Shown: in pieces, positions 1-64,000 of the stretch | Layout of the letters: each line of letters starts with the position of its first letter | Position numbering within the stretch: the first letter of the stretch is position 1 | Source of the DNA: Candidatus Omnitrophota bacterium | Lineage (GTDB): Bacteria > Omnitrophota > Gorgyraeia > S143-82 | Assembly (NCBI GenBank): GCA_015494465.1 | Contig: WGBD01000001.1 | Location: forward strand, 116,477-180,476 | Direction of reading: 5' to 3' | DNA length: 64,000 bases | Made by a program: the position numbers and the translations under genes | Notes under the pieces: generated by a model | Seen by the model: only the letters and a program-made list of their open reading frames with translations | The model's database searches: none | Told to the model about the DNA's origin: nothing

Positions 1-732
1 CTTGGGATTCACTTTCTTTATGTAGTTCCAGGTTATCTTATCCACCGGGAAAAGGCCTGCCTTTCCTCCGGCCTCTATCGCCATGTTGGCCATGGTGAGC
101 CGACCATCCATAGGCAGTTTGTCTATCACCTCTCCGGTGAACTCCATGGCCTTGTAAAGGGCACCGTCAACTCCGATGTCGCCTATCGTGTAAAGTATCA
201 GGTCCTTACCCGATACCCACTTCTGCAGGGTCCCGTGGTATACGAACCTCATCGTCTCGGGAACCTTCAACCAAACGTGCCCGGTTATCCAGGCCACCGC
301 AAGGTCGGTTGAACCTACCCCGGTAGCAAACGCCCCCAATGCCCCGTAGGTACAGGTGTGGGAATCCGCACCTATCACCAGATCCCCCGGGCAGACCAAG
401 CCCAACTCCGGCAGGAGGGCGTGCTCTATCCCCACCCGTCCTACCTCGTAATAGTGCCTTATCTTGTGGGACTTGGCGAACTCCCTCAACAACTTGCACT
501 GCTGGGCACTCTTTATGTCCTTGTTGGGGGTAAAGTGATCCGGCACCAAGACTACCTTGTTGGGATCCACCAATTTCTTTTTCTTGAGCTTCTCGTACTG
601 CCTTATCGCCAAGGGGGCGGTGATGTCGTTGCCCAGCATGAGGTCTACCTTGGCCCATATAAAGTCTCCCGCCTTGACATCCTTCTGGGTAGTGTGGGCC
701 TGCAATATCTTCTCAGCCATGGTCTTACCCAT
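1..732 (-). CDS. leuC: 3-isopropylmalate dehydratase large subunit, archaeal-type LeuC (aconitase family). N-terminal part only; the C-terminus runs off the window start.
   Basis: Hand translation of the minus strand from ATG at 732 (GGAGG RBS upstream) gives [14 protein letters not shown]...[25 protein letters not shown]...[11 protein letters not shown]...[25 protein letters not shown]...[16 protein letters not shown]. This matches the conserved LeuC/aconitase motifs. The ORF is missing from the supplied track because it has no in-window stop. Confidence 0.8.
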
Positions 733-1198
733 GATCAACCTCCTCCAGATTTATTATCACTGCCTGTTCCTCGCAATCCGGAAAGTAAGGACAATTCACG
801 CAATCGGTCCATATCTTCCTCGGCAAGGCGTGTTTGTCTATCTGCTTAAATCCCATCTTCAGGAAGAAGTCCGGGACATATGTGAGCGCAAACACCCGGG
901 ACAGACCCAATGTCCTTGCCTCATCCAGGCACCTTTCCACCAATTCCCTGCCAACACCCCTGCCTTGAAGGTCCTCTCGCACCGCCAAGGATCGTATCTC
1001 AGCCAGATCTTCCCAAAAGATGTGCAGTGCACAACAGCCCACTATATTACCACCTTCCTCCGCCACGAAGAAATCCCTTATGTGCTCAAACAGATCCGCC
1101 TTGGAACGGGGAAGGAGCAACTCCTTGCGGGAATAATCCGAGATCAGGGTAAACATCCCTTCGACATCGCCTATGGTGGCCTTTCTAACCGATGCCAT
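725..1198 (-). CDS. GNAT family N-acetyltransferase (amino-acid N-acetyltransferase-like)
   Basis: Internal start [11 protein letters not shown] of the 725..1471 ORF. It carries the GNAT acetyl-CoA binding motif [24 protein letters not shown]. The longer ORF extension would overlap glgC, so the shorter start is preferred. Confidence 0.6.
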
Positions 1199-1206
1199 CA
1201 GATGCC

Positions 1207-2430
1207 TTAAGAGAGTTGGGTGCCCTTGGGAATAACCACTATACCCGAGGGGTGGACATAAAAACGCTTCTTGTCCTCTTCGAGGTCGTAGCCGATCTGG
1301 GTGCCCGGGGGTATGTGGACATCCTTGTCTATTATCGCCCTGCGTATCTTGCAGTACCTTCCCACATTCACCCTGTCCATCAGGATGGAATCCTCCACTA
1401 AGGCATAACTGTTTATCCTTACTCCCGGTGAAAGTATGGAACGATAGACCTTTCCTCCGCTGACGATGCATCCGTTGCTTATCATAGAATCCAGGACCAG
1501 GCCGATCCGCTCCCCGTCTTCTCCACCCGCAAACACCGTCTTGGCGGGCGGTGATTGGACCTGATAGGTGCGAATGGGCCAGTCGCGGTCGTAGAGGTTG
1601 AATTCGGGGGTAACCCGAACCAGATCCATATTGGCCTCGTAATAGGACTCTATCGTGCCTATGTCCCGCCAGTACTTGGGCTTTTTGCCGTTCTTATCCC
1701 GAAAGTTGAAGACATACATCCTGCGCTTTTTCTTCAACATATCGGGCAGTACATTCTTGCCGAAGTCGTGCTGGGAGGACTTCTTGCGGGCGTCCTCCTC
1801 CAGTTCCTCTATGAGGACGTCCCTCTTGAAGACATATATCCCCATGTTAACAAGTATGTGAGAGGGATTGTCGGGGAGTACAACCGGATCCTTGGGCTTC
1901 TCGTGGAAACCAACTATCCTGTTTCCCCTACCCACCTCTATAACTCCGAAGTGGATGGAGGTCTCTTTGGGCATCTCTACCGCCGCCAAGGTGACATCTG
2001 CGTCCATGTAGCGGTGGTAGTCTATCATCTCCCGATAGTCCATCTTGTAGACATGATCGCCGGAAAGGATAAGGACATCTTCAGGCCGTTCCTGCCTGAC
2101 TGCGTAAAGGTTTTGATACACCGCATCCGCGGTGCCCTGATACCACATGTCCCCGACCCTCTGCTGGGCAGGGATTACCTCTATGTACTCGCCTATCTCT
2201 CGGGTGAATATGTTCCAGCCCAGGCTGATGTGTCTCTGCAGAGAGGTTGACTTGTACTGGGTAAGGATGTATATCCTGCGCAGTCCGGAGTTGATGCAGT
2301 TGTTCAGCGGGAAGTCTATTATCCGATAGATACCCCCAAACGGCACCGCGGGCTTTGCCCGGTCCTTGGTAAGGGGATAAAGACGCTCCCCCTTACCGCC
2401 GGCCATTATGAAGGTGAGGATGTCCTTCAC
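1207..2430 (-). CDS. glgC: glucose-1-phosphate adenylyltransferase
   Basis: MKDILTFIMAGGKGERLYPLTKDRAKPAVPFGG...QGTADAV, characteristic GlgC N-terminus, 407 aa. Confidence 0.9.
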   Translation of the reverse strand: MKDILTFIMAGGKGERLYPLTKDRAKPAVPFGGIYRIIDFPLNNCINSGLRRIYILTQYKSTSLQRHISLGWNIFTREIGEYIEVIPAQQRVGDMWYQGTADAVYQNLYAVRQERPEDVLILSGDHVYKMDYREMIDYHRYMDADVTLAAVEMPKETSIHFGVIEVGRGNRIVGFHEKPKDPVVLPDNPSHILVNMGIYVFKRDVLIEELEEDARKKSSQHDFGKNVLPDMLKKKRRMYVFNFRDKNGKKPKYWRDIGTIESYYEANMDLVRVTPEFNLYDRDWPIRTYQVQSPPAKTVFAGGEDGERIGLVLDSMISNGCIVSGGKVYRSILSPGVRINSYALVEDSILMDRVNVGRYCKIRRAIIDKDVHIPPGTQIGYDLEEDKKRFYVHPSGIVVIPKGTQLS

Positions 2431-2444
2431 CTCTTTCCCTCACA

Positions 2445-3437
2445 TCACTCCTTCATCCAAGGCATCATCTTCCTAAGGCGTTTGCCGACCTCCTCAATCG
2501 GATGCTCCGCCTCTTTCTTACCCAAGGCATTGTAAACTGGCCTTCCTGCCCTGTTCTCAAGGATCCACTCTCGGGCAAATACACCGTCCTGTATCTCTTT
2601 CAATATTTTCTTCATCTCCTCCCTGACTGCGGAGTTTATCACCCGCGGTCCGCGGGTGAGGTCGCCGTATTCCGCGGTATCGGAGACGCGCTTGCGCATA
2701 CCCGCAATACCGACCTCGTATATCATGTCGGTAATCAGTTTCAACTCGTGCAGACACTCAAAGTAGGCTATCTCCGGCTGATAGCCCGCCTCCACCAGCG
2801 TGTCAAATCCTGCCTTTATCAACTGGGAGACACCTCCACAGAGGACTACCTGCTCCCCAAACAGGTCGGTCTCGGTCTCCTCCTTGAAGGTGGTCTCTAT
2901 CGCACCTGCCTTTAATCCCCCTATGGCCTGGGCGTAGGCAAGGGCCAACTTAAGCGCCTGACCGGATGCGTCCTGATGGATGGCGATGAGACAGGGCACT
3001 CCCTTGCCCTCCTCGTACATCTTCCTGACCAGCGAGCCCGGTCCCTTGGGTGCCACCATAAATACATCCACATCCGTGGGCGGGACTATCTGGTTGAAGT
3101 GGATGTTGAAACCGTGGGAAAAGACCAGTGCCTTGCCCTTCTTCATGTGGGGGGCAACGAACTTCTCGTAGACATAGGGCTGAACATGGTCCTGAGTGAG
3201 GATCTGGATGATGTCCCCCTTCTGCGCAGCGGTAGAGGCATCTACCGGCTCAAAACCGTCCTTCTTGGCCTGCTCGTAATTGGGGGTGCCTTTTAGTTCG
3301 GAGACGATCACATTCACCCCGCTGTCCCTGAGGTTAAGGGACTGGGCCCTTCCCTGAATACCGTAGCCGATAACCGCCACCACCTTATCCTTCAGGACCG
3401 ACATATCCGCATCTTTTTCGTAGTAGATCTTCGCCAT
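2445..3437 (-). CDS. ilvC: ketol-acid reductoisomerase
   Basis: [43 protein letters not shown]... The start was moved to the ATG at 3437, which has a GGAGG RBS; the longer track ORF would overlap ilvD. Confidence 0.9.
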
Positions 3438-3463
3438 CGCTAACCTCCTTTTACATGTTTCTA

Positions 3464-5122
3464 TCAAAGTTGATAAACCGCCCCTTTAGAGGCAGAAGTA
3501 ACGAATCTGGAATAGCGGGCCAGATAGCCCTTGGTTATCTTCGGAGGGAGCAACTTCATCTCCTTCTTCCTGCGCTCTAATTCCTCGTCGGAGACCAAGA
3601 GGGTTATCCTCTTGCCCGGTATGTCTATCTCTATCTCATCTCCATCTTTGACATAGGCTATCGGTCCTCCTTCAGCCGCCTCAGGAGAGACATGACCTAT
3701 GCAGGGGCCTCTGGTACCTCCGGAGAACCTCCCGTCGGTTATCAGGGCAACCGACTCACCTAACCCCATTCCGATAACCGCAGAGGTGGGCGCCAACATC
3801 TCCCGCATCCCCGGACCACCTTTGGGTCCCTCGTAGCGTATCACTATCACCGTGCCGGGCTGTATCTTCCCGCCGAGTATCTCCTGAAGGGCATCCTCTT
3901 CCCGGTCGAAACAACGGGCCTTGCCCTTAAACCTCAACATCTTGTCGCTGACCGCGGACTGCTTTACCACCGCCCCCTCGGGGGCCAGATTGCCAAACAG
4001 GACCGCCAGTCCTCCCTCGGGATGATAGGGCTTGTCTATCGGACGCAGGACATCAGAGTAGAAGACCTGTGCCCTTTCCTGTATCTGCTTCACGGTATAA
4101 CCGCTCACCGTAGGGTTATCCTTGATCCTGTCTCCCAGTGTCTTCAGGACCGCAGGGATACCTCCCGCCCAGTGTAGGTCCTCCATAAAGTATTCCCCAC
4201 CCGGGCGCAGACTGGCTATGTGGGGGGTCTTTTTGCTTATCTCGTCAAAGACCTCCAGAGGAAGATCCACCTCCGCCTCGTGGGCGACCGCCAGAAGGTG
4301 TAGGACCGTATTCGTGGATCCACCGAGGGCCATGTCCACGGTAATCGCGTTCTCAAAGGCACTGCGGGTCATTATGTCTCGAGGCCGGACGTTCTCCTTT
4401 ACCAGTTCCACTATCCTCTCACCGCTGTAGGTGGCAATGCGCTTCTTCTCTGCCAACACCGCAGGAGCGGTGCCACAGCCCGGAAGGCTCATACCCAAGG
4501 CCTCAGTAAGGCAGGCCATCGTATTCGCGGTGTAGAGTCCCTGACAGGAACCCGCACCCGGACAGGCGCAGACCTCAAGGTTGTTTAAGGTCGCCTCGTC
4601 TATCTCCCCCTTCTTGTAGCGGGCCAGGGCCTCGAAGGTATCCCTCACCAGAGAGAGCCTCTGTCCCGCAAAGTTGCCGGCTATCATCGGCCCGGCGGTA
4701 ACCACTATGGCAGGAATGTTCAACCTGGCTATTGCCATCAGCATGCCAGGGGTAATCTTGTCGCAGTTGGTCAGGCACACCAGACCGTCAAACTTGTGGG
4801 CCTCCACCACGCATTCTATCGCATCCGCTATCAACTCCCTCGAGGGCAGGGAGTAAAACATCCCGCTGTGGCCCATCGCGATGCCGTCGCATATACCCGG
4901 GATACCGAAGATGAACGGCACCCCGCCCCCATAGGCAACGCCCCTCTCCACGAACCTCTCCAAAGAGCGCATCTCCACATGGCCGGGAATTATGTCGGTG
5001 AATGCAGAGGCAATGCCTATAAACGGCCGGGAAAAGTCCTTCTTATTTATACCCGTCGCGTACAGAAGGGCCCGGTGAGGCACCCGCTCTAGGCCCTTCT
5101 TTACCTCGTCGCTCCTCATCAC
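3464..5122 (-). CDS. ilvD: dihydroxy-acid dehydratase
   Basis: 552 aa with IlvD/EDD family motifs: [52 protein letters not shown]. Confidence 0.9.
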
Positions 5123-6516
5123 TCGCCCCCTTCAAACGAATAGTCCACATTCGCACCGAAGTCCGCAGGGGTCTTCTTGACATCCACCCTCTTGACGAAC
5201 TTCTCTACCACATCCGCATTGTTCTTGGCCCCCAACTGGTCAAACAGGAACTCGAACTTCTTCTCCAACTCCCCTGCGATCTCGTTCCTAACCTCCTCGG
5301 GCATGGTCCAGAACTCTCTCTTGAACTGACCGAATCCTCGCTTGCGGTTCTTGTAGATGAACTGCTCGTCGGTCTCGTCGGGTTTCTTGGTGGAACCGTA
5401 CTTCTCGTACAGCCAGTCGTATATCTTCTTCTTCAGGTCCTGCGGGAAGGCAGGGCTGTCGTAGATTATGTTCTGGAATCCGGTGGCAAGGTGTATCTCA
5501 AGGGTGTCCACCTCCACGAATTTGTGGAACATCTCGTCGGGGAGGGTGGATGCCCCGTGCTGGACGGTACCCCCTATGCCGTACTCCTTTCGGCAGATCT
5601 CACCCAAGACCCGATGAATCTCAAAGTCCACCTTCACCTTGGCGACGGTCCCGTCGGGCAGGACCACACCTCCGTGAGAGGTCCCGGTCTGGACGCTCAC
5701 CTTGCTGATACCCACGACATCGCCCAATTCCCGTCTCAGACCGTCCATAAAGGCCCTCAACTCCTCGGGGGTGGAGTTGTGCTCCCCGACCTCACCTATC
5801 TCTCCACCGACGGAAATGGTAATCCCTTCGGGCTGTTTTTCCCTTATGTACTTAGTGAGCTGGGCACAGACCTCGTAGTTCAGTTTCTGCTGTTCGTTAA
5901 CATCCTCGTAAGAGAGGTCCACCAATGTGGAGGTGTCTATGTCTATGTTGTAGAATCCGGCAGATATGGCCTCGTCTATCAGGGCCTTCAATCCTGCGAT
6001 CTCCTTTTCGGGATCCGCCTTGTAGTTCTTCGCGTTCACCTGAAAGTGATCGCCCTGTATGAACACCGGTCCGGCGTAGCCCTCCTTTATCGCTGCAGCG
6101 AGGATAGAGGCGGAATAATCCGCAGGGGGCTGGGCAGTATAGCCTATCTCCGAGCGGGCTATCTCGAAGATAAAGGTCTTGGTATTCAACCTCTTGGCCA
6201 CCCGATAGACCGCCCTTGCGGAATCGTAGGTCAGACCCCGCAGGTTAAGGGCGGGGACGGTCGTCCCCCTCCAGGCATCGCTGGCCCGGGCGATGTAGAA
6301 TTCGTGGATAGAGGCCGGGTATATCCCCCTCTGCCTCGCTATCTCCCAAATCAGGAACCGGCAATAGGCCCGCAATTGCTCGTCCTCACCCAATGCCTGC
6401 TCGTAGACGAGATCGTCTATCGCCTTGGAAAGCAAGAGGCTTTCGTCTTTGATTACCACCTGCCCGTCCTTTACCTCTATGGCACTGCGCACCGCTTCCG
6501 ACAGCCTTTCCAACAT
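5119..6516 (-). CDS. class II fructose-bisphosphate aldolase family protein (long form, 465 aa)
   Basis: Blocks align to E. coli FbaA: [10 protein letters not shown] (zinc-binding DH), [29 protein letters not shown]...QHGAST. It is about 100 aa longer than canonical enzymes. Confidence 0.6.
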
Positions 6517-6602
6517 GTTCTCCTCCTTCGGTTAGACGAGGTCCAAACTAGCCAACGAAACTCTTTACGGGACAATCCGTTTCGCCCCTAAAACAAAAAA
6601 TC

Positions 6603-6695
6603 TGGCGGAGAGGCAGGGATTTGAACCCTGGGTACCCCTTGTGGGGGTACATGCGATTTCCAGTCGCACCCGTTCGTCCGCTCCGGCACCTCTCC
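6603..6695 (-). tRNA. tRNA-Ser (anticodon GGA), type II with long variable arm
   Basis: Reverse complement reads GGAGAGGTGCCGGAGCGGACGAACGGGTGCGACTGGAAATCGCA...GGTTCAAATCCCTGCCTCTCCGCCA. The anticodon loop is CUGGAAA and the 3' CCA is encoded. Confidence 0.8.
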
Positions 6696-6725
6696 GTTGC
6701 AGAGACACTATATTACCACGCAGGC

Positions 6726-7364
6726 CTAAAGCCCAGCAAGAGGACAATTCGCGCATAGGGGCTGGCGCTTCTTGCAGTACTCCTTACCCACCTTCACCAA
6801 CAGGGCGTGGAACTCGTTGTAAAGGCTTACATCCTTGGGGATGGATTCGGTTATCAGACTCTGAAGTTGATGATAGTCAACATCTTCAAAACACAACCCG
6901 TGGCGGGAGAATATCCGCTTGGTGTAGGCATCCACTACGAAGGCCAACTTGTTTCCCGCGTAGAGGAGTATGGAATCCACCGTCTCCGGTCCCAGCCCCG
7001 GGATGGAGAGGAGTTTCCCCCTAAGGGTATCCGTATCCTCGGCAAACATCCGTTCCAGATCCCCCTGATATTCTTCCCAGAGGAAGTCCACCAGGGCCTT
7101 CAACCTCTTCGCCTTCACATTGAAGTATCCAGAGGGGCGAATGGCCTCGGCTATGGCCTCCAAAGGCAGAGAATGCAGGGCCTGCGGAGAGAGCCATCCC
7201 CTCTCCTTCAGGTTGCCTATCGCCTTCTCCACATTGGCCCAGTTGGTGTTCTGGGTAAGGACCGCGCCCACCATCACCTCAAATGGCGTCTCCCCCGGCC
7301 ACCAGTGCTGGGGGCCGAATCTCTGGTAAAGCAATTCGTACATGCGATATATCTTGTCGTCCAT
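6726..7364 (-). CDS. endonuclease III-like HhH-GPD base-excision repair protein
   Basis: WWPGETPFEVMVGAVLTQNTNWANVEKA...LLSIPGLGPETVDSILLYA (HhH-GPD) with a C-terminal Cys cluster CKKRQPLCANC. Confidence 0.75.
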   Translation of the reverse strand: MDDKIYRMYELLYQRFGPQHWWPGETPFEVMVGAVLTQNTNWANVEKAIGNLKERGWLSPQALHSLPLEAIAEAIRPSGYFNVKAKRLKALVDFLWEEYQGDLERMFAEDTDTLRGKLLSIPGLGPETVDSILLYAGNKLAFVVDAYTKRIFSRHGLCFEDVDYHQLQSLITESIPKDVSLYNEFHALLVKVGKEYCKKRQPLCANCPLAGL

Positions 7365-7366
7365 AA

Positions 7367-9739
7367 CTACTCGAGCTTTAACAGGAGCCTCTGGCGAAGC
7401 ATCCTGCTCAGGGATTCTTTTTCTTCCTTGTAGCGGGGATAATCCTCGGGCGCAATCGTCCTCGTCTTCAATACATAGTCTATCCTCTCCTCGACCACCG
7501 CACCCTTATCTTTGGGCCTAAATTCGTATTGGACCTCACACCTAAACCAGGGCGTGTCCTTGACCACCTTTTCCGGGAGGAATACCGCCCTGACCGGTCT
7601 GCCGAATAGGAATTGATATACATCTTGCCGGTGATAAGGCGCCATCTTCTCCAAGGGATAGCGCCTCTGGGGCAGTATCACATCCGATAGATCCACCCCG
7701 ACGAAACTGGGGAGTATGCGATAATCTCCCGCCCGGAGAACCACCTCGCCTTCCCCCTTAAATCGGTATTCGAGGACGACCGGGCGATCTGGCTTCTCCA
7801 GATCCTTAACCTGATAGTCCACCACCCGAGCGGACGGCAGTATGGACTTGGCCTTGGTCTCCAGTTGCTGGCGAATCAACTCGGGCATGGTGTACTCCAG
7901 CCAGTACCTCTGTCCCGAGGCAAAGGCCCCGGTGGCCACTACCCTGCGATCCGCAACCACCAGATCACCGTCTTCCTGCCGATCTATCTTGGTGAGGATC
8001 TCTATACGATTGTGCTCGGGAGGGAACAGGGGAGTACGGCTGAGTTTCAGCCCGTTTTCGGTGTATATCAACACCCCCCTATCTTGATCCGAGGGTGGGA
8101 GGTCCCCGAACCCGCAGGTAGAGGCAGTAGGGTCCATAAATACCCACTTGCGGTCGAGCTTCACCACCGCTATCGCGTGATTGAACAGGACCACCGGAAA
8201 GGACTTATCCACATCCGGCAGGTCCCGGGTGGGGATTATCACCGGATAGGCCTCCAACCCCGCCGACCTCAGCATAGTTATCAGGAGTATCGACTGATCC
8301 TTGCAATCGCCGTACTTGTTGGAGAATATCTCCTCCGCGGAGTGGGGTTCGTACCCTGCCTTGCCGTACTCCACCGCCACATACCTTATCTCCTTGGCGC
8401 AGTAGTGGTATATCCTCCTGGCCTTCTCCTCTTCCGAAGCAGTCCCCTCCACCAATTCTGCCACCTTCTCTTTTATCGCCTTCGTGGCCTTTATCTTGTC
8501 CTTTGCCAAGGCCCACCACCAGCGGTATATCTGATCCCAGGAGGCAAAACTGGAGTATATCCTCACCGGCACCACGTTTATCAAGGATGGCATACTCGGC
8601 TCGGGGATGACCTGAGGGACATCCTCAAAACGCCAGGTCATCACCAACGAATCCCCCTCGCGCCTTACCTCGGGAGAGAAACTCCCCTTCAGGGGCTCGT
8701 GCCCTGAATTTATGTCCCGATAGCGCAGGTGTAGAGAGGCAGGCACCTTTAGGACATCCTCGTACTCCAAGACCGGTTCTCTACCCTGAGGGGAGATGTA
8801 ATAGACCAGGTGCTCGTCCGCCAGCATCTTGTTGTCCGTAAGTTCCACCTCGTACTCTATCAACGATCCGGGCACCACCTCGGGCATAGAGACTATCGTC
8901 GCCCGGGCGTTGCTGTACAACGGGAAGTTCTTGTACAGGGATACATCCCGTATGTGCTTCTTGCCCACCTTAACGACCCTGCGATCCGGAGTGATGGTGC
9001 GGGCAAAGACCAGCCTCACGGTCTCGTAGGTGGAATCGTAAGGTATGACGACCTCTCCAAACTCCTCTTTTCCCCTGTCGTTGAGTATCTTTCTCAATAC
9101 GTGCCACCTCTGGCGCACCTTCTTATCCTTCGTGACCTCGGTAGTATAGCGCTCAAATATGACTACCGACCCCGCCTCGGGGAATTTTTCAGCAGTTGCA
9201 CTCTCTATCCTCTGCCATAACTCCGGAGAGAACAGACCGCTCGCAGATTCCCCCATGCCCTCTTCTATCCGCTTCAACTCTTCTTGACCCAAGGAATAAA
9301 ACTTGCTATCCCTTGGGATCATCCTCAACTGCCTGCGGGCTTGAGGGAAAAGGTTGAGTTTTTCACAGGCAAGGGCAAAGAGATAACGCGACTCCCAATC
9401 CTCATCCAGATCCAAGCGCTCCCAAAGACTGACCGCATCGGTGTACCTGCCGAGGTGATAGTAGACCCTGGCAAGGAGTTTCTTGCACTCCTCCTTACCG
9501 CATCCGCTCAGGACCTTCTCTGCAGACTCGTATTGACCAATATCAACGAGAACTTTGGCCTCCTCCAGAATGTATGTATCGTCGTGCGTGGTCTCGTAGA
9601 GGTGGTTGAGTTCCTCGATTGCAGACTGCAACAGGGCCTTGGCCTCCTTCACCTTTTCCTTTATCGCCTCAAGGTCCTCTCCTCCCGAGACGACCCCCAA
9701 ACAGAACAAGAGCCCGAGATAAACCACCAACTTCCTCAC
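7367..9739 (-). CDS. secreted transglutaminase-like cysteine protease family protein (TPR-like N-terminus, DUF3857-like, transglutaminase core)
   Basis: GTG start at 9739 with an AGGGGG RBS gives the signal peptide MRKLVVYLGLLFCLGVVSGG. Transglutaminase core: YHYCAKEIRYVAVEYG...NKYGDCKDQSILLITMLRSAGLEAYPVI. Confidence 0.65.
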   Translation of the reverse strand: MRKLVVYLGLLFCLGVVSGGEDLEAIKEKVKEAKALLQSAIEELNHLYETTHDDTYILEEAKVLVDIGQYESAEKVLSGCGKEECKKLLARVYYHLGRYTDAVSLWERLDLDEDWESRYLFALACEKLNLFPQARRQLRMIPRDSKFYSLGQEELKRIEEGMGESASGLFSPELWQRIESATAEKFPEAGSVVIFERYTTEVTKDKKVRQRWHVLRKILNDRGKEEFGEVVIPYDSTYETVRLVFARTITPDRRVVKVGKKHIRDVSLYKNFPLYSNARATIVSMPEVVPGSLIEYEVELTDNKMLADEHLVYYISPQGREPVLEYEDVLKVPASLHLRYRDINSGHEPLKGSFSPEVRREGDSLVMTWRFEDVPQVIPEPSMPSLINVVPVRIYSSFASWDQIYRWWWALAKDKIKATKAIKEKVAELVEGTASEEEKARRIYHYCAKEIRYVAVEYGKAGYEPHSAEEIFSNKYGDCKDQSILLITMLRSAGLEAYPVIIPTRDLPDVDKSFPVVLFNHAIAVVKLDRKWVFMDPTASTCGFGDLPPSDQDRGVLIYTENGLKLSRTPLFPPEHNRIEILTKIDRQEDGDLVVADRRVVATGAFASGQRYWLEYTMPELIRQQLETKAKSILPSARVVDYQVKDLEKPDRPVVLEYRFKGEGEVVLRAGDYRILPSFVGVDLSDVILPQRRYPLEKMAPYHRQDVYQFLFGRPVRAVFLPEKVVKDTPWFRCEVQYEFRPKDKGAVVEERIDYVLKTRTIAPEDYPRYKEEKESLSRMLRQRLLLKLE

Positions 9740-10284
9740 ATCAACCCCCTTTCCTCTAACCAGTCCTCGACATCCCTTCCCAGGAGCTGGTTTACTATCC
9801 AGAAGAATACACCCGCGGTCAAGAGCACATCCTGTTCCGCCCAATGGATCCCGCGTATCTCCAGACCAATCCGCCTTGCAACCGCAGACAACCTGTAACT
9901 CCTCAACCCCGGAAGGTGTGTCCGGACCATCTCCAGGACATCCACCACAGGCAGATCAGGCATCTGCCTGCCACACCGTTCCAGTTCACTCCTCAGGAAG
10001 CCCAGGTCAAACCCCACATTGTATCCGAGTATCACCCCATCCAATTCCTCCAGGACCTCCTCTGCTATCTCTGAGAAGGGATGGGCGGTCTCCACCAGCA
10101 CGGGGGCTATACCGTGTATCCGAGCCACCTTCTCCGGTATAGGCCCACCCGGTCTAACCAACCGCACATAACGGGACAAAAGGCGCCTGTCCCCGGAAAA
10201 GCCCAATATCGCTATCTCGCATATCCGGTCGCGCTCCGCGGAAAGGCCTGTCGTCTCCACATCCAGAAAAGTAAGCTTGAACAT
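9736..10284 (-). CDS. DnaQ-like 3'-5' exonuclease (DEDD family)
   Basis: FLDVETTGLS...ICEIAIL...ILGYNVGFDLGFL...HWAEQDVLLTAGVF carries the Exo I/II/III motifs. Confidence 0.65.
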   Translation of the reverse strand: MFKLTFLDVETTGLSAERDRICEIAILGFSGDRRLLSRYVRLVRPGGPIPEKVARIHGIAPVLVETAHPFSEIAEEVLEELDGVILGYNVGFDLGFLRSELERCGRQMPDLPVVDVLEMVRTHLPGLRSYRLSAVARRIGLEIRGIHWAEQDVLLTAGVFFWIVNQLLGRDVEDWLEERGLM

Positions 10285-10285
10285 C

Positions 10286-11095
10286 CTACACTCCCAACTC
10301 CAACCTGTACTGAGGGATGAGAAACCTCGGTCCGTACAGGTTTTTATTGTACATCAGACTGTCAAGCATATTACAGCCCAATGTATTGAGCCACCTCGCT
10401 CCCCGGGTAAGGACCTCCTGCACCACGCAATAGAACAAAAAAGCGGAAAACCTGCGCCAGTCCGCCCGACAGAACTCAAACACCTGCCAGGCCCAGGCAC
10501 CACCTCTCTCCGCCAAGGCAGAACCCCATCCGACCAATCGTCCATTCCTGAAAAGCCCTATCTCTACCACATCATAGAACTCTTCTATAATCGACCTATT
10601 CTCCATAAACGCCTCTACCACCTCCCGCATAGAGGTAGCGGTCAACTCCGCCTCGCCCTGCCCTGCCTTTGCCCGCGCCCAATCCCCGACCACAGCAAGG
10701 ACATCCGCGCAATCAACCCCCCTTCCCCGACGGACCACAAACAGACCCTTACCTTCTCTTATAATCGCCCTCCGCTTCCTGTCTATCCGCCGCAGGAGAG
10801 GCCCCACCTCATAGACGAACTCGGCATCCACCAATCTCAGCCTACCAAGGCCTTCGTTCAACTGAGAAAGACACAGCGCATTGGCAAAACTCACCCCCTC
10901 AGGCAGTCCCTCTATCCTGCCCTCTCCCAAGAAAAACCCCCCATACCGTCCTATCGCATCCTCTACGATCACCCAATCCCCCTGCACATACCACCTGCTC
11001 CCGGGATAATTGAAGAGCAGAGAAACGGGATTGCAAAAGAATGGCCTGCAGTCCGGAAAGATAAAGTCGTATCTGGAAATCAATTCCCCGATCAA
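10286..11095 (-). CDS. hypothetical protein, possibly GNAT/FemAB-like fold
   Basis: 269 aa ORF in consistent coding context with no recognisable catalytic motif; the C-terminus is rich in W/R. Confidence 0.35.
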   Translation of the reverse strand: MIGELISRYDFIFPDCRPFFCNPVSLLFNYPGSRWYVQGDWVIVEDAIGRYGGFFLGEGRIEGLPEGVSFANALCLSQLNEGLGRLRLVDAEFVYEVGPLLRRIDRKRRAIIREGKGLFVVRRGRGVDCADVLAVVGDWARAKAGQGEAELTATSMREVVEAFMENRSIIEEFYDVVEIGLFRNGRLVGWGSALAERGGAWAWQVFEFCRADWRRFSAFLFYCVVQEVLTRGARWLNTLGCNMLDSLMYNKNLYGPRFLIPQYRLELGV

Positions 11096-11616
11096 AGCCG
11101 TATCTCGCGCAGGAGCATAATGTTGCCCGGATAAGGGGCTATCATACTGGGATGCGTGTTCACCTCGTCGCTCCCCTCAGGGGAGGCAAGGTAATCCACC
11201 AGATAGTCGGCAAACCTCTGGACGTGCCACTCCTGCTCGGTCTCAAAGAGGTGCTCCACAAACGGGCATTCTTTATCCACACCCAGATATAGCACGCCAT
11301 CCCTGCGCACCAAGAGGAACGGATAGAGCCTGCAATCGAACGGTCTCAGCGGATATACCTCACAACAGTTCTTCTCGGGGTCGAAGAAAGGACATATGTA
11401 GTAGTCCCTGTATTGTTTCACCTTTACCCTGACATCAACGCTGGGATCCTCGTTGAAGGCCTTATTAAATACCGCTAATGGATATCCTCGGGCGATGAGT
11501 TCCTCCGCCTCCTTCGCGCTGAATACAGGTATCCAGGGACTGACCTGATTCGAGAACCTGCAGCACCTCTGACAGCGCAGACACCACTCCGAGGGAACGA
11601 ACTCGCGCAATCCCAT
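11092..11616 (-). CDS. YkgJ/UPF0153 family cysteine-cluster (zinc/iron-chelating) protein
   Basis: N-terminal CLRCQRCCRF (CxxCxxCC) plus downstream conserved Cys residues. Confidence 0.55.
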   Translation of the reverse strand: MGLREFVPSEWCLRCQRCCRFSNQVSPWIPVFSAKEAEELIARGYPLAVFNKAFNEDPSVDVRVKVKQYRDYYICPFFDPEKNCCEVYPLRPFDCRLYPFLLVRRDGVLYLGVDKECPFVEHLFETEQEWHVQRFADYLVDYLASPEGSDEVNTHPSMIAPYPGNIMLLREIRL

Positions 11617-11631
11617 CTCCCATCCCCTTTT

Positions 11632-11967
11632 TTAATACCTCACGCACACAGCCACCGCGTACTCGTCGGTGTGGGATATAGAGACATCGTACTGCCCAAG
11701 TGGAGAATCCACCACCGGCCTGCCCGAATCCATCCGGGAAACCACTATCTTCCGATAAGGCAGGGGGATATCCAGCGTCTTTATCAGGGCCTCCTTGGCA
11801 GCGAACCTGCCCGCGAGGAACTGATATCGCCTCTTCCCCAAAAGGGCCTCGCTAAGCCTCAATTCCTCCTCGGAAAAGACCCTGCGCAGGAACCTCTCCC
11901 TCCAGCGCCTAACCACCCGTTCCACCTTGGACACCGAGACTATGTCCACACCGACCCTCAACTGCAT
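11632..11967 (-). CDS. acpS: holo-[acyl-carrier-protein] synthase
   Basis: MQLRVGVDIVSVSKVE...FAAKEALIKTL...ISHTDEYAVAV, typical AcpS, 111 aa. Confidence 0.8.
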   Translation of the reverse strand: MQLRVGVDIVSVSKVERVVRRWRERFLRRVFSEEELRLSEALLGKRRYQFLAGRFAAKEALIKTLDIPLPYRKIVVSRMDSGRPVVDSPLGQYDVSISHTDEYAVAVCVRY

Positions 11968-13640
11968 CGACTTGGCCTCCAGTCCAGCATCTCCAACCGG
12001 GCCTCCTGCCAGCCATTATAACAATTCACCCTCGGACTTGCCACCAAATCTATCTTCTCCGCCCGCTCGATCCCCTCTACACGATCTGCCATACTAAATC
12101 CAACTACCGGAATACTCGTCTGCCCATCGGAGACCCAGAACTTCACCGTATCCCGGGACAGCCTGCGCACATCCGAGCGTATACGCAGCCCCGGAAAGAG
12201 AAACCGGGGAGGAGGATTGCCTTCTCCAAATGGAGCCAGCGATTCCATTGCAGATATGAGGGAGAAACTCAACATATCCAGACGCAATCGCCCGTCCAGA
12301 TCCATTACCGGGCGGGCATCCTTCAGTTCCTCCTTGGCCAGGGCATCGAGACAGTCGTGGAGGTCGTCGAGGAACCTCTTCTCCACCTCAAATCCCGCCG
12401 CCAATCCGTGCCCCCCAAACTCCAGAAGATACCTCTCACAGCGGGAGAGGGCATTGGTGATGTGGAAGTCTCCAAGTGAACGCGCAGATCCTCGGCCAGA
12501 GTCTCCATCCAAGGCAACTACCAGCGCCGGCATACCAAAATTGTCCACCAGTTTGGAAGCGACTATCCCCACCACCCCCGGATGCCATCCTTCTTCGGCA
12601 ACCAACAGGATGGACCTGCCCTGCGAGACCTGTTCCCGGGCTATCTCCATTGCCCGCCTCAATATATCCTCCTGCACCCGCTGTCTCTTGTCGTTGTATC
12701 CACACAACTCCTCTGCCATCCTCTTCGCGGATTCCTCTTTATCGGCTATCAGGAGGTCAAAGGACCTCCTCGCAGAATACATCCTCCCTGCGGAGTTTAT
12801 CCTCGGCCCCAAGACGAACCCTATTGACCGCACGGTGGGTCTTGAGAGCCGGGAGGCCTCCAACAGGGCCTTTAACCCCATCCGAGGCGAGGACGATATT
12901 GCAGGCAGCCCGTGGGCAACGATGATGCGGTTCTCGTCCAGAAGGGGAACCACATCTGCCACCGTGCCAAGTGTGGCTAGATCCAGAAATCTTACCCTAT
13001 CACCCAGGAGGTATTCGGCGATCTTATAAGCCACCCCTACGCCGGACAGGTCCTTATTGGGATAGGAACAGCCCTTCTGCTTGGGATTCACGATAGCGTC
13101 CGCAGGGGGCAGTTCCTCACCGGGAAGGTGGTGATCGGTTATCACCACATCTATCCCCTTGGACTTTAGATAAGCAACCCCCTTCACCGCCCTTATCCCG
13201 CAGTCAACGGTTATCACCAAAGAAGGATCCGGGCAGGCTTCCAAGGCGGAGGCAATCCCCTTCTCGCTCAGGCCGTATCCGTGGGCGTTCCTGTCGGGGA
13301 TAAACACGACCGCATCTCCGCCCAACTCCCGCACTAGTTCGTACATAATCACCGAGGCAGTGATACCGTCCACATCGTAATCACCGTAGATGAGGACCTT
13401 CGCCCCCAGCTGGCAGTGGCGTCTTATCAGTGCGGACGCAACCTCAACCCCCAGCATCAACTCCGGAGGATAGAGATAGTCCAGCGACGGGTTCAGAAAG
13501 CGCATAGCCTCGGTAGGGCCGGTTATCCCCCTCCTCACCAGGACATGGGCTATCAGGGGATGGAGCCCCAGGGCGGACTCTATCTCCTTGCGCTTGGCAG
13601 AATCCACCCTAGCCAGCCTCCAGCGATAGCGCATCACCAC
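11958..13640 (-). CDS. recJ: single-stranded-DNA-specific exonuclease RecJ
   Basis: DHH family motifs (IYGDYDVDGITAS, VVITDHH, GGHGLAAG) plus the DHHA1 region, 560 aa. Confidence 0.85.
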   Translation of the reverse strand: MVMRYRWRLARVDSAKRKEIESALGLHPLIAHVLVRRGITGPTEAMRFLNPSLDYLYPPELMLGVEVASALIRRHCQLGAKVLIYGDYDVDGITASVIMYELVRELGGDAVVFIPDRNAHGYGLSEKGIASALEACPDPSLVITVDCGIRAVKGVAYLKSKGIDVVITDHHLPGEELPPADAIVNPKQKGCSYPNKDLSGVGVAYKIAEYLLGDRVRFLDLATLGTVADVVPLLDENRIIVAHGLPAISSSPRMGLKALLEASRLSRPTVRSIGFVLGPRINSAGRMYSARRSFDLLIADKEESAKRMAEELCGYNDKRQRVQEDILRRAMEIAREQVSQGRSILLVAEEGWHPGVVGIVASKLVDNFGMPALVVALDGDSGRGSARSLGDFHITNALSRCERYLLEFGGHGLAAGFEVEKRFLDDLHDCLDALAKEELKDARPVMDLDGRLRLDMLSFSLISAMESLAPFGEGNPPPRFLFPGLRIRSDVRRLSRDTVKFWVSDGQTSIPVVGFSMADRVEGIERAEKIDLVASPRVNCYNGWQEARLEMLDWRPSRCS

Positions 13641-14524
13641 TTCCCCGTTCTTACATACTCGCCGGCGTGATACCCCGCAACACAGCCTTGACCAACCGCC
13701 TTGGCCAGTTGGAACGGCGCCCCGGTCACATCTCCGGCAGCGAATATGCCCTTTACACTGGTGCGCTGGTTGGTATCCACCACGATAAACTTCATACTCA
13801 CCGGATCCAACTGGATGCCCAGTTGCATCGCCAACTCGTAGGCCCCTCTTGAGCCCAACTCTATAAAGACCCCATCCACCGGGATCTCACCTTCGGAGAG
13901 AACCAGAGATTCCACCTTCTCCGTCCCCTTTATCTCCTTTACCTCGGCGGGCAGGACCTCAACACCCTTGTCCTTAAGCTCGTCCAATCTCTCCCCCGAG
14001 GCCTCCAGAGAGGGCCACATCAGATAGACCTTCCGGGCAAACCGGGTAAGGAGTTCGCTTGCCCGAAGGGCAGCACTACCTCCCCCTATTACTGCAACCA
14101 CCTTTCCCCGGAAGAACATACAATCGCAATCCGCACAATAACTAACACCCCTGCCCAGAAACTCCTTCTCACCGGGCACATTCAGCCTCTCGTGCCTCAT
14201 CCCCGGGGCCATAACCAACGCCCGACACAGGACTTGCTCCTTTTCCCCTAATATCAGAAAACCGCCATCCTTGATCTCCACATCCACCACATCCTCTTCC
14301 AGAAACTCCACCCCCAACTCCTTCGCCTTCTCCCTGCTATTGATCAACAACTCCTGTCCCGATATCGGATAGGAGAGGGAGAGGTAATTGTCTATGTGGG
14401 CGTTCCAGAGATTGCTGGCCTCCAACCTGCCGAAGACCAGGACCTTTGACCTGCGACTGGCATGGATACTTGCCTGCAGGCCGGCAGGCCCCGATCCCAT
14501 TATCACTACCTCTGTCTCCTTCAC
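13634..14524 (-). CDS. thioredoxin-reductase-like NAD(P)/FAD-dependent oxidoreductase
   Basis: VVIMGSGPAGLQASIHA (FAD GxGxxG), VAVIGGGSAAL (NADPH site) and CADCD at the redox-active position. Confidence 0.65.
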   Translation of the reverse strand: MKETEVVIMGSGPAGLQASIHASRRSKVLVFGRLEASNLWNAHIDNYLSLSYPISGQELLINSREKAKELGVEFLEEDVVDVEIKDGGFLILGEKEQVLCRALVMAPGMRHERLNVPGEKEFLGRGVSYCADCDCMFFRGKVVAVIGGGSAALRASELLTRFARKVYLMWPSLEASGERLDELKDKGVEVLPAEVKEIKGTEKVESLVLSEGEIPVDGVFIELGSRGAYELAMQLGIQLDPVSMKFIVVDTNQRTSVKGIFAAGDVTGAPFQLAKAVGQGCVAGYHAGEYVRTGKW

Positions 14525-15210
14525 GAGTTCACCTCCTGAGGATACTCTATCTTCCTTATCACCAGTGTATAAGGCAATATCGGGATCGCCCCTGCCACCC
14601 TCACCGGCAGGCGCTTATCCCGGGATACCCACAACCTTATCTTCGCCGGCCGGGTAAAGACCTCCCAGGTGTCGAACACCCCTACGTGAGTGCTCATCTT
14701 CCCACCATCGCGCACCATCACCTCGTAACTGCCGGTTGGCAGGTTGACCTCCTTGATGGCATCCACCCCCCGGAAAAACGACTTCAGTATGACCAAGAAT
14801 ACGTTGTCCAGCGGTCCTTTTCCCTTCAGTACCTGCTCTCCGTCTCCTTCCTTTATCACCCGCACCTGCCCCTTCTCGGGATAGTAGATCTCCTCTATCC
14901 GTTCGTCCCTGCCCATGTACCTGACCTGTCGCCTTACCCTGATGGGGACGAGGGTCTGGGGATCCGCGAAGATATCCTCGGTATCCCTTAACTGGGGCGT
15001 TATCACCCTCACCCTTATGTGCCACAGGGGCCTATCCTCACCCTCCAGTGTGGTCATACCGAGGTCCTCTATCCAGGCCTTACCAATGCGAAACATACCC
15101 AACTTCACATCGTAAACCAACCTGGGCAGGGCCCCAATCCTATCCGCAAAGGATACCGTCCCCCACATCAGCGCAAGGATCCACCCAAGGGCAAGAAGCC
15201 TAAGGCCCAT
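14521..15210 (-). CDS. hypothetical secreted protein (DUF3108-like?)
   Basis: N-terminal signal peptide MGLRLLALGWILALMWGTVSFA; no catalytic motifs. Confidence 0.4.
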   Translation of the reverse strand: MGLRLLALGWILALMWGTVSFADRIGALPRLVYDVKLGMFRIGKAWIEDLGMTTLEGEDRPLWHIRVRVITPQLRDTEDIFADPQTLVPIRVRRQVRYMGRDERIEEIYYPEKGQVRVIKEGDGEQVLKGKGPLDNVFLVILKSFFRGVDAIKEVNLPTGSYEVMVRDGGKMSTHVGVFDTWEVFTRPAKIRLWVSRDKRLPVRVAGAIPILPYTLVIRKIEYPQEVNS

Positions 15211-17276
15211 CGCACCCCCTTTATCGCCAAAAAGACCCCCACTGATACCGCCAATCCCCAGAGAAAAGACCTCACCGCGGTCTTCCTATCCAAGGCCTTC
15301 GCCACTGCCCTATAGGCAGAAAAACAACCCGGCAGTAGGAACAATAGCACCATCAGGTCAGGAGAGGATATCCCATAGGCAGGGAACCTCATCCCCCGGA
15401 AGACCACCTCCACCGCCAAGACCAATTCCCTTGCCCACAAGCCAAACACCAGGGCCAGGAGATCAAGACCCGCAAGATCCCCCACCTTTACACTGTCCAA
15501 CCACCCGCCTATGGGGGTGTAGGTCTTCACCGCCCACAGGACCAGAGAGACTCCCAGAAACACACCTGCCACCTTCCGGGCGTACCCGAAGGCGTGATAG
15601 CAACCCTGCTCCAGAGCGGAGATCAGAGGGACCCACCTCAAGGCAGGCAGGGCAGTTATAGAAGGCGCTTCCAACGAGCGGGCACCGATTATCCCCTTAA
15701 AGAGCCGGGCAAACAGGGCAGTGTAGATCAACGAGGCCAAGATTAGAGAAAAGAGCCAACCAGTGGCCTCCCAGAAGGGAAGACTAACGAACAACACGAA
15801 GGCAAACACCACCCACACCCCAAGGCAGTTCCCCATGGGCAGGGCCATCGTCAGGGCGGTCCGGTCCCTTCCCTGAAGGAGCCTGCCCGCCAGCTCCACT
15901 GCGGGTATAGAACAGCCCAGATTGTGGAGCAACGGGACCAGAGAGACCCCGTGGAACCCAAAGAGGTGCAGGACGGGGTCCAAGGCAAAGGCTATCTTGT
16001 ACATCAAGTGGCTCTCGTGTAACAAGGTCTGGAAGAAAAAGAAGACAAACGAACTCAAGACAAACATCAGCAGTATCCCCAAAAAGAAGACCCCCCCTTG
16101 CACATACAAAGGTACTCCCCGGAGGCCCCCTATCAAGTGCAGGAGCCACATACCGGCCTTTACCGCCCCGCCCACGGAAAGGGCAAGACCGTAAAGCCAA
16201 CCTAAAAGTACGAGCCCCCAAAATAACCTGCCGACTACCTCCCGGGCAAAGGCCCTATCCTGCTTGCTCTCCTCCAGGACCCCCCTCACCAGGGCCAACC
16301 TCCTATCAAATACGCACTCCTCAAGCGACCTGCCGGTGAGGTGCCGACACCGCTCTTCACAGAAACGCCGTCCCTCTATCAACCTCTCCCGCACCTGAGG
16401 GTTCTTGAAGAATACCAAGGCATCCTGTTCCGATTCAAAGACCTTCACTACAACCCCGTCGAGAGGATAGACTATGCTGCACTCGCCTTCGGGTATCTCG
16501 CCTTTCACCCTCAACAGGCACTCCTCCAACGGAAACTCCAGAGGAAGCGAAAAGCGCACCTCCCCCGGGCCCTTTTCCAGAGACGCCAAGACCGCATCCA
16601 TTCCATAACCCCTCGCGGAAGAGACATAAACCACCTCAACCCCCGTCAACTCCCGGATCCTGCGGGCATCGTACCTGCTCAAGGACCCGTTTACCGCTAA
16701 GACGACACGCTTGCCGAGATCAACCAGATAGTGCACCAGAAGGAGATCCCTTTCAAGTGTCTCCTCTCTACCCAAAACGACTATCCAGTCGTAACTGCCC
16801 TCCAAGGCCAGCCTTAATCCCACCTCTTCGTACACCGACCAGGGAGGATCGGACATAACCGAAGGCAGGACGGAAAAGCGGATCCTCTTGTGCCTCCATA
16901 TGGTCTGCCCCACGAGGATAGGGGCCAAGGTCCCCTTGCGGACTTCCTCCTCGATCCCCCCACACACCTTAGAGATAAGGGCCCGTTTGCCTGCCCCGGC
17001 GAGGCCCAACACCGCTATCTCCAAGTAGACCTCCACATCCTCTTCAACGAATATGCGATCCAAGAGACCCCGTCCGACGATAACCTTACTACCGTTGACT
17101 ATTACCGAAAAGGGCCCGTTGGCAGAGAACCTATTCGTTATCACCACTCTGCTCCCCGGCAGGATCCCCAAACCGATAAGCCTGCACTGGGCCTCTCTAC
17201 CGCAGTCGAACTCCACCACCTTGAGTGGAACACCCACCGGTGCCTGTTTGAGTGGCAAACGGGATCCCATGGTCAT
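15168..17276 (-). CDS. FeoA-FeoB-like fusion protein with a degenerate G-domain (ferrous-iron-transporter-like membrane protein)
   Basis: N-terminal FeoA/SH3-like block (LKVVEFDCGREAQCRLIGLGILPGSRVVITNRF...GSKVIVGRGLLDRIFV). Next is a P-loop-like GLAGAGKRALIS that lacks the Ser/Thr and clear G3/G4 motifs. The C-terminal polytopic domain is homologous to the FeoB Gate region (LGCSIPAVELAGRLL...MALPMGNC); compare the true FeoB at 31460..33454 (GCNVPAIMATRTL...IPFMSCSARL). The start was moved to Met30 of the track ORF (17276). Confidence 0.55.
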   Translation of the reverse strand: MTMGSRLPLKQAPVGVPLKVVEFDCGREAQCRLIGLGILPGSRVVITNRFSANGPFSVIVNGSKVIVGRGLLDRIFVEEDVEVYLEIAVLGLAGAGKRALISKVCGGIEEEVRKGTLAPILVGQTIWRHKRIRFSVLPSVMSDPPWSVYEEVGLRLALEGSYDWIVVLGREETLERDLLLVHYLVDLGKRVVLAVNGSLSRYDARRIRELTGVEVVYVSSARGYGMDAVLASLEKGPGEVRFSLPLEFPLEECLLRVKGEIPEGECSIVYPLDGVVVKVFESEQDALVFFKNPQVRERLIEGRRFCEERCRHLTGRSLEECVFDRRLALVRGVLEESKQDRAFAREVVGRLFWGLVLLGWLYGLALSVGGAVKAGMWLLHLIGGLRGVPLYVQGGVFFLGILLMFVLSSFVFFFFQTLLHESHLMYKIAFALDPVLHLFGFHGVSLVPLLHNLGCSIPAVELAGRLLQGRDRTALTMALPMGNCLGVWVVFAFVLFVSLPFWEATGWLFSLILASLIYTALFARLFKGIIGARSLEAPSITALPALRWVPLISALEQGCYHAFGYARKVAGVFLGVSLVLWAVKTYTPIGGWLDSVKVGDLAGLDLLALVFGLWARELVLAVEVVFRGMRFPAYGISSPDLMVLLFLLPGCFSAYRAVAKALDRKTAVRSFLWGLAVSVGVFLAIKGVRWALGFLPLGGSLR

Positions 17277-17284
17277 AACGATGC

Positions 17285-17457
17285 CTAACCCGCCCTGAAG
17301 AACCTGTCCTTGCTCCCAAAAGGAGAGACCTTTACCTCCACCTTCTTCCCGCACTTGGGACAAAACCCAACGAATGCATCCTTCTTCCGGTTCAGATATA
17401 TCCTCTGATAGACCCTACAGCAGTCAAAGATTATACCCAAAAAGGGGGACCTCTTCA
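17285..17457 (-). CDS. small zinc-ribbon protein (57 aa), hypothetical
   Basis: Hand translation gives MKRSPFLGIIFDCCRVYQRIYLNRKKDAFVGFCPKCGKKVEVKVSPFGSKDRFFRAG, with CC...CPKCG Cys pairs. It fills the panB/FeoAB-like gap and abuts the FeoAB-like start. Confidence 0.3.
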
Positions 17458-17464
17458 TAGGATT

Positions 17465-18259
17465 CTATTTATAGACGTTCTCCTCGCCCGGGAAGATGCC
17501 GGAACGGACCTCCTCCACGAACCTCTTTACCGCAGAGGAGACGACCTCGTAACCGTTGGCATACCTGCGCACGAACTTGGGGAGGATCCGGTCGTACAAA
17601 CCCACGATATCCGAGAATACCAAAACCTGACCGTCGCAGAACCTCCCCGCACCTATCCCTATAACCGGGACATCAACCGCATCGGCTATGTCCGCACCCA
17701 ACGGCTCAGGCACGCACTCCAGCACTATCGCAAACACCCCCGCCTCCTCCAAGGCCTTGGCCTGACCGATAAGGGCCTTTGCCTCCTCTATCCCCCTGCC
17801 CTTTACTCTATATCCCTCGGAGAAGACACTGCTCTGGGGGGTAAGACCGATGTGGCCCATCACCTGAATACCTGCATCTACCATCCTGTCTATTGCCGAA
17901 AGCACTGCATCCGAGGCCCCCTCTACCTTCACCGCGCTTGCCCCTGCAAACTTGACGAATGCCCCTGCATTGCGCACCGCAGACTCAACCGACTCCTGAT
18001 AACTCATAAACGGCATGTCCGCCACCACGAACCCCTCGGGCGCCCCCCGTCTGACCGCCTTGACGAACACCATCATCTCCTCAACCGTCACCGGAAGGGT
18101 GGAATCGTAGCCCAACAGCGTCATGGCCAGAGAATCTCCTACCAATATGATGTCTACCCCCGCCTCCGCACAGACCTTCGCAGAGACATAATCGTAGGCA
18201 CTCACCATCACTATCGGGGACTTACCCTTGCGCGCTTTAATCTCTTTCACCGTCAACAT
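17465..18259 (-). CDS. panB: 3-methyl-2-oxobutanoate hydroxymethyltransferase
   Basis: From internal Met MLTVKEIKARKGKSPIVMVSAYDY...ILVGDSLAMTLLGYDST...VVADMPFMSY, canonical PanB. Confidence 0.85.
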   Translation of the reverse strand: MLTVKEIKARKGKSPIVMVSAYDYVSAKVCAEAGVDIILVGDSLAMTLLGYDSTLPVTVEEMMVFVKAVRRGAPEGFVVADMPFMSYQESVESAVRNAGAFVKFAGASAVKVEGASDAVLSAIDRMVDAGIQVMGHIGLTPQSSVFSEGYRVKGRGIEEAKALIGQAKALEEAGVFAIVLECVPEPLGADIADAVDVPVIGIGAGRFCDGQVLVFSDIVGLYDRILPKFVRRYANGYEVVSSAVKRFVEEVRSGIFPGEENVYK

Positions 18260-18897
18260 AGCCACCGCAAAATCACCTCCGCCACAGGGAATATCACCAT
18301 TCCCACCACACCTGTCATCAACAACACCAAGGCCAATATAAATCCGACCCCTTCCCACTTTCTGTACTCCACATAAAGCGACGGCGGAAGCAGGGCACTC
18401 AATATGTGCCCACCGTCGAAGCCCGGTATGGGCAGGAGATTGAACAGGGCGAGAACCACATTCACCCCGCCGAGGGAAAGGAACAGGACCGACGCCGAGG
18501 GATTAAAACTAAACCTGGCCATCTTGCAGAATACAAAGGCAAGGAGGAGATTTGCCGAGGGACCGGCAAGGGAACACAGGGCTACGCCGAGCCTCAGATT
18601 CCTAACCCGGGTAAAGTTGAGCGGATTTATGGGCACCGGTTTGGCATAGCCTATAAGGTAAGGCGAACGAAGAAGGAACAACACCGCAGGCAGGATAACA
18701 CTGCCCACCGGATCCAGATGGGCCAACGGATTGAGGGTCAACCTACCCCGCCGATACGCGGTGTCATCGCCCAAGAGGTAGGCGACATAACCGTGGGCCA
18801 ACTCGTGGACTACCACTGAATACAGGAACAAAACCCCAAATATTACATACAATAATAACCCCATACCAACTCCTGCGCCTATCCATCCCAAACCCAC
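18253..18897 (-). CDS. site-2 protease (M50) family membrane metalloprotease
   Basis: HELAHG (HExxH) in a TM helix, and the LDG motif FDGGHIL. Confidence 0.75.
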   Translation of the reverse strand: MGLGWIGAGVGMGLLLYVIFGVLFLYSVVVHELAHGYVAYLLGDDTAYRRGRLTLNPLAHLDPVGSVILPAVLFLLRSPYLIGYAKPVPINPLNFTRVRNLRLGVALCSLAGPSANLLLAFVFCKMARFSFNPSASVLFLSLGGVNVVLALFNLLPIPGFDGGHILSALLPPSLYVEYRKWEGVGFILALVLLMTGVVGMVIFPVAEVILRWLC

Positions 18898-18916
18898 TTC
18901 ATTTTATCACAAGTTA

Positions 18917-18925
18917 TGCTATAAT
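18917..18925 (+). promoter_or_regulatory. extended -10 element TGcTATAAT only 8 nt upstream of the ATG at 18933, suggesting a leaderless or near-leaderless transcript
   Basis: Sequence tgctataat at 18917-18925; there is no Shine-Dalgarno between it and the ATG. Confidence 0.35.
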
Positions 18926-18932
18926 TTAGCCT

Positions 18933-20087
18933 ATGAATGAACATCCCACCGAGGCCTCCAGACTCAAGCGCGAATTGGAACGCCTGCAGAGGCAACTCAC
19001 CATATTCTACGAGATATCCAACGCGATGCTCACCACCCTCAACCTCGACGAGATACTCTACATCATACTCACCGGGATAACATCCCACGCAGGGATAGGA
19101 CTGAACCGGGCAATGCTCTTTCTGGTCAACCGGGCAAAAAATACCTTAGAAGGGGTGATGGGCATAGGCCCGGGCTCGGGAGAGGAGGCCCGACGAATAT
19201 GGCAGTTTATAGAGACCTCCCGGATGGACCTAAACGACCTCATTGCCCAGTACAAGCACTCCCGGAGGGTAGCGGACTCAAAACTTAACCAACTGGTAAA
19301 AAACTTTGAGATCTCCATCTCCCCGGAGAACGGAATCCTCGCCAAGGCAGTGCTGGACGGGACCCTAAAGCACATCCGTCCACCCGAATCCGAACACTAC
19401 CGCAACGATCCGCTGATAAAGGAGTTGGGCAGTGAGGAGTTCGTGGTGGTGCCCCTAAAGGCCCACGATCGAATCGTCGGGGTAATACTCGCCGACAACA
19501 TCTTCAGCGGACACCCCATAACTGACGAGGACATAAAGATGCTAACGATGTTCGCCAATCAGGCAGGACTGGCCATAGAAAACTCCCTCTTATACCAGCA
19601 GGCTTTACTGCGCGCCCACACCGACTCCCTCACCCAACTCTGGAACCACGGCTACTTCCAGCACAAACTGGATGAACTCCTCAAAGAGCATCAGGAAAAG
19701 CAACATCCCTTATCCCTACTTCTGATAGACATCGACGACTTCAAACGCTACAACGACGAACACGGCCACCAGAAGGGCGACGAGATACTCAAGAACATCG
19801 CCAAGATACTAAAGGACCACTGCCGGAATATCGACCTGCCCTGCCGATACGGAGGAGAGGAGTTCGCCCTCATCCTACCCGACACCGGCAAGTCCGAGGC
19901 CCTAAACATTGCGGAAAGATTGCGCAAGACCGTAGAAGAGGCAGGCCTGCCTACGCTGAGCATCGGCGTAGCCACCTTCCCCGATGACGCCACCACCAAA
20001 GAGGAACTGATAGAACTGGCAGACGCTGCCCTGTATCGGGCAAAGCGCTTGGGAAAGAATCAGGTACAGAACCCTGATTCTCAATAG
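18933..20087 (+). CDS. GAF-domain diguanylate cyclase (GGDEF)
   Basis: N-terminal GAF-like region; C-terminal LTQLWNHGYF...RYGGEEFALILP (GGEEF active site), 384 aa. Confidence 0.8.
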   Translation: MNEHPTEASRLKRELERLQRQLTIFYEISNAMLTTLNLDEILYIILTGITSHAGIGLNRAMLFLVNRAKNTLEGVMGIGPGSGEEARRIWQFIETSRMDLNDLIAQYKHSRRVADSKLNQLVKNFEISISPENGILAKAVLDGTLKHIRPPESEHYRNDPLIKELGSEEFVVVPLKAHDRIVGVILADNIFSGHPITDEDIKMLTMFANQAGLAIENSLLYQQALLRAHTDSLTQLWNHGYFQHKLDELLKEHQEKQHPLSLLLIDIDDFKRYNDEHGHQKGDEILKNIAKILKDHCRNIDLPCRYGGEEFALILPDTGKSEALNIAERLRKTVEEAGLPTLSIGVATFPDDATTKEELIELADAALYRAKRLGKNQVQNPDSQ

Positions 20088-20827
20088 CGCCTGCGGGGGA
20101 TACCAATCAAGGCCAACCCCAGCGCCAGGAGTAACCCGCTCGCCGGCTCAGGGACTACGCCTTGAGGGGTGTAATTGTATCCAAAGCCCGGATCGGAGGA
20201 AGAGGAGAAGTTCGGATCCTTAGTAGTAAGATAGAAGACCGGGCTGTGGTAGTCCCACTCCCCATTAAACAGTATACCAAACCCATCCGAGGATTCACCT
20301 GGCCCTAGAGAATAATCCTCGATATTAAAGTAGGCCATGTACAGATAGTCGTAGCCTCCAAATAAACTTTCCAAGTCCGTCAACAATCCAGAAAGCTCCC
20401 GAGAATCCATATCAAAGATCTCACCGATGCCAGCCACCAGGGTCTGGAGTGTGATCTCGGTTTCCCCCACAGTAGAGGACCATCCCGGGAAACCTAATTC
20501 CAATTCGAGATTGGGGTAGGGAAGAAAATCCTCAGGCAGACCGCTTAAACCCACCACGAAGGCCCACAGGTAACTATCCTCCGAATCGTTGTGGACATCA
20601 AAGACCAGATCCCACATGTAATCCCCTATAGGACCCTCGTTTGGTCGGAGTGACTCAAAGACGCGATAATCCGAATAGTAGGTGAGTGTCTTGTAGCCTT
20701 CCCAAGGATTCGGTACCCGGGCATTACCTCCGTTGGCCCCGCCACCTCCCCCGAGGAATCCCATAGAAAATCCCTTGAGGGAAAATAGTACCAGGAACCC
20801 AACTACGAGTAAAACAACGCGTTTCAT
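20081..20827 (-). CDS. PEP-CTERM sorting-domain protein (putative exosortase substrate)
   Basis: Signal peptide MKRVVLLVVGFLVLFSL, Gly-rich region, and C-terminal VPEPASGLLLALGLALIGIPRRRY (PEP motif, TM helix, Arg cluster). Confidence 0.7.
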   Translation of the reverse strand: MKRVVLLVVGFLVLFSLKGFSMGFLGGGGGANGGNARVPNPWEGYKTLTYYSDYRVFESLRPNEGPIGDYMWDLVFDVHNDSEDSYLWAFVVGLSGLPEDFLPYPNLELELGFPGWSSTVGETEITLQTLVAGIGEIFDMDSRELSGLLTDLESLFGGYDYLYMAYFNIEDYSLGPGESSDGFGILFNGEWDYHSPVFYLTTKDPNFSSSSDPGFGYNYTPQGVVPEPASGLLLALGLALIGIPRRRY

Positions 20828-20992
20828 CTCTAAAAACCTCCTTAGTCGCTATCCCCACCGCTCACCACTCTATTGAGCGATTTTACAACACTTTTAAAAA
20901 TACATCAAGCCAATTAGCACCTTATGAGACGGATTCTTTCTGGAAGATTTTGTCTCACTAAGGTAATCAATAAGGTGATATACTGGAGAAAT

Positions 20993-21967
20993 ATGGTAAA
21001 AGCGATGGTGGGGATAGTGGTAGTAAATTACAACCGCCCCAGGGAGACGATCTCCTGCCTAAAATCTATCCTCACCTGTGAAGGGCAAGAAGACATAGAA
21101 ACGATAGTAGTTGTAGACAACCATTCCCGTCCGAAGGCCTACCACGAACTCAAAAAGGCCATTGCGAAGATCCCAGATCCAAGGGTTGTCTTGGCCAGGG
21201 CCAGTCAGAACCTGGGATATGCAAGCGGATGCAATATTGGAATCGCCTACATACTCAACCACACCAAGGCAGATTGGATATGGATCCTTAATAACGACAC
21301 GAGAATCCATCCCTCGGCCCTAAAAGAATTACTGCACTGCATCCGAAGGGTAGACAAGAAAACCGGCCTACTCGGGACCAAATTAATCGACGACGATGGT
21401 AGGATCCTCGCCATAGGGGGCAAGTACATAGCCGCCAAGGCAAAGGGAGTACACATCGGTGCGGGAGAACCTGACGAAGGACAATACGACGAGTACCCTC
21501 CTTCGGAAATAGACTACATAGTCGGGGCGAGCATGTTCGTGAACCGGAAATTCGTGGAAGAGATTGGTCTTATGGAGGAAAGGTACTTCCTATTCTACGA
21601 AGAGATGGATTGGGCCCTCCGGGGCCGGGAAAGGGGCTGGTCCATTGGATACTGCCCGAAGGCGATCGTATACCATCGAGAGAGCACGACCATAAAAGGC
21701 AAAAATCCCAAAAAGATGAAAGAGCTAATCTACTTCTTCAGCATACGCAACAAGATAGGGTTCACGAAAAGATTCTACCCTCAATTCCTACCCCTCGTAT
21801 ACCTCCGCCTCCTGTATCAGGCGGCAAAGGAGATGGTAAAGGGCCAAGGTTGGAGATCTAACTTGATACTAAAGGCCCTCCTTATGGGCAAGCCTCCACT
21901 GAACTTCCTTAAGAAGAAGAACCTCTCGGTTGAGTATATCCACCATGACGAGCCAGACCAGGCCTAA
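20993..21967 (+). CDS. family 2 glycosyltransferase
   Basis: VVVNYNRP...VVDNHS...NLGYASGCN, typical GT2 (GT-A, DxD). The start was moved to the internal Met. Confidence 0.75.
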   Translation: MVKAMVGIVVVNYNRPRETISCLKSILTCEGQEDIETIVVVDNHSRPKAYHELKKAIAKIPDPRVVLARASQNLGYASGCNIGIAYILNHTKADWIWILNNDTRIHPSALKELLHCIRRVDKKTGLLGTKLIDDDGRILAIGGKYIAAKAKGVHIGAGEPDEGQYDEYPPSEIDYIVGASMFVNRKFVEEIGLMEERYFLFYEEMDWALRGRERGWSIGYCPKAIVYHRESTTIKGKNPKKMKELIYFFSIRNKIGFTKRFYPQFLPLVYLRLLYQAAKEMVKGQGWRSNLILKALLMGKPPLNFLKKKNLSVEYIHHDEPDQA

Positions 21968-22645
21968 TATCCCGTCCTTATATCCTTTACGGCGGATGTA
22001 ATTTTTCCAGAACATCTTGAAGGGGAAGGTCAGGATCTGCTTCTCAATCTTTCTCATCGGCCAATCCCGGATGACGCCTTCCTCTATCTGCAAGTCGGTG
22101 TAGAGATCTATCTTCTTCAGCATCTGGCTGACGGATTCCAGTGGGAAGTGCAGGACATCGGCATCCAATTCCCCGACCTCCCCATCGATCACGAACCGGG
22201 AGTGCACCCTTCCCTCGATCCGCACCTTCCCTCTCTTTATCAACCTCAAGTGTCCCTGTCGGGCCCACTCTCCCCACTCAAGTCTTCTCCCAAACACATG
22301 ATTTAGGAAGTAAACCCTATAAGCAACCGCATAACCCTCCGGCTGAGACTTCCACTGATTGATAACCTCCGCCCCCTCTTTGGTAACTATCTCGTCCGCA
22401 TCCATTAGGTAGACCCAATCATTCTCCGCCTGCTCTATCCCGAACATATACTGGGCCCCGAAGTCGCGGTTCAATGCCCTGACATAGACCCGCGCTCCCA
22501 AAGATCTTGCCACCTCAACGGTGCGGTCCTGACTTTCGTCGTCCACGACCACCACCTCGTCGGCAAACTGCCACGCAGACTCTATAGCGGGCCTTATGCG
22601 ACGCTCCTCATTCTTGACTATGAATACCGCGGATACCCTCTTCAT
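21869..22645 (-). CDS. family 2 glycosyltransferase
   Basis: SAVFIVKNEE...VVVVDDESQDRT...YLMDADE (DxD) on the minus strand. Its 3' end overlaps the convergent GT2 by 99 nt. Confidence 0.75.
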   Translation of the reverse strand: MKRVSAVFIVKNEERRIRPAIESAWQFADEVVVVDDESQDRTVEVARSLGARVYVRALNRDFGAQYMFGIEQAENDWVYLMDADEIVTKEGAEVINQWKSQPEGYAVAYRVYFLNHVFGRRLEWGEWARQGHLRLIKRGKVRIEGRVHSRFVIDGEVGELDADVLHFPLESVSQMLKKIDLYTDLQIEEGVIRDWPMRKIEKQILTFPFKMFWKNYIRRKGYKDGILGLVWLVMVDILNREVLLLKEVQWRLAHKEGL

Positions 22646-23742
22646 AGGCTATTTTCCATCTCCTTCCTCACCAGAATACCGAGGAAAAACCAGTAAAGGA
22701 GGGAATTGTCCCATATCCCCAAGAGGGAATTCTCCACCAAGTTGTGCAGGAGCATACTCATCACCACCCCATAGGAGGGATCCCTCCAGCGATCCCCCAG
22801 ACGGAACAGTATCCACAGATTGAACCAGAGAAAGTACATCGCGGTGGGCACTCCCGCCATCACCGCTATGGCCAAAAGCTGTTGGTGCACGTATTCGCCT
22901 TCCTGCCCCTCAACTATACCGTTGCCAAGAGGATGGGAGCGTATCTTCTCTATTGCCCGGCCCCATATCCGGGGTCTGCCGGCAAGGTCCATATGGGAGA
23001 GTTTCTGTAGCCTCGTGCGTATCTGAGAAGAAGTCCCGTAAAAACCCCCGATCAAAACCCCGAGCAGGAGGAACACAACCAAGGCCTTCTTGGGCAGATA
23101 CCTTTCTCTCGAAAAGAATCGGACCGTGCCGAACAGGGCGGTCAAAACGAACGCGCACCACGCCCCCCGGGAATATGTCCCCACCAACACCACCATACCT
23201 ACAACAAAGGCAATCCTTCTCCACCAATTCCACCGCCGATTCAGCGTAGCAAGGTATATGCCTGACAGCATCGCGGAGACGAACATCCCCAACTGGTTAT
23301 AGTACCCGAACCGGCCATCCCAATACCCAATCTGTCCCAACGAAACTGCCCTGATAAGGGCGTGAAGGGAAACGCCGAACAGTATCAGAAACATAGAATT
23401 GAGAATCCATTCCACCATCCTCCCGTCCACCGCCGAGGCGCCCACTAGGAAGATCGCCAGATAGGTGATGTAGAAGTAGAAGAAGTACTTCTGGTTATCG
23501 TAAAAATCCCCGGGAAGGACTACCCCAAAGATAAAAAGCAAGAGGAAGAACACGACCACCACCACTGCATAAGGGCTGTTCAATTTCTGCCTCCACTCTT
23601 TTTCCCTGACCAGCCCTATGCCCCAAAGGATGAAACCCAACACCAGCAAAGGCTTTAGCACATCGTCGGGGAACGCAACGGAAAACAATACCACTAATGG
23701 TGACAGACGATAAATCGCACCTATCTTTTTAGATATTTCCAT
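22642..23742 (-). CDS. O-antigen ligase / Wzy_C family polytopic membrane protein
   Basis: More than 10 predicted TM helices and the conserved GTYSRGAW motif of O-antigen ligase-like proteins. Confidence 0.55.
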   Translation of the reverse strand: MEISKKIGAIYRLSPLVVLFSVAFPDDVLKPLLVLGFILWGIGLVREKEWRQKLNSPYAVVVVVFFLLLFIFGVVLPGDFYDNQKYFFYFYITYLAIFLVGASAVDGRMVEWILNSMFLILFGVSLHALIRAVSLGQIGYWDGRFGYYNQLGMFVSAMLSGIYLATLNRRWNWWRRIAFVVGMVVLVGTYSRGAWCAFVLTALFGTVRFFSRERYLPKKALVVFLLLGVLIGGFYGTSSQIRTRLQKLSHMDLAGRPRIWGRAIEKIRSHPLGNGIVEGQEGEYVHQQLLAIAVMAGVPTAMYFLWFNLWILFRLGDRWRDPSYGVVMSMLLHNLVENSLLGIWDNSLLYWFFLGILVRKEMENSL

Positions 23743-24500
23743 CACTCCGGGCTCCTTATCCTCCTGAACAGATCGTAATATCCGCTGAGTTTGAACCACA
23801 ACCCCAGTCCCTTATCGCTGTCCTTCATCTTTATCCTGCGCAGGGCATAGATGTCTATCCTACGGGAGTATCCCCGGTTGGTGGTGAAGGCACAACAGTA
23901 CCCCGCCTCCTTTACCAGACGCATAATCTCCCGGTTGAAGCCCCCTACTGGATAGGATATCGTCCGCACCTCGTGGCCAAGGATCTCCTCTAATCGAGCC
24001 TTAGATCCCCTTATCTCCAACTCCGGATCCGGCGCCTCGTAAAGGACATAGTGATGGATCGTGTGGGAGCCTATGCGCACCTTCGTGTGGGTCTCTATCT
24101 GCCGAAGGTCCTCCGGGGACAGATATCCCTCTTCCCCTATCCTACCCACTATCACGAATATCGTGGCGGGAAAGTCGTACTCTTTCAGTAGTCTTACTGC
24201 CTTCAGGTTGTCCTCGTAGCCGTCGTCGAAGGTTATCGCAACGGTCCGTCTGGGAATGTGCCCCTTTTTTATCTCTGCAACCAGTTCCTCAACCGGGACC
24301 ACCCGGTAATCGTGTTCTTTCAGGTACCGCAGGTGCCGGGCAAAGGTCTCCTCGCTTACGGTGGGGGTGCCGGTGCGCTCCGGATCGAGGGAGTGATACA
24401 TCAATATCGGTGGGTAATAAGCAATGCGCAATAACCAGCCTGCCCCCACTCCCCCTAACAGTACTATCACCAAGGCTATACCTAACCACCTCTTCCTCAT
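23742..24500 (-). CDS. polysaccharide deacetylase (CE4) family protein
   Basis: N-terminal TM, then VAITFDDGYEDN... and a conserved His-rich region. Confidence 0.75.
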   Translation of the reverse strand: MRKRWLGIALVIVLLGGVGAGWLLRIAYYPPILMYHSLDPERTGTPTVSEETFARHLRYLKEHDYRVVPVEELVAEIKKGHIPRRTVAITFDDGYEDNLKAVRLLKEYDFPATIFVIVGRIGEEGYLSPEDLRQIETHTKVRIGSHTIHHYVLYEAPDPELEIRGSKARLEEILGHEVRTISYPVGGFNREIMRLVKEAGYCCAFTTNRGYSRRIDIYALRRIKMKDSDKGLGLWFKLSGYYDLFRRIRSPE

Positions 24501-24510
24501 CCCTTCTCCT

Positions 24511-25680
24511 TCACTCGTAACGCAAGGCCCTTGCGGGGACTATCCTGCTGGCGCTGTGGGCAGGGTACACCGCCGAGGCCACGGTGATCCCTATTGCGCT
24601 CAACAGGACTACAAGACTATCTCTCCACGACAGTCTTGCGGGCAGATAGGAGATGTAATAGACATCTGCTGGCAGGGGTATCAGGTGAAACCTCTCTATC
24701 CCGATGGCCAACGAGACACCTATCATACCCCCTACAAATGCCCCCAGCACTCCGATAAACAGGCCTATTAAGAGGAATATTCGGTAAACCTCCCCGTCGG
24801 TGAGCCCCAAGGCCTTTAGGACCCCTATCTCCCGGGTCCGGGTGGCAACCCACACCACCAAAGAACTGACCACGGTAAACGAGGCCACCAACACTATTAA
24901 CAGGAGTATCAGGAACATCACCAATTTCTCCAACTTCAGGGCAGAGAAGAGACTGCGATTGGACTCCATCCAGGTAATGGCGGAGAGATTATGGGCCTTC
25001 AGGACATCTCTCAAGGCCTGTTTTACCTCCCCTGCCTCCTCGGGATCCTCCAGGTAAAGGGCAATGGAATTGGCACTCTTGCCCAGCAACAGCATGTCCC
25101 GAACGGTATCTATGTCCGCATACATCATCTGGGAGTCGTACTCGTACATACCAGTGTCAAAGGTGCCAGTTATCTTCAACTCGTAAGGCTGGGAGGTTAT
25201 CGGCGAAAGGACCTTTACCTCGTCCCCGGGAACGAGGCCCAGATCCTTGGCCAGTTCCCTGCCCAGCAGCACGCCTTCTTTCTCCGGAAACTTACCGTTC
25301 AGCCGCGCCCGGGAGAGGACTAGTCCCATATACGGTCCGGGTACTCCCCTGAGCATTGCGGTTATCAGCCTGTTGCCCCGCCGGATAAAGACCTGAGAAT
25401 ACACCAACGGCACGACTGCCTTAACACCCTTCACCCTCAATTCCTTCAATAACGAGGGCTTAACATCTATAACCCTGTCGGAATAAACCAGTATGTGGGG
25501 GTTGTTGGAGACTATCTTGTCCCGCAACTCCGAATCAAACCCGTTCATCACCGCCATAACCACTATCAGTGCAGATACCCCCACCACTATCCCGAGTATG
25601 GAGACGAAACTCATAAAGGATATAAAGCCACCCCTTGCTCTGCGGAACATGCGCCAGGCAAGGAACAGGAGGTAGTTCAT
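24511..25680 (-). CDS. lipoprotein-releasing system permease LolC/E-like (FtsX-family ABC permease)
   Basis: MacB/FtsX architecture: N-terminal TM, large periplasmic loop, three C-terminal TM helices; NPHILVYS motif. Confidence 0.7.
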   Translation of the reverse strand: MNYLLFLAWRMFRRARGGFISFMSFVSILGIVVGVSALIVVMAVMNGFDSELRDKIVSNNPHILVYSDRVIDVKPSLLKELRVKGVKAVVPLVYSQVFIRRGNRLITAMLRGVPGPYMGLVLSRARLNGKFPEKEGVLLGRELAKDLGLVPGDEVKVLSPITSQPYELKITGTFDTGMYEYDSQMMYADIDTVRDMLLLGKSANSIALYLEDPEEAGEVKQALRDVLKAHNLSAITWMESNRSLFSALKLEKLVMFLILLLIVLVASFTVVSSLVVWVATRTREIGVLKALGLTDGEVYRIFLLIGLFIGVLGAFVGGMIGVSLAIGIERFHLIPLPADVYYISYLPARLSWRDSLVVLLSAIGITVASAVYPAHSASRIVPARALRYE

Positions 25681-27119
25681 CTCTCCGGCTTGAGCAGAGG
25701 AAACAGGATAACCTCCCTTATGGAAGGTTTATCCGTGAGTATCATCACCAGTCTATCTATCCCTATCCCCAGCCCTCCCGCCGGGGGCATACCGTATTCA
25801 AGGGCAGTGACGAAGTCGTAGTCTATGTGCTCGCTGGGGGCGTTGTGATGACGGACTTCCTCTTCGAACCGCCTTAACTGATCCTCGGGATCGTTCAATT
25901 CGGAGTAGGCATTGGCAATCTCCATACCGCCGACGAACAACTCAAACCTCTCCGCCAAGGCGGGATTGTCCTCTTTCAGGCAGGCAAGCGGACAGAGGAT
26001 GGAGAAGTAATCGGTAAAGAAGACCGGCTTTCTCCTCTGCTCCATCTCCAGCATATCCTCAACCAACTTTACCACCTGCGAACGGGAAAGTCGGGAGGTA
26101 TCCACCGATCCCAATCCCCGCTTGGGCAGTTTCTGGATTATCACCTCGGTGGGATCGTCGGGATTGATGTCAAACCTCTCCTTGACTGCCTGAGCAAACG
26201 AAATCTCTTCCCAAGGAGGTGTGAAGTCTATCTCTTTCCCCTGATAGGTAACCACCGCAGATCCCCTGACCTCCATCACTACCGAATACAACAACTCCTC
26301 GGTCAGACGCATAACATCGCGGTAATCCATATAGGCGGTATACACCTCAAGCATGGTGAACTCGGGATTGTGCCGGGTGGAGACACCTTCGTTCCGGAAA
26401 CTGCGGTTTATCTCGTAGACCTTCTCAAATCCACCCACCAACAGGCGCTTCAGGTACAACTCCGGGGCAATCCTGAGGTAAAGGTCGATGTCGTAGGCGT
26501 TATGGTGGGTAATAAACGGCCTGCCGGCAGCCCCTCCCGGTATCAGGTGGAGCATGGGGGTCTCTACCTCCAGATAGCCCCGCTCGTCCAGAAACCTCCT
26601 TATCGCGGAGATTATACGGGCCCGGGTAATGAATACCTCCCGCACCTCGGGGTTGGCCATTAAGTCGAGGTAGCGTTGACGGAATCTTACCTCTACATCC
26701 TTAAGGCCATGCCACTTCTCGGGCATAGGCCGGAGGCTCTTGGTAAGGAGCTTCAACTCCCGCAGGGCTACGGTAATCTCCCCGGTGCGGGTGGTGAAGA
26801 GTTCGCCTTTCACCCAGACGATGTCGCCGATGTCCAAGAGATCCAAAAGGGCCCACAACTTCTCGTCCAGATCGTTCTTGCGGGCGTATACCTGTATGCG
26901 ATCGGTGGCATCCCGGACATCAAAGAATATCACCTTGCCGTGGGCCCTCCAGGCGGTAATCCTTCCCGCCACCGCCACTGTCTTGCCTTCCCGATAATCC
27001 TGCTTGGCAGACAGTGCAGTGGCGTCGGGCTTCACACCCCGGGAGAAGGCAGGGATGCCCATCTCCCTAAGACGGGACAACTTCGCCTTTCTGTCTCTTA
27101 TGATGTCTTCCTGGGACAT
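25677..27119 (-). CDS. lysS: lysine--tRNA ligase (class II)
   Basis: N-terminal OB anticodon-binding domain, then class II motifs (FRNEG, GGAAGRPFITHHNAYD, GLGIGIDRLVM). Confidence 0.9.
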   Translation of the reverse strand: MSQEDIIRDRKAKLSRLREMGIPAFSRGVKPDATALSAKQDYREGKTVAVAGRITAWRAHGKVIFFDVRDATDRIQVYARKNDLDEKLWALLDLLDIGDIVWVKGELFTTRTGEITVALRELKLLTKSLRPMPEKWHGLKDVEVRFRQRYLDLMANPEVREVFITRARIISAIRRFLDERGYLEVETPMLHLIPGGAAGRPFITHHNAYDIDLYLRIAPELYLKRLLVGGFEKVYEINRSFRNEGVSTRHNPEFTMLEVYTAYMDYRDVMRLTEELLYSVVMEVRGSAVVTYQGKEIDFTPPWEEISFAQAVKERFDINPDDPTEVIIQKLPKRGLGSVDTSRLSRSQVVKLVEDMLEMEQRRKPVFFTDYFSILCPLACLKEDNPALAERFELFVGGMEIANAYSELNDPEDQLRRFEEEVRHHNAPSEHIDYDFVTALEYGMPPAGGLGIGIDRLVMILTDKPSIREVILFPLLKPER

Positions 27120-27196
27120 AGCGGATTTTATTCTAACCGAAACGCACTGGCCTGTAAACGGATATAATCCGGATCCCTTATAAGCACCCCTTAAAA

Positions 27197-28156
27197 CTAT
27201 TGCTCGTTGCCGTTAAGGTACTTTAGGAAGGGATGATCCGTGCCCAGTATCAGGGTGGTGTGCTTGTCTATCCCCTCTTCGTAAGCAGACAGTGCCTTGG
27301 TGAACTCGAAGAAGTCAAGGCCTTGGGAATAGGCCTCCGCGTATATCCGCAGGGCCTCTGCCTCGGCCTGTCCCTTTATTATCTGGGCCTTCTTGTAGGC
27401 CTCGGACCTTATCTTCCTGAGTTCCTTCTCCATCTGGCCCTTTATCCTCGCCTGCTCGCCTCGACCCTGCGACCTGTACTCTTCGGCTGCCCGCTTGCGT
27501 TCGGCTATCATCCGGGCGTATACCTTCCTGCGCACCTCTTCCACATAATTGACCCTCTTTATCTGTACATCGATCAATTCTATCCCCAGATCCTCCACCA
27601 TCTTGCTGGCATGGGCGAATATCTCCTTCCGTATCTCCTCCCGGCCTCGAGATATCCTCTCGTAATGAGAAAGTCCGGTGTTCGCCTTGCCCTCTCCACC
27701 AGAGGACTCCAGTGCCTCTAAGATGCGGTTGCTGCTGCGCACTATCTCTATCAATCTGCTCCCGTTGACCGCATCCCTGACCGCTGCGTCTATGATGTCG
27801 TCCAAACGGGCCTGGGCACCTATCTCGTCCCTGACCGAACGGAAAAACTTGAGCGGATCCTTTATCCTCCACCGGGCAGTGGTGTCCACCCAGATGAAGC
27901 GCTTGTCCTTAGTGGGTATCTGGTCCGCATCCCCGTCCCACTCCAGTATCCGCTTGTCAAAGTAATTCACCTTCTGGATAAACGGAATACGAAAGTACAG
28001 GCCTGCCTCGGTAATCGGCTCACCTACCGGCCGGCCAAACTGGGTAATTATCGCCTGCTGGGTCTCGTCCACTATGTAAGCGGAGGAAAGGAATACCACC
28101 ACACCTATCGCCACCAACACTATCAGCACTATCGGCAACTTACCTCTCATCGCCAA
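27197..28156 (-). CDS. hflC: FtsH protease modulator HflC (SPFH/band-7)
   Basis: N-terminal TM, band-7 domain and coiled-coil; adjacent to hflK. Confidence 0.8.
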   Translation of the reverse strand: MAMRGKLPIVLIVLVAIGVVVFLSSAYIVDETQQAIITQFGRPVGEPITEAGLYFRIPFIQKVNYFDKRILEWDGDADQIPTKDKRFIWVDTTARWRIKDPLKFFRSVRDEIGAQARLDDIIDAAVRDAVNGSRLIEIVRSSNRILEALESSGGEGKANTGLSHYERISRGREEIRKEIFAHASKMVEDLGIELIDVQIKRVNYVEEVRRKVYARMIAERKRAAEEYRSQGRGEQARIKGQMEKELRKIRSEAYKKAQIIKGQAEAEALRIYAEAYSQGLDFFEFTKALSAYEEGIDKHTTLILGTDHPFLKYLNGNEQ

Positions 28157-28174
28157 ACCTCCTCACCCCTGCTA

Positions 28175-29173
28175 CTACCTCGATCCCAACGCATCGCGAT
28201 TGAGTTGCAGTAAAGGAAGAATACCCTCTCCCTTCCCGCTTATGATGAACTTCTGCCCTGCGTTGTGCAGGACCCTTTGCATCGTCTCCAGATACAATCG
28301 CTTACGGGTGACATCCTCGGCCTTGCGGTATGCCTCCAAGACCGACAGGAACCTCTGGGCATCTCCCTTGGCCCGGTTGACTATCTCGGTGGCATAACCC
28401 TCTGCCTCCTGTATCTGCTGTTCTGCCTCACCCCTTGCCTTGGGTATCATACGGTTGTAGGCCTCCCAGGCCTCGTTTATCATCTTCTCCTTCTCCTGTT
28501 TGGCCTCGTTCACCTCGTTAAAGGCGCTCTTCACCGGACCGGGAGGATTGACATCCTGAAGCAGTACCTTGGTTATCAGCACGCCCATCTGATACCTGTC
28601 CAGAGTCTCCTGCAGGCGCTTCTTGACCAAGGCGTTTATCTCAAGGCGCTTGGTGAAGACCTCGTCAAAGGCGTAGTCTCCAATCACCTCGCGCATTATC
28701 GCCTCGGATACATCGCGCAGGTTCTTGCGCTTGTTCCTGACCCGGAAGAGGAAAGAGACCGGATCCTTTATGCGGAACTGCACCACCCAGGTGATGTCCA
28801 CCACATTTAGGTCACCGGTTAACATGAGGGATTCCTCGTCGTAATCTTTCGGGGAATACATCGTACGCACCCCCGCCTTCAGGGTGCGGAATCCAAACTC
28901 CTCCTTGAATACATAATCCACCAGCACCTTGGTCGCCTTCTCTATCGGATAGGGCCACTTGAAGTGCAATCCGGGCTTGTCTATCCGCTCGAACTTCCCA
29001 AAGCGCTGGACTACTGCGACCTCGTTGGGCTGGACCTCGTAAACGGTTGACTTAAGGAAGAGCAGACCCAAGACCCCCAGGACGATCAATATCCAGGCCT
29101 TGCTGAACCACTGTCCCTGCGGTCGGTAGGGCCTGTCCATCTGGTCATCTTCCATCGGCAGGTGTATCTTCAT
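28175..29173 (-). CDS. hflK: FtsH protease modulator HflK (SPFH/band-7)
   Basis: N-terminal TM, band-7 domain; paired with hflC. Confidence 0.8.
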   Translation of the reverse strand: MKIHLPMEDDQMDRPYRPQGQWFSKAWILIVLGVLGLLFLKSTVYEVQPNEVAVVQRFGKFERIDKPGLHFKWPYPIEKATKVLVDYVFKEEFGFRTLKAGVRTMYSPKDYDEESLMLTGDLNVVDITWVVQFRIKDPVSFLFRVRNKRKNLRDVSEAIMREVIGDYAFDEVFTKRLEINALVKKRLQETLDRYQMGVLITKVLLQDVNPPGPVKSAFNEVNEAKQEKEKMINEAWEAYNRMIPKARGEAEQQIQEAEGYATEIVNRAKGDAQRFLSVLEAYRKAEDVTRKRLYLETMQRVLHNAGQKFIISGKGEGILPLLQLNRDALGSR

Positions 29174-29201
29174 CCTCCACCCCCTCTTCGTCTAAGCCTT
29201 C

Positions 29202-30314
29202 TCAATCCTTCTCCAAGATACTACGGTATATCTTATCATAAAGGGATAACATCCGCTGAAAGGAAAAATCCCCTGCCCGCTCCTGCAGGGACCTCCTCAT
29301 CGCTTCCCAGTCCTGCCTGGAACGCCTGAAGACCGCGTAAAGGCCGTCCAACCGCTGAACCCCTTCGGATACATCCCTAACACTTCCAATGATCAACCGT
29401 CCCGGGCCTTCGCCTACATCCCTTAAGGCGACCCCAGAACCAGCTATCGGCACGCCCCAGCACATCGCCTCTAAGACCACCATCGGCAGGCCCTCCCTCA
29501 AGGAGGGCAGGAACAGACAGTCAAGGTTCCTATACACCGCCTCCATCTCCTCAAAGGGCACCTTACCCAAGAACTCTATTCTATCCCCCAACCCCTCCTT
29601 TGCCACCCGAGACCTTGCCCAGTCCCTCAAGGAGCCGTCGCCCACTATCACCGCCCTGACTGGACCGTCCCTATGCCGGCGCATCCACGAGGACAACACA
29701 TCTATCACATAGGCAAAGTTCTTCTCCCGTTCCATCCTCCCGATGAAGCCCACGGTAAAGGTATCGTCCTCTTCGGGGAGGGAACCTACTTTGCACTCTA
29801 CCGCGTTGGGGATGTAATGGACCTTTGCCTTGGGGATCCTCCACCTTGAGAACTCCTCCAGCAGGTTTAGAGAGACCCCGGCTATGGCGTCTGCTGTGCG
29901 GATGAGCAGTTTATCCAGAGTTTCGTATACCCACAACCTGGCGCTCGCAGATGTCCAGCCATGGAGGGTAAGCACCCACCTCACCGAGGCAGGTCTTGAG
30001 AGCATTGCGTAGAAGTTGGACTTGTAGTTGTGGCTGTGGACGATCTGCACGCCGAGGTCGCGAATTGCCTTCCGCAGTCGGGCAATGGCCTGCAGATCCA
30101 TCTGAGATTTGGTCGGTACCCACAGGGCCTCCACGCCTTGGCCCCTTGCGAACGAAAGGACCTCGTTATCCTCGGGATCCCTGTCCATCACCCCGAGGAT
30201 CATACGATAACTCCGAGACAGTCCTCTGCATATCTGGACCGCCACCCGCTCTGCCCCAAACACCCTGCGCGCACTGATGAGGTGCAGTACGGTCAATCGG
30301 GTATCCGCCATGTA
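29202..30314 (-). CDS. family 4 (GT-B) glycosyltransferase
   Basis: C-terminal EGLPMVVLEAMCWGVPI (GT4 E-x7-E region). Confidence 0.75.
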   Translation of the reverse strand, partial: YMADTRLTVLHLISARRVFGAERVAVQICRGLSRSYRMILGVMDRDPEDNEVLSFARGQGVEALWVPTKSQMDLQAIARLRKAIRDLGVQIVHSHNYKSNFYAMLSRPASVRWVLTLHGWTSASARLWVYETLDKLLIRTADAIAGVSLNLLEEFSRWRIPKAKVHYIPNAVECKVGSLPEEDDTFTVGFIGRMEREKNFAYVIDVLSSWMRRHRDGPVRAVIVGDGSLRDWARSRVAKEGLGDRIEFLGKVPFEEMEAVYRNLDCLFLPSLREGLPMVVLEAMCWGVPIAGSGVALRDVGEGPGRLIIGSVRDVSEGVQRLDGLYAVFRRSRQDWEAMRRSLQERAGDFSFQRMLSLYDKIYRSILEKD

Positions 30315-31456
30315 TACCTTCTCTCTACCAGTTCCCGCCCCGCCCTTCCCATCTCCTGACGCAGTTGCCCATCTTTCAGGAGAATACACACCCGACGGGC
30401 GAACTCTTCGGGATCGTCCGCGATAACGATGTTTCTGTCTGGAGTGTAATCTATCCCCTCCGCACCCAAGCTGGTGGAGACCACCGCCCTACCGGCAGAC
30501 ATCGCCTCCAGTATCTTCAACCTGCTCCCACCGCCTATCCTCAACGGCACCACCACCACCGCGGAGCGGTAAACGTAATCCCGCACATCCCCCACTGCCC
30601 CGGTGATAACCACATCCTCGCCCTCATACCTGCGCAACCTCGCGGATGGCGAACGGCCTACCACATAGAATCTCACCCCCGGGCACTCCCTTTTTACGAG
30701 GGGCCAGATCTCGGAGAGGAAGTAGAGGACGCCGTCTTCGTTGGGTAGCCAGTCCATAGAACCGACGAATACCAGGTCCCTCTCCTGACCGGTATAGGGC
30801 CGATAGGCCCAGAAGTCCCCGTCCACGCCGTTGGGCACCACCTTGACCCTTTCCGGAGACAGTCCCATTTGCAAAAACAGGTCCCTGTCCTCCTCGGAGA
30901 CCGTCCACACCTCGTTCATCTCCCTGCTAATGTTCGCCTCCCACCTGCGCAAGAGATTCGCGTGATGTCCTGCAATAGCAGAAAGGGGCCAGACTAACTC
31001 CTCACCCGCCCGGGCGGATATCACCCATTCCACATTGTGGGCGTCCATACGCAAGAGCGCTCTGTTGGAGAGATCCTTCAAGAGCAAACCGTACTGGGCG
31101 GTGTGGAGGTGATCGAAGTGGATCACCTCGGGAGCAAACTCGTCTAGGAGAGAAAGTAATCGCCTCAGGAGCGGACCCAGACGATACTTGCCCAGCACGA
31201 AGGGGTAACCCAGCGCGAATGACAGGATGCCCTTCAGGGTGGCAGTTGGCCCCACCTTTACCGCCTCCGTTCTGGCTAGACGGAGTTCCTCTTTGAGACG
31301 GAGGAGATCAGCGGTGTCCTCGGGGGAAAAACACAGAGAAAGTACGGCGGTTTCCCCTCTCTGGGATATCAAACGAAGCAGGTGATAGGTGCGAATCTTC
31401 CCCCCGGTATCTAAGGGATAAGGGGGACGAGGCGTCACGACCAAAGTGCGAGGCAT
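30293..31456 (-). CDS. family 4 (GT-B) glycosyltransferase
   Basis: GGSRLKILEAMSAGRAVVST motif; N-terminal Glyco_trans_4-like domain. Confidence 0.75.
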   Translation of the reverse strand: MPRTLVVTPRPPYPLDTGGKIRTYHLLRLISQRGETAVLSLCFSPEDTADLLRLKEELRLARTEAVKVGPTATLKGILSFALGYPFVLGKYRLGPLLRRLLSLLDEFAPEVIHFDHLHTAQYGLLLKDLSNRALLRMDAHNVEWVISARAGEELVWPLSAIAGHHANLLRRWEANISREMNEVWTVSEEDRDLFLQMGLSPERVKVVPNGVDGDFWAYRPYTGQERDLVFVGSMDWLPNEDGVLYFLSEIWPLVKRECPGVRFYVVGRSPSARLRRYEGEDVVITGAVGDVRDYVYRSAVVVVPLRIGGGSRLKILEAMSAGRAVVSTSLGAEGIDYTPDRNIVIADDPEEFARRVCILLKDGQLRQEMGRAGRELVERRYTWRIPD

Positions 31457-31459
31457 AAC

Positions 31460-33454
31460 CTAAAACCAGATCCTCCCCACCTGATACACCAACACGCTCA
31501 ATATCCAGCCCACCGCTATCGTGTATAGCGTAGAGATAACGGCCCAGCGCCAGCCCAACTCCTTTTTAATCACTGCAATAGTGGCCACGCAGGGGATGTA
31601 GAGGAGGGTCATAACCAAAAAAGACAGCGCGGATAGTCGAGAGAAGTAGAAGGGCAGGACGGTCCTCAGAGCACTCTCCTTCCCGCCTGACAGAAGCGTC
31701 CCCAAGGTGCCCACCACGACCTCCTTGGCCACCACGCCGAACACCAGTGCCACCGCTGCCTGCCAGAAGCCAAACCCCGCCGGGGAAAACACCGGGGCCA
31801 TCGCAGTCCCCATCCTGCCCAGAAGGGAATCCTTGGCACCGTACTCCACCCCCGGCGGAAGGGACGCCAGGAGCCACACCAGTATCACCGCTGCCAATAT
31901 CACCGTCCAGGCCTTGCGTATGAACTCGTAGGTCCTTATCCATGAGAACTTGAGCACCACCCGGGCCGATGGGACCCTGTAAGGTGGCATCTCCATTATG
32001 AGGAGGCTATCCTGGCCCTTGAACAGGATACGGTTCAGGACCATCGCGGATACCACTCCCACCCCGATTCCCAGGAGATAGAGGCCAAAGACCACCAGAT
32101 TCTCCTTCCCCGGGAAGAAGACCGAGGCAAAGAGGACATACACCGGCAGACGGGCAGAGCAACTCATAAACGGTATTATAAGGGTGGTGATTATCCTGTC
32201 CTTCTCGTTGGACAGGGTGCGGGTGGCCATAATCGCAGGGACATTGCAACCAAATCCTATGAGCATCGGGATAAAGGACTTTCCGTGCAGACCCAAGCGG
32301 TGCATAAACTTGTCCATTATAAACGCAGCCCGGGCAAGGTAGCCCGAGTCCTCCAGCACCGAGATGAAGAGATTCAGGAAGAATATGTTGGGCACGAATA
32401 CGAGTATGGATCCTACCCCGTCCAGCACCCCATCGGTCAGGAAGGAGACCAACAACTCCGGTGCACCCAAAGAGGAGAGGAATACCCCGAGCCAACCGCT
32501 CAGGGCGGACATAGCGGATTCTATTGCGTCCACGAACGGCTGAGCCACTTTGAACACACCGGTGAACACCCCGTACATAACCAAAAGGAACAACGGTATC
32601 CCGACGATGCGATTGGTGATGACCCTATCTACATACTCGGTAAAGGCCAGTCTCTGATTGAGGTCCACCACCCTGCGCAGGGACTCCCTCAACAACGCCT
32701 TGATAAACCCATACCTGCGTTCTGCTATGAAGACCGCCAGGTTGTGGGAATACTCCCCACGCAGGTCCTCCCGCGCCCTTGCAAGGTGCTCCCGCACCTC
32801 AGGGGAAAGCATTGCAATAGCGTCCTCCTCCCCCTCCAGGAAGGCCAAGGCCAAGAACCGATTGAGGCCCATCCGCTCGGCCTCTTGGAGAAAGGACTCC
32901 ACCTCCGGCCCGTAATCAACCCGCAGTAGCCCCACAGAAGGATGCGCCTCCAGGCAGACCGCTATGGCCCTCTTCAGGTCATCTATGCCCTTGCCCTGAT
33001 TGCCCACCGTCTTGACGACCCCGCAGGCACCGACTATCCGGGCAAAGACCCTCTCGTCCAGATCCGCGCCCAACTTCTCCATCTCGTCCCACATGTTCAG
33101 GGCCACCACCACCGGCAGGCCCATCTCCCTTATCTGGACCAGGAGGTAGAGGTTCCGCTCGAGGTTGGAGGCGTCTATGACCACGACGACGAGGTCGACC
33201 TCCTCCTTCAAGAGAAAGTCCCGGGCAATCTTTTCGTCTAAAGAGAAGGCGCTCAGTCCGTATATACCCGGCAGGTCCACGAGGCGGACCTTCTCCTCCC
33301 CCACCAGAAAGGTCCCTTCCACCAACTCCACCGTGGTGCCGGGCCAGTTCCCGACCTGCTCCTCCCCGCCGGTTAGGGCATTGAAGATGGTGGTCTTGCC
33401 TGCATTGGGATTGCCTGCCAGTACGACCGTCTTCATGTCTAACTCCCTGCTCAA
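31460..33454 (-). CDS. feoB: ferrous iron transport protein B
   Basis: Intact G-domain with G1 GNPNAGKTT, G3 DLPG and G4 NMWD, plus Gate motifs; 664 aa. Confidence 0.9.
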   Translation of the reverse strand: MSRELDMKTVVLAGNPNAGKTTIFNALTGGEEQVGNWPGTTVELVEGTFLVGEEKVRLVDLPGIYGLSAFSLDEKIARDFLLKEEVDLVVVVIDASNLERNLYLLVQIREMGLPVVVALNMWDEMEKLGADLDERVFARIVGACGVVKTVGNQGKGIDDLKRAIAVCLEAHPSVGLLRVDYGPEVESFLQEAERMGLNRFLALAFLEGEEDAIAMLSPEVREHLARAREDLRGEYSHNLAVFIAERRYGFIKALLRESLRRVVDLNQRLAFTEYVDRVITNRIVGIPLFLLVMYGVFTGVFKVAQPFVDAIESAMSALSGWLGVFLSSLGAPELLVSFLTDGVLDGVGSILVFVPNIFFLNLFISVLEDSGYLARAAFIMDKFMHRLGLHGKSFIPMLIGFGCNVPAIMATRTLSNEKDRIITTLIIPFMSCSARLPVYVLFASVFFPGKENLVVFGLYLLGIGVGVVSAMVLNRILFKGQDSLLIMEMPPYRVPSARVVLKFSWIRTYEFIRKAWTVILAAVILVWLLASLPPGVEYGAKDSLLGRMGTAMAPVFSPAGFGFWQAAVALVFGVVAKEVVVGTLGTLLSGGKESALRTVLPFYFSRLSALSFLVMTLLYIPCVATIAVIKKELGWRWAVISTLYTIAVGWILSVLVYQVGRIWF

Positions 33455-33509
33455 GTTAGGGTATTGACCTTAAATTATAAGCCCATCCGGGCATCTTCAC
33501 CACCGGATT

Positions 33510-35219
33510 TTAGGAATAGACCTCGACCGTGGTTATGGCGTTGTGGCGCTTGCGGAATCGGAGAACACGCTCTAAGAGTTCCCTGCGCAAAGAGGGCTCT
33601 CCCTTCCCCATCTGCAGGTCGAGGTTCCAGTAGTACTGGTCGCGCTTCTTCTTCTCCACCGGCTGATAGGGGCCGTAGACCTGACAGGTGCTTCCGGGGT
33701 GGGCCTTTATGAGGTCTGCTATTTCCTCGTGCAGGCGCCGGGCCTTCTCCAGTGCCTCGGAGGAACGCGGAGCCCTTATGGAGATGCAGACCAACTCCCC
33801 ATAAGGTGGCAGGTTTGCCTTGCGGAGGGTCTCGTCGTAGCGCTTTAGATAGGACTCCACATTCGCTATCTCGGGGAATCTCGTCCGGACATACAGGCGT
33901 CGACAGTGATGGCTGGCGGAGGCAATAAAGTCCACCGCAAGTCTCGGAGAATAGAACTTGTCCACACCCAGGACATTGTCCACGCCCAGGAGTAACCCGA
34001 TGTCGTACCTGCCCTCTACCCCCTGCCAGTGGCGGAGGACATCAACCGTCTCCATCAGTCTTTTGCGGATTACCTGTTCCCAGCGCTCCACCCCCATAGA
34101 CGAGATGCGCACCGACAGGGACCCGCACCTCAGACACTTGCCGTCCCAAACGACAGTGCCATTGCATCCCGGACAGAACAGCCGATCCCCACCATCCCTA
34201 CGGATCAGCATGTAAGGACGGTCGCAGCGCTCACACCTCAGGACCTCCTTGCAGGCAGAACAGCGCAACAATTTGGCATATCCCTTGCCGAGTAGGAATA
34301 TTGCGCACCTTCCCCCAGTTGCGCTGACCTTCTTCATCTCCTCCTCGACGAAAGCAGGTATCAGGGGATGGGAGCGCGCATCCACACCTACGATCTCGCA
34401 GTCAGGACTCGGAGATACCCTGTGAAAGCAGAACTCTCCCGCGGAGTGCCTTGCCCTTATCTCCATCGCCTTTATCAGACTATACTTCGGCGTAACCTCC
34501 TGCCTGTGGATGTCCAGGTAGGCCAGTTCCACCAAGACCAATTCCGGGGAGAGGATAGGCCAGAAGGCCAACTGGCGGGTACCTATCAATATGGCAGGGG
34601 CACGACTCAGCCCCTCAATGATACGCCTCAAGACCGACTTTCCTATCCCCTGATAAAACACGAAGACCTCTTTATCGGGAAACCTCCCGCTGAGGAGTTT
34701 CTGCAATTCCCAGGCCCGTTCCTTGTTATCGGTTATCCAGAGGACCTGACGCCAGTCTTTTTTGGAGATCCTTTCTATCCCCTGTTCCCTGAAGTGGACC
34801 AAAGATCCGGAGACGGACCGGACGATGGCCCTGCCTCCGCCTCCCCGGGCATCGTCGGGTATAAATCGATCCCACCTGCCCGACCTCAACTCCTTGGGCA
34901 GGCCCGCGACCGCCATCTCCCCCGGACCAACCCAAAAGGCATCCGCACACTCCTTCAGATAGGCGATGTCCCGCTCCGAATACCACCTTCCCCCCTCGTC
35001 GAGTAGGCGGAGCACATCTCTGGTCCTTCCCCTCCACTCCCCACCCAACCTATCCACGATGCCCAGGACCCGCCTCTTCCCAAAAGGCACCCAGATCCTG
35101 TTGCCCGTCCGGAGAGGCAGGTGGCTCACATAGTCAAAGACGGTGTTTAGGGGTACATCTATCAGAGCGGTGATATGGACGGGAAGGTCGTTGGCCTCAG
35201 ATAGTTCCCCACCAGCCAT
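33510..35219 (-). CDS. PriA-like primosomal protein N' homolog with degenerate helicase motifs
   Basis: The PriA 3'-DNA-binding N-terminus (VPLNTVFDYVSHLPLRTGNRIWVPFGKRRVLGIV) and the C-terminal CxxC Zn-binding insert (CSACKEVLRCERCD...CPGCNG...CLRCGS) are present. Walker A GxxGSGKT is replaced (ITDNKERA) and no DEEH Walker B is recognisable. Confidence 0.55.
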   Translation of the reverse strand: MAGGELSEANDLPVHITALIDVPLNTVFDYVSHLPLRTGNRIWVPFGKRRVLGIVDRLGGEWRGRTRDVLRLLDEGGRWYSERDIAYLKECADAFWVGPGEMAVAGLPKELRSGRWDRFIPDDARGGGGRAIVRSVSGSLVHFREQGIERISKKDWRQVLWITDNKERAWELQKLLSGRFPDKEVFVFYQGIGKSVLRRIIEGLSRAPAILIGTRQLAFWPILSPELVLVELAYLDIHRQEVTPKYSLIKAMEIRARHSAGEFCFHRVSPSPDCEIVGVDARSHPLIPAFVEEEMKKVSATGGRCAIFLLGKGYAKLLRCSACKEVLRCERCDRPYMLIRRDGGDRLFCPGCNGTVVWDGKCLRCGSLSVRISSMGVERWEQVIRKRLMETVDVLRHWQGVEGRYDIGLLLGVDNVLGVDKFYSPRLAVDFIASASHHCRRLYVRTRFPEIANVESYLKRYDETLRKANLPPYGELVCISIRAPRSSEALEKARRLHEEIADLIKAHPGSTCQVYGPYQPVEKKKRDQYYWNLDLQMGKGEPSLRRELLERVLRFRKRHNAITTVEVYS

Positions 35220-35508
35220 CGTAGAACTGTTTGAGATGACGATAGGTCTCCTCGTCCCAGACCTGCCTCTTTACATCCTCTTCCCTGAACGAGAAACGAT
35301 AGTTCTCACAGTACTTAAGGAGCAAGTCGTAGGCAAGAGAAAGGCGCTTGTATTCCTCCTCGCAGGTCTCTTTGGACTCCTTGCACTTATCCGGATGGTA
35401 TCTCCGGGCAAGGCGTCGGAAGGCCTGTCTTATCTCCTCTAAGGTGGCAGATTCGCCCAAGCCCAACAGACGCCTTGCCCAGTCTATCTGTTCGTAGTCT
35501 ACCTGCAT
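35197..35508 (-). CDS. J-domain (DnaJ-like) protein
   Basis: RRYHPDKC (HPD motif) within a J-domain helix pattern; 103 aa. Confidence 0.7.
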   Translation of the reverse strand: MQVDYEQIDWARRLLGLGESATLEEIRQAFRRLARRYHPDKCKESKETCEEEYKRLSLAYDLLLKYCENYRFSFREEDVKRQVWDEETYRHLKQFYDGWWGTI

Positions 35509-35517
35509 CTTACGGGA

Positions 35518-35841
35518 TTACTCTATCCCCCACTGGGCAAGGTGCTGTTTCAGCATCTCCTTGGGCATCGCGCCCACCACCTTGCCCACCGGGCTCCCAC
35601 CCCTGAACAGGATAAGGGTGGGGATGCTCATTATCCCATAACTACTGGCCACTATGGGATTCTCGTCCACATTGACCTTGACCACCTTCAACTTCCCCGC
35701 GTACTCCTGGGCGATCTCCTCCAGGATAGGGGCAATTATCCGGCACGGCCCACACCAAGGGGCCCAGAAGTCCACCAAAACCGGGATCTCAGAATTAAGC
35801 ACCTCCTGAGAGAACTGGGCATCTGTGACCTCGATTGCCAT
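35518..35841 (-). CDS. trxA: thioredoxin
   Basis: WAPWCGPC active site; 107 aa. Confidence 0.85.
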
Positions 35842-35868
35842 GTCTTACCTCCTTTACCGATTTTGCCT

Positions 35869-36093
35869 CTAGCTCAATCCACAAGTTCCCCCTGGACAAC
35901 AGGTGGGACAACTACCGCCAAAACTTGTTCCACCATCTAAAGAGGTATTTCCCACTGAAAATGTGCTGAGCAACCTCTCTACATCCTTACTCCCGCATTG
36001 CGGACACACCACTTCTTCCTTGGCAGAGACGCTCTTGTGCAGAAACTCAAACTCCTTATTGCACTTTTTACATCGATACCTGTATATCGGCAT
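35869..36093 (-). CDS. FmdB-family zinc-ribbon regulatory protein
   Basis: MPIYRYRCKKCNKEFE...CPQCGS, then a Gly/Cys-rich tail CPTCCPGGTC. Confidence 0.7.
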   Translation of the reverse strand: MPIYRYRCKKCNKEFEFLHKSVSAKEEVVCPQCGSKDVERLLSTFSVGNTSLDGGTSFGGSCPTCCPGGTCGLS

Positions 36094-36099
36094 CCGTCA

Positions 36100-36429
36100 T
36101 CACCTCCTTATACACCGGTTTAAACAATCCATTATATCAAGAACATGCTCATTTTTTATGAAATAATACACATTCCTCCCCTGCCTCACGCTCCCCAACA
36201 CGCCCGCCCTGACCAACTTCCTGAGATAGGCAGACATCACCGCCTGCCTTACGCTCAACGCCTTACAGATTTCTGAGACGGTAAGGCCCCTCTCCTTTCC
36301 CCGCAACAGCTCGACCACCGCCAAGCGGATGGGATTCGCCAAGACCTTCAAGAAGCGCTCCAATTCCCTATACTGCCTTACCCTGTCTAATAGGAACCTA
36401 TTTGGAGTCAGTGCTGGATTGCGTCTCAT
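36100..36429 (-). CDS. ArsR/SmtB-family HTH transcriptional regulator
   Basis: LANPIRLAVVELL...LTVSEICKALSVRQAVMSAYLRKL is a winged-helix ArsR signature. Its 5' end overlaps the upstream MMPL stop, so the start is uncertain. Confidence 0.65.
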   Translation of the reverse strand: MRRNPALTPNRFLLDRVRQYRELERFLKVLANPIRLAVVELLRGKERGLTVSEICKALSVRQAVMSAYLRKLVRAGVLGSVRQGRNVYYFIKNEHVLDIMDCLNRCIRR

Positions 36430-38941
36430 CTATCTTACACCTGGCAGACCTGCAGATCCCCAACCTACCCATCGCAGGGCACATACTCATCATCACCGCT
36501 ACCACGAGTATGCTTAGGTAAATGGTCTTGGACCAGCCAACCGCAGTGTATCCCGCGAGGACATAGGCAATGGAAAACCCTACCGAAAGGGCAATGAGGA
36601 AACAGTACCTCGGATCGCAGACCAGACCGCCCATTATCTCCTCAAATATCACCCTCGGCACCAGAGAGATTATCGCAGGCAACAGCACCAAGGTTATCAC
36701 ACTTGAGGCAGCCATTATAGTGAACATAAAGAACCCAACCGTTTTATAGGGCACTAACGGGGCTGCCAACAGAGGTAAGAAGCCAATGGCTATCACCAAG
36801 GCATTCTTCACTATGGCCCGGGCGGGAGAGCCGAACATCTCGTCAAGGGTCTGACGCCAATTCCCTATACGGTGATAACTTGCCCTTGCCCGCTGGATAA
36901 AGTGAATCGCGAAGTCTATGGAAAGGCCCAAGGTAAGGGCGGAAAGGACCGCTACCGGCATGTCGTATTCCTTGCCAATCCATCCCAAGAGGCCGTAGAT
37001 AAACACGATGGTGATGGTGAGCGGAACCATAGAGATCCAAGCCCTTATCGGCGAACGGAACAGGAACATCATCATAAACAGGACGATGAAGAAACTGCCC
37101 AGGAAGTTCTTGAGCATACCTATCACCATCTTGTTCTGCCAGATCATGTTGATGTAGGTCAGGCCCGCCCAATTCGCCTTCATCTCAACCGGAGGCTTGT
37201 GCTCGGACATAAATCGGTCCACTGCCTTAACCACCGCTTCCATGTCCTTGTTGTCACCCCGCTTCAGCTGGATCCAGACATTAAGCTTCTTGTAATCCGG
37301 GGTGGCGAAGTGCCACAGGTCGTCGGGCTTGTGAGAGTTCTCGAAGGAGATAAGGCACTGGGCCACCGCCCTTGAGGTGGAAGGTATGCGGTAATAGGAC
37401 CTGTCTCCACCCAGCAACTCCATGTATATCTTCTTTACGATGTCCGCTAGAGAGGAACTCTTTCCAACCACCCCTTTTTCTTTTAGATAATCCTGCAGAG
37501 ATTCCACATACCTCAGCAGTTCCGGGGACTTGAACGCCCCTTCCCTGCCCGTATCCAGAACCAGATAGGCAGCGTAGGTGCCCGCAAAGTGCCTGTTTAG
37601 GACCTCATCCGCAATCCTTATCTCGTGCTTCTTTGTGAACCACTTGACCGGGTTGTCGTTCACCTCTATCTTGAGGATCCCTATGATCGAGAATACCACC
37701 AGCACCCCCGCCAAGAAGATGATGAGCTTGTTGTAGTTCATCGTAAAGTGGCCCAAGGCCTTCAGGAATCCCCGGGCGGACTCTCCCCCTCTGGCCCCGA
37801 AATTCACGAACCTCTTCTCCGGCATGAGGGCTATGTAAGCAGGGATAAAGGTGATCGTGAGGACCCAGGCGATCATCACACCTATCGCCACGAAGACCCC
37901 AAAGACCTGTACCGGAGGGATGGGGGAAAACGACAAAGAAAAGAAACCAACCGCGGATGTGAGGGAGGTGTACAGCATCGGCACGAATAACTCGTCCATT
38001 ACCTCGAGGACCGTTTGTTTCTTATCCCTTATGTGCCTGTACTTGTCAAAGAACTCGCTGAGTATGTGTACCGAATCCAAGACCGCTATGGGCATGAGAA
38101 ATACCGGTATCATAGAACTCATTATGTGCACCGGGAAGCCCAATCCGATAAGCAGACCCATGGTTATCAACACCGTAAATATGGCCATTATCATCGGAGA
38201 GAGGATCAACTGCAGACTGCGGAAGAAGATGAACATAAGGGTGAATATCACCAGGGCCGCCAGCGGTGCGGAGATCGCCATCTGCCGGAACATCTCCACA
38301 CCAAAGGTGTCCTCTGCCACCGGCAGGCCGGTGATGTAGTACTTCTCATCGCCCGGATACTTGCTTATTATCTTCTTTATCTCCTGTGAAACCCGATAAC
38401 TTATGTTCTTGGCCTTGATGGGCACATATATGCACAGGGCCTTGCCGTCTTCGGAGACCATCGTCCCCTTGAATAAGGGGTTATCCATGGCCTCGTCCCG
38501 GATGCGCAGGGCCTCTTTTTCGGTCTTTATTGGCCCCTTCATAAGCCATTCAAAGACCACCTCTCCGATCCCGCCCTGACGGATGTTGTCTTTGGTCGAG
38601 GGGGCAATTATCTCCCTGCGTATCACCCCGTCTATCTTCTTTATCCCTTCGGTAATGTGATAGATCTTGTTTAGTGTATCCACATTGAACACGCCGTTGG
38701 GGTGCTTGTCGTTGACGATACCCAATACGATGAAGTCGTATATGTTGAATTCCTTTTTGACCTTGTGATGGAATACCCGGGCGGGCTCGTCGGACCGGAG
38801 CATGTTTTCCGGATCCGTATCCACCTTTATCTTGGGATACTGGATTACAGCCAAGACAGTGGCAAGCAAAACCGCTCCTATAATCGCCCACGGCCTGGAC
38901 ATGGAGAAGACGATCCACTTCCTAAAGACCCGCTCGTACAT
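36398..38941 (-). CDS. RND-superfamily MMPL-type exporter (12 TM, two periplasmic loops)
   Basis: 847 aa with duplicated 6-TM plus large-loop architecture and SSD-like TM blocks. Confidence 0.75.
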   Translation of the reverse strand: MYERVFRKWIVFSMSRPWAIIGAVLLATVLAVIQYPKIKVDTDPENMLRSDEPARVFHHKVKKEFNIYDFIVLGIVNDKHPNGVFNVDTLNKIYHITEGIKKIDGVIRREIIAPSTKDNIRQGGIGEVVFEWLMKGPIKTEKEALRIRDEAMDNPLFKGTMVSEDGKALCIYVPIKAKNISYRVSQEIKKIISKYPGDEKYYITGLPVAEDTFGVEMFRQMAISAPLAALVIFTLMFIFFRSLQLILSPMIMAIFTVLITMGLLIGLGFPVHIMSSMIPVFLMPIAVLDSVHILSEFFDKYRHIRDKKQTVLEVMDELFVPMLYTSLTSAVGFFSLSFSPIPPVQVFGVFVAIGVMIAWVLTITFIPAYIALMPEKRFVNFGARGGESARGFLKALGHFTMNYNKLIIFLAGVLVVFSIIGILKIEVNDNPVKWFTKKHEIRIADEVLNRHFAGTYAAYLVLDTGREGAFKSPELLRYVESLQDYLKEKGVVGKSSSLADIVKKIYMELLGGDRSYYRIPSTSRAVAQCLISFENSHKPDDLWHFATPDYKKLNVWIQLKRGDNKDMEAVVKAVDRFMSEHKPPVEMKANWAGLTYINMIWQNKMVIGMLKNFLGSFFIVLFMMMFLFRSPIRAWISMVPLTITIVFIYGLLGWIGKEYDMPVAVLSALTLGLSIDFAIHFIQRARASYHRIGNWRQTLDEMFGSPARAIVKNALVIAIGFLPLLAAPLVPYKTVGFFMFTIMAASSVITLVLLPAIISLVPRVIFEEIMGGLVCDPRYCFLIALSVGFSIAYVLAGYTAVGWSKTIYLSILVVAVMMSMCPAMGRLGICRSARCKIDETQSSTDSK

Positions 38942-38975
38942 AGCAACCTCCCTCTTCTTTTCTCAACCAAAACAT

Positions 38976-39038
38976 ATTGGAATTAATATATATCAAAATT
39001 GGAATATGTCAAGCCTAACACCAAGATTGTGCTATAAT
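38976..39038 (+). promoter_or_regulatory. divergent promoter/operator region: direct repeat ATTGGAAT(AT) x2 (38976-38983, 38998-39005) and an extended -10 TGcTATAAT (39030-39038)
   Basis: AT-rich 126-nt intergenic region between the divergent MMPL gene (minus) and the membrane-protein gene (plus). Two 8-10 nt direct repeats lie 22 nt apart, and a -10 sits about 30 nt from the ATG at 39068. Confidence 0.35.
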
Positions 39039-39067
39039 TTACCCAGAATCATTAAACAGACAAGATC

Positions 39068-41137
39068 ATGCGGGCACTTTTGAACCTCTTATTCCACCTC
39101 TTTCCCAGGCTCTTGGCCTATGCCACCCTCCTGGTTGGGGTCTTCGGTATAATGATGGTGACTCAACTCCGGTCTAACGAAAACGATGTATGGCTACACC
39201 TAAAGACCGGCGAACTGATATGGCAGACGAAGCGCGTGCCTAAGAGCGAACCGTTTTCGGCAGTCCTGCAGGGGGAACCTTGGGTTGATCTCAGTTGGGG
39301 AACGCAGGTGTTGTTCTACGGACTTCACCGAATTCTCCCCTTGTGGGCTATCCGGGTTGTGCTCTTTTTACTGGTCTTCCTACTATACATCCACTTCTCA
39401 CTCAAAACGGGCCTTTCCCTAACCGAGGCCTCGTTAGCTACCCCGCTCATAGTCTGGATAATAGCTACCAACTCCACGATCCGCCCCCACTGGATAAGCG
39501 TAATACTATTCACTTGGCAACTTCTTATCATCCACAGGGCAGAGATATCCAAGGAATTGAAGTGGCGGAATGTCTGGGCACTAATTGTACTGCAGGTAAT
39601 CTGGGCAAACATCCATGCTTATCACATCGTAGGGCTGACGAACCTCCTTATTCTGTCTCTGGTCCATATAGCTCTACATTGGATTAGCAAAAATCCCGCT
39701 GACCTGCGCCTTAGTAAAAGATACGGATACGCCTTAGGCCTAGCCGTTATCTCGACTATCCTTAGTTCTCCTTATCACCTCCAAGCCATCCTTTATCCAA
39801 TCCAGGCAGTGAGGTACAACCTCCACTTGCTCAATCGCATAATAGAACTAGCCTCCATCTTCCCGACGAACCATCCGTCCACCTATCCCCTGACGGGGAC
39901 AACGATACTCGCCCTTCTGCTCATACTCACCATCCTCCCAGCAAACCGCGCCCCTGTAACGGAAAAGATCTTGGTCCTCTGGTACATCTACCTCGGTGCC
40001 ATGGCCATAAGGAATCAGATCTTCTTCCCTTCCCTAACTCTCGTATTCCTGCTTTACGGATACAAACAGACGATAGCCAATCCCAGATGGCGCAGTTGGC
40101 TATCTGCCCTATCCTTTCTCCTCTCTTACTACATAACATTCTGCGGCATCCTCCCTACTTACAGGCCCACATTCATGTACACCGAGAAACGCTATGGATT
40201 CTGGGGACAGGACCACGACTTTTACTGCCAAGGGGCCATCGACTTCCTAAAGGAGATCAGGGCTACCGGGACCCTCTTATGCAGTTTCGACATCGGCAGT
40301 AAGGCGATCTATGAGCTCTATCCAAACATGCAGGTATGCTTGGACGGCAGGAGCGAGCTCTATCCACAGGAGTACCTAAAGGCACTGGAGGCCGTATTCT
40401 ACCAGGGCAACTTCGTGCTCCTGACTCGCATCGCCAGCAATCACAACATTCGATTCATACTATGGAACCTCCTGAATCCCAAAGGACCGGATACCGCATT
40501 CCTGTTATACTTGCTCAAGAGTAGACAGTGGATCCCCATATACGCAGACGAGACTTCCCTGATATGTGCCAGAAATGTACCTGCTAATCAGAGGATCATA
40601 CGCGACTATGGACTAGAAAGACCCATACTAAAGGTCCTAAGGCGCGTAGAGAAAGATTACAAGCTCTTTCCTATAGAGATCCCTGCAAGGGCCTACCTCA
40701 AGTGGACCAGACTCATCATTTCTCCTGATACCCCTGGAATACAGGAAGCCATAGCTCTCTTAAAGCGCCTCCGATTTATTACCCGCTCTCCCGAGGTGGA
40801 TTATGAAGTAGGGAGGCTCTTGCTCCTACAGGGAGACGCTTTCAACGCAAGCCTACACCTAAATGAGGCCTATATCTCCAACTGCCCTCGGGCGCGGTGT
40901 CCTGAACTGCCCCTACTCTTGGCCACATCCGCCCTGAGCACAAAAGAAATAGGACTTTCTCAAAGCTGGCTTCAGAGCTTATCACTGAAGACAATCGCCA
41001 AAATTCGGACTATACTGAAAGGAGAGCCAAGGCAATTCCGCCAGGCCTTCAAGAAAGGCAGGCTCTTAGAGAGGATAAAGGCGAGCTTTTACCTAGATCT
41101 ACACAGGGCGATTGCAGGGAATGGGAAGCCAAAATGA
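39068..41137 (+). CDS. large polytopic membrane protein, hypothetical (possibly GT-C-like glycosyltransferase fold)
   Basis: 689 aa; about 12 N-terminal TM helices then a soluble C-terminal domain; lower GC than the flanking DNA. Confidence 0.45.
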   Translation: MRALLNLLFHLFPRLLAYATLLVGVFGIMMVTQLRSNENDVWLHLKTGELIWQTKRVPKSEPFSAVLQGEPWVDLSWGTQVLFYGLHRILPLWAIRVVLFLLVFLLYIHFSLKTGLSLTEASLATPLIVWIIATNSTIRPHWISVILFTWQLLIIHRAEISKELKWRNVWALIVLQVIWANIHAYHIVGLTNLLILSLVHIALHWISKNPADLRLSKRYGYALGLAVISTILSSPYHLQAILYPIQAVRYNLHLLNRIIELASIFPTNHPSTYPLTGTTILALLLILTILPANRAPVTEKILVLWYIYLGAMAIRNQIFFPSLTLVFLLYGYKQTIANPRWRSWLSALSFLLSYYITFCGILPTYRPTFMYTEKRYGFWGQDHDFYCQGAIDFLKEIRATGTLLCSFDIGSKAIYELYPNMQVCLDGRSELYPQEYLKALEAVFYQGNFVLLTRIASNHNIRFILWNLLNPKGPDTAFLLYLLKSRQWIPIYADETSLICARNVPANQRIIRDYGLERPILKVLRRVEKDYKLFPIEIPARAYLKWTRLIISPDTPGIQEAIALLKRLRFITRSPEVDYEVGRLLLLQGDAFNASLHLNEAYISNCPRARCPELPLLLATSALSTKEIGLSQSWLQSLSLKTIAKIRTILKGEPRQFRQAFKKGRLLERIKASFYLDLHRAIAGNGKPK

Positions 41138-41870
41138 ATTCCTAGGATTAGGGACTCTGAGGTACTCATCTAACGACTCGCTGTCTAGGGGGTGGAGGGC
41201 GATAAAGAGCTTGACCCCGGATCAGTGGATCGAAGAGCTCCCACGAGTATTTTCCCTATCACTATCGTTATCGCAAACCTATCTCGTATTAGTAAACGAA
41301 GAGGTACTAGGGGCTATTACTCCAACCCAACTTATCGAATTAAAAGGGAATCTTCCTTTGACCAGGGGCTACCTAATACTGCCTTCTCCGGCTAGGGAAA
41401 TCCGCGTATATACCACCCAAGAAAAGGCCACCATATACCGGCTCGCCAATCCCTACACCTACATAAAAGAGGTATCACCAAAATTCCGGGAAGGAGAAAT
41501 TGAGATGCCATTGGCGTCTATCGCCCTAACCCAGGGCGATAGATATACAGCTATATCCGTTGAGCGGTTTTTGACCTACAAACATACCTCGGCCTACGAG
41601 GTCTTTGCTAAGCACCTCGTCTACCCCTATCCTAAAACCTTCATTAAAGAACTGACAAGAACCCTGCAATTTATACCTCGGCACACCAATCTATGGGTAA
41701 TAATAACCGAGGGGTTGTTCGAAATCATGACCGATGAGGAGATGGAATCGATCTACTCGTTGTTGTCAGGAGCAAACTGCCCACACCAGATAATAACGAT
41801 GCCTTATCTGATAGACCTGGAATTTTTCCCAGAAATCAATTTATACACTATCCTATTAATAGGGACATGA
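41112..41870 (+). CDS. hypothetical protein
   Basis: 252 aa ORF with no motifs; overlaps the upstream gene end and abuts the histidine kinase. Confidence 0.4.
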   Translation: MQGMGSQNEFLGLGTLRYSSNDSLSRGWRAIKSLTPDQWIEELPRVFSLSLSLSQTYLVLVNEEVLGAITPTQLIELKGNLPLTRGYLILPSPAREIRVYTTQEKATIYRLANPYTYIKEVSPKFREGEIEMPLASIALTQGDRYTAISVERFLTYKHTSAYEVFAKHLVYPYPKTFIKELTRTLQFIPRHTNLWVIITEGLFEIMTDEEMESIYSLLSGANCPHQIITMPYLIDLEFFPEINLYTILLIGT

Positions 41871-43324
41871 ACTGGGACATCTTTATAGTCATATTATTGG
41901 GCCTATGCGTAGTAACCGCCCTTTTTCTCCTCTATAGGCTATTAACTAAAGGGGCTGATCTCTACAACCTCCCTCCCAAGGCCGAGGAACTTATAAAGGA
42001 AAACGCCTATCTTAGGCTGAAGATAGCACATCTGCGCAAAGAGAAGGAGATGCTGGAGGACATCAACCGGGCCTTAACAAACCTAGCCCCCGTCTTCTCT
42101 TGGGATCAGTTGAAGCTCAACCTCAAAAAGGCAAACCTCCCTTCTCTAGGTATTACCAAATCCGCCCTCTATACGCGCACCTCCGATATCCTGGAGATCG
42201 TATACGAGGAGAATCTGGATGCTGAAGCACTGGATTCCTTAAAGACCGGGATAGACCTCACCGCCAAGGTCATGGAAGTCAACCCCAAAAGGCCCATCGT
42301 CGATAGCAACACCCTCTTTCTCAAAGACCCACAGCTCACATCACGCATAAAGAACACGCTATCCGCCACCTTCTTCTGCTTTTACTACATCTACCACGAA
42401 GAGATCCCATCTGCCGTGCTGGTCTGTGCCACAGACCAGGCATGCGACCCGGGCAGATTTACCGCGTTGGTCCAATTCATAGGGCAGCACCTAGTGCACA
42501 TCACGAACATCATCAATATATACCAGGACCTAATCAAAAAACAACAAGACCTAGAGATGACCATAAAGAACCGCACCCAGGAACTCCAAGAGGCTATAGA
42601 CAAGATCTCTCAGATAAATCGATCTAAATCCGAATTCGTCTCTACGGTAGCCCACGAATTGAGGACTTCCCTAACCGCTATATTGGGTTTCGCAACCCTA
42701 ATATACGACGGCAAATTGGGCGAGATCCCCCCAAATGTGAAGGATAGGATCAATCGCATACGCAACCAGGTAAAACGGCTCGTCGAGATGGTCAACACAC
42801 TTCTGGACATCAACCGTATCGAATCGGGCAAGGTAGAGATGCACCCCGAGCCTCTGGATGCCAAGACCCTCCTAACCACCACCGCTGATGTATTTGCCCA
42901 ACAGCTAAACGAGAAAGGGATAGAGCTTGGGATAGAGTGTCCTGAAGGGATCGTGATAGAAGCTGACAGGATATACATGGAACGGGTGATACACAATCTA
43001 GTGAGCAATGCGATCAAGTTCACCCCATCTGGAGGAAGAATCGAGCTTATCTGCAAAGAACTAGGAGACGATAGGATAGAGCTAATAGTGAAAGACACTG
43101 GGGTGGGGATCTCTGAGAGAGATCTTCCCAATATCTTCAAAGAATTTTATTCGGTAGATAGGCCCGATGTCACCAAGATAAGAGGCATAGGTCTCGGGTT
43201 GTCTTTGGTAAAGAGGGTAATCGATGCCCACGACGGAGAGATCTATGTGAAATCGAAACTTAACGAAGGAACCACATTTATAATACACTTAAAGGGTAAA
43301 AAGCAGGAGGCAAGAGATGTATAG
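41867..43324 (+). CDS. sensor histidine kinase
   Basis: N-terminal TM, coiled-coil, H-box VAHELRTSLTAILGF, and HATPase_c N/G boxes (NLVSNAIKF, DTGVGI, GIGLGLSL). Confidence 0.8.
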   Translation: MNWDIFIVILLGLCVVTALFLLYRLLTKGADLYNLPPKAEELIKENAYLRLKIAHLRKEKEMLEDINRALTNLAPVFSWDQLKLNLKKANLPSLGITKSALYTRTSDILEIVYEENLDAEALDSLKTGIDLTAKVMEVNPKRPIVDSNTLFLKDPQLTSRIKNTLSATFFCFYYIYHEEIPSAVLVCATDQACDPGRFTALVQFIGQHLVHITNIINIYQDLIKKQQDLEMTIKNRTQELQEAIDKISQINRSKSEFVSTVAHELRTSLTAILGFATLIYDGKLGEIPPNVKDRINRIRNQVKRLVEMVNTLLDINRIESGKVEMHPEPLDAKTLLTTTADVFAQQLNEKGIELGIECPEGIVIEADRIYMERVIHNLVSNAIKFTPSGGRIELICKELGDDRIELIVKDTGVGISERDLPNIFKEFYSVDRPDVTKIRGIGLGLSLVKRVIDAHDGEIYVKSKLNEGTTFIIHLKGKKQEARDV

Positions 43325-44240
43325 GATCCTCTCTTGTGACGACGATCCCGACATCTTGGACGTAATAGAGATAACCTTTGCCAGCGAAGGCTTTGATGTT
43401 ATCACTGCCTCTGATGGCAAGTCGGGATGGGATATCATCCAAAAGGAACACATAGATGTGGTCATCTTAGACTACATGATGCCAGGACTAAACGGCATCG
43501 AGCTGTGCAAACGCATCAAAAGCGACCCCTTGCTGTCTCAGATCCCGGTGCTATTGGTCACAGGGAAAGGCGAAACCGAGGACAGGTTACTGGGATTGGA
43601 ATCCGGAGCGGACGACTACATAGTCAAGCCTTTCGAACCTCAAGAACTAGTAGCCAGGGTGAGAAACCTACTGAATCGAACCCGCCTTATATTGGACACC
43701 AACCCATTGACCAGACTCCCAGGGAACAACGCTATCACCCAGGAAATAAACAAAAAACTACATAGCCAAGAGCCATTCGCGGTAGCCTACATAGATCTAA
43801 ACCAATTTAAAGCATATAACGACAAGTACGGATTTACTGCTGGCGACGAGATAATACAGTTCACTGCCAAGATCCTCCTCACGACGAGCCGAGAGATAGA
43901 TCCCAATGCCTTCGTAGGGCACATCGGGGGAGACGACTTCGTTATCATATCTTCTCCCGAGAAGATAGAACAGATAGCCCAAAAGGTAATCGAAAGGTTC
44001 GACTCAGAGATAAAAAACTTCTACGATCCCGAGGCAAGAGAAAAAGGATACATCGAGACCTTGGGAAGGGATAGAGTACTAAGGCGCTTCCCCATAATGT
44101 CCGTTTCCATATCCATAGCAGACAGCCAACGCAGGAAGTTTACCCATGTAGGAGAGATCGCCCAGGTGGCGGCAGAACTCAAGAAAAAGGTAAAGACCTT
44201 CGGCAAGAGCGCTTATATGATCGACAGGCGCAGTGGATAA
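43317..44240 (+). CDS. response regulator receiver fused to a GGDEF domain (variant GGDDF motif)
   Basis: REC domain (DDDPDIL...VVILDYMMPG...KPF), then a GGDEF-fold region (PLTRLPGNNAI...GHIGGDDFVII). Confidence 0.75.
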   Translation: MYRILSCDDDPDILDVIEITFASEGFDVITASDGKSGWDIIQKEHIDVVILDYMMPGLNGIELCKRIKSDPLLSQIPVLLVTGKGETEDRLLGLESGADDYIVKPFEPQELVARVRNLLNRTRLILDTNPLTRLPGNNAITQEINKKLHSQEPFAVAYIDLNQFKAYNDKYGFTAGDEIIQFTAKILLTTSREIDPNAFVGHIGGDDFVIISSPEKIEQIAQKVIERFDSEIKNFYDPEAREKGYIETLGRDRVLRRFPIMSVSISIADSQRRKFTHVGEIAQVAAELKKKVKTFGKSAYMIDRRSG

Positions 44241-44244
44241 TCAC

Positions 44245-44326
44245 TGCCGGGAGTGGGATTTGAACCCACACGGGTTGCCCCACACGCCCCTCAAACGTGC
44301 GCGTCTGCCAATTCCGCCATCCCGGC
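44245..44326 (-). tRNA. tRNA-Leu (anticodon GAG), type II
   Basis: Reverse complement GCCGGGATGGCGGAATTGGCAGACGCGCACGTTTGAGGGGCGTG...GTGGGTTCAAATCCCACTCCCGGCA. Anticodon stem is CACGU/GCGUG with loop UUGAGGG; CCA is not encoded. Confidence 0.75.
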
Positions 44327-44336
44327 TTGGTAAAAA

Positions 44337-44410
44337 TGGGCGGTAGAGGACTCGAACCTCTGACCTTCTGTACGTCAAACAGACGCTCTAACCAACTGAG
44401 CTAACCGCCC
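44337..44410 (-). tRNA. tRNA-Val (anticodon GAC)
   Basis: Reverse complement GGGCGGTTAGCTCAGTTGGTTAGAGCGTCTGTTTGACGTACAGAAGGTCAGAGGTTCGAGTCCTCTACCGCCCA. Confidence 0.85.
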
Positions 44411-44460
44411 AACTCTATAAGTTATACTAGAACCCAGGCTCTAAAGTCAAGGCGTAAAAA

Positions 44461-45921
44461 TCACCCTTTGATCACACCCAAAGGTCGCATCCTGGCTACC
44501 TTTTTAGAGAGCCCCGCGACCTCAGCCACTTCTACCACCATGGACACATCCTTGTACGCCTCCGGAGCCTCCTCTACCAGGGTGCGCTTGCTGTGAGAGT
44601 ACACCTTAATCCCCCTATCCTCCAACTCCTTCAACAACCTGCTATAAGAGATCTCCTTAGTGGCCTGGTTCCGCGACTTGCACCTCCCCGCCCCGTGGCA
44701 GGTGGATCCCAACGACCTATCTAGGCTCTCTTTCCTGCCTACCAACAGATAGGAACTCCGCCCCATATCCCCTGGTATGAGCACTGGCTGGCCCACTTCA
44801 CGATAGCGCTCTGGGACTTCTTGTCTTTCAGGTCCAAAGGAACGAGTGGCTCCTTTTCGGTGGACGCAAAGCGTACGCCACTTACCGTCTACATGATGGC
44901 GCTCCAACTTGGCGATGTTGTGGGCGACATCGTATATCAGATCCAATCCCAACGAGCGCCAGGCCCCACCAAAAACCACCTCGAAGGCCTCCCTCACCAT
45001 GTGGGTGATCATCTGTCGGTTCGCCCAGGCGTAATTGGCTGCGCAACACATTGCCCTCCAATATCTTTGCCCTTCCTCTGAATAGAACGGTGCGCAGACC
45101 AGCTGTCTATCGGGAACACTTATCCCGTACTTGCTCATCGCAGAAAGCATTATCTTCACGAAGTCCGAACATATCTGGTGCCCCAATCCCCGTGATCCGC
45201 AATGGATCATAACGGTTATCTGCCCCTTAAATACCCCAAAGGCCTGGGCTACCGCCTCGTCGTACACCTCCTCTACCACCTGGATCTCAAGGAAGTGGTT
45301 CCCTGATCCCAGACTGCCCAACTGAGGGACCCCTCGTTCGTATGCCCTTCGCGAGACCTCTTCGGGGTCTGCATCCGGCATACATCCCCCTTCTTCACAG
45401 TGCACGAGGTCCGCCTCTTCCCCCATACCATGGGTAACCAGCCACCGACTCCCCTGGGAAAGGACCCGTTTCAGCTCCTTCTTGGATAGTGATAACCCGC
45501 CATCTCTGCCTAATCCTGCGGGGATCCTTGCGTACAATCTCGAAAGTAGCTGATCTAGTCGGGGCAGAACCTCATCCAGCTCCAGGTTCGAGCGTATCAA
45601 CCTGACACCGCAGTTTATGTCAAAGCCCACCCCTCCAGGGGAGATCACTCCCCTTTTGTCCACATCCATTCCCGCAACTCCCCCTATAGGGAACCCGTAA
45701 CCCCAATGGATGTCCGGCATGCCAAAAGAGTAGGCCACGATCCCCGGCAGGTGGGCCACATTAGCCACTTGGGTGATGGCCTCTGGCTCTACGAAATTCT
45801 CCAAGAGCTCTTCATCGGCGAATATCATGCCGTCCACCAGCATTCCGCCAGTACGGGGGATCTTCACCCGCACATCGTCTATTCTAATCAGAGCTAGATC
45901 CGCCATCTTCCCCTCCGACAT
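44461..45921 (-). CDS. rtcB: RtcB-family RNA 3'-phosphate ligase
   Basis: 486 aa with conserved His/Cys metal ligands (DINCGVR, GSGNHF, HNIA, CHGAGR). Confidence 0.85.
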   Translation of the reverse strand: MSEGKMADLALIRIDDVRVKIPRTGGMLVDGMIFADEELLENFVEPEAITQVANVAHLPGIVAYSFGMPDIHWGYGFPIGGVAGMDVDKRGVISPGGVGFDINCGVRLIRSNLELDEVLPRLDQLLSRLYARIPAGLGRDGGLSLSKKELKRVLSQGSRWLVTHGMGEEADLVHCEEGGCMPDADPEEVSRRAYERGVPQLGSLGSGNHFLEIQVVEEVYDEAVAQAFGVFKGQITVMIHCGSRGLGHQICSDFVKIMLSAMSKYGISVPDRQLVCAPFYSEEGQRYWRAMCCAANYAWANRQMITHMVREAFEVVFGGAWRSLGLDLIYDVAHNIAKLERHHVDGKWRTLCVHRKGATRSFGPERQEVPERYREVGQPVLIPGDMGRSSYLLVGRKESLDRSLGSTCHGAGRCKSRNQATKEISYSRLLKELEDRGIKVYSHSKRTLVEEAPEAYKDVSMVVEVAEVAGLSKKVARMRPLGVIKG

Positions 45922-47878
45922 TCCTGATCACCACGAAGGTGATGTCGTCGCTCTGGGGCTGATCCCCATAGAAGGACTGCATCAGCTTGTCTATAGAACA
46001 AACAGGTGCGTTTATGTTGGAAATCACCCACTCCTTGACCCTTTCTTCCGAGATAAACCTCTCCCCCACCCTTGCCTCTAACACCCCATCGCTGAAGAGG
46101 ATAATACTATCGCCTCTACTCCAGGCCACATCCAAGGCCTGGTACTCGGTCCACCTATCGACCCCCAACGGAGCCCCCTTTCCTGCAATGATCTCCTCTA
46201 GAGTCCCAGCTTCTGCCCGCCACATCCAGGCCGAGAGGTGTCCAGCATCGCTAATGACCACTTTATCCCTGGAGGCCTCTATCATGCAAGCGGTCGCGTA
46301 CACGCCAGATATCTTATACCTTGCCAAGAACCTATTGACCTCCTCCATCAGCTCGTTCACCGGGCGTTCGTTAAACCTGGGCCTGAGGACGCGTTCAGAG
46401 GTGATCACCTGGGCCACATATAGCGCGGCGCTCACGCCCTTACCCGAGACATCCCCCATAAGCACGCGCAATCTATCCTTTACCAACCAAACATCGTAAA
46501 AGTCACCCGCGACGAAGATCGCGGGAGAGAAAAAGACCTCCGTCTTTACCGTCTCACTCTGAGGGATGTCAGTAGGCAACATCTGCCGTTGGATCTCCGA
46601 AGCCACCCGCATCTCCTGCTCCACGCGCTCCCTTTCTCTCACCGTATCTATGTAGCCGTAAGCACTGCTGGCCAATACCATACAGAACCCCCCTAACAAC
46701 GGGCCTAAGTAATCAAACCACATCCCCGACCAGACGAACAATCCCAAGGCCGCTCCAACCCAAATTAGCGCAAGGATAAGGTAATTCCTCCAGAAGATCC
46801 CTAAATGCCTTACCCGCATTATGGAGACCAGACCGAACAACAGGAATACCAACGCCGGAAGCACGACCGGCATCCGTCTAATAAACCTATCCTTAAGGAC
46901 CGAGGCAAACACTACCCCGTAGGTCTCGATCATCGGCGTAGTGCGCTCTATTGGAGTGGGAGATAGGTCCTGAGTACCGGTAGCGGTCAAGCCCACTATG
47001 CAGGAAGAGCCCTTTATGAGCTCCACCATCCTCTTCTCTTCCTCGCTGAGCGGTATACCCCTCTGCTGTTTCCCGTAAGCGATCAACACACTCGCAAACG
47101 ATACCTTGTTAAAGACCTTCTCCCACGGACCAGGGTAATCCAGATAAAACCTATCGTCGCGATACAAAGGTATGTCCCTTGCAATGGTCCCTTGCTTGGG
47201 CCTTATGCGGACAAACCGAATCCGGTTAGGGAAGTTGATCACCTCGCTGGGGCGCACATCCAAGAAGTACAGGACATTTACCAGACTCAGGTGATAAAGA
47301 TACTCCTTTTTGAACACACCCACCTTAAGGTGCCTCAGCTTCAGGTATCGCCTCTTTCCATCTATGTCCACGGTGGTGGTTATGTACCCCGTGTGAAGCA
47401 ATCGATCTCTCGGGAGGACATTCTTAAAAAGGGTATATATGTCCACGACCCTGCTATAGCCCCGGGGGTCCACGGTCAAGGAATAGGGCAACAAGACATC
47501 CTTAAAGGCAGAGATGGCCCTAGCAAATTGATAATCCTGGTTGGAATTGGGATCTGGATCCCGATCGCTCGGCTCCGAAAAGAGCATATCGAAGGCCACC
47601 TGCTTGGCTCCCCAGCTCTTCAAGGCGGTTAGTAAAAAGGCATAGTACTTTCTCGGCAGAGGAAACGATCGGAACCCTTTAGTAGCCAGCGTCTTATCAT
47701 CGATAACTATCAGAACCAACGGGAGCTCGTGCGTATCTATCGGATTAAGGTGCGTCCGCAAATTAAGTGCTAGGTCGTAACCGACCAATTCCAAGCGTTC
47801 CAGTGCACGAAAGGATATAAGGCTGACGAACAAGAGAAGGATCGAGATCAATACGAGATAGCGGGATAGGGACTTCAT
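45884..47878 (-). CDS. CHASE2 extracytoplasmic sensor fused to a PP2C/SpoIIE-type serine phosphatase
   Basis: N-terminal signal/TM then a CHASE2-like periplasmic domain with trailing TM helices. C-terminal PPM phosphatase: FVAGDFYDV...LMGDVSGKGVSAAL. Confidence 0.7.
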   Translation of the reverse strand: MKSLSRYLVLISILLLFVSLISFRALERLELVGYDLALNLRTHLNPIDTHELPLVLIVIDDKTLATKGFRSFPLPRKYYAFLLTALKSWGAKQVAFDMLFSEPSDRDPDPNSNQDYQFARAISAFKDVLLPYSLTVDPRGYSRVVDIYTLFKNVLPRDRLLHTGYITTTVDIDGKRRYLKLRHLKVGVFKKEYLYHLSLVNVLYFLDVRPSEVINFPNRIRFVRIRPKQGTIARDIPLYRDDRFYLDYPGPWEKVFNKVSFASVLIAYGKQQRGIPLSEEEKRMVELIKGSSCIVGLTATGTQDLSPTPIERTTPMIETYGVVFASVLKDRFIRRMPVVLPALVFLLFGLVSIMRVRHLGIFWRNYLILALIWVGAALGLFVWSGMWFDYLGPLLGGFCMVLASSAYGYIDTVRERERVEQEMRVASEIQRQMLPTDIPQSETVKTEVFFSPAIFVAGDFYDVWLVKDRLRVLMGDVSGKGVSAALYVAQVITSERVLRPRFNERPVNELMEEVNRFLARYKISGVYATACMIEASRDKVVISDAGHLSAWMWRAEAGTLEEIIAGKGAPLGVDRWTEYQALDVAWSRGDSIILFSDGVLEARVGERFISEERVKEWVISNINAPVCSIDKLMQSFYGDQPQSDDITFVVIRNVGGEDGGSSSD

Positions 47879-48597
47879 CTAAATCGCTTTTTCATCGTTA
47901 CCTGGGATCCACCACGGGAAAAAGAGACCTCGTCCATAATGGACTTCACTAACCTTAGTCCTTTGCCCTCCGTCGTCTCAAAATCGAAGCCTTCACCTTC
48001 GTCTCTTACCTTTATCTCTATCTGCCCTGGATCGGCGATGTATTCTATCAACACGAACTTGTCCGACGAGAACTGATTTCCATGGCGTATCGCATTGACG
48101 ACCACCTCCTCCACCGCCAACCGCAGGTCCATCAGGATAGACTCCGACAGGTGGAATCTCTGGAGCACGGATATGATCCGTCGACTCACATCTTGCACAT
48201 ATTCCAAGTCACTGGGTATCTCTATCTTTCCTTCCTGGACGACTGCCTCATCCTGAGAGGAGGTCAAAAGATCGTCCAGGGCCTCGTATATCTCAAAGGC
48301 CTTGTCGAGGTGAGTCAAGGACAGCAACCTCTTAGCGTAATCGGAAAGCCCCACCAATATTAGCTTACCACCCCGCTTGGCCATCCTATCCTTCAGTTCT
48401 AACAACAATCCCAGACCAGAGCTGTCGAGGTAGCCTACTTTCGACAACTCTAGGACCAGGCAACTCACATCCCTTTCCCTGTCCAGGGCCTCCAGAATCG
48501 AGGATAACACCACGACCTTCTCTTTGGCTACTAACTCACCCTCCAAGTAGAATATCAACTTATCCTCTACCCTCTCTTCCCGAAACTTTATAGCCAT
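47875..48597 (-). CDS. fused anti-sigma-factor antagonist (STAS) and anti-sigma-factor serine kinase (RsbW/SpoIIAB-like HATPase)
   Basis: N-terminal STAS (VLELSKVGYLDSSGLGLLLEL). C-terminal GHKL kinase (EEVVVNAIRHGN...VRDEGEGFD...GKGLRLVKS). It lies immediately downstream of the PP2C gene. Confidence 0.7.
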   Translation of the reverse strand: MAIKFREERVEDKLIFYLEGELVAKEKVVVLSSILEALDRERDVSCLVLELSKVGYLDSSGLGLLLELKDRMAKRGGKLILVGLSDYAKRLLSLTHLDKAFEIYEALDDLLTSSQDEAVVQEGKIEIPSDLEYVQDVSRRIISVLQRFHLSESILMDLRLAVEEVVVNAIRHGNQFSSDKFVLIEYIADPGQIEIKVRDEGEGFDFETTEGKGLRLVKSIMDEVSFSRGGSQVTMKKRFR

Positions 48598-48598
48598 G

Positions 48599-49507
48599 TC
48601 AGACGACCTCCAACATCCTGTCTATAGACCTCTTTGCCTTGGAGATGATCTTCTCAGGCAACCTCACCTCGTACTTCTCTTCCAAAAGGGCCTCGTAAAG
48701 GCGTTCAAGCGTGGTCTCTTTCATTGTACGACAAACCGCCCTATCAGAGACAGGAATAAATTCCTTCTCCGGCAATTCTTTCTTTAAGCGGTACACCATT
48801 TCCCTTTCGGTAGCAACGATAAAGCGTCTCGCATCTGAGCGTTGCGCCCACTTGATCATGCCCGAGGTGGAGGCAATCGCATCCGCTAACTCCAACACCT
48901 CAGGAGGGCACTCGGGGTGAGCTATCACCTCCGCATCTGGGAACACCCGCTTTTTCTCCAGCACATCCTTGGGGTGGATCTCCTCGTGGACATAACAATA
49001 CCCTTTATCCCATATAACCATATTCTCCCGTTGGGTCTGCTTCTGGACATACATTCCTAGATTCCTATCGGGAAGAAAGACCACCGTTTTATTAGGGTCT
49101 ATTGCCTTTACCACCCGAACCGCATTCGCAGAGGTACAGCAAATATCCACTTCAGCCTTTATCTCTGCACTGGTATTGACATAGGCCACGAATTCCGCAC
49201 CTGGATACCGCTCACGCAATTGCCTTACATCCTCTACGGAGATGGTGTCTGCAAGAAAACAGCCAGCCCAAAGCGAAGGGATCAATACCTTGGCCTGGGG
49301 GGAAAGGACCTTAGCGGTCTCTGCCATGAACACCACCCCACAGAAGACTATAAGATCTGCGGATCTCTCCTTGGCTATCCTGCTCAATTCCAGAGAATCT
49401 CCCACCACATCTGCTAGATCCTGGATCTCTGGGAGCTGATAGTTGTGGGCCAAGATCAGGGCATTCTTTTCCTGCTTAAGCCTCAATATCTCTTTCTTTA
49501 GGTTCAT
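48599..49507 (-). CDS. nadA: quinolinate synthase
   Basis: LAHNYQ...conserved Cys ligands; 302 aa type NadA. Confidence 0.85.
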   Translation of the reverse strand: MNLKKEILRLKQEKNALILAHNYQLPEIQDLADVVGDSLELSRIAKERSADLIVFCGVVFMAETAKVLSPQAKVLIPSLWAGCFLADTISVEDVRQLRERYPGAEFVAYVNTSAEIKAEVDICCTSANAVRVVKAIDPNKTVVFLPDRNLGMYVQKQTQRENMVIWDKGYCYVHEEIHPKDVLEKKRVFPDAEVIAHPECPPEVLELADAIASTSGMIKWAQRSDARRFIVATEREMVYRLKKELPEKEFIPVSDRAVCRTMKETTLERLYEALLEEKYEVRLPEKIISKAKRSIDRMLEVV

Positions 49508-49510
49508 GGA

Positions 49511-50545
49511 CTACTCCCAAGGATAGGAGACCGATTCGATCTCACCACCAGCGACTATCTTATCCCCCTTGTAAATCACTACGTGCTGACCGGGGGCAAC
49601 ACCCAATTGCTTTTCTACAAACACCACCTCAAAACGATCCCCTTCTCTCACGACGCGAACCGGTACATCGGGTTGATTATACCTGATTTTGGCACTGGCC
49701 TCAAACTCCGATCTCTCCTCTAGATAAACACCTAATCTAGCGGTCAGTCTGCTGGCCATGGCCTCCTCTCTCTTGGCCACCACCACGGTCCTACTTTCCG
49801 GAACTATCCTTACCACATACCACGGACCTGGTTCCTTCAAAGAAAGACCCGACCGCTGTCCAGGCGTGTACATGAAGTATCCTCGGTGCTCTCCAAGCAC
49901 TCGACCTCGTATGTCCACAATCTTACCCGAAAAGTCCTTATCTCGCTCCAGCCCTGCCATGAGAAAGGCCTTATAATCCTTATCCCCGACGAAGCACAAA
50001 TCCTGACTTTCTCCCGAGGGCTTCAACCAAGGCACCCTCCCTCCGACATACCTTCTCACCCAGCCCTTATCCTTATCCCCTAACGGAAACAGGACATCGG
50101 AAAGTCCCGTAGGGATCAAGCGGTAAAGGAAGTAGCTCTGATCTTTTTTGAGATCCACACCCTTTGCTATAGTAGGCCTGCCCTCGTATTCTCCGATTCG
50201 GGCGTAATGTCCGGTAGCCACTGCGTCGAAGCCCAACTCCTCCTTTAGTCTCCTCAACCAATAGAACTTGAAGTCGACATTGCAGTTCACGCAGGGATTC
50301 GGGGTAAGTCCACTCAGATAGTAGTCCTTAAAACCGGCAACCACCCCACGATCGAAGGGCTCTTGCAAGGTATACACGGTAATGGGGATAAAAAAATACT
50401 GAGCTATCTTTTCAACGCGCTCTCTAACTGGACTGTTAAAACCGGTATCTAGGAAACAGGCATGAACCGTATGGCCCTGCTCCAACAGGAGGGCCACTAC
50501 TGCACAGGAGTCAATCCCCCCGCTCAGGCCCACTACCACCCTCAT
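49511..50545 (-). CDS. mnmA: tRNA-specific 2-thiouridylase
   Basis: [22 protein letters not shown]-loop; 344 aa. Confidence 0.85.
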
Positions 50546-51200
50546 ACTTGGTCAACCTGTGTTCAAGTTCTTCAATCCTCTTTTCGAGACGGTTTTGCTC
50601 CTTCATGAGCACCCGTATCACATCCGCTATAGGATCGGGTAACCTCCCGTGCTCCAGATCGATCTCTATCTGCTTTCGGCTACTGCGAATCTCCTGTACG
50701 ATCCTCCCCGGCACACCTACTACCGTCGCCCCCGGAGGGACATCTTTTATTACCACAGAACCCGATCCTATCTTCGCCCCTTCCCCAATCGTGATGTTGC
50801 CCAGGACTATCGCCCCAGCACCAATGACCACCCTATCCTTTACGGTGGGATGGCGCTTCGTCTTCTCCTTGCTCGTTCCGCCCAACACGACACCTTGGTA
50901 TATCAGGACATCGTCACCCACCTCCGCAGTCTCACCTATTACCACCCCCATCCCGTGGTCTATAAAGACCCGTCTCCCCAACTTGGCTCCAGGATGGATC
51001 TCTATACCGGTGAGGAATCGATTAATGTGGGACAGAAATCTGGCCAGGAACTTGAACCCGTGATTCCACAGCCAGTGTGCTATCCTGTGCATCCATATGG
51101 CGTGTAGCCCAGGGTAGCAAAACAGGACCTCTAATACACTACGGGCAGCGGGATCGTCGCGAAAGACGGTCTCGATGTCCTCGCGCAATCTACGGAACAT
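50511..51200 (-). CDS. cysE: serine O-acetyltransferase, with a charged C-terminal coiled-coil-like tail
   Basis: SAT N-terminal helical domain, then hexapeptide repeats ([41 protein letters not shown]). Confidence 0.8.
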
Positions 51201-51203
51201 GGA

Positions 51204-51491
51204 TCAGATGGCCACCACCTGTTTTATCCCAGGCACCATGTTCTTGAGGGACTGCTCTACGCCCATCTTGAGGGTCATGACCGAGAAGGGACAGGCACCA
51301 CAGGCTCCCAACAGTCTTACCTTCACCGTACCCTCGTCGTCCAGTTCCAGGAACTCTATATCTCCACCATCCATCTGGAGCGCTGGACGGATCTCTTTCT
51401 CTATGATCTCTTTCACCTTCTGTTCCAACTCTTCCCGATTAAGCTCTCTCTCCATCTTTTCCCTCCTTGACGCTGGCTTATCAGACATCAC
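51204..51491 (-). CDS. NifU-like (Nfu) Fe-S cluster scaffold domain protein
   Basis: ALQMDGGDIEFL...GACGACPFS (CxxC) Nfu C-terminal domain. Confidence 0.7.
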   Translation of the reverse strand: MMSDKPASRREKMERELNREELEQKVKEIIEKEIRPALQMDGGDIEFLELDDEGTVKVRLLGACGACPFSVMTLKMGVEQSLKNMVPGIKQVVAI

Positions 51492-51512
51492 CTTAACATA
51501 TTAGCACCTATC

Positions 51513-52226
51513 TCATAAGTTTCCAATCACCTCTTTCTGCTTGGCCAAGAGATCCTCGATCCCCTTTTGGGCTAGATCCAACAGCTCATCAAGGACCGAC
51601 CTGGTAAACCCCCCTCTCTCACCCGTCCCCTGCACCTCTATAAACTCCCTACCTTCAAATGCGACGACATTCATGTCTACTGTTGCCTGAGAATCCTCAG
51701 AGTACTCCAGATCCAATAGGAGCTGGCCCTCTACGACCCCAACGCTGATAGCGCTAACCACTCCTCGGAAGGTAAACTCTACAGGGTGACCTAACTGCCT
51801 TTCCAGGGCCTTAAGACACATGTATAAGGCGATCACTCCCCCGTTTATCCCCGCGGTGCGGGTACCACCATCGGCCTGTAAGACGTCCACATCGACATAT
51901 ATGGTCCTTTCTCCTATGTGTTCCAGGTCCACGCAGGCCCGTAGGCTCCGCCCTATCAACCTCTGGATCTCGAATGTCCTACCCGAGCCTGCAGACTTCT
52001 CCCTAGGGAGCCTGCCCAGCGTAGAGCCGGGCAACATCCTGTACTCGCAGGTCAACCACCCATTGCCCGTTCCTTTCAGAAAGTTGGGCACATCGTCGAT
52101 CCAGGTAGCGGTACACAATACCCGTGTCTTGCCCATACGGAACAAACAGGACCCCGGGGGATTGTCTAACCAGCCCGGGATAATCTCAACAGGTCGGACC
52201 TCATTCCAAGACCTGTCTACTCGCAT
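51513..52226 (-). CDS. rph: ribonuclease PH
   Basis: GSCLFRMGKTRVLCTA...LQADGGTRTA RNase PH signature; 237 aa. Confidence 0.85.
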   Translation of the reverse strand: MRVDRSWNEVRPVEIIPGWLDNPPGSCLFRMGKTRVLCTATWIDDVPNFLKGTGNGWLTCEYRMLPGSTLGRLPREKSAGSGRTFEIQRLIGRSLRACVDLEHIGERTIYVDVDVLQADGGTRTAGINGGVIALYMCLKALERQLGHPVEFTFRGVVSAISVGVVEGQLLLDLEYSEDSQATVDMNVVAFEGREFIEVQGTGERGGFTRSVLDELLDLAQKGIEDLLAKQKEVIGNL

Positions 52227-53110
52227 CTCTTCCCCTCCAGCTTTCGGCCGTAACCTGCCAGAAACTCCACGATCCCCATCCTCCGTTTACCTGCCGGCTG
52301 TACCTCCACCGGTAAGATCGCCCTATCGGCTGTACCTATCATCAATCCCTTTTTATCCACTACCACCTCACCCGGGGCCAGTCTTTGTTCGGCGATCTCT
52401 GCCCACCATATCTTCAGCTCTATCTCACCAATGATCGTCCATGCCCCCCAATAAGGTGAACCCGCCCTCACGAGGTTGTACACCCCTTCTGCAGGGGAAT
52501 TCCAATCTATCCTCAAAAGATCCCGATCAACCTTCCTGGCGTAAGAAGGCTCTCCCTCCTGCGGTCGATCCGTCGGCAAATCAGATCGAGAAAACACCTC
52601 GAGCAAGGCAGAGACAGCCTTCTCCGCCAAGGCCCTCTCCAAGTCTGCGTAAGACCATTGGATGGGAACCGAGACCTGCTCCTGGCGAACGATCCTGCCG
52701 GTGTCTATCCCCTCGTCCATCCAGAAGAGGCTAACACCGCTTTCCTTATCCCCGCTGCGGATGGTCCAAAAGATAGGCGCAGGGCCTCTCCACCTGGGGA
52801 GAAGGGAGGGATGCAAGTTAAGACAACGCCGTGTCCTTACTAGGTTTGGGGGGAAGATGAAACCTATGTCGCAGGCCACTATAAGGCCCTCCTCTTCAAG
52901 TAATACTCCTTCCGCGTCGATCCCGTCCAATTCCAGGACATCCAAGCGGTGCTCTAAACAGACCCGTTTTACCGGCAGGGGGCCTAGCCCCCCTCTAGGC
53001 AGCCTTCTATCGCCTAGGGTGTAGACGCGAGAGGGAGCCCTCCCACGCTCTAATATCCCCTGCAACACCCGGGCGCCAAACCTACCGCTGGAACAATACA
53101 CCCATCTCAC
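52217..53110 (-). CDS. fmt: methionyl-tRNA formyltransferase
   Basis: Formyl-transferase N-domain (NLHPSLLPRWRGPAPI) and Fmt C-terminal domain. Confidence 0.7.
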   Translation of the reverse strand: MRWVYCSSGRFGARVLQGILERGRAPSRVYTLGDRRLPRGGLGPLPVKRVCLEHRLDVLELDGIDAEGVLLEEEGLIVACDIGFIFPPNLVRTRRCLNLHPSLLPRWRGPAPIFWTIRSGDKESGVSLFWMDEGIDTGRIVRQEQVSVPIQWSYADLERALAEKAVSALLEVFSRSDLPTDRPQEGEPSYARKVDRDLLRIDWNSPAEGVYNLVRAGSPYWGAWTIIGEIELKIWWAEIAEQRLAPGEVVVDKKGLMIGTADRAILPVEVQPAGKRRMGIVEFLAGYGRKLEGKRCE

Positions 53111-54282
53111 AGCTGTGTCTCCCTCAATACCTCCTCCAGCGTAGTGAGTCCCATCTTCACCTTTCGCAGGCCATCTTCCCTCAACGAGACCATCCCCAGT
53201 TCCTTGGCCCTGCGGAACAACCCTTCTGTGGAGATCCTATCCAGAATAAGCGGATGCAGCTCCGTGCTTACCCCCAGAAATTCGAATATACCGATCCTGC
53301 CTCGATACCCGCTACCTCCACAGGCCTCACAGCCTACCCCTTTGAAGAACCGGCCCTCTCTGAGCTCGTCCTCATCAAGACCAAAGGCATCTATCTCCGC
53401 CTGGGTTGGTTCGTATACCTCTATGCATTGAGGACAAATCCTCCTTACCAATCTCTGGGCGATCACCGCCCTAAGGGTAGCAGTGATAAGGTACGGCTCT
53501 ATCCCCATGTCGATCAAGCGAGTAATCGCGCCGGGTGCGTTGTTGGTGTGCAGAGTAGAAAAGACCAGGTGTCCGGTCAGGGCGGAATGGATGGATATCT
53601 CCGCGGTCTCTCTGTCCCTTATCTCCCCTACCATTATTACATCTGGATCCTGACGCAATATCGTGCGCAATATCACTGCAAAGTCCAGTCCTATCTTGGG
53701 ATTTATCGGCACCTGAACCACACCTGGAAGATCGTATTCAATGGGGTCCTCTACGGTGATCAACTTCCTGTGTATCTGATTCAACTCCCTAAGGAAGGCG
53801 TACAAGGTCGTGGTCTTACCGCTCCCCGTAGGTCCGGTCACCAAGATCATGCCGTTGGTGAACTCGAGCAGGGACTGGTACAGGTGTATGTCCTCTTCCC
53901 AGATCCCAAGCTCCCCTAACTGTATGTCTATGTTGCCCTTATCCAATATCCGCAGTACCACGCTCTCACCAGTAACCGTGGGAAGGGTGGAGACCCTAAA
54001 GTCCACATCCTTACCGTTAATACGCATCCTTATTCGCCCATCCTGAGGGACACGATTCTCTGCCACATCCAAGCCTGCCAAGACCTTTATACGGGAAACG
54101 ATAGGGGAAAACAGCTCTTCCGGGGGGCTTGCTAGATCCCTCACGACGCCATCCACCCTTGCCCTTACCTTGAATCCTTCCGGAAAGACCTCGAAGTGGA
54201 CATCACTGGCCTTGAGCTCTACCGCCTCTGACAGGATAGCGTCCAACAACTGGACGACGGGTGCAGAAGCCCCTGCGCTCAT
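53107..54282 (-). CDS. GspE/PilB-family type II/IV secretion ATPase (short form with C-terminal tetracysteine Zn motif)
   Basis: Walker A GPTGSGKTT, Asp box, Walker B, His box; CPQC...CEACGGSGY. Confidence 0.75.
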   Translation of the reverse strand: MSAGASAPVVQLLDAILSEAVELKASDVHFEVFPEGFKVRARVDGVVRDLASPPEELFSPIVSRIKVLAGLDVAENRVPQDGRIRMRINGKDVDFRVSTLPTVTGESVVLRILDKGNIDIQLGELGIWEEDIHLYQSLLEFTNGMILVTGPTGSGKTTTLYAFLRELNQIHRKLITVEDPIEYDLPGVVQVPINPKIGLDFAVILRTILRQDPDVIMVGEIRDRETAEISIHSALTGHLVFSTLHTNNAPGAITRLIDMGIEPYLITATLRAVIAQRLVRRICPQCIEVYEPTQAEIDAFGLDEDELREGRFFKGVGCEACGGSGYRGRIGIFEFLGVSTELHPLILDRISTEGLFRRAKELGMVSLREDGLRKVKMGLTTLEEVLRETQL

Positions 54283-55322
54283 TGCACCTCTACGGGGTTC
54301 TCCTGGGTATAGTTGATAGCGGTTATCGGATACGGGATAACGATACCCTCGTCCTTGTACCTCTTGTGCAGGCGTTTTATGAATTCGTGAGTGATCAGAT
54401 ATCTATCCACGAAGGTCTTGCCCCGCAGGATCACCGTAAAGTTGATGCTAAAGTCCCCAAAGGTGTGATAGCGGATGAACGGATCGAACTCGGGCACCCC
54501 GCCAGGTACGGTCTGCATAACCTCCTTGGCCACCTCACAGGTAATCTTTTCGACCTTCTCCAGGTCACTGTTGTAATGCACGCCAACCTGCACCAACACC
54601 GCCAGATCACTGGAAGGCAACTCGTAATTTATGACCTTTGCCTGAGCAAGTTTGGAGTTGGGCACCAAGACCATGTTGTTGGGCAATTGTCGGATCTTGG
54701 TTACTCGCCAGCCTATGTCCTCTACGTATCCCTCTTCCCCGGAATCCAGCTTGATGTAGTCACCTACCTTTATGTGGTTATCCAAAGTAATGTACATCCC
54801 CGCAAAGAGATTCGACAGGGTATCCTGCAGGGCCAAGGCAACGGCCAAACCACCTATACCCAATGTGGTCAGCAACGGAGTAATGGAGATCCCGAGGTGA
54901 TTGAGGGCTATCAACACGCCCAGAAGGATGATAGTAAGCTTTACCACATTGGCAAACAACGAGCTTTTAGCGAAGAACTTATTTTCTTGACGATAATAGG
55001 CAAAGAGCCTATCCACTATGTTCACCAGTCCCCAGAAGAGCGAACCGATGAACAACACATACAATATCCTCTGCCCCAATTCTACTTGATTTGGTTTTAG
55101 CCCTATAAATGCCAAGGCAAAGGCAAGACCCCCAAGGATAAACCACAGGACAATCCAGCGTTTTATCTCCTCAAAGACCACATCGTCCCACACCGTTTTG
55201 GTCTTACCCACGAGCTTAAGCACGCGATTCACCACGATCCGCTTCACGATCATCCCTAATATCCACGAGAAGACCACGATGCCTGAAGACACGAGCATGT
55301 TTATCATCACCGCTTTATTCAT
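54279..55322 (-). CDS. MscS-family mechanosensitive channel
   Basis: Three TM helices with the pore helix GIGGLAVALALQDTLSNLFAG, followed by a beta-domain. Confidence 0.8.
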   Translation of the reverse strand: MNKAVMINMLVSSGIVVFSWILGMIVKRIVVNRVLKLVGKTKTVWDDVVFEEIKRWIVLWFILGGLAFALAFIGLKPNQVELGQRILYVLFIGSLFWGLVNIVDRLFAYYRQENKFFAKSSLFANVVKLTIILLGVLIALNHLGISITPLLTTLGIGGLAVALALQDTLSNLFAGMYITLDNHIKVGDYIKLDSGEEGYVEDIGWRVTKIRQLPNNMVLVPNSKLAQAKVINYELPSSDLAVLVQVGVHYNSDLEKVEKITCEVAKEVMQTVPGGVPEFDPFIRYHTFGDFSINFTVILRGKTFVDRYLITHEFIKRLHKRYKDEGIVIPYPITAINYTQENPVEVQ

Positions 55323-55998
55323 TCTCGGCTACCTCCCATTCAGCCACCCATCCCTCTGGTAACACCACTCCCCCTGAGACGACGGCCTGCAAGGCAGACT
55401 CTACACTTACATCCAAAGCGATAACTTCGTCCTTTCTCACGAACTCCAGGAATCCCGTCAAAGGACTAGGGGAAGTAGGGACGAACACCGCAACGAAAAC
55501 CTCACCCTCTTTCGACGGCAGATGGACCCCGTCAGAGCTCAAGAAAGCGATAGAATACATGCCCTTTCGGGGGTATTCTATCAAGACGACCCTGCCCCAC
55601 TTCTTCTCCTGCTGTTGGAAAAAGTACTGAGCAATCCTTTTTAGAGAGGAATATATCCTGCCCACCAAAGGCAGGCGTTCTACCCAATGCTCGAAAAAGG
55701 CCATTATGCGCCGGGCGAGGAAGTTCTGGACCAGCAGACCCACGAAAAAGATCAACACCAAAGACAAAACTATACTCAACCCCGGGACCTCAAAGCCCAG
55801 TGCCAGACGGACCAACGAGTTGAGGTACCTACCTATAGCCACATCGATGAGCTTAAATATCAGACCGATAACATATATAGTCAACACTACCGGCGTAACG
55901 ACCGCCAATCCTGAGATAAAGTACCTTCGCCAGCGACTCATCCACATAACCCGATTTACCTCTCCTTTAGCAATTGCTTTACCCAATCGAGTTCCCAA
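55315..55998 (-). CDS. DUF502-family membrane protein
   Basis: Two N-terminal TM helices plus the conserved DUF502 core; the true start is probably the internal MSRWRRYF. Confidence 0.55.
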   Translation of the reverse strand: MGTRLGKAIAKGEVNRVMWMSRWRRYFISGLAVVTPVVLTIYVIGLIFKLIDVAIGRYLNSLVRLALGFEVPGLSIVLSLVLIFFVGLLVQNFLARRIMAFFEHWVERLPLVGRIYSSLKRIAQYFFQQQEKKWGRVVLIEYPRKGMYSIAFLSSDGVHLPSKEGEVFVAVFVPTSPSPLTGFLEFVRKDEVIALDVSVESALQAVVSGGVVLPEGWVAEWEVAENE

Positions 55999-57536
55999 TC
56001 GTATATCCCGTTCTTCTTCAAGACCTTGCTCACGTAACCGTCGGTTATAGCGTCCAGATCCGACCTCAACCGCTGTATCCTATAAAGCAGATCGAGTAGT
56101 TTTGCTACATCCTTTGGCGGAGACAACACCAAACGGGTCTGGAGCTTTCGCCTCTCGAAGTAAGTCTGATTGACCTGATCAAGGATGTCATCTCTCAATT
56201 CTACCGTAAGTTTGGACCTGGTATCAATCGAGATCTCCTCTTTGGACCAGACCAACTCTTTGAGATCCCACTCCAGCGATATCCCAAAGTCCCCTGAAGA
56301 GTAAACCGTCTTATCGTCTGGACCGACATTTGAGTTGCCGTAAGAAGATACCGCAACCGAATCGGAAACTGACCTACTACCACTCAGATCCACATCCAAA
56401 GACACCTTGGGTAAAAGCGCTCTTTTCCTAACCGCCTCTCGCCAGGCAATTATCTTCTCAGGGCTGACCTCTGCTACCTGCATAGCAACTTCTTGGATCT
56501 CGTCTATTGCCGGTTCCTGCGCAAACATCCTCCACAAGAAGAGCATCCTATCCCCGTTAGGCGAGGCAGGAGACACCGTCTGAATGCGCCTTACATACAA
56601 TCGACGCGAGCTACACACCAAGGCATAGGACCCCCTAAAGTCTCCGGAATAGATGTCTAGATCCTCCAGGCCCTGGTCATCTGACTCTCCCGAATAGACC
56701 AAGAAAACACCTTCGTTTCCGTAGGCTATCGCCTCCTCGGGGAAAAGCAGCCCCCTAAGTTCACCAGGATAATCAAAGACCTTTTTACTGCCTTCCTTCT
56801 CATCGACCATCCACACCGCTTTACCCCTAGCGAACAAGACCTTCCGTTGGTCCCAGATGACCTGATTCCCCTTGTAGGGGACTGTCTCCGAATCCGGTAT
56901 CCAACTTTCCTCGTACACCGGCTCCCAACTTCCAAGATCTACGACGATTATGCGATCCTTTGTCAATACAGCTAGGCGATCTCCAGAAGAAGAGACTTCC
57001 AGATCAAGCACACCCCTAGCAGTGAAGACCCGATCCCAGTGGGATCCATCTGTCGAGCGGTATACCCCCTCTTTTGTCCCTATCAATAGGGAACCTCTGC
57101 CCCCGCCGACGCAGGTGACGAGCTTTCCCGGTGGAGAGAACACCCTCTTTGCCCTCTTCTTCTCCTGCCCCAGCTCCACCACGAATAATCCCAAAGAAGA
57201 GGCCCAATACAGCCTGCCCCTCCACACCAACGCATCGTACACCCCTAGATCTTCTCCTCCCCTCAACCTGCACAGCCTAAAGGCACCGGAATCCCGTAGG
57301 CACCAAACATAGTTCTTATCAAACAGATAAGCCTCCCCCCCAGGGCCCAAACGCACTAACCTAATGGGAGTACCATTCCAAGGAAGAGGTAGCCAATCAC
57401 CGAGGAGAACCGAGGCAAAGGAGAGGAAAAGGATCAGAGACAATCCTAATCTTCCCACGCTAACCTGTCCCCCACTTCTAAGCCCCAACGCGAGGCACTT
57501 CCACCCGCTACCTCCAACACATAAGAGGCCGACCAC
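55956..57536 (-). CDS. hypothetical exported protein with BNR/Ycf48-like beta-propeller repeats
   Basis: N-terminal hydrophobic segment; repeated motifs resembling Asp-box/BNR (VYRSTDGSHWDRV); 526 aa. Confidence 0.4.
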   Translation of the reverse strand: MVGLLCVGGSGWKCLALGLRSGGQVSVGRLGLSLILFLSFASVLLGDWLPLPWNGTPIRLVRLGPGGEAYLFDKNYVWCLRDSGAFRLCRLRGGEDLGVYDALVWRGRLYWASSLGLFVVELGQEKKRAKRVFSPPGKLVTCVGGGRGSLLIGTKEGVYRSTDGSHWDRVFTARGVLDLEVSSSGDRLAVLTKDRIIVVDLGSWEPVYEESWIPDSETVPYKGNQVIWDQRKVLFARGKAVWMVDEKEGSKKVFDYPGELRGLLFPEEAIAYGNEGVFLVYSGESDDQGLEDLDIYSGDFRGSYALVCSSRRLYVRRIQTVSPASPNGDRMLFLWRMFAQEPAIDEIQEVAMQVAEVSPEKIIAWREAVRKRALLPKVSLDVDLSGSRSVSDSVAVSSYGNSNVGPDDKTVYSSGDFGISLEWDLKELVWSKEEISIDTRSKLTVELRDDILDQVNQTYFERRKLQTRLVLSPPKDVAKLLDLLYRIQRLRSDLDAITDGYVSKVLKKNGIYDWELDWVKQLLKER

Positions 57537-57802
57537 ACCGGCCAGAGCATAATTCGACCAGGAGGATAGTTAGGGAGGATGCGGACGATTCGACCTTGGG
57601 AATCCAAAAAGATCACATCTATTGGGAAACGCATGCCAAGCGTGTGAATCATGTTGCAATCCGGGAAGAGCAATCCTTCCTCGTAAGAAAGGTGATGCCT
57701 GGACAACAACCCAATAAGTCTCTTCCAAAAAGAGCGGGCAACCTTCAGCTTGGTCAGTAATACCGAATTATCCCCCCTTCTTATTAATCTCATAAAAGAC
57801 AT
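57446..57802 (-). CDS. DUF192-family protein
   Basis: LLFPDCNMIHTLGMRFPIDVIFLD matches the DUF192 (COG1430) core. Confidence 0.55.
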   Translation of the reverse strand: MSFMRLIRRGDNSVLLTKLKVARSFWKRLIGLLSRHHLSYEEGLLFPDCNMIHTLGMRFPIDVIFLDSQGRIVRILPNYPPGRIMLWPVWSASYVLEVAGGSASRWGLEVGDRLAWED

Positions 57803-59981
57803 CCTTTGGCGTAAATACGGACTTGTCTAACTTGATCCCCCGTCGCAACATCTCGTCGTAAAAACTGGGGATGTACCCAGTAGCGGTAAACTCTCCTAAT
57901 ATTCTCCCATCCTCATCTACGCCCGTCTGGACGAACACAAAGACATCTTCCATCCTAACGGTCATCATGTCCTCTTCCAGACCGGTCAATTCCGATATCT
58001 TCATGACCTTCCTAGAGCCATCGCTCAACCTAGCGGTATGGACCACGACATCTATGGCCGAGGCGACCATCTCCCTTATCGCCCGGATGGGCAGTTCCAC
58101 CCCACTCATGAGGATCATAGAGTCCAATCGGGCGATGACATCTTGAGGAGAATTGGCGTGTACCGTGGTCAGGGATCCGTCGTGTCCGGTGTTCATGGCC
58201 TGAAGCATGTCTAATGCCTCTACACTTCGGCACTCGCCTATGATTATTCTATCCGGCCGCATCCTTAATGTATTGCGAAAGAGGTCGCGTATAGTTATTT
58301 CACCTTTACCCTCTATATTTGGAGGCCTGCTTTCCAACCGCACCCAGTGCTCCTGGTGAAGCCTAAGCTCTGCTGCATCTTCAATGGTCACGATCCTTTC
58401 GTGGTCCGGTATGAATTGGGAAAATGCATTCAAGACCGTGGTCTTACCCGAGCCAGTCCCTCCGGATATTACCATGTTCTTCCTGGCGATAATACAGGCC
58501 TTTAAGAACTCTGCCATCTCTGGGGTCAGGGTGCCAAAGCGGATGAGATCTTGTGCGGTATACCGCTCCTTGCCAAACTTACGAATCGTAAGCATCGGGC
58601 CATTCAGGGAAAGGGGAGGGATGATCGCGTTGACCCTGGAACCGTCCGGCAAGCGCGCGTCCACCATTGGAACCGACTCGTCAATTCTCCTACCCAAAGG
58701 CGCGATGATACGCTCTATTATCTGCACGACCTGCTCGTTGGATATAAACTTTTTATCCTCCACCTTCTGCAGTTTCCCAAACTTTTCGATGTAAATCTGA
58801 TCCTTGTTGTTGACCATTATGTCGGTGATGTCGGGATCCTTGAGGAGGTCCTCCAGTGGGCCAAATCCTAAGGCCTCGTCTGCTATCTCCTTCACCAGCC
58901 TAGCCCGAATCTCGTAGTCCTCTAAGGATCCCCCCAACTCCTCTGCCAATATCTCCCCAATCATCCGCTCGGTATTCGCCCTCAGCTCGTGCCTTGCAGA
59001 GGTCTCTATCTTCAAGAAGTCCAATTTGCGTAGCTCCATCCTCTCCACCAGCTTCAAGTGCACCCGCTTTTTGAGGCTGACGACCTCGTCCACCTGTTCC
59101 TTCTTCTCCACATCCGACTCAAACCCATACTCTCGCCAGAAAGACACCAGGGCAGAGACCTCTTCTTCCTCTACCTCCACATCGGATAAGCTCCTCTTGG
59201 GCACATAAAGGTCTTCATCCTTTAGCAGGAGTTCAGCCAATCTGGTAACCGCCATACCCACCTTACTGTTGGGCTCGTACATCACGACCGGGATACCAAA
59301 ATTCAGGGCCTCTCCTACCACCCGTCCTTCACTAGGGATCTGGGCTATTATGTCCAGAGGAAGGATCGTCTTTATCTCCTTAAGACCCACACCTCCTTTA
59401 CTTGCAGACCTATTGAGGACTCCCTTCACTAGCTCTTTAGGGAGAAACAGTCCTGCTAATGTGCTCAACATCTCCTTTGATTGGTAAACGGAAAGCAAAT
59501 CAGGCAATACCACATCTATTACCAGATTAGCCAGATCCAAGAGCTTAGCCGAAAACCCCACCAAGTTATGACCGCCATCTACGACCACGAAGTCGTACAG
59601 TTCACCTAGCCTCTTGAGAAGATGGCGAGGGTCTACCCGCTCCAGCAAGGGCAGATCCCCAGGCTTCAGGATTACGGGGATGTACTCTAACTTAGAATTG
59701 TGCTGTAGCCTGTATTCAGAGAAATACCTGCTCAACTTCTCTAGGGATACATCTGGGCTGAGATCCTGATGATCCACATAAAAGTTGAGGAAAGAGCGGG
59801 CAGGGAAAAGCCCCAGCAATCTCGCAGGATCGCCAACTATCGGTAGGCTAGAATCTATCAAGAGGACTCTGGCACCGGATAACGAGAGAGCAACCGCGGT
59901 ATTCGTGGCCAGGAACGATACGCCTACCCCGCCCTTAAAGCTAAAGAAATAGACGAACTTGGCCATCTCACTGGAAGACAA
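57768..59981 (-). CDS. fused CpaE/TadZ-like (MinD/ParA-fold, atypical Walker A) and CpaF/TadA secretion ATPase
   Basis: N-terminus SFKGGVGVSFLATN has a deviant Walker A lacking the catalytic Lys/Thr, as in TadZ. The C-terminal 400 aa are a VirB11/CpaF ATPase (GGTGSGKTT Walker A, IIGECR, GHDGSLTTVHA His box). Confidence 0.75.
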   Translation of the reverse strand: MSSSEMAKFVYFFSFKGGVGVSFLATNTAVALSLSGARVLLIDSSLPIVGDPARLLGLFPARSFLNFYVDHQDLSPDVSLEKLSRYFSEYRLQHNSKLEYIPVILKPGDLPLLERVDPRHLLKRLGELYDFVVVDGGHNLVGFSAKLLDLANLVIDVVLPDLLSVYQSKEMLSTLAGLFLPKELVKGVLNRSASKGGVGLKEIKTILPLDIIAQIPSEGRVVGEALNFGIPVVMYEPNSKVGMAVTRLAELLLKDEDLYVPKRSLSDVEVEEEEVSALVSFWREYGFESDVEKKEQVDEVVSLKKRVHLKLVERMELRKLDFLKIETSARHELRANTERMIGEILAEELGGSLEDYEIRARLVKEIADEALGFGPLEDLLKDPDITDIMVNNKDQIYIEKFGKLQKVEDKKFISNEQVVQIIERIIAPLGRRIDESVPMVDARLPDGSRVNAIIPPLSLNGPMLTIRKFGKERYTAQDLIRFGTLTPEMAEFLKACIIARKNMVISGGTGSGKTTVLNAFSQFIPDHERIVTIEDAAELRLHQEHWVRLESRPPNIEGKGEITIRDLFRNTLRMRPDRIIIGECRSVEALDMLQAMNTGHDGSLTTVHANSPQDVIARLDSMILMSGVELPIRAIREMVASAIDVVVHTARLSDGSRKVMKISELTGLEEDMMTVRMEDVFVFVQTGVDEDGRILGEFTATGYIPSFYDEMLRRGIKLDKSVFTPKDVFYEINKKGG

Positions 59982-61527
59982 AGGGCAAGTCTAACCAGAC
60001 TACATCCAGATCCGTACCCTCTGGCAAAGGCGGAAGAGGTTGAATGTCTCGGGCGATGTTCAATGCTATGCGCTCGAGTCTCTTGTCCCCCGGTGACTCC
60101 TTTATGACGACATTCTCAACGCTCCCATCCTCTCGCACCTTCAGGCTTACCACCACCTTACCTTTCGCGTCCACAAGGGGATACCTCCTCAGCTCCTCTC
60201 TCACCTTTCGTAACACATACTTGGCATAATCCTCTATATCCTTAATGGCAGGTCCATCTTCGCCATCTTGACTCGATCCCGCCGCCTTTCCCGCCTTATA
60301 CTCCGATACTTCTCCCACATCTCCTTGGGATACAAGTCCCAGAATCTCCGGGGTAATGGTAATCACCAATTCGGTCTCGGAAGAGGTGATGTCTTTAGAC
60401 CTGAAGAACTCGCCTATTATCGGCAGTTTCGACAAACCGAATAAGGCAGATCTGTTCTCCCCTTTCTTTCTCTGCAACAATCCCCCTATCACCACCGTTT
60501 GGCCGTCCTTCAGCGTAATCTCTGTCTCCGCCTGGCGGGAAACAAATGCCGGTACCGAATAAACTGCATTGGTGGTATCCGTAGCGATGTTAACCGTAGT
60601 AGAGTGCACAGGGTCTATGTCTGAAACCTCACACTTTATCTTGAGGTCCAGGCCTTCGCGAATTATGGTCGGCGTCATGTCCAATATCACCCCGTAAGGT
60701 TTATACTCCACACTGGCGGTATTATCCTCGTAAGTGACGATCGGTATCTCTCCTCCTACCACTATCTTGGCGGGCTTACCATTTGCGGCCATTATGTTTG
60801 GCCGGGCCAAGACCTTACCCTTGTGATTGGTCTCCAAGGCCCTTATCAATATAGACAAGTCGTTCCTCTCCCATATGTTAAACCTAATAGCCCCTCGGGA
60901 AAAGGGAAGACCATTGCCTGACTCATCCTCAACATCTTGTCCTATAGCGGTAAGGCGCAACTCTTGAGGCCAGGAGATGCCAAATCCCTTATTGAGGTCC
61001 GTACCCACCTCCAGCACATTTAGAGATAACCTGATACTATCCTTTACACTTGCCTCGTGGACCAGGTTTACCAACACCTGACTACCCAAAGCGCTTACCG
61101 CTTGTTCCACCCTATTCATCTCCTCATGGCTAAAGACCGTACCGCTGAGAAGGAGCAGTCCACTTTCTTTATCTAGTTTGAGGCTCACCTTTTTATCCAA
61201 TCCCAGTGCAGAGAGAATCCTTTTCAGTTTCTTGTACTGGAGCTCCACATCCTCCTCCCACACCACCACCTCGTATTTTCTCTCTTGTCCATCTGAGCCC
61301 ACAATTACTAGATCCGTCCGCCCGGATTCCTTTCCCGTGAGCAAAACATCCGTCTCGTCCACAGTAACATCCAGGACCGCTGGATTGGAAATAGATATCT
61401 GGGTAGGGACCTCCTCTAGCTTGAGGGGAACCGTCTCACCCTTAACGAGGTACAAGACCCCTGCTTGAGCAAAAGGAGCCATAAGGAAAAATAATCCAAT
61501 CACCCCCGCACAGAGACGGGAAATCAT
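59968..61527 (-). CDS. secretin (CpaC/RcpA-like) with a C-terminal TonB_C-like domain
   Basis: Signal peptide, N-terminal BON/pilus-formation-like domain, and secretin core (ARPNIMAANGKPAKIVVGGEIPI...GLSKLPIIGEFFRSK...ELVITITPEI). The C-terminal ~90 aa (YVLRKV..YPLVDAKGKVVVSLKVREDGSVENVVIKESPGDKRLERIALNIARDIQPLPPLPEG) resemble a TonB C-terminal domain. Confidence 0.7.
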   Translation of the reverse strand: MISRLCAGVIGLFFLMAPFAQAGVLYLVKGETVPLKLEEVPTQISISNPAVLDVTVDETDVLLTGKESGRTDLVIVGSDGQERKYEVVVWEEDVELQYKKLKRILSALGLDKKVSLKLDKESGLLLLSGTVFSHEEMNRVEQAVSALGSQVLVNLVHEASVKDSIRLSLNVLEVGTDLNKGFGISWPQELRLTAIGQDVEDESGNGLPFSRGAIRFNIWERNDLSILIRALETNHKGKVLARPNIMAANGKPAKIVVGGEIPIVTYEDNTASVEYKPYGVILDMTPTIIREGLDLKIKCEVSDIDPVHSTTVNIATDTTNAVYSVPAFVSRQAETEITLKDGQTVVIGGLLQRKKGENRSALFGLSKLPIIGEFFRSKDITSSETELVITITPEILGLVSQGDVGEVSEYKAGKAAGSSQDGEDGPAIKDIEDYAKYVLRKVREELRRYPLVDAKGKVVVSLKVREDGSVENVVIKESPGDKRLERIALNIARDIQPLPPLPEGTDLDVVWLDLPFVFQ

Positions 61528-62813
61528 AAGCCTCCCCCTTTTATTGGTCTGTATCTCTCGAAAGGAGAAATCAATTCATCCTCACTCTCGCTTAATCTCT
61601 CCTCGAATTCCTTCCCTTCTTCGGACTCTTTCTCCTCCGTGGATCTTACCTCTGTCCCTTCCTCCTCATCCTTCTGCTCTCCAGATCCCTCTTCGCTCGT
61701 CAAGAGGGCCTTCTTAAACATGGACAAGATCTTTTGGCCCATCTCTTTATCCCTGCTCTCCCTGACTTGGGGAATACTTTCCCTGTCCGGTCTTTCGGTC
61801 TCCCCTTTTAGGAGAATCTCCTTCACTTCCACGACCCCACCTTTTCTTATCTTTATGGTACGGGTAGCAGGCTTGGGAGCAACTCTTTGCCCCATAAGCT
61901 GTAGGGCCTGCTTCGCCTTCTCGGCTTGCTCCTTTGCCTTTGCCATCTCGCTCGCCTGCTTCAGCAGTTCCGGGATTGCATACTGGAGCACTGCATCAAC
62001 AGTAACAGGAGGGATCCTCGTCTCGTCTGTGTCCAGACGCGAACGAGGGAATATCCTTATGCTCCCCAATTGAGAGGCCATGAGCAAGATTGCAGCGTCC
62101 CTAGGGGGTAAAGCGAAGGTCAAAGTCCCTTGATTAGGATTAAATGGAACCCTCTCTTTGCCCTCGTCGTCCCTCCTTTTTCTTATACTTCTCGAACTCT
62201 CTTTCCCTTTAGGGCCTCTACTTGCGTAAAAGACGCCATTTACTGCCTTTATCTCCACATTGGAAAACAGACCAGCGGTCACCATCTGGGAGGGCGGGAG
62301 ATTGAACATCAAAGCGATGTCCACCTTGTCACCTGGCTTTATAAATCTAAACAGGTCGAGCTGTTGGACCTGCACCGTAACCAGGCGTCTACCCAGAGGA
62401 ATGACCTGCCGGCGCAGGACATCGGGAGAGACCAACCTGGGCATCAATACCTGCTCTCCCTTAACTAGATCAACCGTTACTAGTTTCCCTATCACCGCAT
62501 CCAGAGACCCCGCAGAGGCAGGCAACTTCCGGGAGCGAGGGACCATTATCTCCTCCACCATCTCCGAGGTAAGGATGGTCCCTGCCTTGATGTCTTCCTT
62601 CGCCACCACCACCGGCACCTTTGCCTCTACCCGTTTGGTCGCGGTCATCCGCCTCAATTCGTCACTTAACCTCTGAAGCTGTTGCTGTTGTTGATATAGC
62701 CGTTGTTGCAAGATCATCGCCCGCTGGCGTTCCCTCTGGAAATAGACATAGGCGATCGAGGCAGCCAATATACCCGAAACGATGGCGAGAATTAATGGAA
62801 GGTTTCTACCCAT
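61524..62813 (-). CDS. cpaB: CpaB/RcpC-like Flp pilus assembly protein (TM, SAF domain) with a long acidic Lys/Glu-rich C-terminal tail
   Basis: N-terminal TM LILAIVSGILAASIAYVYF, SAF-like VPVVVAKEDIKAGTILTSEMV, RcpC-like beta region; the last ~110 aa are low-complexity E/K-rich. Confidence 0.6.
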   Translation of the reverse strand: MGRNLPLILAIVSGILAASIAYVYFQRERQRAMILQQRLYQQQQQLQRLSDELRRMTATKRVEAKVPVVVAKEDIKAGTILTSEMVEEIMVPRSRKLPASAGSLDAVIGKLVTVDLVKGEQVLMPRLVSPDVLRRQVIPLGRRLVTVQVQQLDLFRFIKPGDKVDIALMFNLPPSQMVTAGLFSNVEIKAVNGVFYASRGPKGKESSRSIRKRRDDEGKERVPFNPNQGTLTFALPPRDAAILLMASQLGSIRIFPRSRLDTDETRIPPVTVDAVLQYAIPELLKQASEMAKAKEQAEKAKQALQLMGQRVAPKPATRTIKIRKGGVVEVKEILLKGETERPDRESIPQVRESRDKEMGQKILSMFKKALLTSEEGSGEQKDEEEGTEVRSTEEKESEEGKEFEERLSESEDELISPFERYRPIKGGGL

Positions 62814-62878
62814 TAGCCCTCTCCTTTACCCCCCACTCGAATCAACCGTTAACGCTCATCTATATTTTAAGGGGGAAT

Positions 62879-64000
62879 TTACAAATTTTCAAAATGTTTC
62901 TCTATGGAAGATTCATAATGCGATCTCACAGAATCCACTATCTTCTTTATTCTCTCTGCGTTTTCAAGGTCTTTATATGCCCGTTCCAACGCCTGCCTGA
63001 GCTGCGCAGGCAACTCTTCCCAACTGACAAGCGAATATTTCTTTTCCTTGGGTAAAAAGAAAAGATATACTTTATCCCCAATAGCAAGTCTCACCGGATC
63101 AGACCCTACCGGAACAGAGGAAATAAGATTAAAATACGCATTTATTTCCTCCAGTCTCTGCTTAATCTTCCTCTTTTCTCCTTCATCCTTGGCATCCGCT
63201 AATCTAGCCTGTAAATCCTGCAACTCTTTCACAAGAGATGCGGTACTGACGCGCTCTACATATGCTGGCCCCATTGTCTCTCTGGCAACGCTTCTGAAGG
63301 CCTCTTTAGCATCGCCATTATTCTGCGCTTTCTCCTGATAAAAACGCCCCATTACCGCATCCGCCTGAGAAGACGAATCAACCTCTATCTTCCATATGGT
63401 TGTCCTCCAATCCACCATATAATCGAGGATTGGAAATCCCAAACGGGTAGCAATCTTGGCCAATTCCGTATTAAGGAAATTCTCATAATTTGGGGAGTTG
63501 GATTCTAAATCCATTCGCAGGGCATCCAGTGCCCGATTATACATATCCCTGACATCATCCTCAGCTACTTCCGTGGTACTTCCTTCCTCCTGAAGCATTT
63601 TATTCGTAGAAAGCATTAAACCATAAATCTTCTGCATTGACTTTACATCCGGATACTTATTATATCCTCGTTCTATAGCGGCAACTGCAGCCAGCATACT
63701 CTTAACAAACTCGTCGTACACGGACTTTTTCTTATCTTCCGGCAACCCGAGAAAAGAGTCCTTAGCACTATCAGGAGGAACATTTGCATTCAAGGCATAC
63801 CAAGCGTAAAAATCGTCTACTGTAAATGTATAGGGACCTACTTTTAATGCTATTTTATCGGCTGGCAGAGAAGTGGACGATCCTTTTGCTGAGGGAGATG
63901 TTGCAGAAGAGACCGATTGTTCCACATTACTCTGGGTGCCTAAAACACCTTTATCGGCATTTTTGCCACACCCCCCAAGAACGAAAAGGATCGGCAAGAA
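62879..64000 (-). CDS. putative lipoprotein, hypothetical (5' end possibly beyond the window)
   Basis: Lipobox LFVLGGCGK at the N-terminus with C at the +1 position. The upstream hydrophobic signal region runs to the window edge. K/E/N/S-rich, and about 43% GC versus about 57% for the flanks. Confidence 0.5.
   Translation of the reverse strand, partial: FLPILFVLGGCGKNADKGVLGTQSNVEQSVSSATSPSAKGSSTSLPADKIALKVGPYTFTVDDFYAWYALNANVPPDSAKDSFLGLPEDKKKSVYDEFVKSMLAAVAAIERGYNKYPDVKSMQKIYGLMLSTNKMLQEEGSTTEVAEDDVRDMYNRALDALRMDLESNSPNYENFLNTELAKIATRLGFPILDYMVDWRTTIWKIEVDSSSQADAVMGRFYQEKAQNNGDAKEAFRSVARETMGPAYVERVSTASLVKELQDLQARLADAKDEGEKRKIKQRLEEINAYFNLISSVPVGSDPVRLAIGDKVYLFFLPKEKKYSLVSWEELPAQLRQALERAYKDLENAERIKKIVDSVRSHYESSIEKHFENL

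Follow-up and report, generated by a model that had tools for sequence, protein, structure and literature searches.

Introduction

FeoB is the main Fe2+ importer of prokaryotes. The slow GTPase that this transporter carries could be there for energy, as a gate or as a sensor, and in model systems transport is abolished when the G motifs are mutated. The canonical proteins of Escherichia coli, Pseudomonas aeruginosa and Streptococcus thermophilus share one domain order, in which a G-fold is followed by a helical domain and then by a Gate-type membrane domain. In Bacteroides fragilis, FeoA lies N-terminal to NFeoB within a single polypeptide and there is no FeoC (PMC8980893). This fusion has intact G motifs (e.g., GNPNCGKT) and hydrolyses GTP, and its FeoA moiety stabilises the GTP-bound NFeoB (PMC8980893). 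Such FeoA-FeoB fusions belong to Bacteroidetes and Firmicutes.

What would be left of such a protein once its G motifs were gone? Among eukaryotes, domains in which the G-fold stays under selection and the motifs are lost are called pseudoGTPases, and the fold is presumed to be reused as a scaffold or for allostery. They include the pG1 and pG2 domains of p190RhoGAP as well as CENP-M, and have reportedly been classified by Stiegler and Boggon. Heterodimeric ABC exporters, a transport family that tolerates a dead nucleotide site with a regulatory or structural role, offer an analogy only, being of unrelated fold and family (PMC7756269). Literature searches turned up no FeoB or other prokaryotic transporter reported to have a pseudoGTPase domain, and nothing relevant on GTP-independent or degenerate FeoB. 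The literature that joins Omnitrophota to FeoB deals with magnetosome gene clusters.

This article describes FeoAB*, a FeoB paralog of Candidatus Omnitrophota which resembles canonical FeoB in its domain order and the B. fragilis protein in its fused FeoA, but whose motifs G1–G4 are degenerate. It was found in a 64-kb stretch of DNA from an uncultured bacterium of this group, analysed as a whole and called the window below.

The feoAB* Gene and Its Domains

The gene occupies positions 15168..17276 of the minus strand, and encodes a FeoA/pseudo-G/helical/membrane fusion of 702 residues, followed by the stop codon. The ORF as listed runs over 15168..17363 on the same strand and gives 731 residues from a TTG; the ATG at 17276 was taken as the start on the basis of homolog N-termini and of an identical database protein of 702 residues (P0001). 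Orthologs are present in eight other protein clusters.

The FeoA (SH3-like) domain comes first (residues 9–81; 17034..17252, minus strand, as are all coordinates that follow). On the 731-residue ORF, the Pfam FeoA profile (PF04023) matches residues 37–107 over profile positions 2–73 of 74 (45.9 bits, cut-off 23; E = 6e-12), and the FeoA structure 3e19 of the PDB also matches the N-terminus (E = 0.003). Next comes the pseudo-G domain (residues 85–239; 16560..17024), where FeoB_N (PF02421) scores 31.6 bits (cut-off 27) over positions 2–154 of 156. The helical, GDI/S-like domain (residues 240–346; 16239..16559) was placed from the AF2 model and Foldseek along with a weak FeoB_Cyto match (E = 0.048, under its cut-off). 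The remainder is a FeoB-type membrane (Gate) domain (residues 347–702; 15171..16238), recognised by Pfam Gate (PF07670; 31.1 bits, cut-off 29.6), by BLASTP and by TIGR00437 feoB, which matches residues 426–620 with 91.5 bits against an equivalog cut-off of 315.65. In BLASTP, FeoAB* and the window's canonical FeoB align from end to end at 25% identity. The initial annotation had proposed just this architecture of FeoA, degenerate G-domain and FeoB membrane domain, and had made it depend on a FeoA match at the N-terminus; both the profiles and the motif comparison uphold it. Among the four profiles it had named, FeoA, FeoB_N and Gate exceed their cut-offs, and FeoB_C (PF07664) was not detected in the search with Pfam and NCBIfam profiles.

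Motifs and Fold of the Pseudo-G Domain

Motifs were compared across the FeoAB* family, the window's canonical FeoB and 11 other FeoBs. At G1, the P-loop remnant GLAGAGKR (residues 91–98; 16983..17006) stands in place of GNPNxGK[ST]: the Lys is kept, the Ser/Thr has become Arg, and the Asn residues that canonical FeoB has here for its K+-activated site are missing. G2 reads GTLAP instead of GxTVE, without the conserved Thr, G3 reads VLPS instead of DLPG, and G4 reads AVNGSL instead of NMxD, without NxxD; for G5, FeoB has no strict consensus. The earlier reading of a P-loop without Ser/Thr, and of a protein with no clear DxxG or NKxD, is therefore borne out, and the intact GTP site that was to count against it is not what the alignment gives.

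The loss is family-wide, since the Ser/Thr of G1, the Thr of G2, the Asp and Gly of G3 and the NxxD of G4 are missing in all nine members. GxxGxGK is retained in seven of the nine, with G91, G96 and K97 nearly invariant, so that Mg-independent binding of a nucleotide or an anion is possible for the window's FeoAB*. Across the family the P-loop position also reads GFEGVGKE (P0006 and P0007), GFVDIKLH (P0008) or CNTFDKDK (P0021), and in the last two proteins the P-loop is gone altogether. Outside the family, 142 of the 157 nearest FeoB representatives carry G1, G3 and G4.

The AF2 model of FeoAB* has a mean pLDDT of 82 and is helical over residues 240–346. In Foldseek, its best PDB matches are without exception NFeoB; target TM-scores lie at 0.70–0.83 among the 50 matches listed, and alignments of about 270 columns cover both the G-domain and the helical domain of NFeoB. 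This fold match is not fully independent because the alignment behind the model included canonical FeoBs. As far as sequence and model can tell, the G-domain keeps its fold but has lost the residues for contacts with Mg2+, the gamma-phosphate and guanine. Family-wide motif loss together with purifying selection makes “pseudo-GTPase” a fair label at this level: a retained G-fold, lost motifs and purifying selection, the three marks by which pseudoGTPases are told from their sequences, are all found in FeoAB*. It differs from p190RhoGAP and CENP-M in that these are eukaryotic signalling or scaffold proteins.

Scattered degenerate G-domains also occur in further FeoB-like representatives (P0087, P0065, and P0068), which suggests that G-domain degeneration may extend beyond the FeoAB* clade. 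The gene contexts of P0087 and P0065 contain no DUF3108 and have nothing in common with that of FeoAB*.

FeoA Domain, Linker and Membrane Domain

The FeoA domain carries a family-specific segment, FDCGREAQC, in which Cys25 is invariant and Cys31 is present in eight of the nine members. The linker between FeoA and the pseudo-G domain is very short, about 6–8 residues against the 35–44 of the B. fragilis fusion, and the P-loop is found at residue 91, whereas its median position among 23 canonical FeoA-FeoB fusions is 115. Another family-specific cysteine, Cys105, sits beside the P-loop.

In the membrane domain, Cys455, Cys484 and Cys651 are invariant throughout the family, within the motifs GC(S/P), PFxxC and YPxC, and align with the GC, PFxSC and YxPC positions of canonical FeoB. 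The PFxxC cysteine corresponds to C429 of P. aeruginosa FeoB and the YPxC cysteine to C675, whose change to Ser blunts the GTPase activity stimulated by Fe2+ (PMC4847171). Also invariant are D433, H437, H442 and E617, acidic or His residues that canonical FeoB has as well, and the LHxFGxHG segment of FeoB is retained. Judged by alignment, the hallmark FeoB residues are kept in this domain.

Distribution and Selection

The family is tiny, with nine protein clusters, all from MAGs and, where named, all Candidatus Omnitrophota. A word-index search found eight of these clusters, and an exhaustive HMM search added only P0021 ahead of the first canonical FeoBs, the family amounting to four representatives among 1.8 billion. 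Scanning GTDB genomes yielded two Omnitrophota MAGs (three contigs) and one distant match at 22% identity, and scanning JGI metagenomes yielded no member of the family. No product name is given in the databases for any of these proteins.

Reading frames are intact in all nine clusters, whose identity ranges from 87% down to that of P0021, which diverges far more (about 22–25% in the pseudo-G and membrane domains). Mean family identity is 75% for FeoA, 42% for the pseudo-G domain and 33% for the membrane domain; the corresponding dN/dS values, from two close pairs independent of each other, are 0.02–0.03, 0.09–0.10 and 0.11–0.14. By this pattern of strong purifying selection, FeoAB* is a functional, selectively maintained FeoB paralog of a narrow Omnitrophota clade.

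Genomic Context

The genes for M50, panB, a small zinc-ribbon-like ORF, feoAB*, the DUF3108-like protein, the thioredoxin-reductase-like flavoprotein (trxR) and recJ lie head to tail, with gaps of at most 8 nt or overlaps. Because genes are packed in this way regardless of function, adjacency alone is weak evidence. As operon signals, promoter-like and terminator-like sites are not above the shuffled expectation.

Directly downstream of feoAB*, at 14521..15210, lies the gene for a putative exported, all-beta DUF3108-like protein of 229 residues with a signal peptide, which was recognised by Pfam (DUF3108, PF11306; 31.0 bits, cut-off 26), by its context and by alignment. The gene shares 43 nt with the 3′ end of feoAB* and follows it directly in all eight contexts, despite rearrangements on both sides; the arrangement is that of a translationally coupled pair. 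This constant partner was absent from the initial annotation. Structure prediction gives an N-terminal signal-like helix followed by all-beta structure, in a poor model made from four sequences (pLDDT 46). Sequence and profile searches of the PDB returned no match, and the alignment of the partner has no conserved Cys or His pointing to a ligand. DUF3108 proteins have been described as outer-membrane beta-barrels with the YmcC fold (PMC4364669). A role for DUF3108 as a general Feo partner was considered and rejected, the next, more distant Omnitrophota homolog adjoining an M28 peptidase and no Feo gene. For this family of unknown function, the strict coupling to feoAB* is a first testable association.

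Overlapping the DUF3108-like gene by 4 nt, the gene at 13634..14524 encodes a flavoprotein of 296 residues whose thioredoxin reductase (TrxR) fold family is confirmed by Pfam Pyr_redox_2 and by PDB TrxR matches down to E = 1e-42. Its CxxC (CADC) is kept and the HRRxxxR motif for the NADPH 2′-phosphate is missing: in all five orthologs aligned, HRRDGFR of E. coli TrxB is replaced by MWPSLE or IWPQLE. By these sequence marks, it does not qualify as an NADPH-dependent low-Mr thioredoxin reductase. Its gene is adjacent in seven of the eight feoAB* contexts, and absent in the remaining one (L011).

The canonical feoB of the window lies apart, at 31460..33454. Its product reaches 628.8 bits on TIGR00437, and none of the G motifs is missing. 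The flanking genes are priA (55-nt gap) and that of a glycosyltransferase (3-nt gap), so that no feoA is adjacent, and the search for FeoA matches elsewhere in the window found none, leaving the domain in FeoAB* as the only one. The initial annotation had already claimed, and rightly so, that a canonical feoB lies elsewhere in the window with its G-domain intact and without feoA beside it. This paralog also sets FeoAB* apart from the ABC exporters, which have one active site in the same complex, whereas the only candidate for FeoAB* is on a separate protein.

Proposed Mechanism and Alternatives

Tentatively, and with a confidence just short of even, FeoAB* may be viewed as a Feo-type permease for divalent metals that works independently of NTP, its FeoA and pseudo-G domains forming a fixed cap. 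The membrane domain would still import Fe2+ or another soft divalent metal, its opening being freed from control by the GTP/GDP cycle. FeoA, pseudo-G and helical domains would together make up a fixed cytoplasmic cap, which can be likened to the FeoA-stabilised “on” state described for the B. fragilis fusion. The cap would take its state from a non-nucleotide cue, candidates being the thiols of Cys25, Cys31 and Cys105, the metal itself, or the periplasmic or outer-membrane DUF3108-like partner. The flavoprotein without an NADPH motif might keep the FeoAB* thiols reduced, this being the weakest link. Since the TIGR00437 score is far under its cut-off and FeoB_C is undetected, the substrate could also have changed.

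It is rather doubtful that FeoAB* is either a nucleotide-free Fe2+ importer or an obligatory pseudo-enzyme partner, which in a hetero-oligomer would lend its hyper-conserved FeoA domain to the canonical FeoB, itself without one. Were nucleotide-free import true, the FeoB membrane domain would suffice by itself as a permease or channel, and the G-domain would be no more than a dispensable gate; import or partnership, if true, would each bear directly on the role of GTP in Feo transport, a question 30 years old. With its G motifs lost and its fold, FeoA and membrane cysteines kept under purifying selection, FeoAB* amounts to a natural “G-dead” experiment on the need of FeoB for GTP. Should it transport, GTP would be no inherent part of how translocation works; otherwise, FeoAB* would be the first case of a pseudoGTPase regulating a bacterial metal transporter.

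Might FeoAB* then be a non-transporting partner, which hetero-oligomerises with the canonical FeoB or senses metal for it while supplying FeoA in trans, in the way that pseudo-enzymes team up with active paralogs? The canonical gene has no neighbouring feoA, FeoAB* carries the window's only FeoA domain, and feoA or a fused FeoA was present in all Feo operons surveyed (PMC8749426). The slow evolution of the FeoA domain (75% identity versus 33–42%; dN/dS 0.02) is moreover what contact with a slowly evolving external partner would lead one to expect. However, the view is one of 64 kb and a free feoA could be elsewhere in the genome, feoA and feoB are known at separate loci (PMC8749426), and a pure regulator would have no need of the invariant hallmark residues of the membrane domain; on balance such a partner seems unlikely. 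Nor is there much probability that FeoAB* is a binding-competent, hydrolysis-dead switch, whose GxxGxGK anion hole would take a nucleotide or a phosphorylated ligand without Mg2+. The near-invariance of G91, G96 and K97, the seven members out of nine with GxxGxGK and the variable base specificity of FeoB G-domains, for example that of Vibrio cholerae NFeoB (PMC11406355), would all suit such a switch, but P0008 and P0021 have no P-loop and yet keep the whole architecture and gene context, the Thr of G2 and the Asp of G3 and G4 are missing in every member, and in P0006 and P0007 the Lys is followed directly by Glu.

The strong divergence from FeoB (25% identity; 91 versus 315 bits on TIGR00437; no FeoB_C) could also mean that FeoAB* and the DUF3108-like protein form a neofunctionalised carrier of a substrate other than Fe2+, such as another metal or a small organic molecule. 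Strict coupling to DUF3108, a family unrelated to known Feo systems and described as outer-membrane beta-barrels of the YmcC fold (PMC4364669), fits this idea, as does the report of a FeoB paralog probably carrying Mn2+ (PMC8749426). The invariance of the three thiophilic Cys and of the acidic and His residues shared with FeoB nevertheless argues for a soft metal cation, and conserved Cys or His that might suggest a ligand are missing from the DUF3108 partner; on these grounds a new substrate is improbable. As for a decaying, functionless feoAB duplicate, suggested by the lost catalytic motifs and the rarity of the family (four representatives among 1.8 billion), hardly any credence can be given to it: frames are intact in nine clusters, from 87% identity down to P0021, gene context and translational coupling are conserved, and the low dN/dS in every domain is counted here as its refutation.

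The Upstream Four-Cysteine ORF

At 17285..17458, ending 8 nt before the ATG of feoAB*, lies a 57-residue zinc-ribbon-like ORF with four cysteines (CC...CPKC), placed outside the Feo unit from its conservation and context. It is conserved at 72–91%, and CC (13, 14) and CPKC (33–36) are invariant across five loci; its zinc-ribbon matches in Pfam are all under cut-off (best 16.6 bits versus 25). There is no membrane segment, and the profile search gave no FeoC or PF12669 match at E ≤ 1. Like FeoC and the FeoB-associated Cys-rich proteins it is small, contains cysteines and sits beside a feoB-like gene, but it is upstream instead of downstream and is linked to panB. A part as a FeoC-like Feo accessory was rejected, given that the ORF tracks panB when feoAB* is elsewhere and also occurs alone. 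From the initial annotation, its existence, its CC/CPKC cysteines and its upstream position hold, whereas the implied link to Feo does not. At L014 and L015, which share a MAG or sample with the Feo-gene-bearing L007 and L013, the small ORF still accompanies and overlaps panB though feoAB* is located elsewhere, and at L017 it occurs in an unrelated context.

Architecture and Lost G Motifs of the Large Feo-Like Protein

The large Feo-like gene (15168–17276, minus strand) encodes a 702-residue protein in which FeoA, pseudo-G, helical and Gate/membrane domains are fused. Its longest ORF begins at a TTG (17363, 731 residues); the start is placed at ATG 17276, since the N-termini of all homologues and the identical 702-residue database protein P0001 agree. 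Four Pfam domains are found in the expected order: FeoA (E 6e-12, 45.9 bits, cut-off 23), a nearly full-length FeoB_N (31.6 bits, cut-off 27), FeoB_Cyto (E 0.048, below cut-off) and Gate (31.1 bits, cut-off 29.6). FeoA, FeoB_N and Gate each being above cut-off, these domains and a comparison of each motif with those of 12 canonical FeoBs bear out the initial annotation, which had seen a FeoA-FeoB fusion with a pseudo-GTPase domain. In that comparison G1 reads GLAGAGKR where canonical FeoBs have GNPNxGK[ST], G2 is GTLAP, lacking the Thr of GxTVE, G3 is VLPS instead of DLPG, and G4 is AVNGSL instead of NMxD.

By BLASTP, the protein shares 25% identity with the canonical FeoB of the window (E 2e-29), in an alignment that runs from the G-domain through the C-terminus. 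A sequence search of the PDB returns NFeoB and FeoA entries only. The AlphaFold2 model (mean pLDDT 82) finds NFeoB crystal structures as its best Foldseek matches in the PDB, with target TM-scores of 0.70–0.83 over about 270 columns among the 50 matches listed, a fold-level identity to be read knowing that the input alignment of the model held canonical FeoBs. On the NCBIfam feoB equivalog model, whose cut-off is 315.65 bits, the protein scores 91.5 and the canonical FeoB 628.8. Since the protein falls outside this equivalog both by its G motifs and by its score, “FeoB-like” is the correct label.

A Family of G-Dead Homologues Under Purifying Selection

A word-indexed search of 5.8 billion clusters recovered eight family clusters, 36–100% identical to the window protein, followed by canonical FeoBs, none of them stronger than E 1e-17. 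When 1.84 billion representatives were searched exhaustively with a profile, four exceeded 960 bits and canonical FeoBs reached about 220 bits or less, with P0021 as the sole intermediate (285 bits). Where named, the sources are Candidatus Omnitrophota MAGs; no database source names the proteins of this family, and a scan of JGI metagenome contigs gave no match. None of the nine family members keeps the Ser/Thr of G1, the Thr of G2, either the Asp or the Gly of G3, or the NxxD of G4. Among the 157 nearest representatives outside the family, 142 have G1, G3 and G4, and those without them are mostly N-terminally truncated gene calls. A near-identical second 5′ end of the gene, at a contig edge (L008 3469–3828) and in the same MAG (WGAY01) as locus L006, most likely reflects redundancy in the assembly or heterogeneity among strains, not a true second copy.

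Mean pairwise identity and dN/dS, the latter for two pairs (window/L021 and L013/L003, respectively), were obtained domain by domain. FeoA is the best-conserved part (75%; 0.02 and 0.03), followed by the pseudo-G (42%; 0.09 and 0.10), helical (34%; 0.06 and 0.08) and membrane domains (33%; 0.14 and 0.11). By these values, the pseudo-G domain is under no less constraint than the membrane domain, even though its catalytic motifs are lost. The dN/dS values also rule out a decaying duplicate: purifying selection acts on the whole protein.

Gene Neighborhood and the Exported Partner

The gene lies in a dense minus-strand run between 11.9 and 18.9 kb, where seven functionally unrelated genes are crowded into 11958–18897 with overlaps or gaps of at most 8 nt: an M50 peptidase gene (18253–18897), panB (17465 to about 18259), a 57-residue four-cysteine ORF (17285–17458), the large Feo-like gene, a DUF3108-like gene (14521–15210), a thioredoxin-reductase-like (TrxR-like) gene (13634–14524) and recJ (11958–13640). 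Promoter-like and terminator-like sites around the Feo-like gene show no excess over shuffled expectation. In so compact a genome, mere adjacency is weak evidence of common function. Divergent from this string is a gene for a GAF-GGDEF diguanylate cyclase (18933–20087, plus strand), found at the same position in locus L001 (1477–2679).

The initial annotation had linked the pseudo-G paralog to the small zinc-ribbon ORF just upstream; the paralog stands, and the link does not. The ORF encodes a basic four-Cys protein of 57–62 residues (IIFDCCRVYQRIYLN...FVGFCPKCGKK...DRFFRAG), which scores above cut-off with no family in Pfam or NCBIfam and does not match FeoC in either, so that it is discarded as a FeoC. 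It recurs in L001 (4086–4262), L002 (5123–5299), L010 (2997–3176), L011 (635–811), L014, L015 and L017, and usually adjoins the panB stop codon or overlaps it. Where the Feo-like gene adjoins an LMWPc gene instead (L007, L013), the ORF of the same MAG or sample still sits on panB, followed by unrelated genes (L014, L015), and in L017 it has yet another context; these loci rule out a tie to the Feo gene. It is 72–91% identical between genomes whose Feo-like proteins share 36–44%, and still less in L010, where the ORF is 91% identical although the Feo protein is the most divergent. It is treated here as a separate small protein, and such strong sequence conservation suggests a housekeeping role.

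The true partner, overlooked in the initial annotation, lies downstream. Across the eight gene contexts recovered (window, L001, L002, L003/L004, L010, L011, L013 and L021), the only invariant neighbor is an exported DUF3108-like protein encoded directly 3′ of the Feo-like gene, usually overlapping its stop codon by 4–46 nt; in the window it scores 31 bits against the Pfam DUF3108 cut-off of 26. In the P0006/P0007 lineage, the genes upstream and far downstream of the pair differ, so the pair has outlived rearrangements on both sides. A more distant Omnitrophota DUF3108 gene adjoins an M28 peptidase gene, and the link is therefore lineage-specific. Published work describes DUF3108 proteins as beta-barrels of the outer membrane that have a YmcC fold (PMC4364669); the model of the window protein (pLDDT 46) is too poor to check this.

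The TrxR-like gene comes next in seven of the eight contexts, a PEPCK gene taking its place in L011. Its product keeps the redox CxxC (within CADCDC), and the HRRxxxR NADPH motif is absent from all five orthologs aligned. It may resemble the NADPH-independent, ferredoxin-dependent TrxR-like flavoenzymes, and is possibly a disulfide reductase of that type. In the closest relative (L021 4353–5243) the gene is broken into two ORFs, one of 229 and the other of 66 residues, probably by a frameshift or an assembly error.

Proposed Mechanism and the FeoA-Less Canonical FeoB

Canonical Feo systems need GTP binding for uptake, and in the Bacteroides fragilis fusion GTP-bound NFeoB is stabilized by FeoA (PMC8980893). 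Here the nucleotide switch would have been replaced. In the simplest model, FeoA, pseudo-G and helical domains would form a permanently assembled cap without nucleotide cycling, and its trigger would be thiol redox state, metal or the periplasmic partner. Three cysteines are specific to the family: C25 (invariant) and C31 (eight of nine members) in the FeoA domain, and C105 beside the P-loop remnant. It is doubtful that Mg-independent nucleotide binding persists through the kept Lys. GxxGxGK is retained in seven of the nine members, followed by Arg or Glu; the P-loop is wholly lost in P0008 (GFVDIKLH) and P0021 (CNTFDKDK). The membrane domain keeps its hallmarks. Three cysteines (GC(S/P), PFxxC and YPxC), D433 and E617 are invariant in the family and in canonical FeoBs, and H437 and H442 are invariant in the family and largely retained in canonical FeoBs. 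Of these cysteines, the second matches C429 and the third C675 of Pseudomonas aeruginosa FeoB, as judged from published primers, and C675S blunts Fe2+-stimulated GTPase activity there (PMC4847171). The domain would still conduct a soft cation, Fe2+ or one like it, and with these residues shared, a changed substrate seems improbable.

Another reading would make the fusion a pseudo-enzyme partner of the canonical FeoB (31460–33454, minus strand). As first proposed, the latter has an intact G-domain with all motifs and no adjacent feoA, since priA (33510–35219) and glycosyltransferase genes (29202–31456) flank it directly; neither feoA nor feoC lies beside it, nor is there space for one. Searches with phmmer and a purpose-built HMM found no further FeoA-like sequence in the 64-kb window, and according to published surveys every Feo operon examined carries either feoA or a fused FeoA domain (PMC8749426). 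The fusion, having conserved membrane residues of its own, is unlikely to serve in this way, though it may.

Comparison with Known Feo Systems

Fusion involves about 12% of FeoA sequences, mostly in Bacteroidetes and Firmicutes, and the G motifs lost here are intact in those proteins (PMC8980893). The linker to FeoA is also much shorter here: the P-loop falls at residue 91, against a median position of 115 among 23 canonical fusions. Surveys of Feo architecture leave G-dead forms unmentioned (PMC8749426), and full-text literature searches turned up neither a paper combining FeoB with pseudoGTPase nor work on a FeoB that is degenerate or independent of GTP. Since fusions are well known and these searches gave no G-dead FeoB, what is new here is the pseudoGTPase domain together with the DUF3108-like partner. 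Known only from a few MAGs, the protein offers a clean natural case of a G-dead FeoB kept by selection, and it bears on a mechanistic question about FeoB.

Outside this family, P0087 (L022 5001–7481), a FeoA fusion, carries GQPLSGKN and NLPD and keeps NKFD, while P0065 (L023 164–2230) and P0068 carry GDGQSGQV and lack DxPG. Their gene contexts are not alike, and none includes DUF3108. Because these three are degenerate in differing contexts, their sequences hint at more than one origin of G-dead FeoB paralogs, and they may be independent pseudo-G lineages.

Follow-up and report, generated by a model that had tools for sequence, protein, structure and literature searches.

The locus examined here raises the question of how an anti-sigma factor antagonist (STAS) and an RsbW-type serine kinase, joined in one polypeptide and encoded beside a membrane phosphatase, would work together, and what they would control. 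In silico analysis of the window (the whole 64-kb stretch of Candidatus Omnitrophota DNA) distinguished two genes (Table 1), which probably make up a self-contained partner-switching module that acts through serine phosphorylation and is set by an envelope-sensing phosphatase.

Organization of the locus and the membrane phosphatase

Both ORFs were recovered where a preliminary description of the window had placed them, and lie on the minus strand. The genes are transcribed in the opposite order to that given there (phosphatase, then fusion): the STAS-kinase gene is first and the phosphatase gene second. The two ORFs overlap by 4 bp (ATGA) and, judged from the sequence, are translationally coupled. 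Only 1 nt separates the stop codon of nadA from the ATG of the fusion gene, and the order NifU-CysE-MnmA-NadA-fusion-phosphatase is kept in three orthologous loci (L003, L004 and L013). The rtcB ORF shares 38 nt with the phosphatase gene and is probably co-transcribed with the pair; it lies downstream of the module in L003 and L004 and is absent in L013, and is no conserved partner. The fusion gene adjoins the CHASE2-PP2C gene at every orthologous locus examined (the window, L003, L004 and L013), and for six fusion clusters a matching CHASE2-PP2C phosphatase was found on a contig of equal length. A SpoIIE phosphatase gene also follows the gene of an unrelated 220-aa STAS-kinase fusion in L009.

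Table 1. Features of the fusion-phosphatase locus (positions counted from the first nucleotide of the window)
Feature	Position	Strand	Basis
rtcB, downstream neighbour	44461..45921	-	Pfam RtcB, E 8.3e-177
664-aa CHASE2/transmembrane/PP2C phosphatase gene	45884..47878	-	ORF; Pfam CHASE2, SpoIIE
PP2C (PPM, SpoIIE/RsbU-type) domain, residues 444-653	45920..46549	-	PF07228
Three C-terminal membrane helices (339-353, 359-384, 391-about 411) and TM4 extension to 433	46580..46864	-	
Extracytoplasmic CHASE2 sensor, residues 14-349	46832..47839	-	PF05226, E 3.3e-32
ATGA, fusion stop codon/phosphatase start codon	47875..47878	-	read from sequence; ORF coordinates
240-aa STAS and RsbW-type kinase fusion gene	47875..48597	-	ORF; Pfam STAS, HATPase_c_2; ten orthologous clusters
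RsbW/SpoIIAB-type GHKL (Bergerat-fold) Ser kinase/anti-sigma domain, residues 127-237	47887..48219	-	PF13581; Foldseek
G1 box (D199-E-G-E-G203), 7-residue ATP lid FDFETTE, G2 box (G211-K-G213-L)	47959..48003	-	
N box E164-x3-N168-x3-H172 (EEVVVNAIRH)	48082..48108	-	alignment A1; SpoIIAB alignment
Interdomain linker, residues 114-120	48238..48258	-	AlphaFold2 secondary structure
STAS domain, residues 9-109	48271..48573	-	PF01740, E 4.3e-18; TIGR00377; Foldseek
Ser59 codon AGC, predicted phospho-acceptor, motif DSSG	48421..48423	-	SpoIIAA alignment
nadA, upstream neighbour	48599..49507	-	Pfam NadA, E 5.8e-122

The composition first proposed for the phosphatase (a CHASE2 sensor, transmembrane segments and a SpoIIE/RsbU-type PP2C domain) is borne out by the matches to PF05226 and PF07228 (SpoIIE; residues 468-652, E 1.9e-29) and by the conserved Asp motifs. 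The phosphatase motifs are GDFYD458, GDVSGKG475, SDG596 and DDIT644, and the metal-binding residues D459, D476, D597, D644 and D645 are invariant in 32/32 homologues. In the AlphaFold2 model (pLDDT 90.3) a first transmembrane helix precedes the CHASE2 domain (residues 2-22; about the same residues by hydropathy), and the helices H339-353, H359-384 and H391-433 are predicted, with hydropathy in support; TM4 runs on to residue 433 as one continuous helix, which leads into the phosphatase domain. The PP2C domain is closest in fold to phosphatases of partner-switching or STAS-type pathways, its best matches being the RsbU domain of Rv1364c (3KE6), RssB, SiaA and SpoIIE. The CHASE2/TM/PP2C architecture occurs in at least 57 clusters among the matches listed.

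The STAS-kinase fusion protein

The fusion protein matches both domain HMMs proposed for checking it, PF01740 (STAS) and PF13581 (HATPase_c_2; E 8.7e-23, full profile 1-127 covered), above their curated cut-offs. With TIGR00377 (anti-sigma factor antagonist) it scores 65.2 bits (cut-off 53.45), and the STAS half of its AlphaFold2 model resembles SpoIIAA (1TH8_B; TM 0.90, rmsd 1.3 Å). The STAS domain has a phosphorylatable residue, Ser59 of the DSSG motif, which aligns to the phospho-serine of SpoIIAA within LSFMDSSGLG and is at least 90% conserved in alignment A1 (28 fusion proteins); its counterpart, Ser58 (MDSSG), is the phosphorylated residue of SpoIIAA.

The kinase half of the model resembles SpoIIAB (1TH8_A; TM 0.84, rmsd 1.8 Å), and its N box aligns to SEAVTNAIIHG of that protein. 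Residues E164, N168 and H172 (N box), G201 (G1) and G213 (G2) are invariant in 28/28 fusion proteins, D199, G203 and G211 are at least 90% conserved, and the N, G1 and G2 box residues are retained in 10/10 orthologous clusters (65-97% identity). With the DSSG serine, the three boxes and the Asp motifs of the phosphatase conserved, the two objections foreseen in the preliminary description, a non-STAS fold of the N-terminal half and loss of the N- and G-box residues from the C-terminal half, do not arise.

In the model the last STAS helix extends to residue 113 and the kinase domain opens with a strand at 121, with a mean pLDDT of 65 for residues 111-120. For the whole two-domain chain (pLDDT 89.7) the pTM of 0.76 suggests a defined interdomain packing. 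Relatives with separate STAS-then-RsbW gene pairs (L094) would fit a frameshift or mis-assembly that joined rsbV and rsbW, but unbroken ORFs of 237-241 aa occur in L013 and in the ten orthologous clusters, which stem from independent NCBI, ENA and Logan assemblies, and conservation at the protein level extends to the linker (Q-E/Q-G-K/R-I/M-E-I-P-S). An assembly artefact is effectively ruled out by this conservation of the ORF. The statement that RsbV and RsbW are normally separate holds for model organisms; however, among the best 150 clusters (50% identity) the order STAS-kinase was found in 31 and kinase-STAS in 27, and such frequent recurrence means that rarity is no ground for interest. 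What is distinctive is the 7-residue ATP lid of the kinase, and a CHASE2-PP2C gene that closes an Mla cluster in sister lineages.

In 186 related kinase domains the modal G1-to-G2 spacing is 19 residues, against 7 in the clade of the window; the L013 orthologue, too, has a short lid. The sequence alignments of the fusion kinase to RsbW and SpoIIAB end after the G1 box, and with the equivalog-level RsbW and SpoIIAB models the fusion protein reaches 37-44 bits (cut-offs 135-155). Because of the short lid and the truncated alignments, kinase competence is not certain. The C-terminal domain could be a pseudokinase that serves as a binding or dimerization scaffold, with another kinase, if any, acting on Ser59, and the lid region (residues 201-210) is also where model confidence is lowest (pLDDT 65). 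We consider this improbable. All nucleotide-binding motifs (E164, N168, H172, D199-x-G-x-G and G211-x-G213) are retained in orthologues diverged to 65% (44% in the STAS half of L013), which would be surprising in an inactive site. Other GHKL kinases whose lids are about as short (DesK/NarX/VraS/DosT type) are active, and VraS and DosT are among the weak sequence matches of the fusion kinase. A dedicated PP2C phosphatase gene is still tightly coupled to the fusion gene, an arrangement that would be pointless unless the serine were phosphorylated. The shortened lid was not mentioned in the preliminary description.

Proposed switch and known counterparts

We propose that the RsbW-type GHKL domain uses ATP to phosphorylate Ser59 of the N-terminally fused STAS domain, either in one chain or across a kinase dimer. 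RsbW-type domains dimerize via beta1/alpha1, and since this interface directly follows the linker of about seven residues, trans phosphorylation within the dimer and cis phosphorylation are equally possible. The CHASE2 domain of the membrane protein would detect an extracytoplasmic or envelope cue, and the signal would reach the cytoplasmic PP2C domain by way of TM4 and the unbroken helix 391-433; the PP2C domain would then take the phosphate off Ser59. Helical or coiled-coil linkers transmit sensor signals into RsbU-type PPM domains (PMC12143880). Unphosphorylated STAS would bind the kinase domain and cover its partner-binding face, while phospho-STAS would be let go, leaving the kinase domain free to hold a partner encoded elsewhere, by default an alternative sigma factor or other regulatory protein. 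If so, the fusion would fix the antagonist:kinase stoichiometry at 1:1, and the state of the switch would be set only by the balance of kinase and phosphatase activities.

The Bacillus modules RsbU/RsbV/RsbW and SpoIIE/SpoIIAA/SpoIIAB comprise the same parts (a PP2C phosphatase, a DSSG STAS antagonist and a GHKL Ser kinase/anti-sigma factor), and the two halves of the fusion superpose on the chains of the SpoIIAB-SpoIIAA complex. The module of the window differs from them in that (i) antagonist and kinase form a single polypeptide; (ii) the ATP lid has only 7 residues; (iii) the phosphatase takes its input from a membrane CHASE2 sensor, instead of RsbT/stressosome or the divisome; (iv) there is no sigma factor gene in the operon or within 64 kb; and (v) the fusion protein falls far below the cut-offs of the RsbW and SpoIIAB equivalog HMMs.

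By analogy, phosphorylation of its own antagonist by a fused kinase has a published precedent in Rv1364c of Mycobacterium tuberculosis, for which both autophosphorylation and autodephosphorylation of the STAS serine, Ser600, have been demonstrated experimentally (as cited in PMC10950880). This single chain (PAS-PP2C-RsbW kinase-STAS) shares with the window a kinase fused to its STAS substrate; no structure matches our PP2C domain better than its RsbU domain, and its kinase domain is a weak sequence match. In Rv1364c, however, the kinase precedes the STAS domain, the phosphatase belongs to the same chain, where the window encodes it as a membrane protein of its own, sensing is by a cytoplasmic PAS and not by a periplasmic CHASE2 domain, and there is a link to SigF in mycobacteria, unlike in the window.

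The top whole-chain Foldseek match of the fusion protein is Leptospira LvrC (REC and RsbW-like Bergerat; PDB 9QIH; E 1.3e-10), in which a phospho-acceptor alpha/beta domain is also fused directly to the N-terminus of an RsbW-type domain. In LvrC the fused phospho-domain controls the anti-sigma domain, which dimerizes via beta1/alpha1 (PMC13269768). LvrC is regulated through a receiver, in which a histidine kinase phosphorylates an Asp, whereas the regulatory domain of the window is a STAS domain with predicted Ser phosphorylation by the attached domain; the domains are also oriented differently to each other in the two proteins (rmsd 16-17 Å).

Switches built from RsbU/V/W-type parts, with no sigma factor alongside, are described, as in the window, for SypE/SypA of V. 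fischeri, HsbR/HsbA and SiaABCD of P. aeruginosa and BtrUVW of Bordetella, where the STAS or STAS-like protein can be the output. SypE and HsbR join the kinase to a phosphatase or receiver, the other non-sigma switches keep all parts separate, and none is known to join STAS to a kinase or to have a CHASE2 input, both of which are found in the window. SiaA, whose fold is close to that of our PP2C domain, is also a weak NCBIfam match.

Candidate outputs and the Mla-linked relatives

The module may act on a sigma factor or regulator encoded at a distance, or on an Mla-type transporter. That no sigma factor gene is adjacent, as described earlier, holds for the whole 64-kb window: none was found by Pfam scans of its 49 ORFs, nor by phmmer in its six-frame translation with SigB and RpoE query sequences that may be approximate. 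Nor did any sigma factor gene lie within 10 kb on either side of three orthologous loci, or in the neighbourhood of the other fusions examined.

The kinase might instead act in trans, mainly phosphorylating or binding free STAS proteins encoded elsewhere, with the fused STAS domain as a decoy, an autoinhibitory pseudo-substrate whose dephosphorylation by the CHASE2-phosphatase shuts the kinase down. In related loci a kinase and phosphatase are accompanied by two or more STAS genes (STAS-kinase-STAS in L014, an additional downstream STAS gene in L018 and L019), and mycobacteria have documented branched partner switches, in which multiple antagonists or multiple RsbW paralogues take part (PMC10950880). 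In the 64-kb window, however, no second STAS or HATPase_c_2/RsbW domain is encoded, and the sequence features are common to the decoy and to phosphorylation of the fused STAS domain, none separating them; we regard a decoy as quite improbable.

In a CHASE2-PP2C group of about 30% identity, whose named members belong to Candidatus Omnitrophota, the phosphatase gene comes last in a conserved cluster, RsbW-STAS-MlaE-MlaF-MlaD-(FecR-like-X)-CHASE2-PP2C, complete in seven loci (L011, L012, L014, L015, L017, L018 and L019) and partial in two (L016 and L020). STAS and RsbW are unfused in these clusters. The placement of the sister-lineage module inside an Mla transporter operon points away from a sigma factor output. 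The preliminary description did not mention this link.

The STAS domain could itself be the output: in its unphosphorylated form it would bind or stabilize, like MlaB, the MlaF-like ATPase of an MCE/Mla lipid transporter encoded elsewhere, the kinase switching it off via Ser59 and the CHASE2 phosphatase switching it on. We consider this unlikely. In the Mla-linked clusters the STAS gene lies directly upstream of mlaE and there is no separate MlaB; relatives of our STAS hold an MlaB-like position beside mlaE, mlaF and mlaD; beyond orthologues, the best BLAST matches of the window STAS are these Mla-linked proteins (L014, 36%/104 aa, E 1e-15). MlaB of MlaFEDB consists of one STAS domain, has a Ser/Thr (T52) where the window protein has Ser59, and gives weak HMM and PDB matches to the window STAS. 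On the other hand, homologues of MlaE, MlaF, MlaD, the FecR-like protein and X are absent from the window and from the regions flanking the orthologous loci, and co-transcription with Mla genes in relatives is no proof of direct interaction. The window and Mla-linked STAS proteins score 65-95 bits as anti-sigma antagonists (cut-off 53) and only 28-34 bits as MlaB (cut-off 90; 29 bits for the window protein with mlaB_1). Unlike MlaB, the window STAS is fused to a kinase, and such tethering to a dimeric kinase might impede MlaF docking. The phosphomimetic substitution T52E in MlaB weakens MlaF binding, phosphoregulation of MlaB itself having been left open and never demonstrated (Kolich et al., 2020; PMC7367683). 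Were the STAS domain the output, the module would descend from an envelope-lipid control circuit.

A STAS-kinase fusion gene and a CHASE2-PP2C phosphatase gene

The genes of the locus are transcribed in the order nadA, STAS-kinase fusion, CHASE2-PP2C phosphatase and rtcB. A single nucleotide lies between the stop codon of nadA and the fusion gene, the fusion and phosphatase genes overlap stop-to-start (ATGA), so that these two are translationally coupled, and the rtcB ORF overlaps the 3' end of the phosphatase ORF by 38 nt. The pairing of a STAS-kinase fusion with a CHASE2-PP2C protein, reported in the preliminary description, is real, but the order given there (phosphatase followed by fusion) is reversed, the fusion gene lying upstream on the minus strand. 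The arrangement NifU-CysE-MnmA-NadA-[fusion]-[CHASE2-PP2C] is kept in every orthologous locus examined (L003, L004 and L013); rtcB lies downstream in L003 and L004 and is absent there in L013, and is therefore not part of the unit. Orthologues of the phosphatase share contigs with those of the fusion, and a 782-kb contig carries near-identical counterparts of both window genes (P0054 and P0291), the phosphatase P0291 being 100% identical. In a promoter and terminator scan of positions 44000-54500, sites were no more numerous than in shuffled sequence. Where rtcB ends, a hairpin with a T-rich tail (44484-44465, minus strand; not significant against shuffled sequence) may be the terminator of a long minus-strand operon.

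Coordinates of features in the window and of the Mla-linked clusters of sister lineages
Feature	Coordinates	Strand	Remarks
STAS-kinase fusion gene	48597..47875	-	ORF, 240 aa
CHASE2-PP2C phosphatase gene	47878..45884	-	ORF, 664 aa
Linker DNA of the fusion gene	48226-48246	-	CAGGAAGGAAAG; purine-rich, then ATA; window sequence
HisKA/HATPase_c histidine kinase	41867-43324	+	overlaps the REC-GGDEF response regulator
REC-GGDEF response regulator	43317-44240	+	
GAF-GGDEF protein	18933-20087		separate from the plus-strand block
T2SSE ATPase	53107-54282	-	Tad-like cluster
ORF without Pfam match	55956-57536	-	526 aa; Tad-like cluster
ParA/MinD-like + T2SSE fusion	57768-59981	-	737 aa; Tad-like cluster
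Secretin with C-terminal TonB_C	59968-61527	-	Tad-like cluster
RcpC/CpaB	61524-62813	-	Tad-like cluster
FeoB-type ferrous-iron transporter	15168-17363	-	FeoA-FeoB-like fusion, weak G-domain match
Second FeoB-type ferrous-iron transporter	31460-33454	-	
PriA-like protein	33510-35219	-	569 aa; PriA 3'-DNA-binding and C-terminal domains only (E up to 1e-3)
Mla-linked cluster	L011:3130-9902; L012:2034-9914		also in L014-L020

The fusion protein had been described as an anti-anti-sigma STAS domain and an anti-sigma serine kinase (GHKL) domain in one polypeptide, and profiles, alignments and folds bear this out for both halves. In the N-terminal half, the STAS profile (PF01740, Pfam) matches residues 9-109 with 65.5 bits (cut-off 22.6; E = 4.3e-18), and the anti-sigma-factor antagonist model TIGR00377 (NCBIfam) scores 65.2 bits (cut-off 53.45). 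In an AlphaFold2 model based on an alignment of 28 fusion proteins with the STAS domain first (A1; pLDDT 89.7, pTM 0.76), this half has the STAS alpha/beta fold and matches SpoIIAA (1TH8_B; TM 0.90, rmsd 1.3 A) and TM1442 (1VC1; TM 0.91). The predicted phospho-acceptor is Ser59 of the DSSG motif at the start of helix 2, a residue conserved to at least 90% across A1; within YLDSSGLG it aligns with the serine of FMDSSGLG in SpoIIAA, which is Ser58, the known phosphorylation site. In the C-terminal half, HATPase_c_2 (PF13581, Pfam) matches residues 127-237 over the whole profile (81.2 bits, cut-off 27.4; E = 8.7e-23), and the modelled domain has a Bergerat fold (SpoIIAB, 1TH8_A; TM 0.84, rmsd 1.8 A), the two halves matching both chains of the SpoIIAB-SpoIIAA crystal complex (1TH8). 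The N-box and G-box residues are present on alignment: E164, N168 and H172 (N box), G201 (G1) and G213 (G2) are invariant in A1, whereas D199 and G203 (G1 box, DxGxG) and G211 (G2 box, GxG) are at least 90% conserved. These N, G1 and G2 box residues are retained in each of the ten orthologous clusters and also at L013, whose orthologue is more distant.

The description of the 664-aa protein as a CHASE2 sensor joined through TM segments to a SpoIIE/RsbU-type PP2C domain also stands. The following parts were distinguished: (i) a CHASE2 domain (PF05226, residues 14-349; 112.5 bits, cut-off 26.3; E = 3.3e-32); (ii) four membrane helices predicted by AlphaFold2 and hydropathy, one N-terminal (2-22) and three C-terminal (339-353, 359-384 and 391-433), the fourth being weaker by hydropathy; and (iii) a cytoplasmic SpoIIE domain as output (PF07228, residues 468-652; 103.4 bits, cut-off 25; E = 1.9e-29). 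In the AlphaFold2 model (pLDDT 90.3), the last helix runs unbroken from 391 to 433, leading toward the catalytic domain, which starts at 444. This domain has a PPM fold nearest to the RsbU domain of Rv1364c (3KE6), then to RssB, SiaA and SpoIIE, and carries the PPM motifs GDFYD458, GDVSGKG475, SDG596 and DDIT644, with D459, D476, D597, D644 and D645 invariant in 32 homologues. The CHASE2+SpoIIE architecture is common, with at least 57 clusters among the matches listed, in which all source-named members come from Candidatus Omnitrophota/Omnitrophica. Judging by the source names of the phosphatase homologues at about 30% identity, the DNA of the window probably belongs to this phylum or one related to it.

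ATP lid, linker and candidate output

In the kinase domain, G1 and G2 are only 7 residues apart (FDFETTE), compared with a modal spacing of 19 in 186 related kinase domains, and because the ATP lid is this short, alignments to RsbW and SpoIIAB end after G1. The equivalog models of RsbW and SpoIIAB score far under their thresholds (NF003144, 43.8 vs 145 bits; TIGR01924, 42.6 vs 155 bits; TIGR01925, 37.4 vs 135 bits) and would not place the domain as an orthologue of either. The lid deletion is common to all orthologues and to P0063, the closest fusion outside them; a few unrelated proteins (P0069 and P0145) have it as well, so a short lid is not strictly tied to fusion. A lid of 7 residues is what might be expected if the C-terminal domain were a pseudokinase, but all nucleotide-binding motifs stay conserved, and activity is known for GHKL kinases with short lids (DesK/NarX/VraS/DosT type); we consider a pseudokinase very improbable. 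For the same two reasons the kinase domain of the fusion is predicted to be active, probably with altered nucleotide handling.

The peptide linking the two domains, Q-E-G-K/R-I/M-E-I-P-S, is conserved among the orthologues, four clusters of which (P0005, P0006, P0008 and P0010) have methionine at the position equivalent to the ATA codon of the window. The linker could be the relic start of a once-separate rsbW gene. The idea that the linker DNA of the window, CAGGAAGGAAAGATA, is a relic ribosome-binding site and start codon still giving free kinase was rejected, because L003 and L013 share the ATA codon of the window and L013 does not keep the purine-rich stretch.

In partner switching, a signalling scheme familiar from textbooks, the behaviour hinges on the relative amounts of antagonist, kinase and target. 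We judge it fairly probable that the module as a whole is a Ser59 phospho-switch run by the fusion and the phosphatase, and the interpretation of the locus as a partner-switching module in the preliminary description appears largely right. The activities of kinase and phosphatase, their cycle and its output we infer as follows. The kinase domain would phosphorylate Ser59, either in cis or across a dimer formed through the beta1/alpha1 element, which would start right after the linker of about 7 residues. An extracytoplasmic or envelope cue would act on the CHASE2 phosphatase and, via the helix linking TM4 to the catalytic domain, cause the removal of the Ser59 phosphate; RsbU-type PPMs in general have been proposed to use such linker-helix signalling (PMC12143880). 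The unphosphorylated STAS domain would sit on the partner face of the kinase, and the phosphorylated one would leave this face free. Since fusion would fix antagonist and kinase at 1:1 and keep the antagonist locally concentrated, the output should track the kinase/phosphatase balance alone. With its antagonist and kinase welded 1:1, a minimal lid and a periplasmic-sensor phosphatase, the pair would make a simple two-protein system for cis/trans phosphorylation and for the role of the lid, and the locus adds a signalling module to the sparse knowledge of regulation in uncultivated Omnitrophota-like bacteria.

The cognate sigma factor of an RsbW-type kinase is usually encoded in the same operon, and here none is. 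Searches of the 64-kb window with Pfam (49 ORFs) and with six-frame HMM and phmmer scans (SigB and RpoE as sigma-factor queries for phmmer) found no sigma-70-family gene, no second STAS and no second HATPase_c_2, and no sigma factor was found within 10 kb of the orthologous loci L003, L004 and L013 or beside the other fusions examined. The earlier remark that no sigma factor gene is adjacent can thus be extended to the whole 64-kb window. Tentatively, the output is a sigma factor or regulator that is encoded at a distance and held by the kinase domain; it is unlikely to be an ABC transporter, of the Mla type or another, reached via the STAS domain.

Recurrence of the fusion and Mla-linked relatives

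An exhaustive phmmer comparison with 1.84 billion cluster representatives produced 8298 matches (E up to 1e-3), of which the best 150 were classed with domain HMMs made from A1: 31 clusters have the STAS domain before the kinase, as in the window, 27 have the reverse order and 74 have the kinase alone. The fused architecture is recurrent and has more than one origin. The family of the exact fusion is narrow (10 clusters, 237-241 aa, 65-97% identity), the next matches beyond the orthologues being stand-alone RsbW proteins at 36-38%. Species-representative genomes scanned with the fusion protein gave two distant partial matches only, and a word-index-limited profile search with the fusion alignment gave four further fusions in heterogeneous contexts: two are orphans, and one, an unrelated fusion at L009, also has a SpoIIE phosphatase gene after it. 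An unfused STAS gene followed by rsbW, the order of the window fusion, occurs at L094:3626-4449.

A biochemical precedent is Rv1364c of M. tuberculosis (PAS-PP2C-kinase-STAS), which both phosphorylates and dephosphorylates its STAS domain, at Ser600, as cited in PMC10950880. Unlike this all-in-one switch, which has phosphatase, kinase and STAS in one chain in the order PP2C-kinase-STAS, the window has a separate phosphatase gene and the order STAS-kinase, and so is not of the Rv1364c type. The top whole-chain structural match of the fusion model is LvrC of Leptospira, an RsbW-like anti-sigma domain under the control of an N-terminally fused receiver domain (PMC13269768). A literature search found no characterisation of a fusion with the STAS domain before the kinase, and no papers joining CHASE2 with PP2C/SpoIIE/RsbU or Mla with RsbW/partner switching. 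The STAS-kinase fusion is already caught by routine domain annotation; the window module is distinguished by the set of (i) the STAS-first order, (ii) the minimal ATP lid, (iii) the CHASE2 phosphatase input, (iv) the lack of a nearby sigma factor and (v) its kinship with Mla-linked genes.

This kinship emerged from JGI metagenomes scanned with a CHASE2-PP2C profile, in which full-length matches were annotated with custom HMMs, together with two Omnitrophota MAG loci. In a group of about 30% identity, the phosphatase gene is the last of a cluster with the order RsbW-type kinase-STAS-MlaE-MlaF (ABC ATPase)-MlaD-(FecR-like-X)-CHASE2-PP2C, which is complete in seven loci (L011, L012, L014, L015, L017, L018 and L019) and cut short where the contig ends in L016 and L020; the named organisms are Candidatus Omnitrophota. 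The kinases of these clusters have a normal lid. Their STAS proteins carry DSSG and score 75-95 bits as anti-sigma antagonists and 28-34 bits as MlaB (cut-off 90), and the corresponding genes hold the place of mlaB, with no other STAS gene inside the operon. The kinase-STAS fusions P0064 and P0067 closely resemble this kinase-STAS gene pair, and therefore fusion has taken place in both orientations in the group. Some of the loci contain a second STAS gene, either in a STAS-kinase-STAS arrangement (L014:2-995) or downstream of the phosphatase gene (L018:13850-14224, minus strand; L019:14968-15387, plus strand), and in several of these cases the acceptor position reads ISS instead of DSSG. Such loci may contain branched switches in which two antagonists take part.

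Its orthologues aside, the STAS domain of the window is nearest to the Mla-linked STAS proteins, and the window module appears to descend from, or to be akin to, the Mla-embedded one. An identity of the window STAS domain with MlaB was rejected at the family level (NF033618, 29.1 bits, cut-off 90); location in an mlaFED operon, typical of MlaB, is found only for the unfused STAS genes of the sister lineages, themselves under the MlaB HMM cut-off. No mla, FecR-like or X genes were found in the window or near the loci of its clade, which makes the Mla link a lead rather than a finding for the window. In MlaB, T52, the equivalent of Ser59, lies in the MlaF interface and T52E weakens binding, phosphoregulation of MlaB having been left open (PMC7367683). 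The Mla-linked cluster points to possible phosphoregulation of the MlaB-like STAS subunit in a lipid ABC transporter. It is doubtful that the fusion itself is not a sigma regulator but the condensed form of an envelope-lipid circuit widespread in Candidatus Omnitrophota, in which the periplasm-sensing CHASE2 phosphatase and the RsbW-type kinase would set the phosphorylation of an MlaB-like STAS domain for an Mla/MCE transporter. The family context may matter more than the window pair: in the sister lineages, a CHASE2-PP2C protein with separate kinase and STAS proteins brackets mlaE-mlaF-mlaD, and this cluster is a testable candidate for MlaB-like phosphoregulation, a mode of control suggested, though never shown, for the Mla lipid transporter. 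If the Mla reading is true, an ABC lipid transporter would for the first time be seen to be phosphoregulated by a natural partner switch, and this would answer the question of the MlaFB structure paper on the control of MlaB-type STAS domains by phosphorylation.

Other features of the window

Converging on rtcB is a plus-strand block (39068-44240) that starts with two ORFs without Pfam match (689 and 252 aa), followed by the histidine kinase and the REC-GGDEF response regulator. Matches of the PriA-like protein at E up to 1e-3 included no helicase-core family. Positions 53107-63997 of the minus strand hold a secretion cluster of the Tad/type-IV-pilus-like kind, in which some of the fusions are unusual.

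Follow-up and report, generated by a model that had tools for sequence, protein, structure and literature searches.

A rearranged Tad pilus locus of Omnitrophota that is probably one half of a split system

The Omnitrophota bacterium contig WGBD01000001.1 carries, within the 64,000-nt stretch that we analysed (the window), a locus at 53107-64000 that we consider likely to be the envelope-and-motor half of the Omnitrophota Tad (Flp) pilus machine, still used and with the remainder supplied from elsewhere. Pilin and platform genes are missing from the window, and the locus is thus not a new machine but a rearranged version of an adhesion pilus already known from Omnitrophota and Bdellovibrio.

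The locus is an unbroken run of nine co-directional genes on the minus strand (Table 1), as an earlier note on this DNA had described; its coordinates are exact in the list of open reading frames, and Pfam and NCBIfam profiles were used to assign the families. From cpaB down to fmt and rph, each gene in that list overlaps or abuts the next, and the sole gap, where 65 nt separate the lipoprotein gene from cpaB, leaves no space for hidden small genes. The family matches of CpaB, the secretin and TadZA also bear out the view of the locus as Tad/Cpa-type with fused components.

Table 1. Genes of the run, with the matches or features on which the assignments rest
Product	Position	Strand	Match or feature
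Lipoprotein	62879-64000	minus	lipobox LGGC; 5' end cut by window edge
CpaB/RcpC periplasmic ring protein	61524-62813	minus	TIGR03177 5e-28, PF16976 6e-11, PF08666 3e-10
Secretin + TonB_C	59968-61527	minus	PF00263 5e-41, PF13629 5e-12, PF03544 3e-8, TIGR01352 1.5e-11
TadZA (TadZ-TadA fusion)	57768-59981	minus	CbiA 1e-7 + T2SSE 1e-62
DUF192 (COG1430)	57446-57802	minus	PF02643 4e-22
526-aa ORF, exported beta-propeller	55956-57536; likely gene 55956-57458	minus	homologues + AlphaFold
DUF502 membrane protein	55315-55998	minus	PF04367 2e-31
MscS-family mechanosensitive channel	54279-55322	minus	PF00924, PF21088, PF21082
Truncated PilB/GspE-type ATPase	53107-54282	minus	T2SSE 6e-131

About 8-10 5' codons of the lipoprotein gene lie off the window. 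The protein itself has no match in Pfam or NCBIfam; its sequence can be aligned to the opening gene of each related Tad locus, with an invariant Cys, and those opening genes carry Rotamase/SurA_N Pfam matches. Judged from these alignments, it is a divergent PpiC/SurA-like (PrsA-type) lipoprotein and the first gene of the module. CpaB/RcpC combines SAF and RcpC domains with an N-terminal TM helix (residues 2-26) and a K/E-rich C-terminal extension of ~170 aa that is specific to the clade, in which the protein measures 392-429 aa compared with 281-294 aa in sister lineages. The secretin is RcpA-type, with a T2SS-T3SS_pil_N domain (PF13629) and a TonB_C-like C-terminal domain at residues ~432-518; all the Omnitrophota-type loci that we examined have this fusion, which was seen in Omnitrophota loci only.

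TadZA consists of a ParA/MinD-like TadZ domain (residues ~8-250) with a Walker-A-like KGGVGVS, a linker, and a CpaF/TadA motor ATPase (residues ~330-720) whose motifs are intact (Walker A GGTGSGKTT, Asp box, Walker B and His box). Over residues 332-717 the protein matches structures of CpaF (PDB 9e24, 5e-120), and there is a further match to the ParA-family structure 3ea0 (9e-10). In the database copy the protein starts 5 codons later, at ATG 59966. The named relatives among the matches listed are Omnitrophota TadA proteins of ~720 aa, and true fusions of 716-754 aa are found in Bdellovibrionota/Oligoflexia beside flp, cpaB and tadB; in one of these cases a secretin was detected as well. Indeed, a TadZA fusion has already been described for B. 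bacteriovorus (bioRxiv 10.64898/2026.07.08.737194). Since TadZA occurs across Omnitrophota and Bdellovibrionota, the fusion is not a local event, and by these comparisons the fused components are features of the whole lineage rather than signs of local remodelling.

The comparison with sister lineages shows where the window departs from the usual arrangement. Their loci run from the lipoprotein through CpaB, the secretin with TonB_C, TadZA and DUF192 into 5-9 Flp pilins, TadE/TadG-like genes and TadB plus TadC. Five complete loci (L005, L006, L008, L011 and L096) open with the same five core genes as the window, followed by 5-9 Flp-like genes (GQSTxEY motif) and by TadE-like and TadG-like (PF13400) genes; T2SSF genes number two in L008 and one in L006, where it is cut by the locus end. 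In the clade of the window, which comprises four genomes (the window, L010, L002 and L007), the Tad locus stops after DUF192, and the propeller and DUF502 genes come next. The earlier suggestion of a remodelled secretin-based system therefore holds insofar as the locus breaks off, by truncation or splitting, precisely after DUF192, but not for the fusions, which are lineage-wide. The gene right after DUF192 in L005 and L006 is HTH_32 (transposase-like), which marks this junction as a recurrent insertion site.

The earlier note implied that DUF192, together with the propeller and DUF502, fills slots of the platform. All four clade genomes have DUF192, and so do 9 of the 10 sister Omnitrophota-type loci having sequence downstream of TadZA. 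Its regular place is after TadZA and before the Flp pilins, in loci that have TadB/TadC too, which speaks against such a role; it also occurs in a locus with unfused TadZ, TadA, TadB and TadC. The protein is small and cytoplasmic, has no signal peptide and matches PDB 3m7a and 3pjy, both of unknown function. That the sister loci share both the fusions and DUF192 indicates that both are standard for the Omnitrophota Tad locus, and from this recurrence DUF192 can be regarded as a conserved accessory gene of it.

No Flp pilin or TadB/TadC gene was found anywhere in the window. Searches of it by tblastn with pilin, TadE/TadG-like and T2SSF queries from the related loci returned DUF192 only, and Flp and T2SSF HMMs built from control loci gave no match in its six frames (best E 0.39 and 2.1, respectively), while the Flp HMM matched 49 times in the control loci. 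These searches extend to the whole window the earlier observation that the run lacks a pilin, a prepilin peptidase and TadB/TadC. Likewise, the window plus ~80 kb from the other three clade genomes yielded no gene for a pilin, TadE/F/G, TadB/C or an A24 peptidase. The clade was absent from the returns of two collection scans.

The edge of the window falls within the lipoprotein gene that opens the module, and canonical flp-tadV-tadBC genes could accordingly lie immediately upstream, just past 64 kb, as the earlier note had considered. We regard this as very improbable. L010 and L002 are syntenic with the window over the nine genes and onward through fmt, rph, cysE, mnmA and nadA, and the next eight genes upstream of their lipoprotein gene encode a weak LolA-like protein, YggT, ProC, RibE, RibD, PHP, a class-Ib tRNA synthetase and NYN. 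These housekeeping genes in two syntenic relatives show that the missing genes should not be expected shortly past 64 kb; furthermore, complete Omnitrophota-type loci have pilins and TadB/TadC downstream of TadZA/DUF192 and never upstream of the lipoprotein gene. A different proposal is that the clade lost Flp and TadB/TadC altogether and that CpaB, the secretin and TadZA act with the propeller and DUF502 as a different, platform-less secretin-based device for export or uptake, the two additional proteins being co-inherited. The absence of pilin and platform genes from all clade DNA searched fits this proposal, as does the conservation of a seven-gene block, from the lipoprotein to DUF502, in all four clade genomes, which is intact in L007 despite different flanks on both sides. 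The 71% identity of DUF502 in the window and L010 fits it as well, and so do the gene overlaps from cpaB to DUF502, but these overlaps continue into fmt and rph and are thus a sign of genome compactness, not of a functional unit. The propeller family occurs in housekeeping contexts in other Omnitrophota (among thiamine/thioredoxin/pta-ack genes in L009 and L093), and DUF502, with two hydrophobic segments (residues 25-57 and 62-96), has no detectable similarity to T2SSF (HMM E 4.4), so that a place for either in the platform is not supported. Moreover, within the type IV filament superfamily no CpaF-type motor is known to work without a T2SSF platform, and we consider such a device unlikely.

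The half module might also survive because it works with parts (pilins, platform, peptidase) of a T4aP/T2SS-like system from another locus, to which the short ATPase would belong. This PilB/GspE-core gene, found 3.5 kb downstream, is conserved in L010 and L002 (81-83% identity); T4aP genes are reported to be common in several Omnitrophota classes (PMC10066038), and in B. bacteriovorus the T4aP and Tad machines both use PilD (bioRxiv 10.64898/2026.07.08.737194). However, Tad/T4aP sharing is documented for the peptidase only, not for platforms or pilins, and the window contains no PilC, PilA or PilMNOQ genes. The ATPase, described earlier as GspE-like and as a second ATPase of the system, does match T2SSE strongly and PilB/GspE structures at 1e-119 to 1e-121, but it comprises only N2 and the C-terminal core with a CPQC...CEAC zinc site; it lacks the N1 domain and covers GspE model positions 106-486 with a score of 548 bits, under the cut-off of 630. 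Only clade members have this short form. In L007 it is on another contig than the Tad module, which has other neighbours there, and lies between VWA/LptFG and fmt, directly upstream of the latter. Being unlinked from the module yet with fmt, it is a neighbour that stays with fmt and not a Tad component, and we give little credence to a T4aP/T2SS partner. MscS, which follows DUF502 in the window, L010 and L002 and is absent there in L007, is a neighbour as well and not a Tad component.

Of the remaining two genes, the 526-aa ORF had been called a BNR-propeller. The fold is supported by homologues, which carry BNR/PSII_BNR/Sortilin-Vps10 matches, and by an AlphaFold model with a beta-propeller at residues 23-291 (pLDDT 79) that resembles WD40, Ycf48 and BamB propellers in Foldseek (~1e-10). 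The ORF has no significant BNR match of its own (only CNH, E 0.002), and alignment of homologues moves the likeliest start to GTG 57458, giving 500 aa with a signal-peptide-like N-terminus. The C-terminal domain, helical with a beta-hairpin, is highly conserved. From these features, the product is an exported BNR/Ycf48-like beta-propeller. In L002, L007 and L010 it follows DUF192 and is followed by DUF502. The two genes accompany the Tad module in this clade only and are clade-specific passengers whose relevance to the Tad machine is uncertain. The pair stays with the module in L007 although both flanks differ. This may point to a functional tie, which the split reading would treat as incidental, and so counts against that reading.

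From these comparisons, a split Tad system of the kind known from Bdellovibrio appears to us most likely, and we infer that the genes for pilins and platform exist elsewhere in the clade genomes. Between the window and L010, the Tad proteins (TadZA 74% identity, also 68% to the L002 orthologue; DUF192 59%; CpaB 53%; secretin 45%) are conserved to the level of housekeeping proteins (RNase PH 71%, NadA 68%, Fmt 49%, MnmA 45%), which we read as purifying selection and which suggests that they are probably still in use. In the split system, TadZA would energise pilus extension and retraction on the TadB/TadC platform, its TadZ part being a positioning ParA/MinD-like domain on the CpaF/TadA motor; RcpC would connect this platform with the secretin, which would let the Flp fibre out; and pilins, platform and prepilin peptidase would come from at least one other locus. 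Scattered Tad genes have a precedent in B. bacteriovorus, where tadC occupies a locus of its own, the rcpA-tadA module is duplicated, TadV is absent and PilD is shared between systems (bioRxiv 10.64898/2026.07.08.737194). TFFscan permits multi-locus Tad systems, although Denise et al. call them 'very rare' (PMC6668835), which counts against the split reading.

The closest known system is the Omnitrophota Tad complex, e.g. the Velamenicoccus archaeovorus LiM locus CP019384.1:12382-29832 (Seymour et al. 2023, PMC10066038), known here by description, from the same phylum and with the same core genes as the window. The full layout, as we observed it in L005, L006, L008, L011 and L096, comprises RcpC, an RcpA-type secretin with TonB_C, TadZA, DUF192, Flp arrays, a TadG-like gene and TadB/TadC, whereas the window clade ends after DUF192, without linked pilins, TadE/G or TadB/TadC. 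In that study Tad presence was scored by TadB/TadC/RcpA, with no mention of CpaF or a secretin and with TadZ named solely among the KEGG reference orthologues; the TadB/TadC proteins of Omnitrophota reportedly cluster with their Bdellovibrionales counterparts (PMC10066038). The B. bacteriovorus system resembles the window in having TadZ (ParA/MinD-like; consensus K/RGGXGXS/T, bioRxiv 10.64898/2026.07.08.737194), linker and TadA in one polypeptide, and we also count as a likeness that its Tad genes are dispersed over several loci, with no TadV in the tad loci. Unlike in the window, flp genes precede cpaB and tadB directly follows tadZA in Bdellovibrionota loci, and our own queries detected no DUF192, secretin TonB_C tail or PpiC-like lipoprotein in them.

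The Tad-like Kil system of Myxococcus xanthus is reportedly encoded in two separate clusters. This apparatus of a predatory bacterium from another lineage (PMC8460266) is likened to the window by description only. In the canonical Tad/Cpa loci, A. actinomycetemcomitans flp-tadV-rcpCAB-tadZABCDEFG and Caulobacter cpa (PMC6668835 and general knowledge), RcpC/CpaB, RcpA/CpaC, TadZ/CpaE and TadA/CpaF are homologous to the window proteins, but TadZ and TadA are separate genes rather than fused, TadZ has an N-terminal receiver-like domain that the window TadZ lacks, and the TadD pilotin is found in place of the PpiC-like lipoprotein. Canonical Tad parts usually stand in one locus, whereas that of the window clade holds half of them.

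Domain searches agreed with the gene list that the earlier note had given for this region, and recovered nine co-directional ORFs on the minus strand (table). Judged against the TXSScan/TFFscan model (PMC6668835), an RcpA secretin, an RcpC/CpaB protein and a TadA/CpaF-type ATPase are all present, residues 332-717 of the last matching CpaF structures. The ATPase shares its ORF with an N-terminal TadZ/CpaE-type domain (CbiA/ParA/MinD matches) without a receiver-like domain, i.e. it is a TadZA fusion of the Bdellovibrio bacteriovorus type, with KGGVGVS at residue 16 and a Walker A motif at residue 507. The atypical Walker A of the TadZ domain conforms to K/RGGXGXS/T and all nucleotide-binding and catalytic motifs of the fusion are intact. 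Among the matches listed, the MinD plus T2SSE architecture is found throughout, and those database relatives that carry names are 'TadA' proteins from Omnitrophota, about 720 aa long.

Genes and features of the Tad region, in the order of transcription
Product	Positions	Strand	Evidence or remark
Lipoprotein	62879-64000	-	lipobox LGGC; 5' end cut by window; aligns with first genes of related loci
CpaB/RcpC	61524-62813	-	TIGR03177 5e-28
CpaB C-terminal extension	61524-62030	-	~170 aa, K/E-rich, low-complexity
Secretin with C-terminal TonB_C	59968-61527	-	PF00263 5e-41; PF03544 3e-8
MinD/ParA-like domain + CpaF ATPase, 737 aa	57768-59981	-	PDB CpaF 5e-120
DUF192	57446-57802	-	PF02643 4e-22
Exported protein, 526-aa ORF	55956-57536	-	beta-propeller by model and homologues' domains
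DUF502	55315-55998	-	PF04367 2e-31
MscS	54279-55322	-	PF00924, PF21088, PF21082
T2SSE ATPase, 391 aa	53107-54282	-	T2SSE 6e-131

The Tad loci of sister Omnitrophota lineages (L005, L006, L008, L011, L012 and L094-L097), whose TadZA proteins are 50-56% identical to that of the window, begin with a PpiC/SurA-like lipoprotein, CpaB, a secretin with a TonB_C tail, TadZA and DUF192. There, DUF192 is followed by five to nine small genes with an Flp signature (…GQSTxEYA… and then a hydrophobic helix), a TadE-like gene, a TadG-like gene (PF13400) and two T2SSF genes (TadB and TadC), both complete in L008. Since these loci carry the same fusions together with DUF192, both belong to the normal make-up of the Tad locus in this lineage; the fused components pointed out earlier are real, but they do not indicate local remodelling. 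In L008, a 9,075-aa ORF (17992-19167 onward) starts shortly after tadC and a gene of 113 aa, a position that agrees with published reports of giant Omnitrophota genes adjoining pilus genes.

True TadZA fusions, as single ORFs of 716-754 aa, also occur in Bdellovibrionota/Oligoflexia; in these loci the flp genes stand before cpaB and tadB stands after tadZA. A 2026 preprint describes an 'atypical TadZA hybrid' in B. bacteriovorus, the TadZ-linker region of which interacts with the polarity hub RomR (bioRxiv 10.64898/2026.07.08.737194). Tad complexes have been reported in Omnitrophota by Seymour et al. 2023 (PMC10066038), who found that their TadB/TadC group with those of Bdellovibrionales. The TadZA fusion is common to the Omnitrophota and Bdellovibrio Tad systems, and bears on their shared ancestry.

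The absence of pilin and platform genes remarked on in the earlier note proved real for the whole window, as judged by tblastn and by Flp and T2SSF HMMs. Within the 64 kb, TadB/TadC were found neither by tblastn nor by a T2SSF HMM built on nine sequences (best E 2.1), a result that holds for the locus and not for the genome. Neither a regular expression nor an HMM built on 37 pilin N-termini matched an Flp pilin in the six frames of the window (HMM best E 0.39), while control loci gave 37 regex matches and 49 ORFs by HMM; tblastn for TadE/TadG-like proteins likewise returned nothing from the window, both again being results at the level of the locus. When the products of all genes lying beyond DUF192 in three related loci served as tblastn queries, the 64 kb were matched only at DUF192. 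Elsewhere in the window, the genes look like those for housekeeping and envelope functions. One of them, at 20081-20827 on the minus strand, encodes a protein with the C-terminal sequence VPEPASGLLLALGLALIGIPRRR, a PEP-CTERM-type sorting signal, and adjoins genes that by eye encode a glycosyltransferase, an O-antigen-ligase-like protein and a polysaccharide deacetylase.

No prepilin peptidase (TadV/CpaA), a component that can have its gene at a separate site, was found in a Pfam scan of the nine proteins, and nothing like a peptidase-type membrane protein was seen when the rest of the window was inspected by eye. Complete Omnitrophota Tad loci and the tad loci of B. bacteriovorus (bioRxiv 10.64898/2026.07.08.737194) lack Peptidase_A24 too, so that its absence here says little.

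Four genomes carry the block lipoprotein-CpaB-secretin/TonB_C-TadZA-DUF192-propeller-DUF502 without pilin or platform genes: that of the window and three relatives forming a clade with it, L010 (GCA_053939365.1), L002 (GCA_054040295.1) and L007 (GCA_964469495.1), with TadZA proteins 74%, 68% and 62% identical to that of the window, respectively. TadB/TadC are lacking from the loci of all three relatives and from a further clade locus, L091, and our comparisons suggest the same arrangement in five or six further clade members. Scans of genome and metagenome contigs with TadZA gave, among the matches listed, best identities of 51-53%, none of them from a clade member. In the clade, CpaB is 392-429 aa long, compared with 281-294 aa in the sister lineages.

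The clade breaks off from the standard order exactly at the junction of DUF192 and the pilin genes. At this same junction, directly after DUF192, two of the sister loci contain transposase-like genes with HTH_32 domains (L005 13289-14854; L006 12496-13377), suggesting that it is a spot prone to rearrangement. The proteins concerned, of 521 aa in L005 and 293 aa in L006, were compared with the window propeller and proved not to be homologues of it.

The CpaF of Caulobacter is a motor with two functions and, going by what is established for Tad systems, TadZA hexamers would drive polymerisation and depolymerisation of Flp on a TadB/TadC platform. The periplasmic ring of RcpC would line up this platform with the secretin (PMC12307814), and the fibre would leave through the RcpA channel. 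More speculatively, the role of the pilotin TadD, known from Pseudomonas (PMC10499894), may fall to the TonB_C tail together with the PpiC-like lipoprotein. Between the window and L010, proteins of the Tad module (TadZA 74%, DUF192 59%, CpaB 53%, secretin 45% identical) can be set beside housekeeping proteins (RNase PH 71%, NadA 68%, Fmt 49%, MnmA 45%), and the genes of the half-locus are, judging by such sequence comparisons, under purifying selection.

Since we know of no function for a CpaF motor without a platform, we consider it probable, by analogy with B. bacteriovorus, that the pilins, TadB/TadC and the peptidase are encoded elsewhere. In that species the tad loci are dispersed and the prepilin peptidase is borrowed from the T4aP system (bioRxiv 10.64898/2026.07.08.737194). 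The remaining probability is divided between a remodelled device without a platform, joint use with components of a different type IV filament system, and genes lying just upstream. The last of these had been put forward in the earlier note, and is made very unlikely by L010 and L002: their synteny with the window extends as far as nadA, and their upstream genes are of housekeeping type (a weak LolA-like gene, yggT, proC, ribE, ribD, PHP, a tRNA synthetase and a NYN protein). The upstream gene of 271/274 aa in these relatives was examined as a candidate prepilin peptidase and rejected, its only match being a weak one to LolA_like. As for another filament system, the window does hold a second ATPase of the PilB/GspE family, though this protein has no N1/GSPII domain, no T2SSF gene accompanies it in the window and its conserved neighbour is fmt, which does not fit membership of a T2SS or T4aP system. 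A remodelled device would mean that the clade discarded Flp pilins and TadB/TadC and kept, under purifying selection, the operon lipoprotein-RcpC-secretin-TonB_C-TadZA-DUF192, permanently joined to the propeller and DUF502, as a CpaF-driven secretin machine without a T2SSF platform; we regard this as improbable, and prefer the reading in which the other half is encoded at a distance.

Tad pili are leading candidates for the attachment of ultra-small Omnitrophota to host or prey cells, and where the two halves of the system are unlinked, a genome can be misclassified by surveys in which 'Tad present' rests on co-located genes, or on TadB/TadC together with RcpA. Should the pilin and platform genes be absent altogether, the clade would provide a natural experiment on a secretin and CpaF motor alone, and proof that complete clade genomes lack T2SSF and Flp genes would sharply raise its interest. 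The Tad family in Omnitrophota and the TadZA fusion in Bdellovibrio are already known, and the locus, unusual in the arrangement of its genes, is the expected system in the expected phylum. The novelty is modest: in one clade the secretin/motor genes are no longer linked to those for pilins and platform, DUF192 regularly accompanies Tad motors, and the clade has a PilB-like ATPase of its own, which lacks N1 and is tied to fmt.

DUF192 (COG1430) is near-constant in the sister-lineage loci, and in a further related locus, L100, it lies at 5704-6078, after an unfused tadZ-tadA-tadB-tadC set. We found no link between DUF192 and pili in the literature. The window copy has no signal peptide, and DUF192 may serve Tad motors as a cytoplasmic accessory factor that has so far gone unrecognised; for a family of unknown function, this steady companionship provides a testable context.

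The exported protein that follows, described earlier as a BNR propeller, probably starts at GTG 57458, giving 500 aa with a hydrophobic N-terminus. A propeller is supported by the structural model and by the BNR/PSII_BNR/Sortilin matches of its homologues, and not by a Pfam match of the protein itself. By far its most conserved part is a C-terminal domain of 200 residues, a helical bundle with a beta-hairpin for which no informative structural neighbour was found. The family occurs across Omnitrophota; its neighbours in the related loci L009 and L093 are thiamine, thioredoxin and pta-ack genes. In L007, the propeller and DUF502 remain joined to the Tad block despite differing flanks on both sides, and the two may have a clade-specific functional link to it.

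Only the window, L010 and L002 have MscS and the short ATPase after DUF502. The assignment of the short ATPase to the GspE/PilB family was right, but it is not a full-length protein: it consists only of the N2 domain and the C-terminal core, with a tetracysteine zinc site (CPQC...CEAC), covers only positions 106-486 of the GspE model and scores under the NCBIfam cut-offs (548 vs 630; 518 vs 676). Its closest full-length relatives, of 560-575 aa and with PF05157, are ordinary PilB/GspE proteins, and the short form is confined to the clade, about 14 members of which have copies sharing 66-100% identity. The Walker motifs and the zinc site are intact in the window copy and in those of two further clade loci (L091 10001-11176; L092 5915-7090). 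In every clade locus examined the gene lies directly upstream of fmt with a 4-nt overlap, even where other neighbours have changed, and no platform or pilin gene was found beside it. In the L007 genome, a convergent 1,037-aa gene follows the Tad block and the short ATPase is on a different contig, flanked by VWA/LptFG and fmt, indicating that the conserved pair is ATPase-fmt and not ATPase-Tad.

In the window, fmt, rph, cysE, mnmA and nadA come directly after the nine genes. Neighbouring ORFs within the nine-gene run abut or overlap by 4-35 nt, and as the genes from fmt to nadA are packed equally tightly, such packing is a property of the genome and no evidence for one functional unit. A scan of 51-64 kb for promoters and terminators gave counts at the level of shuffled sequence (9 vs 10.9; 12 vs 11.2), uninformative on operon structure, and an Rfam scan of the window matched only tRNAs and no riboswitch. 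The sole gap in the run, 65 nt between the lipoprotein gene and cpaB, contains one -35/-10-like site and a good ribosome-binding site ahead of the cpaB ATG. GC skew is uniformly and strongly negative (about -0.1 to -0.3) across all 20 kb of 44000-64000, without any break in composition where the Tad genes lie, and fits the near-total minus-strand orientation of the genes.
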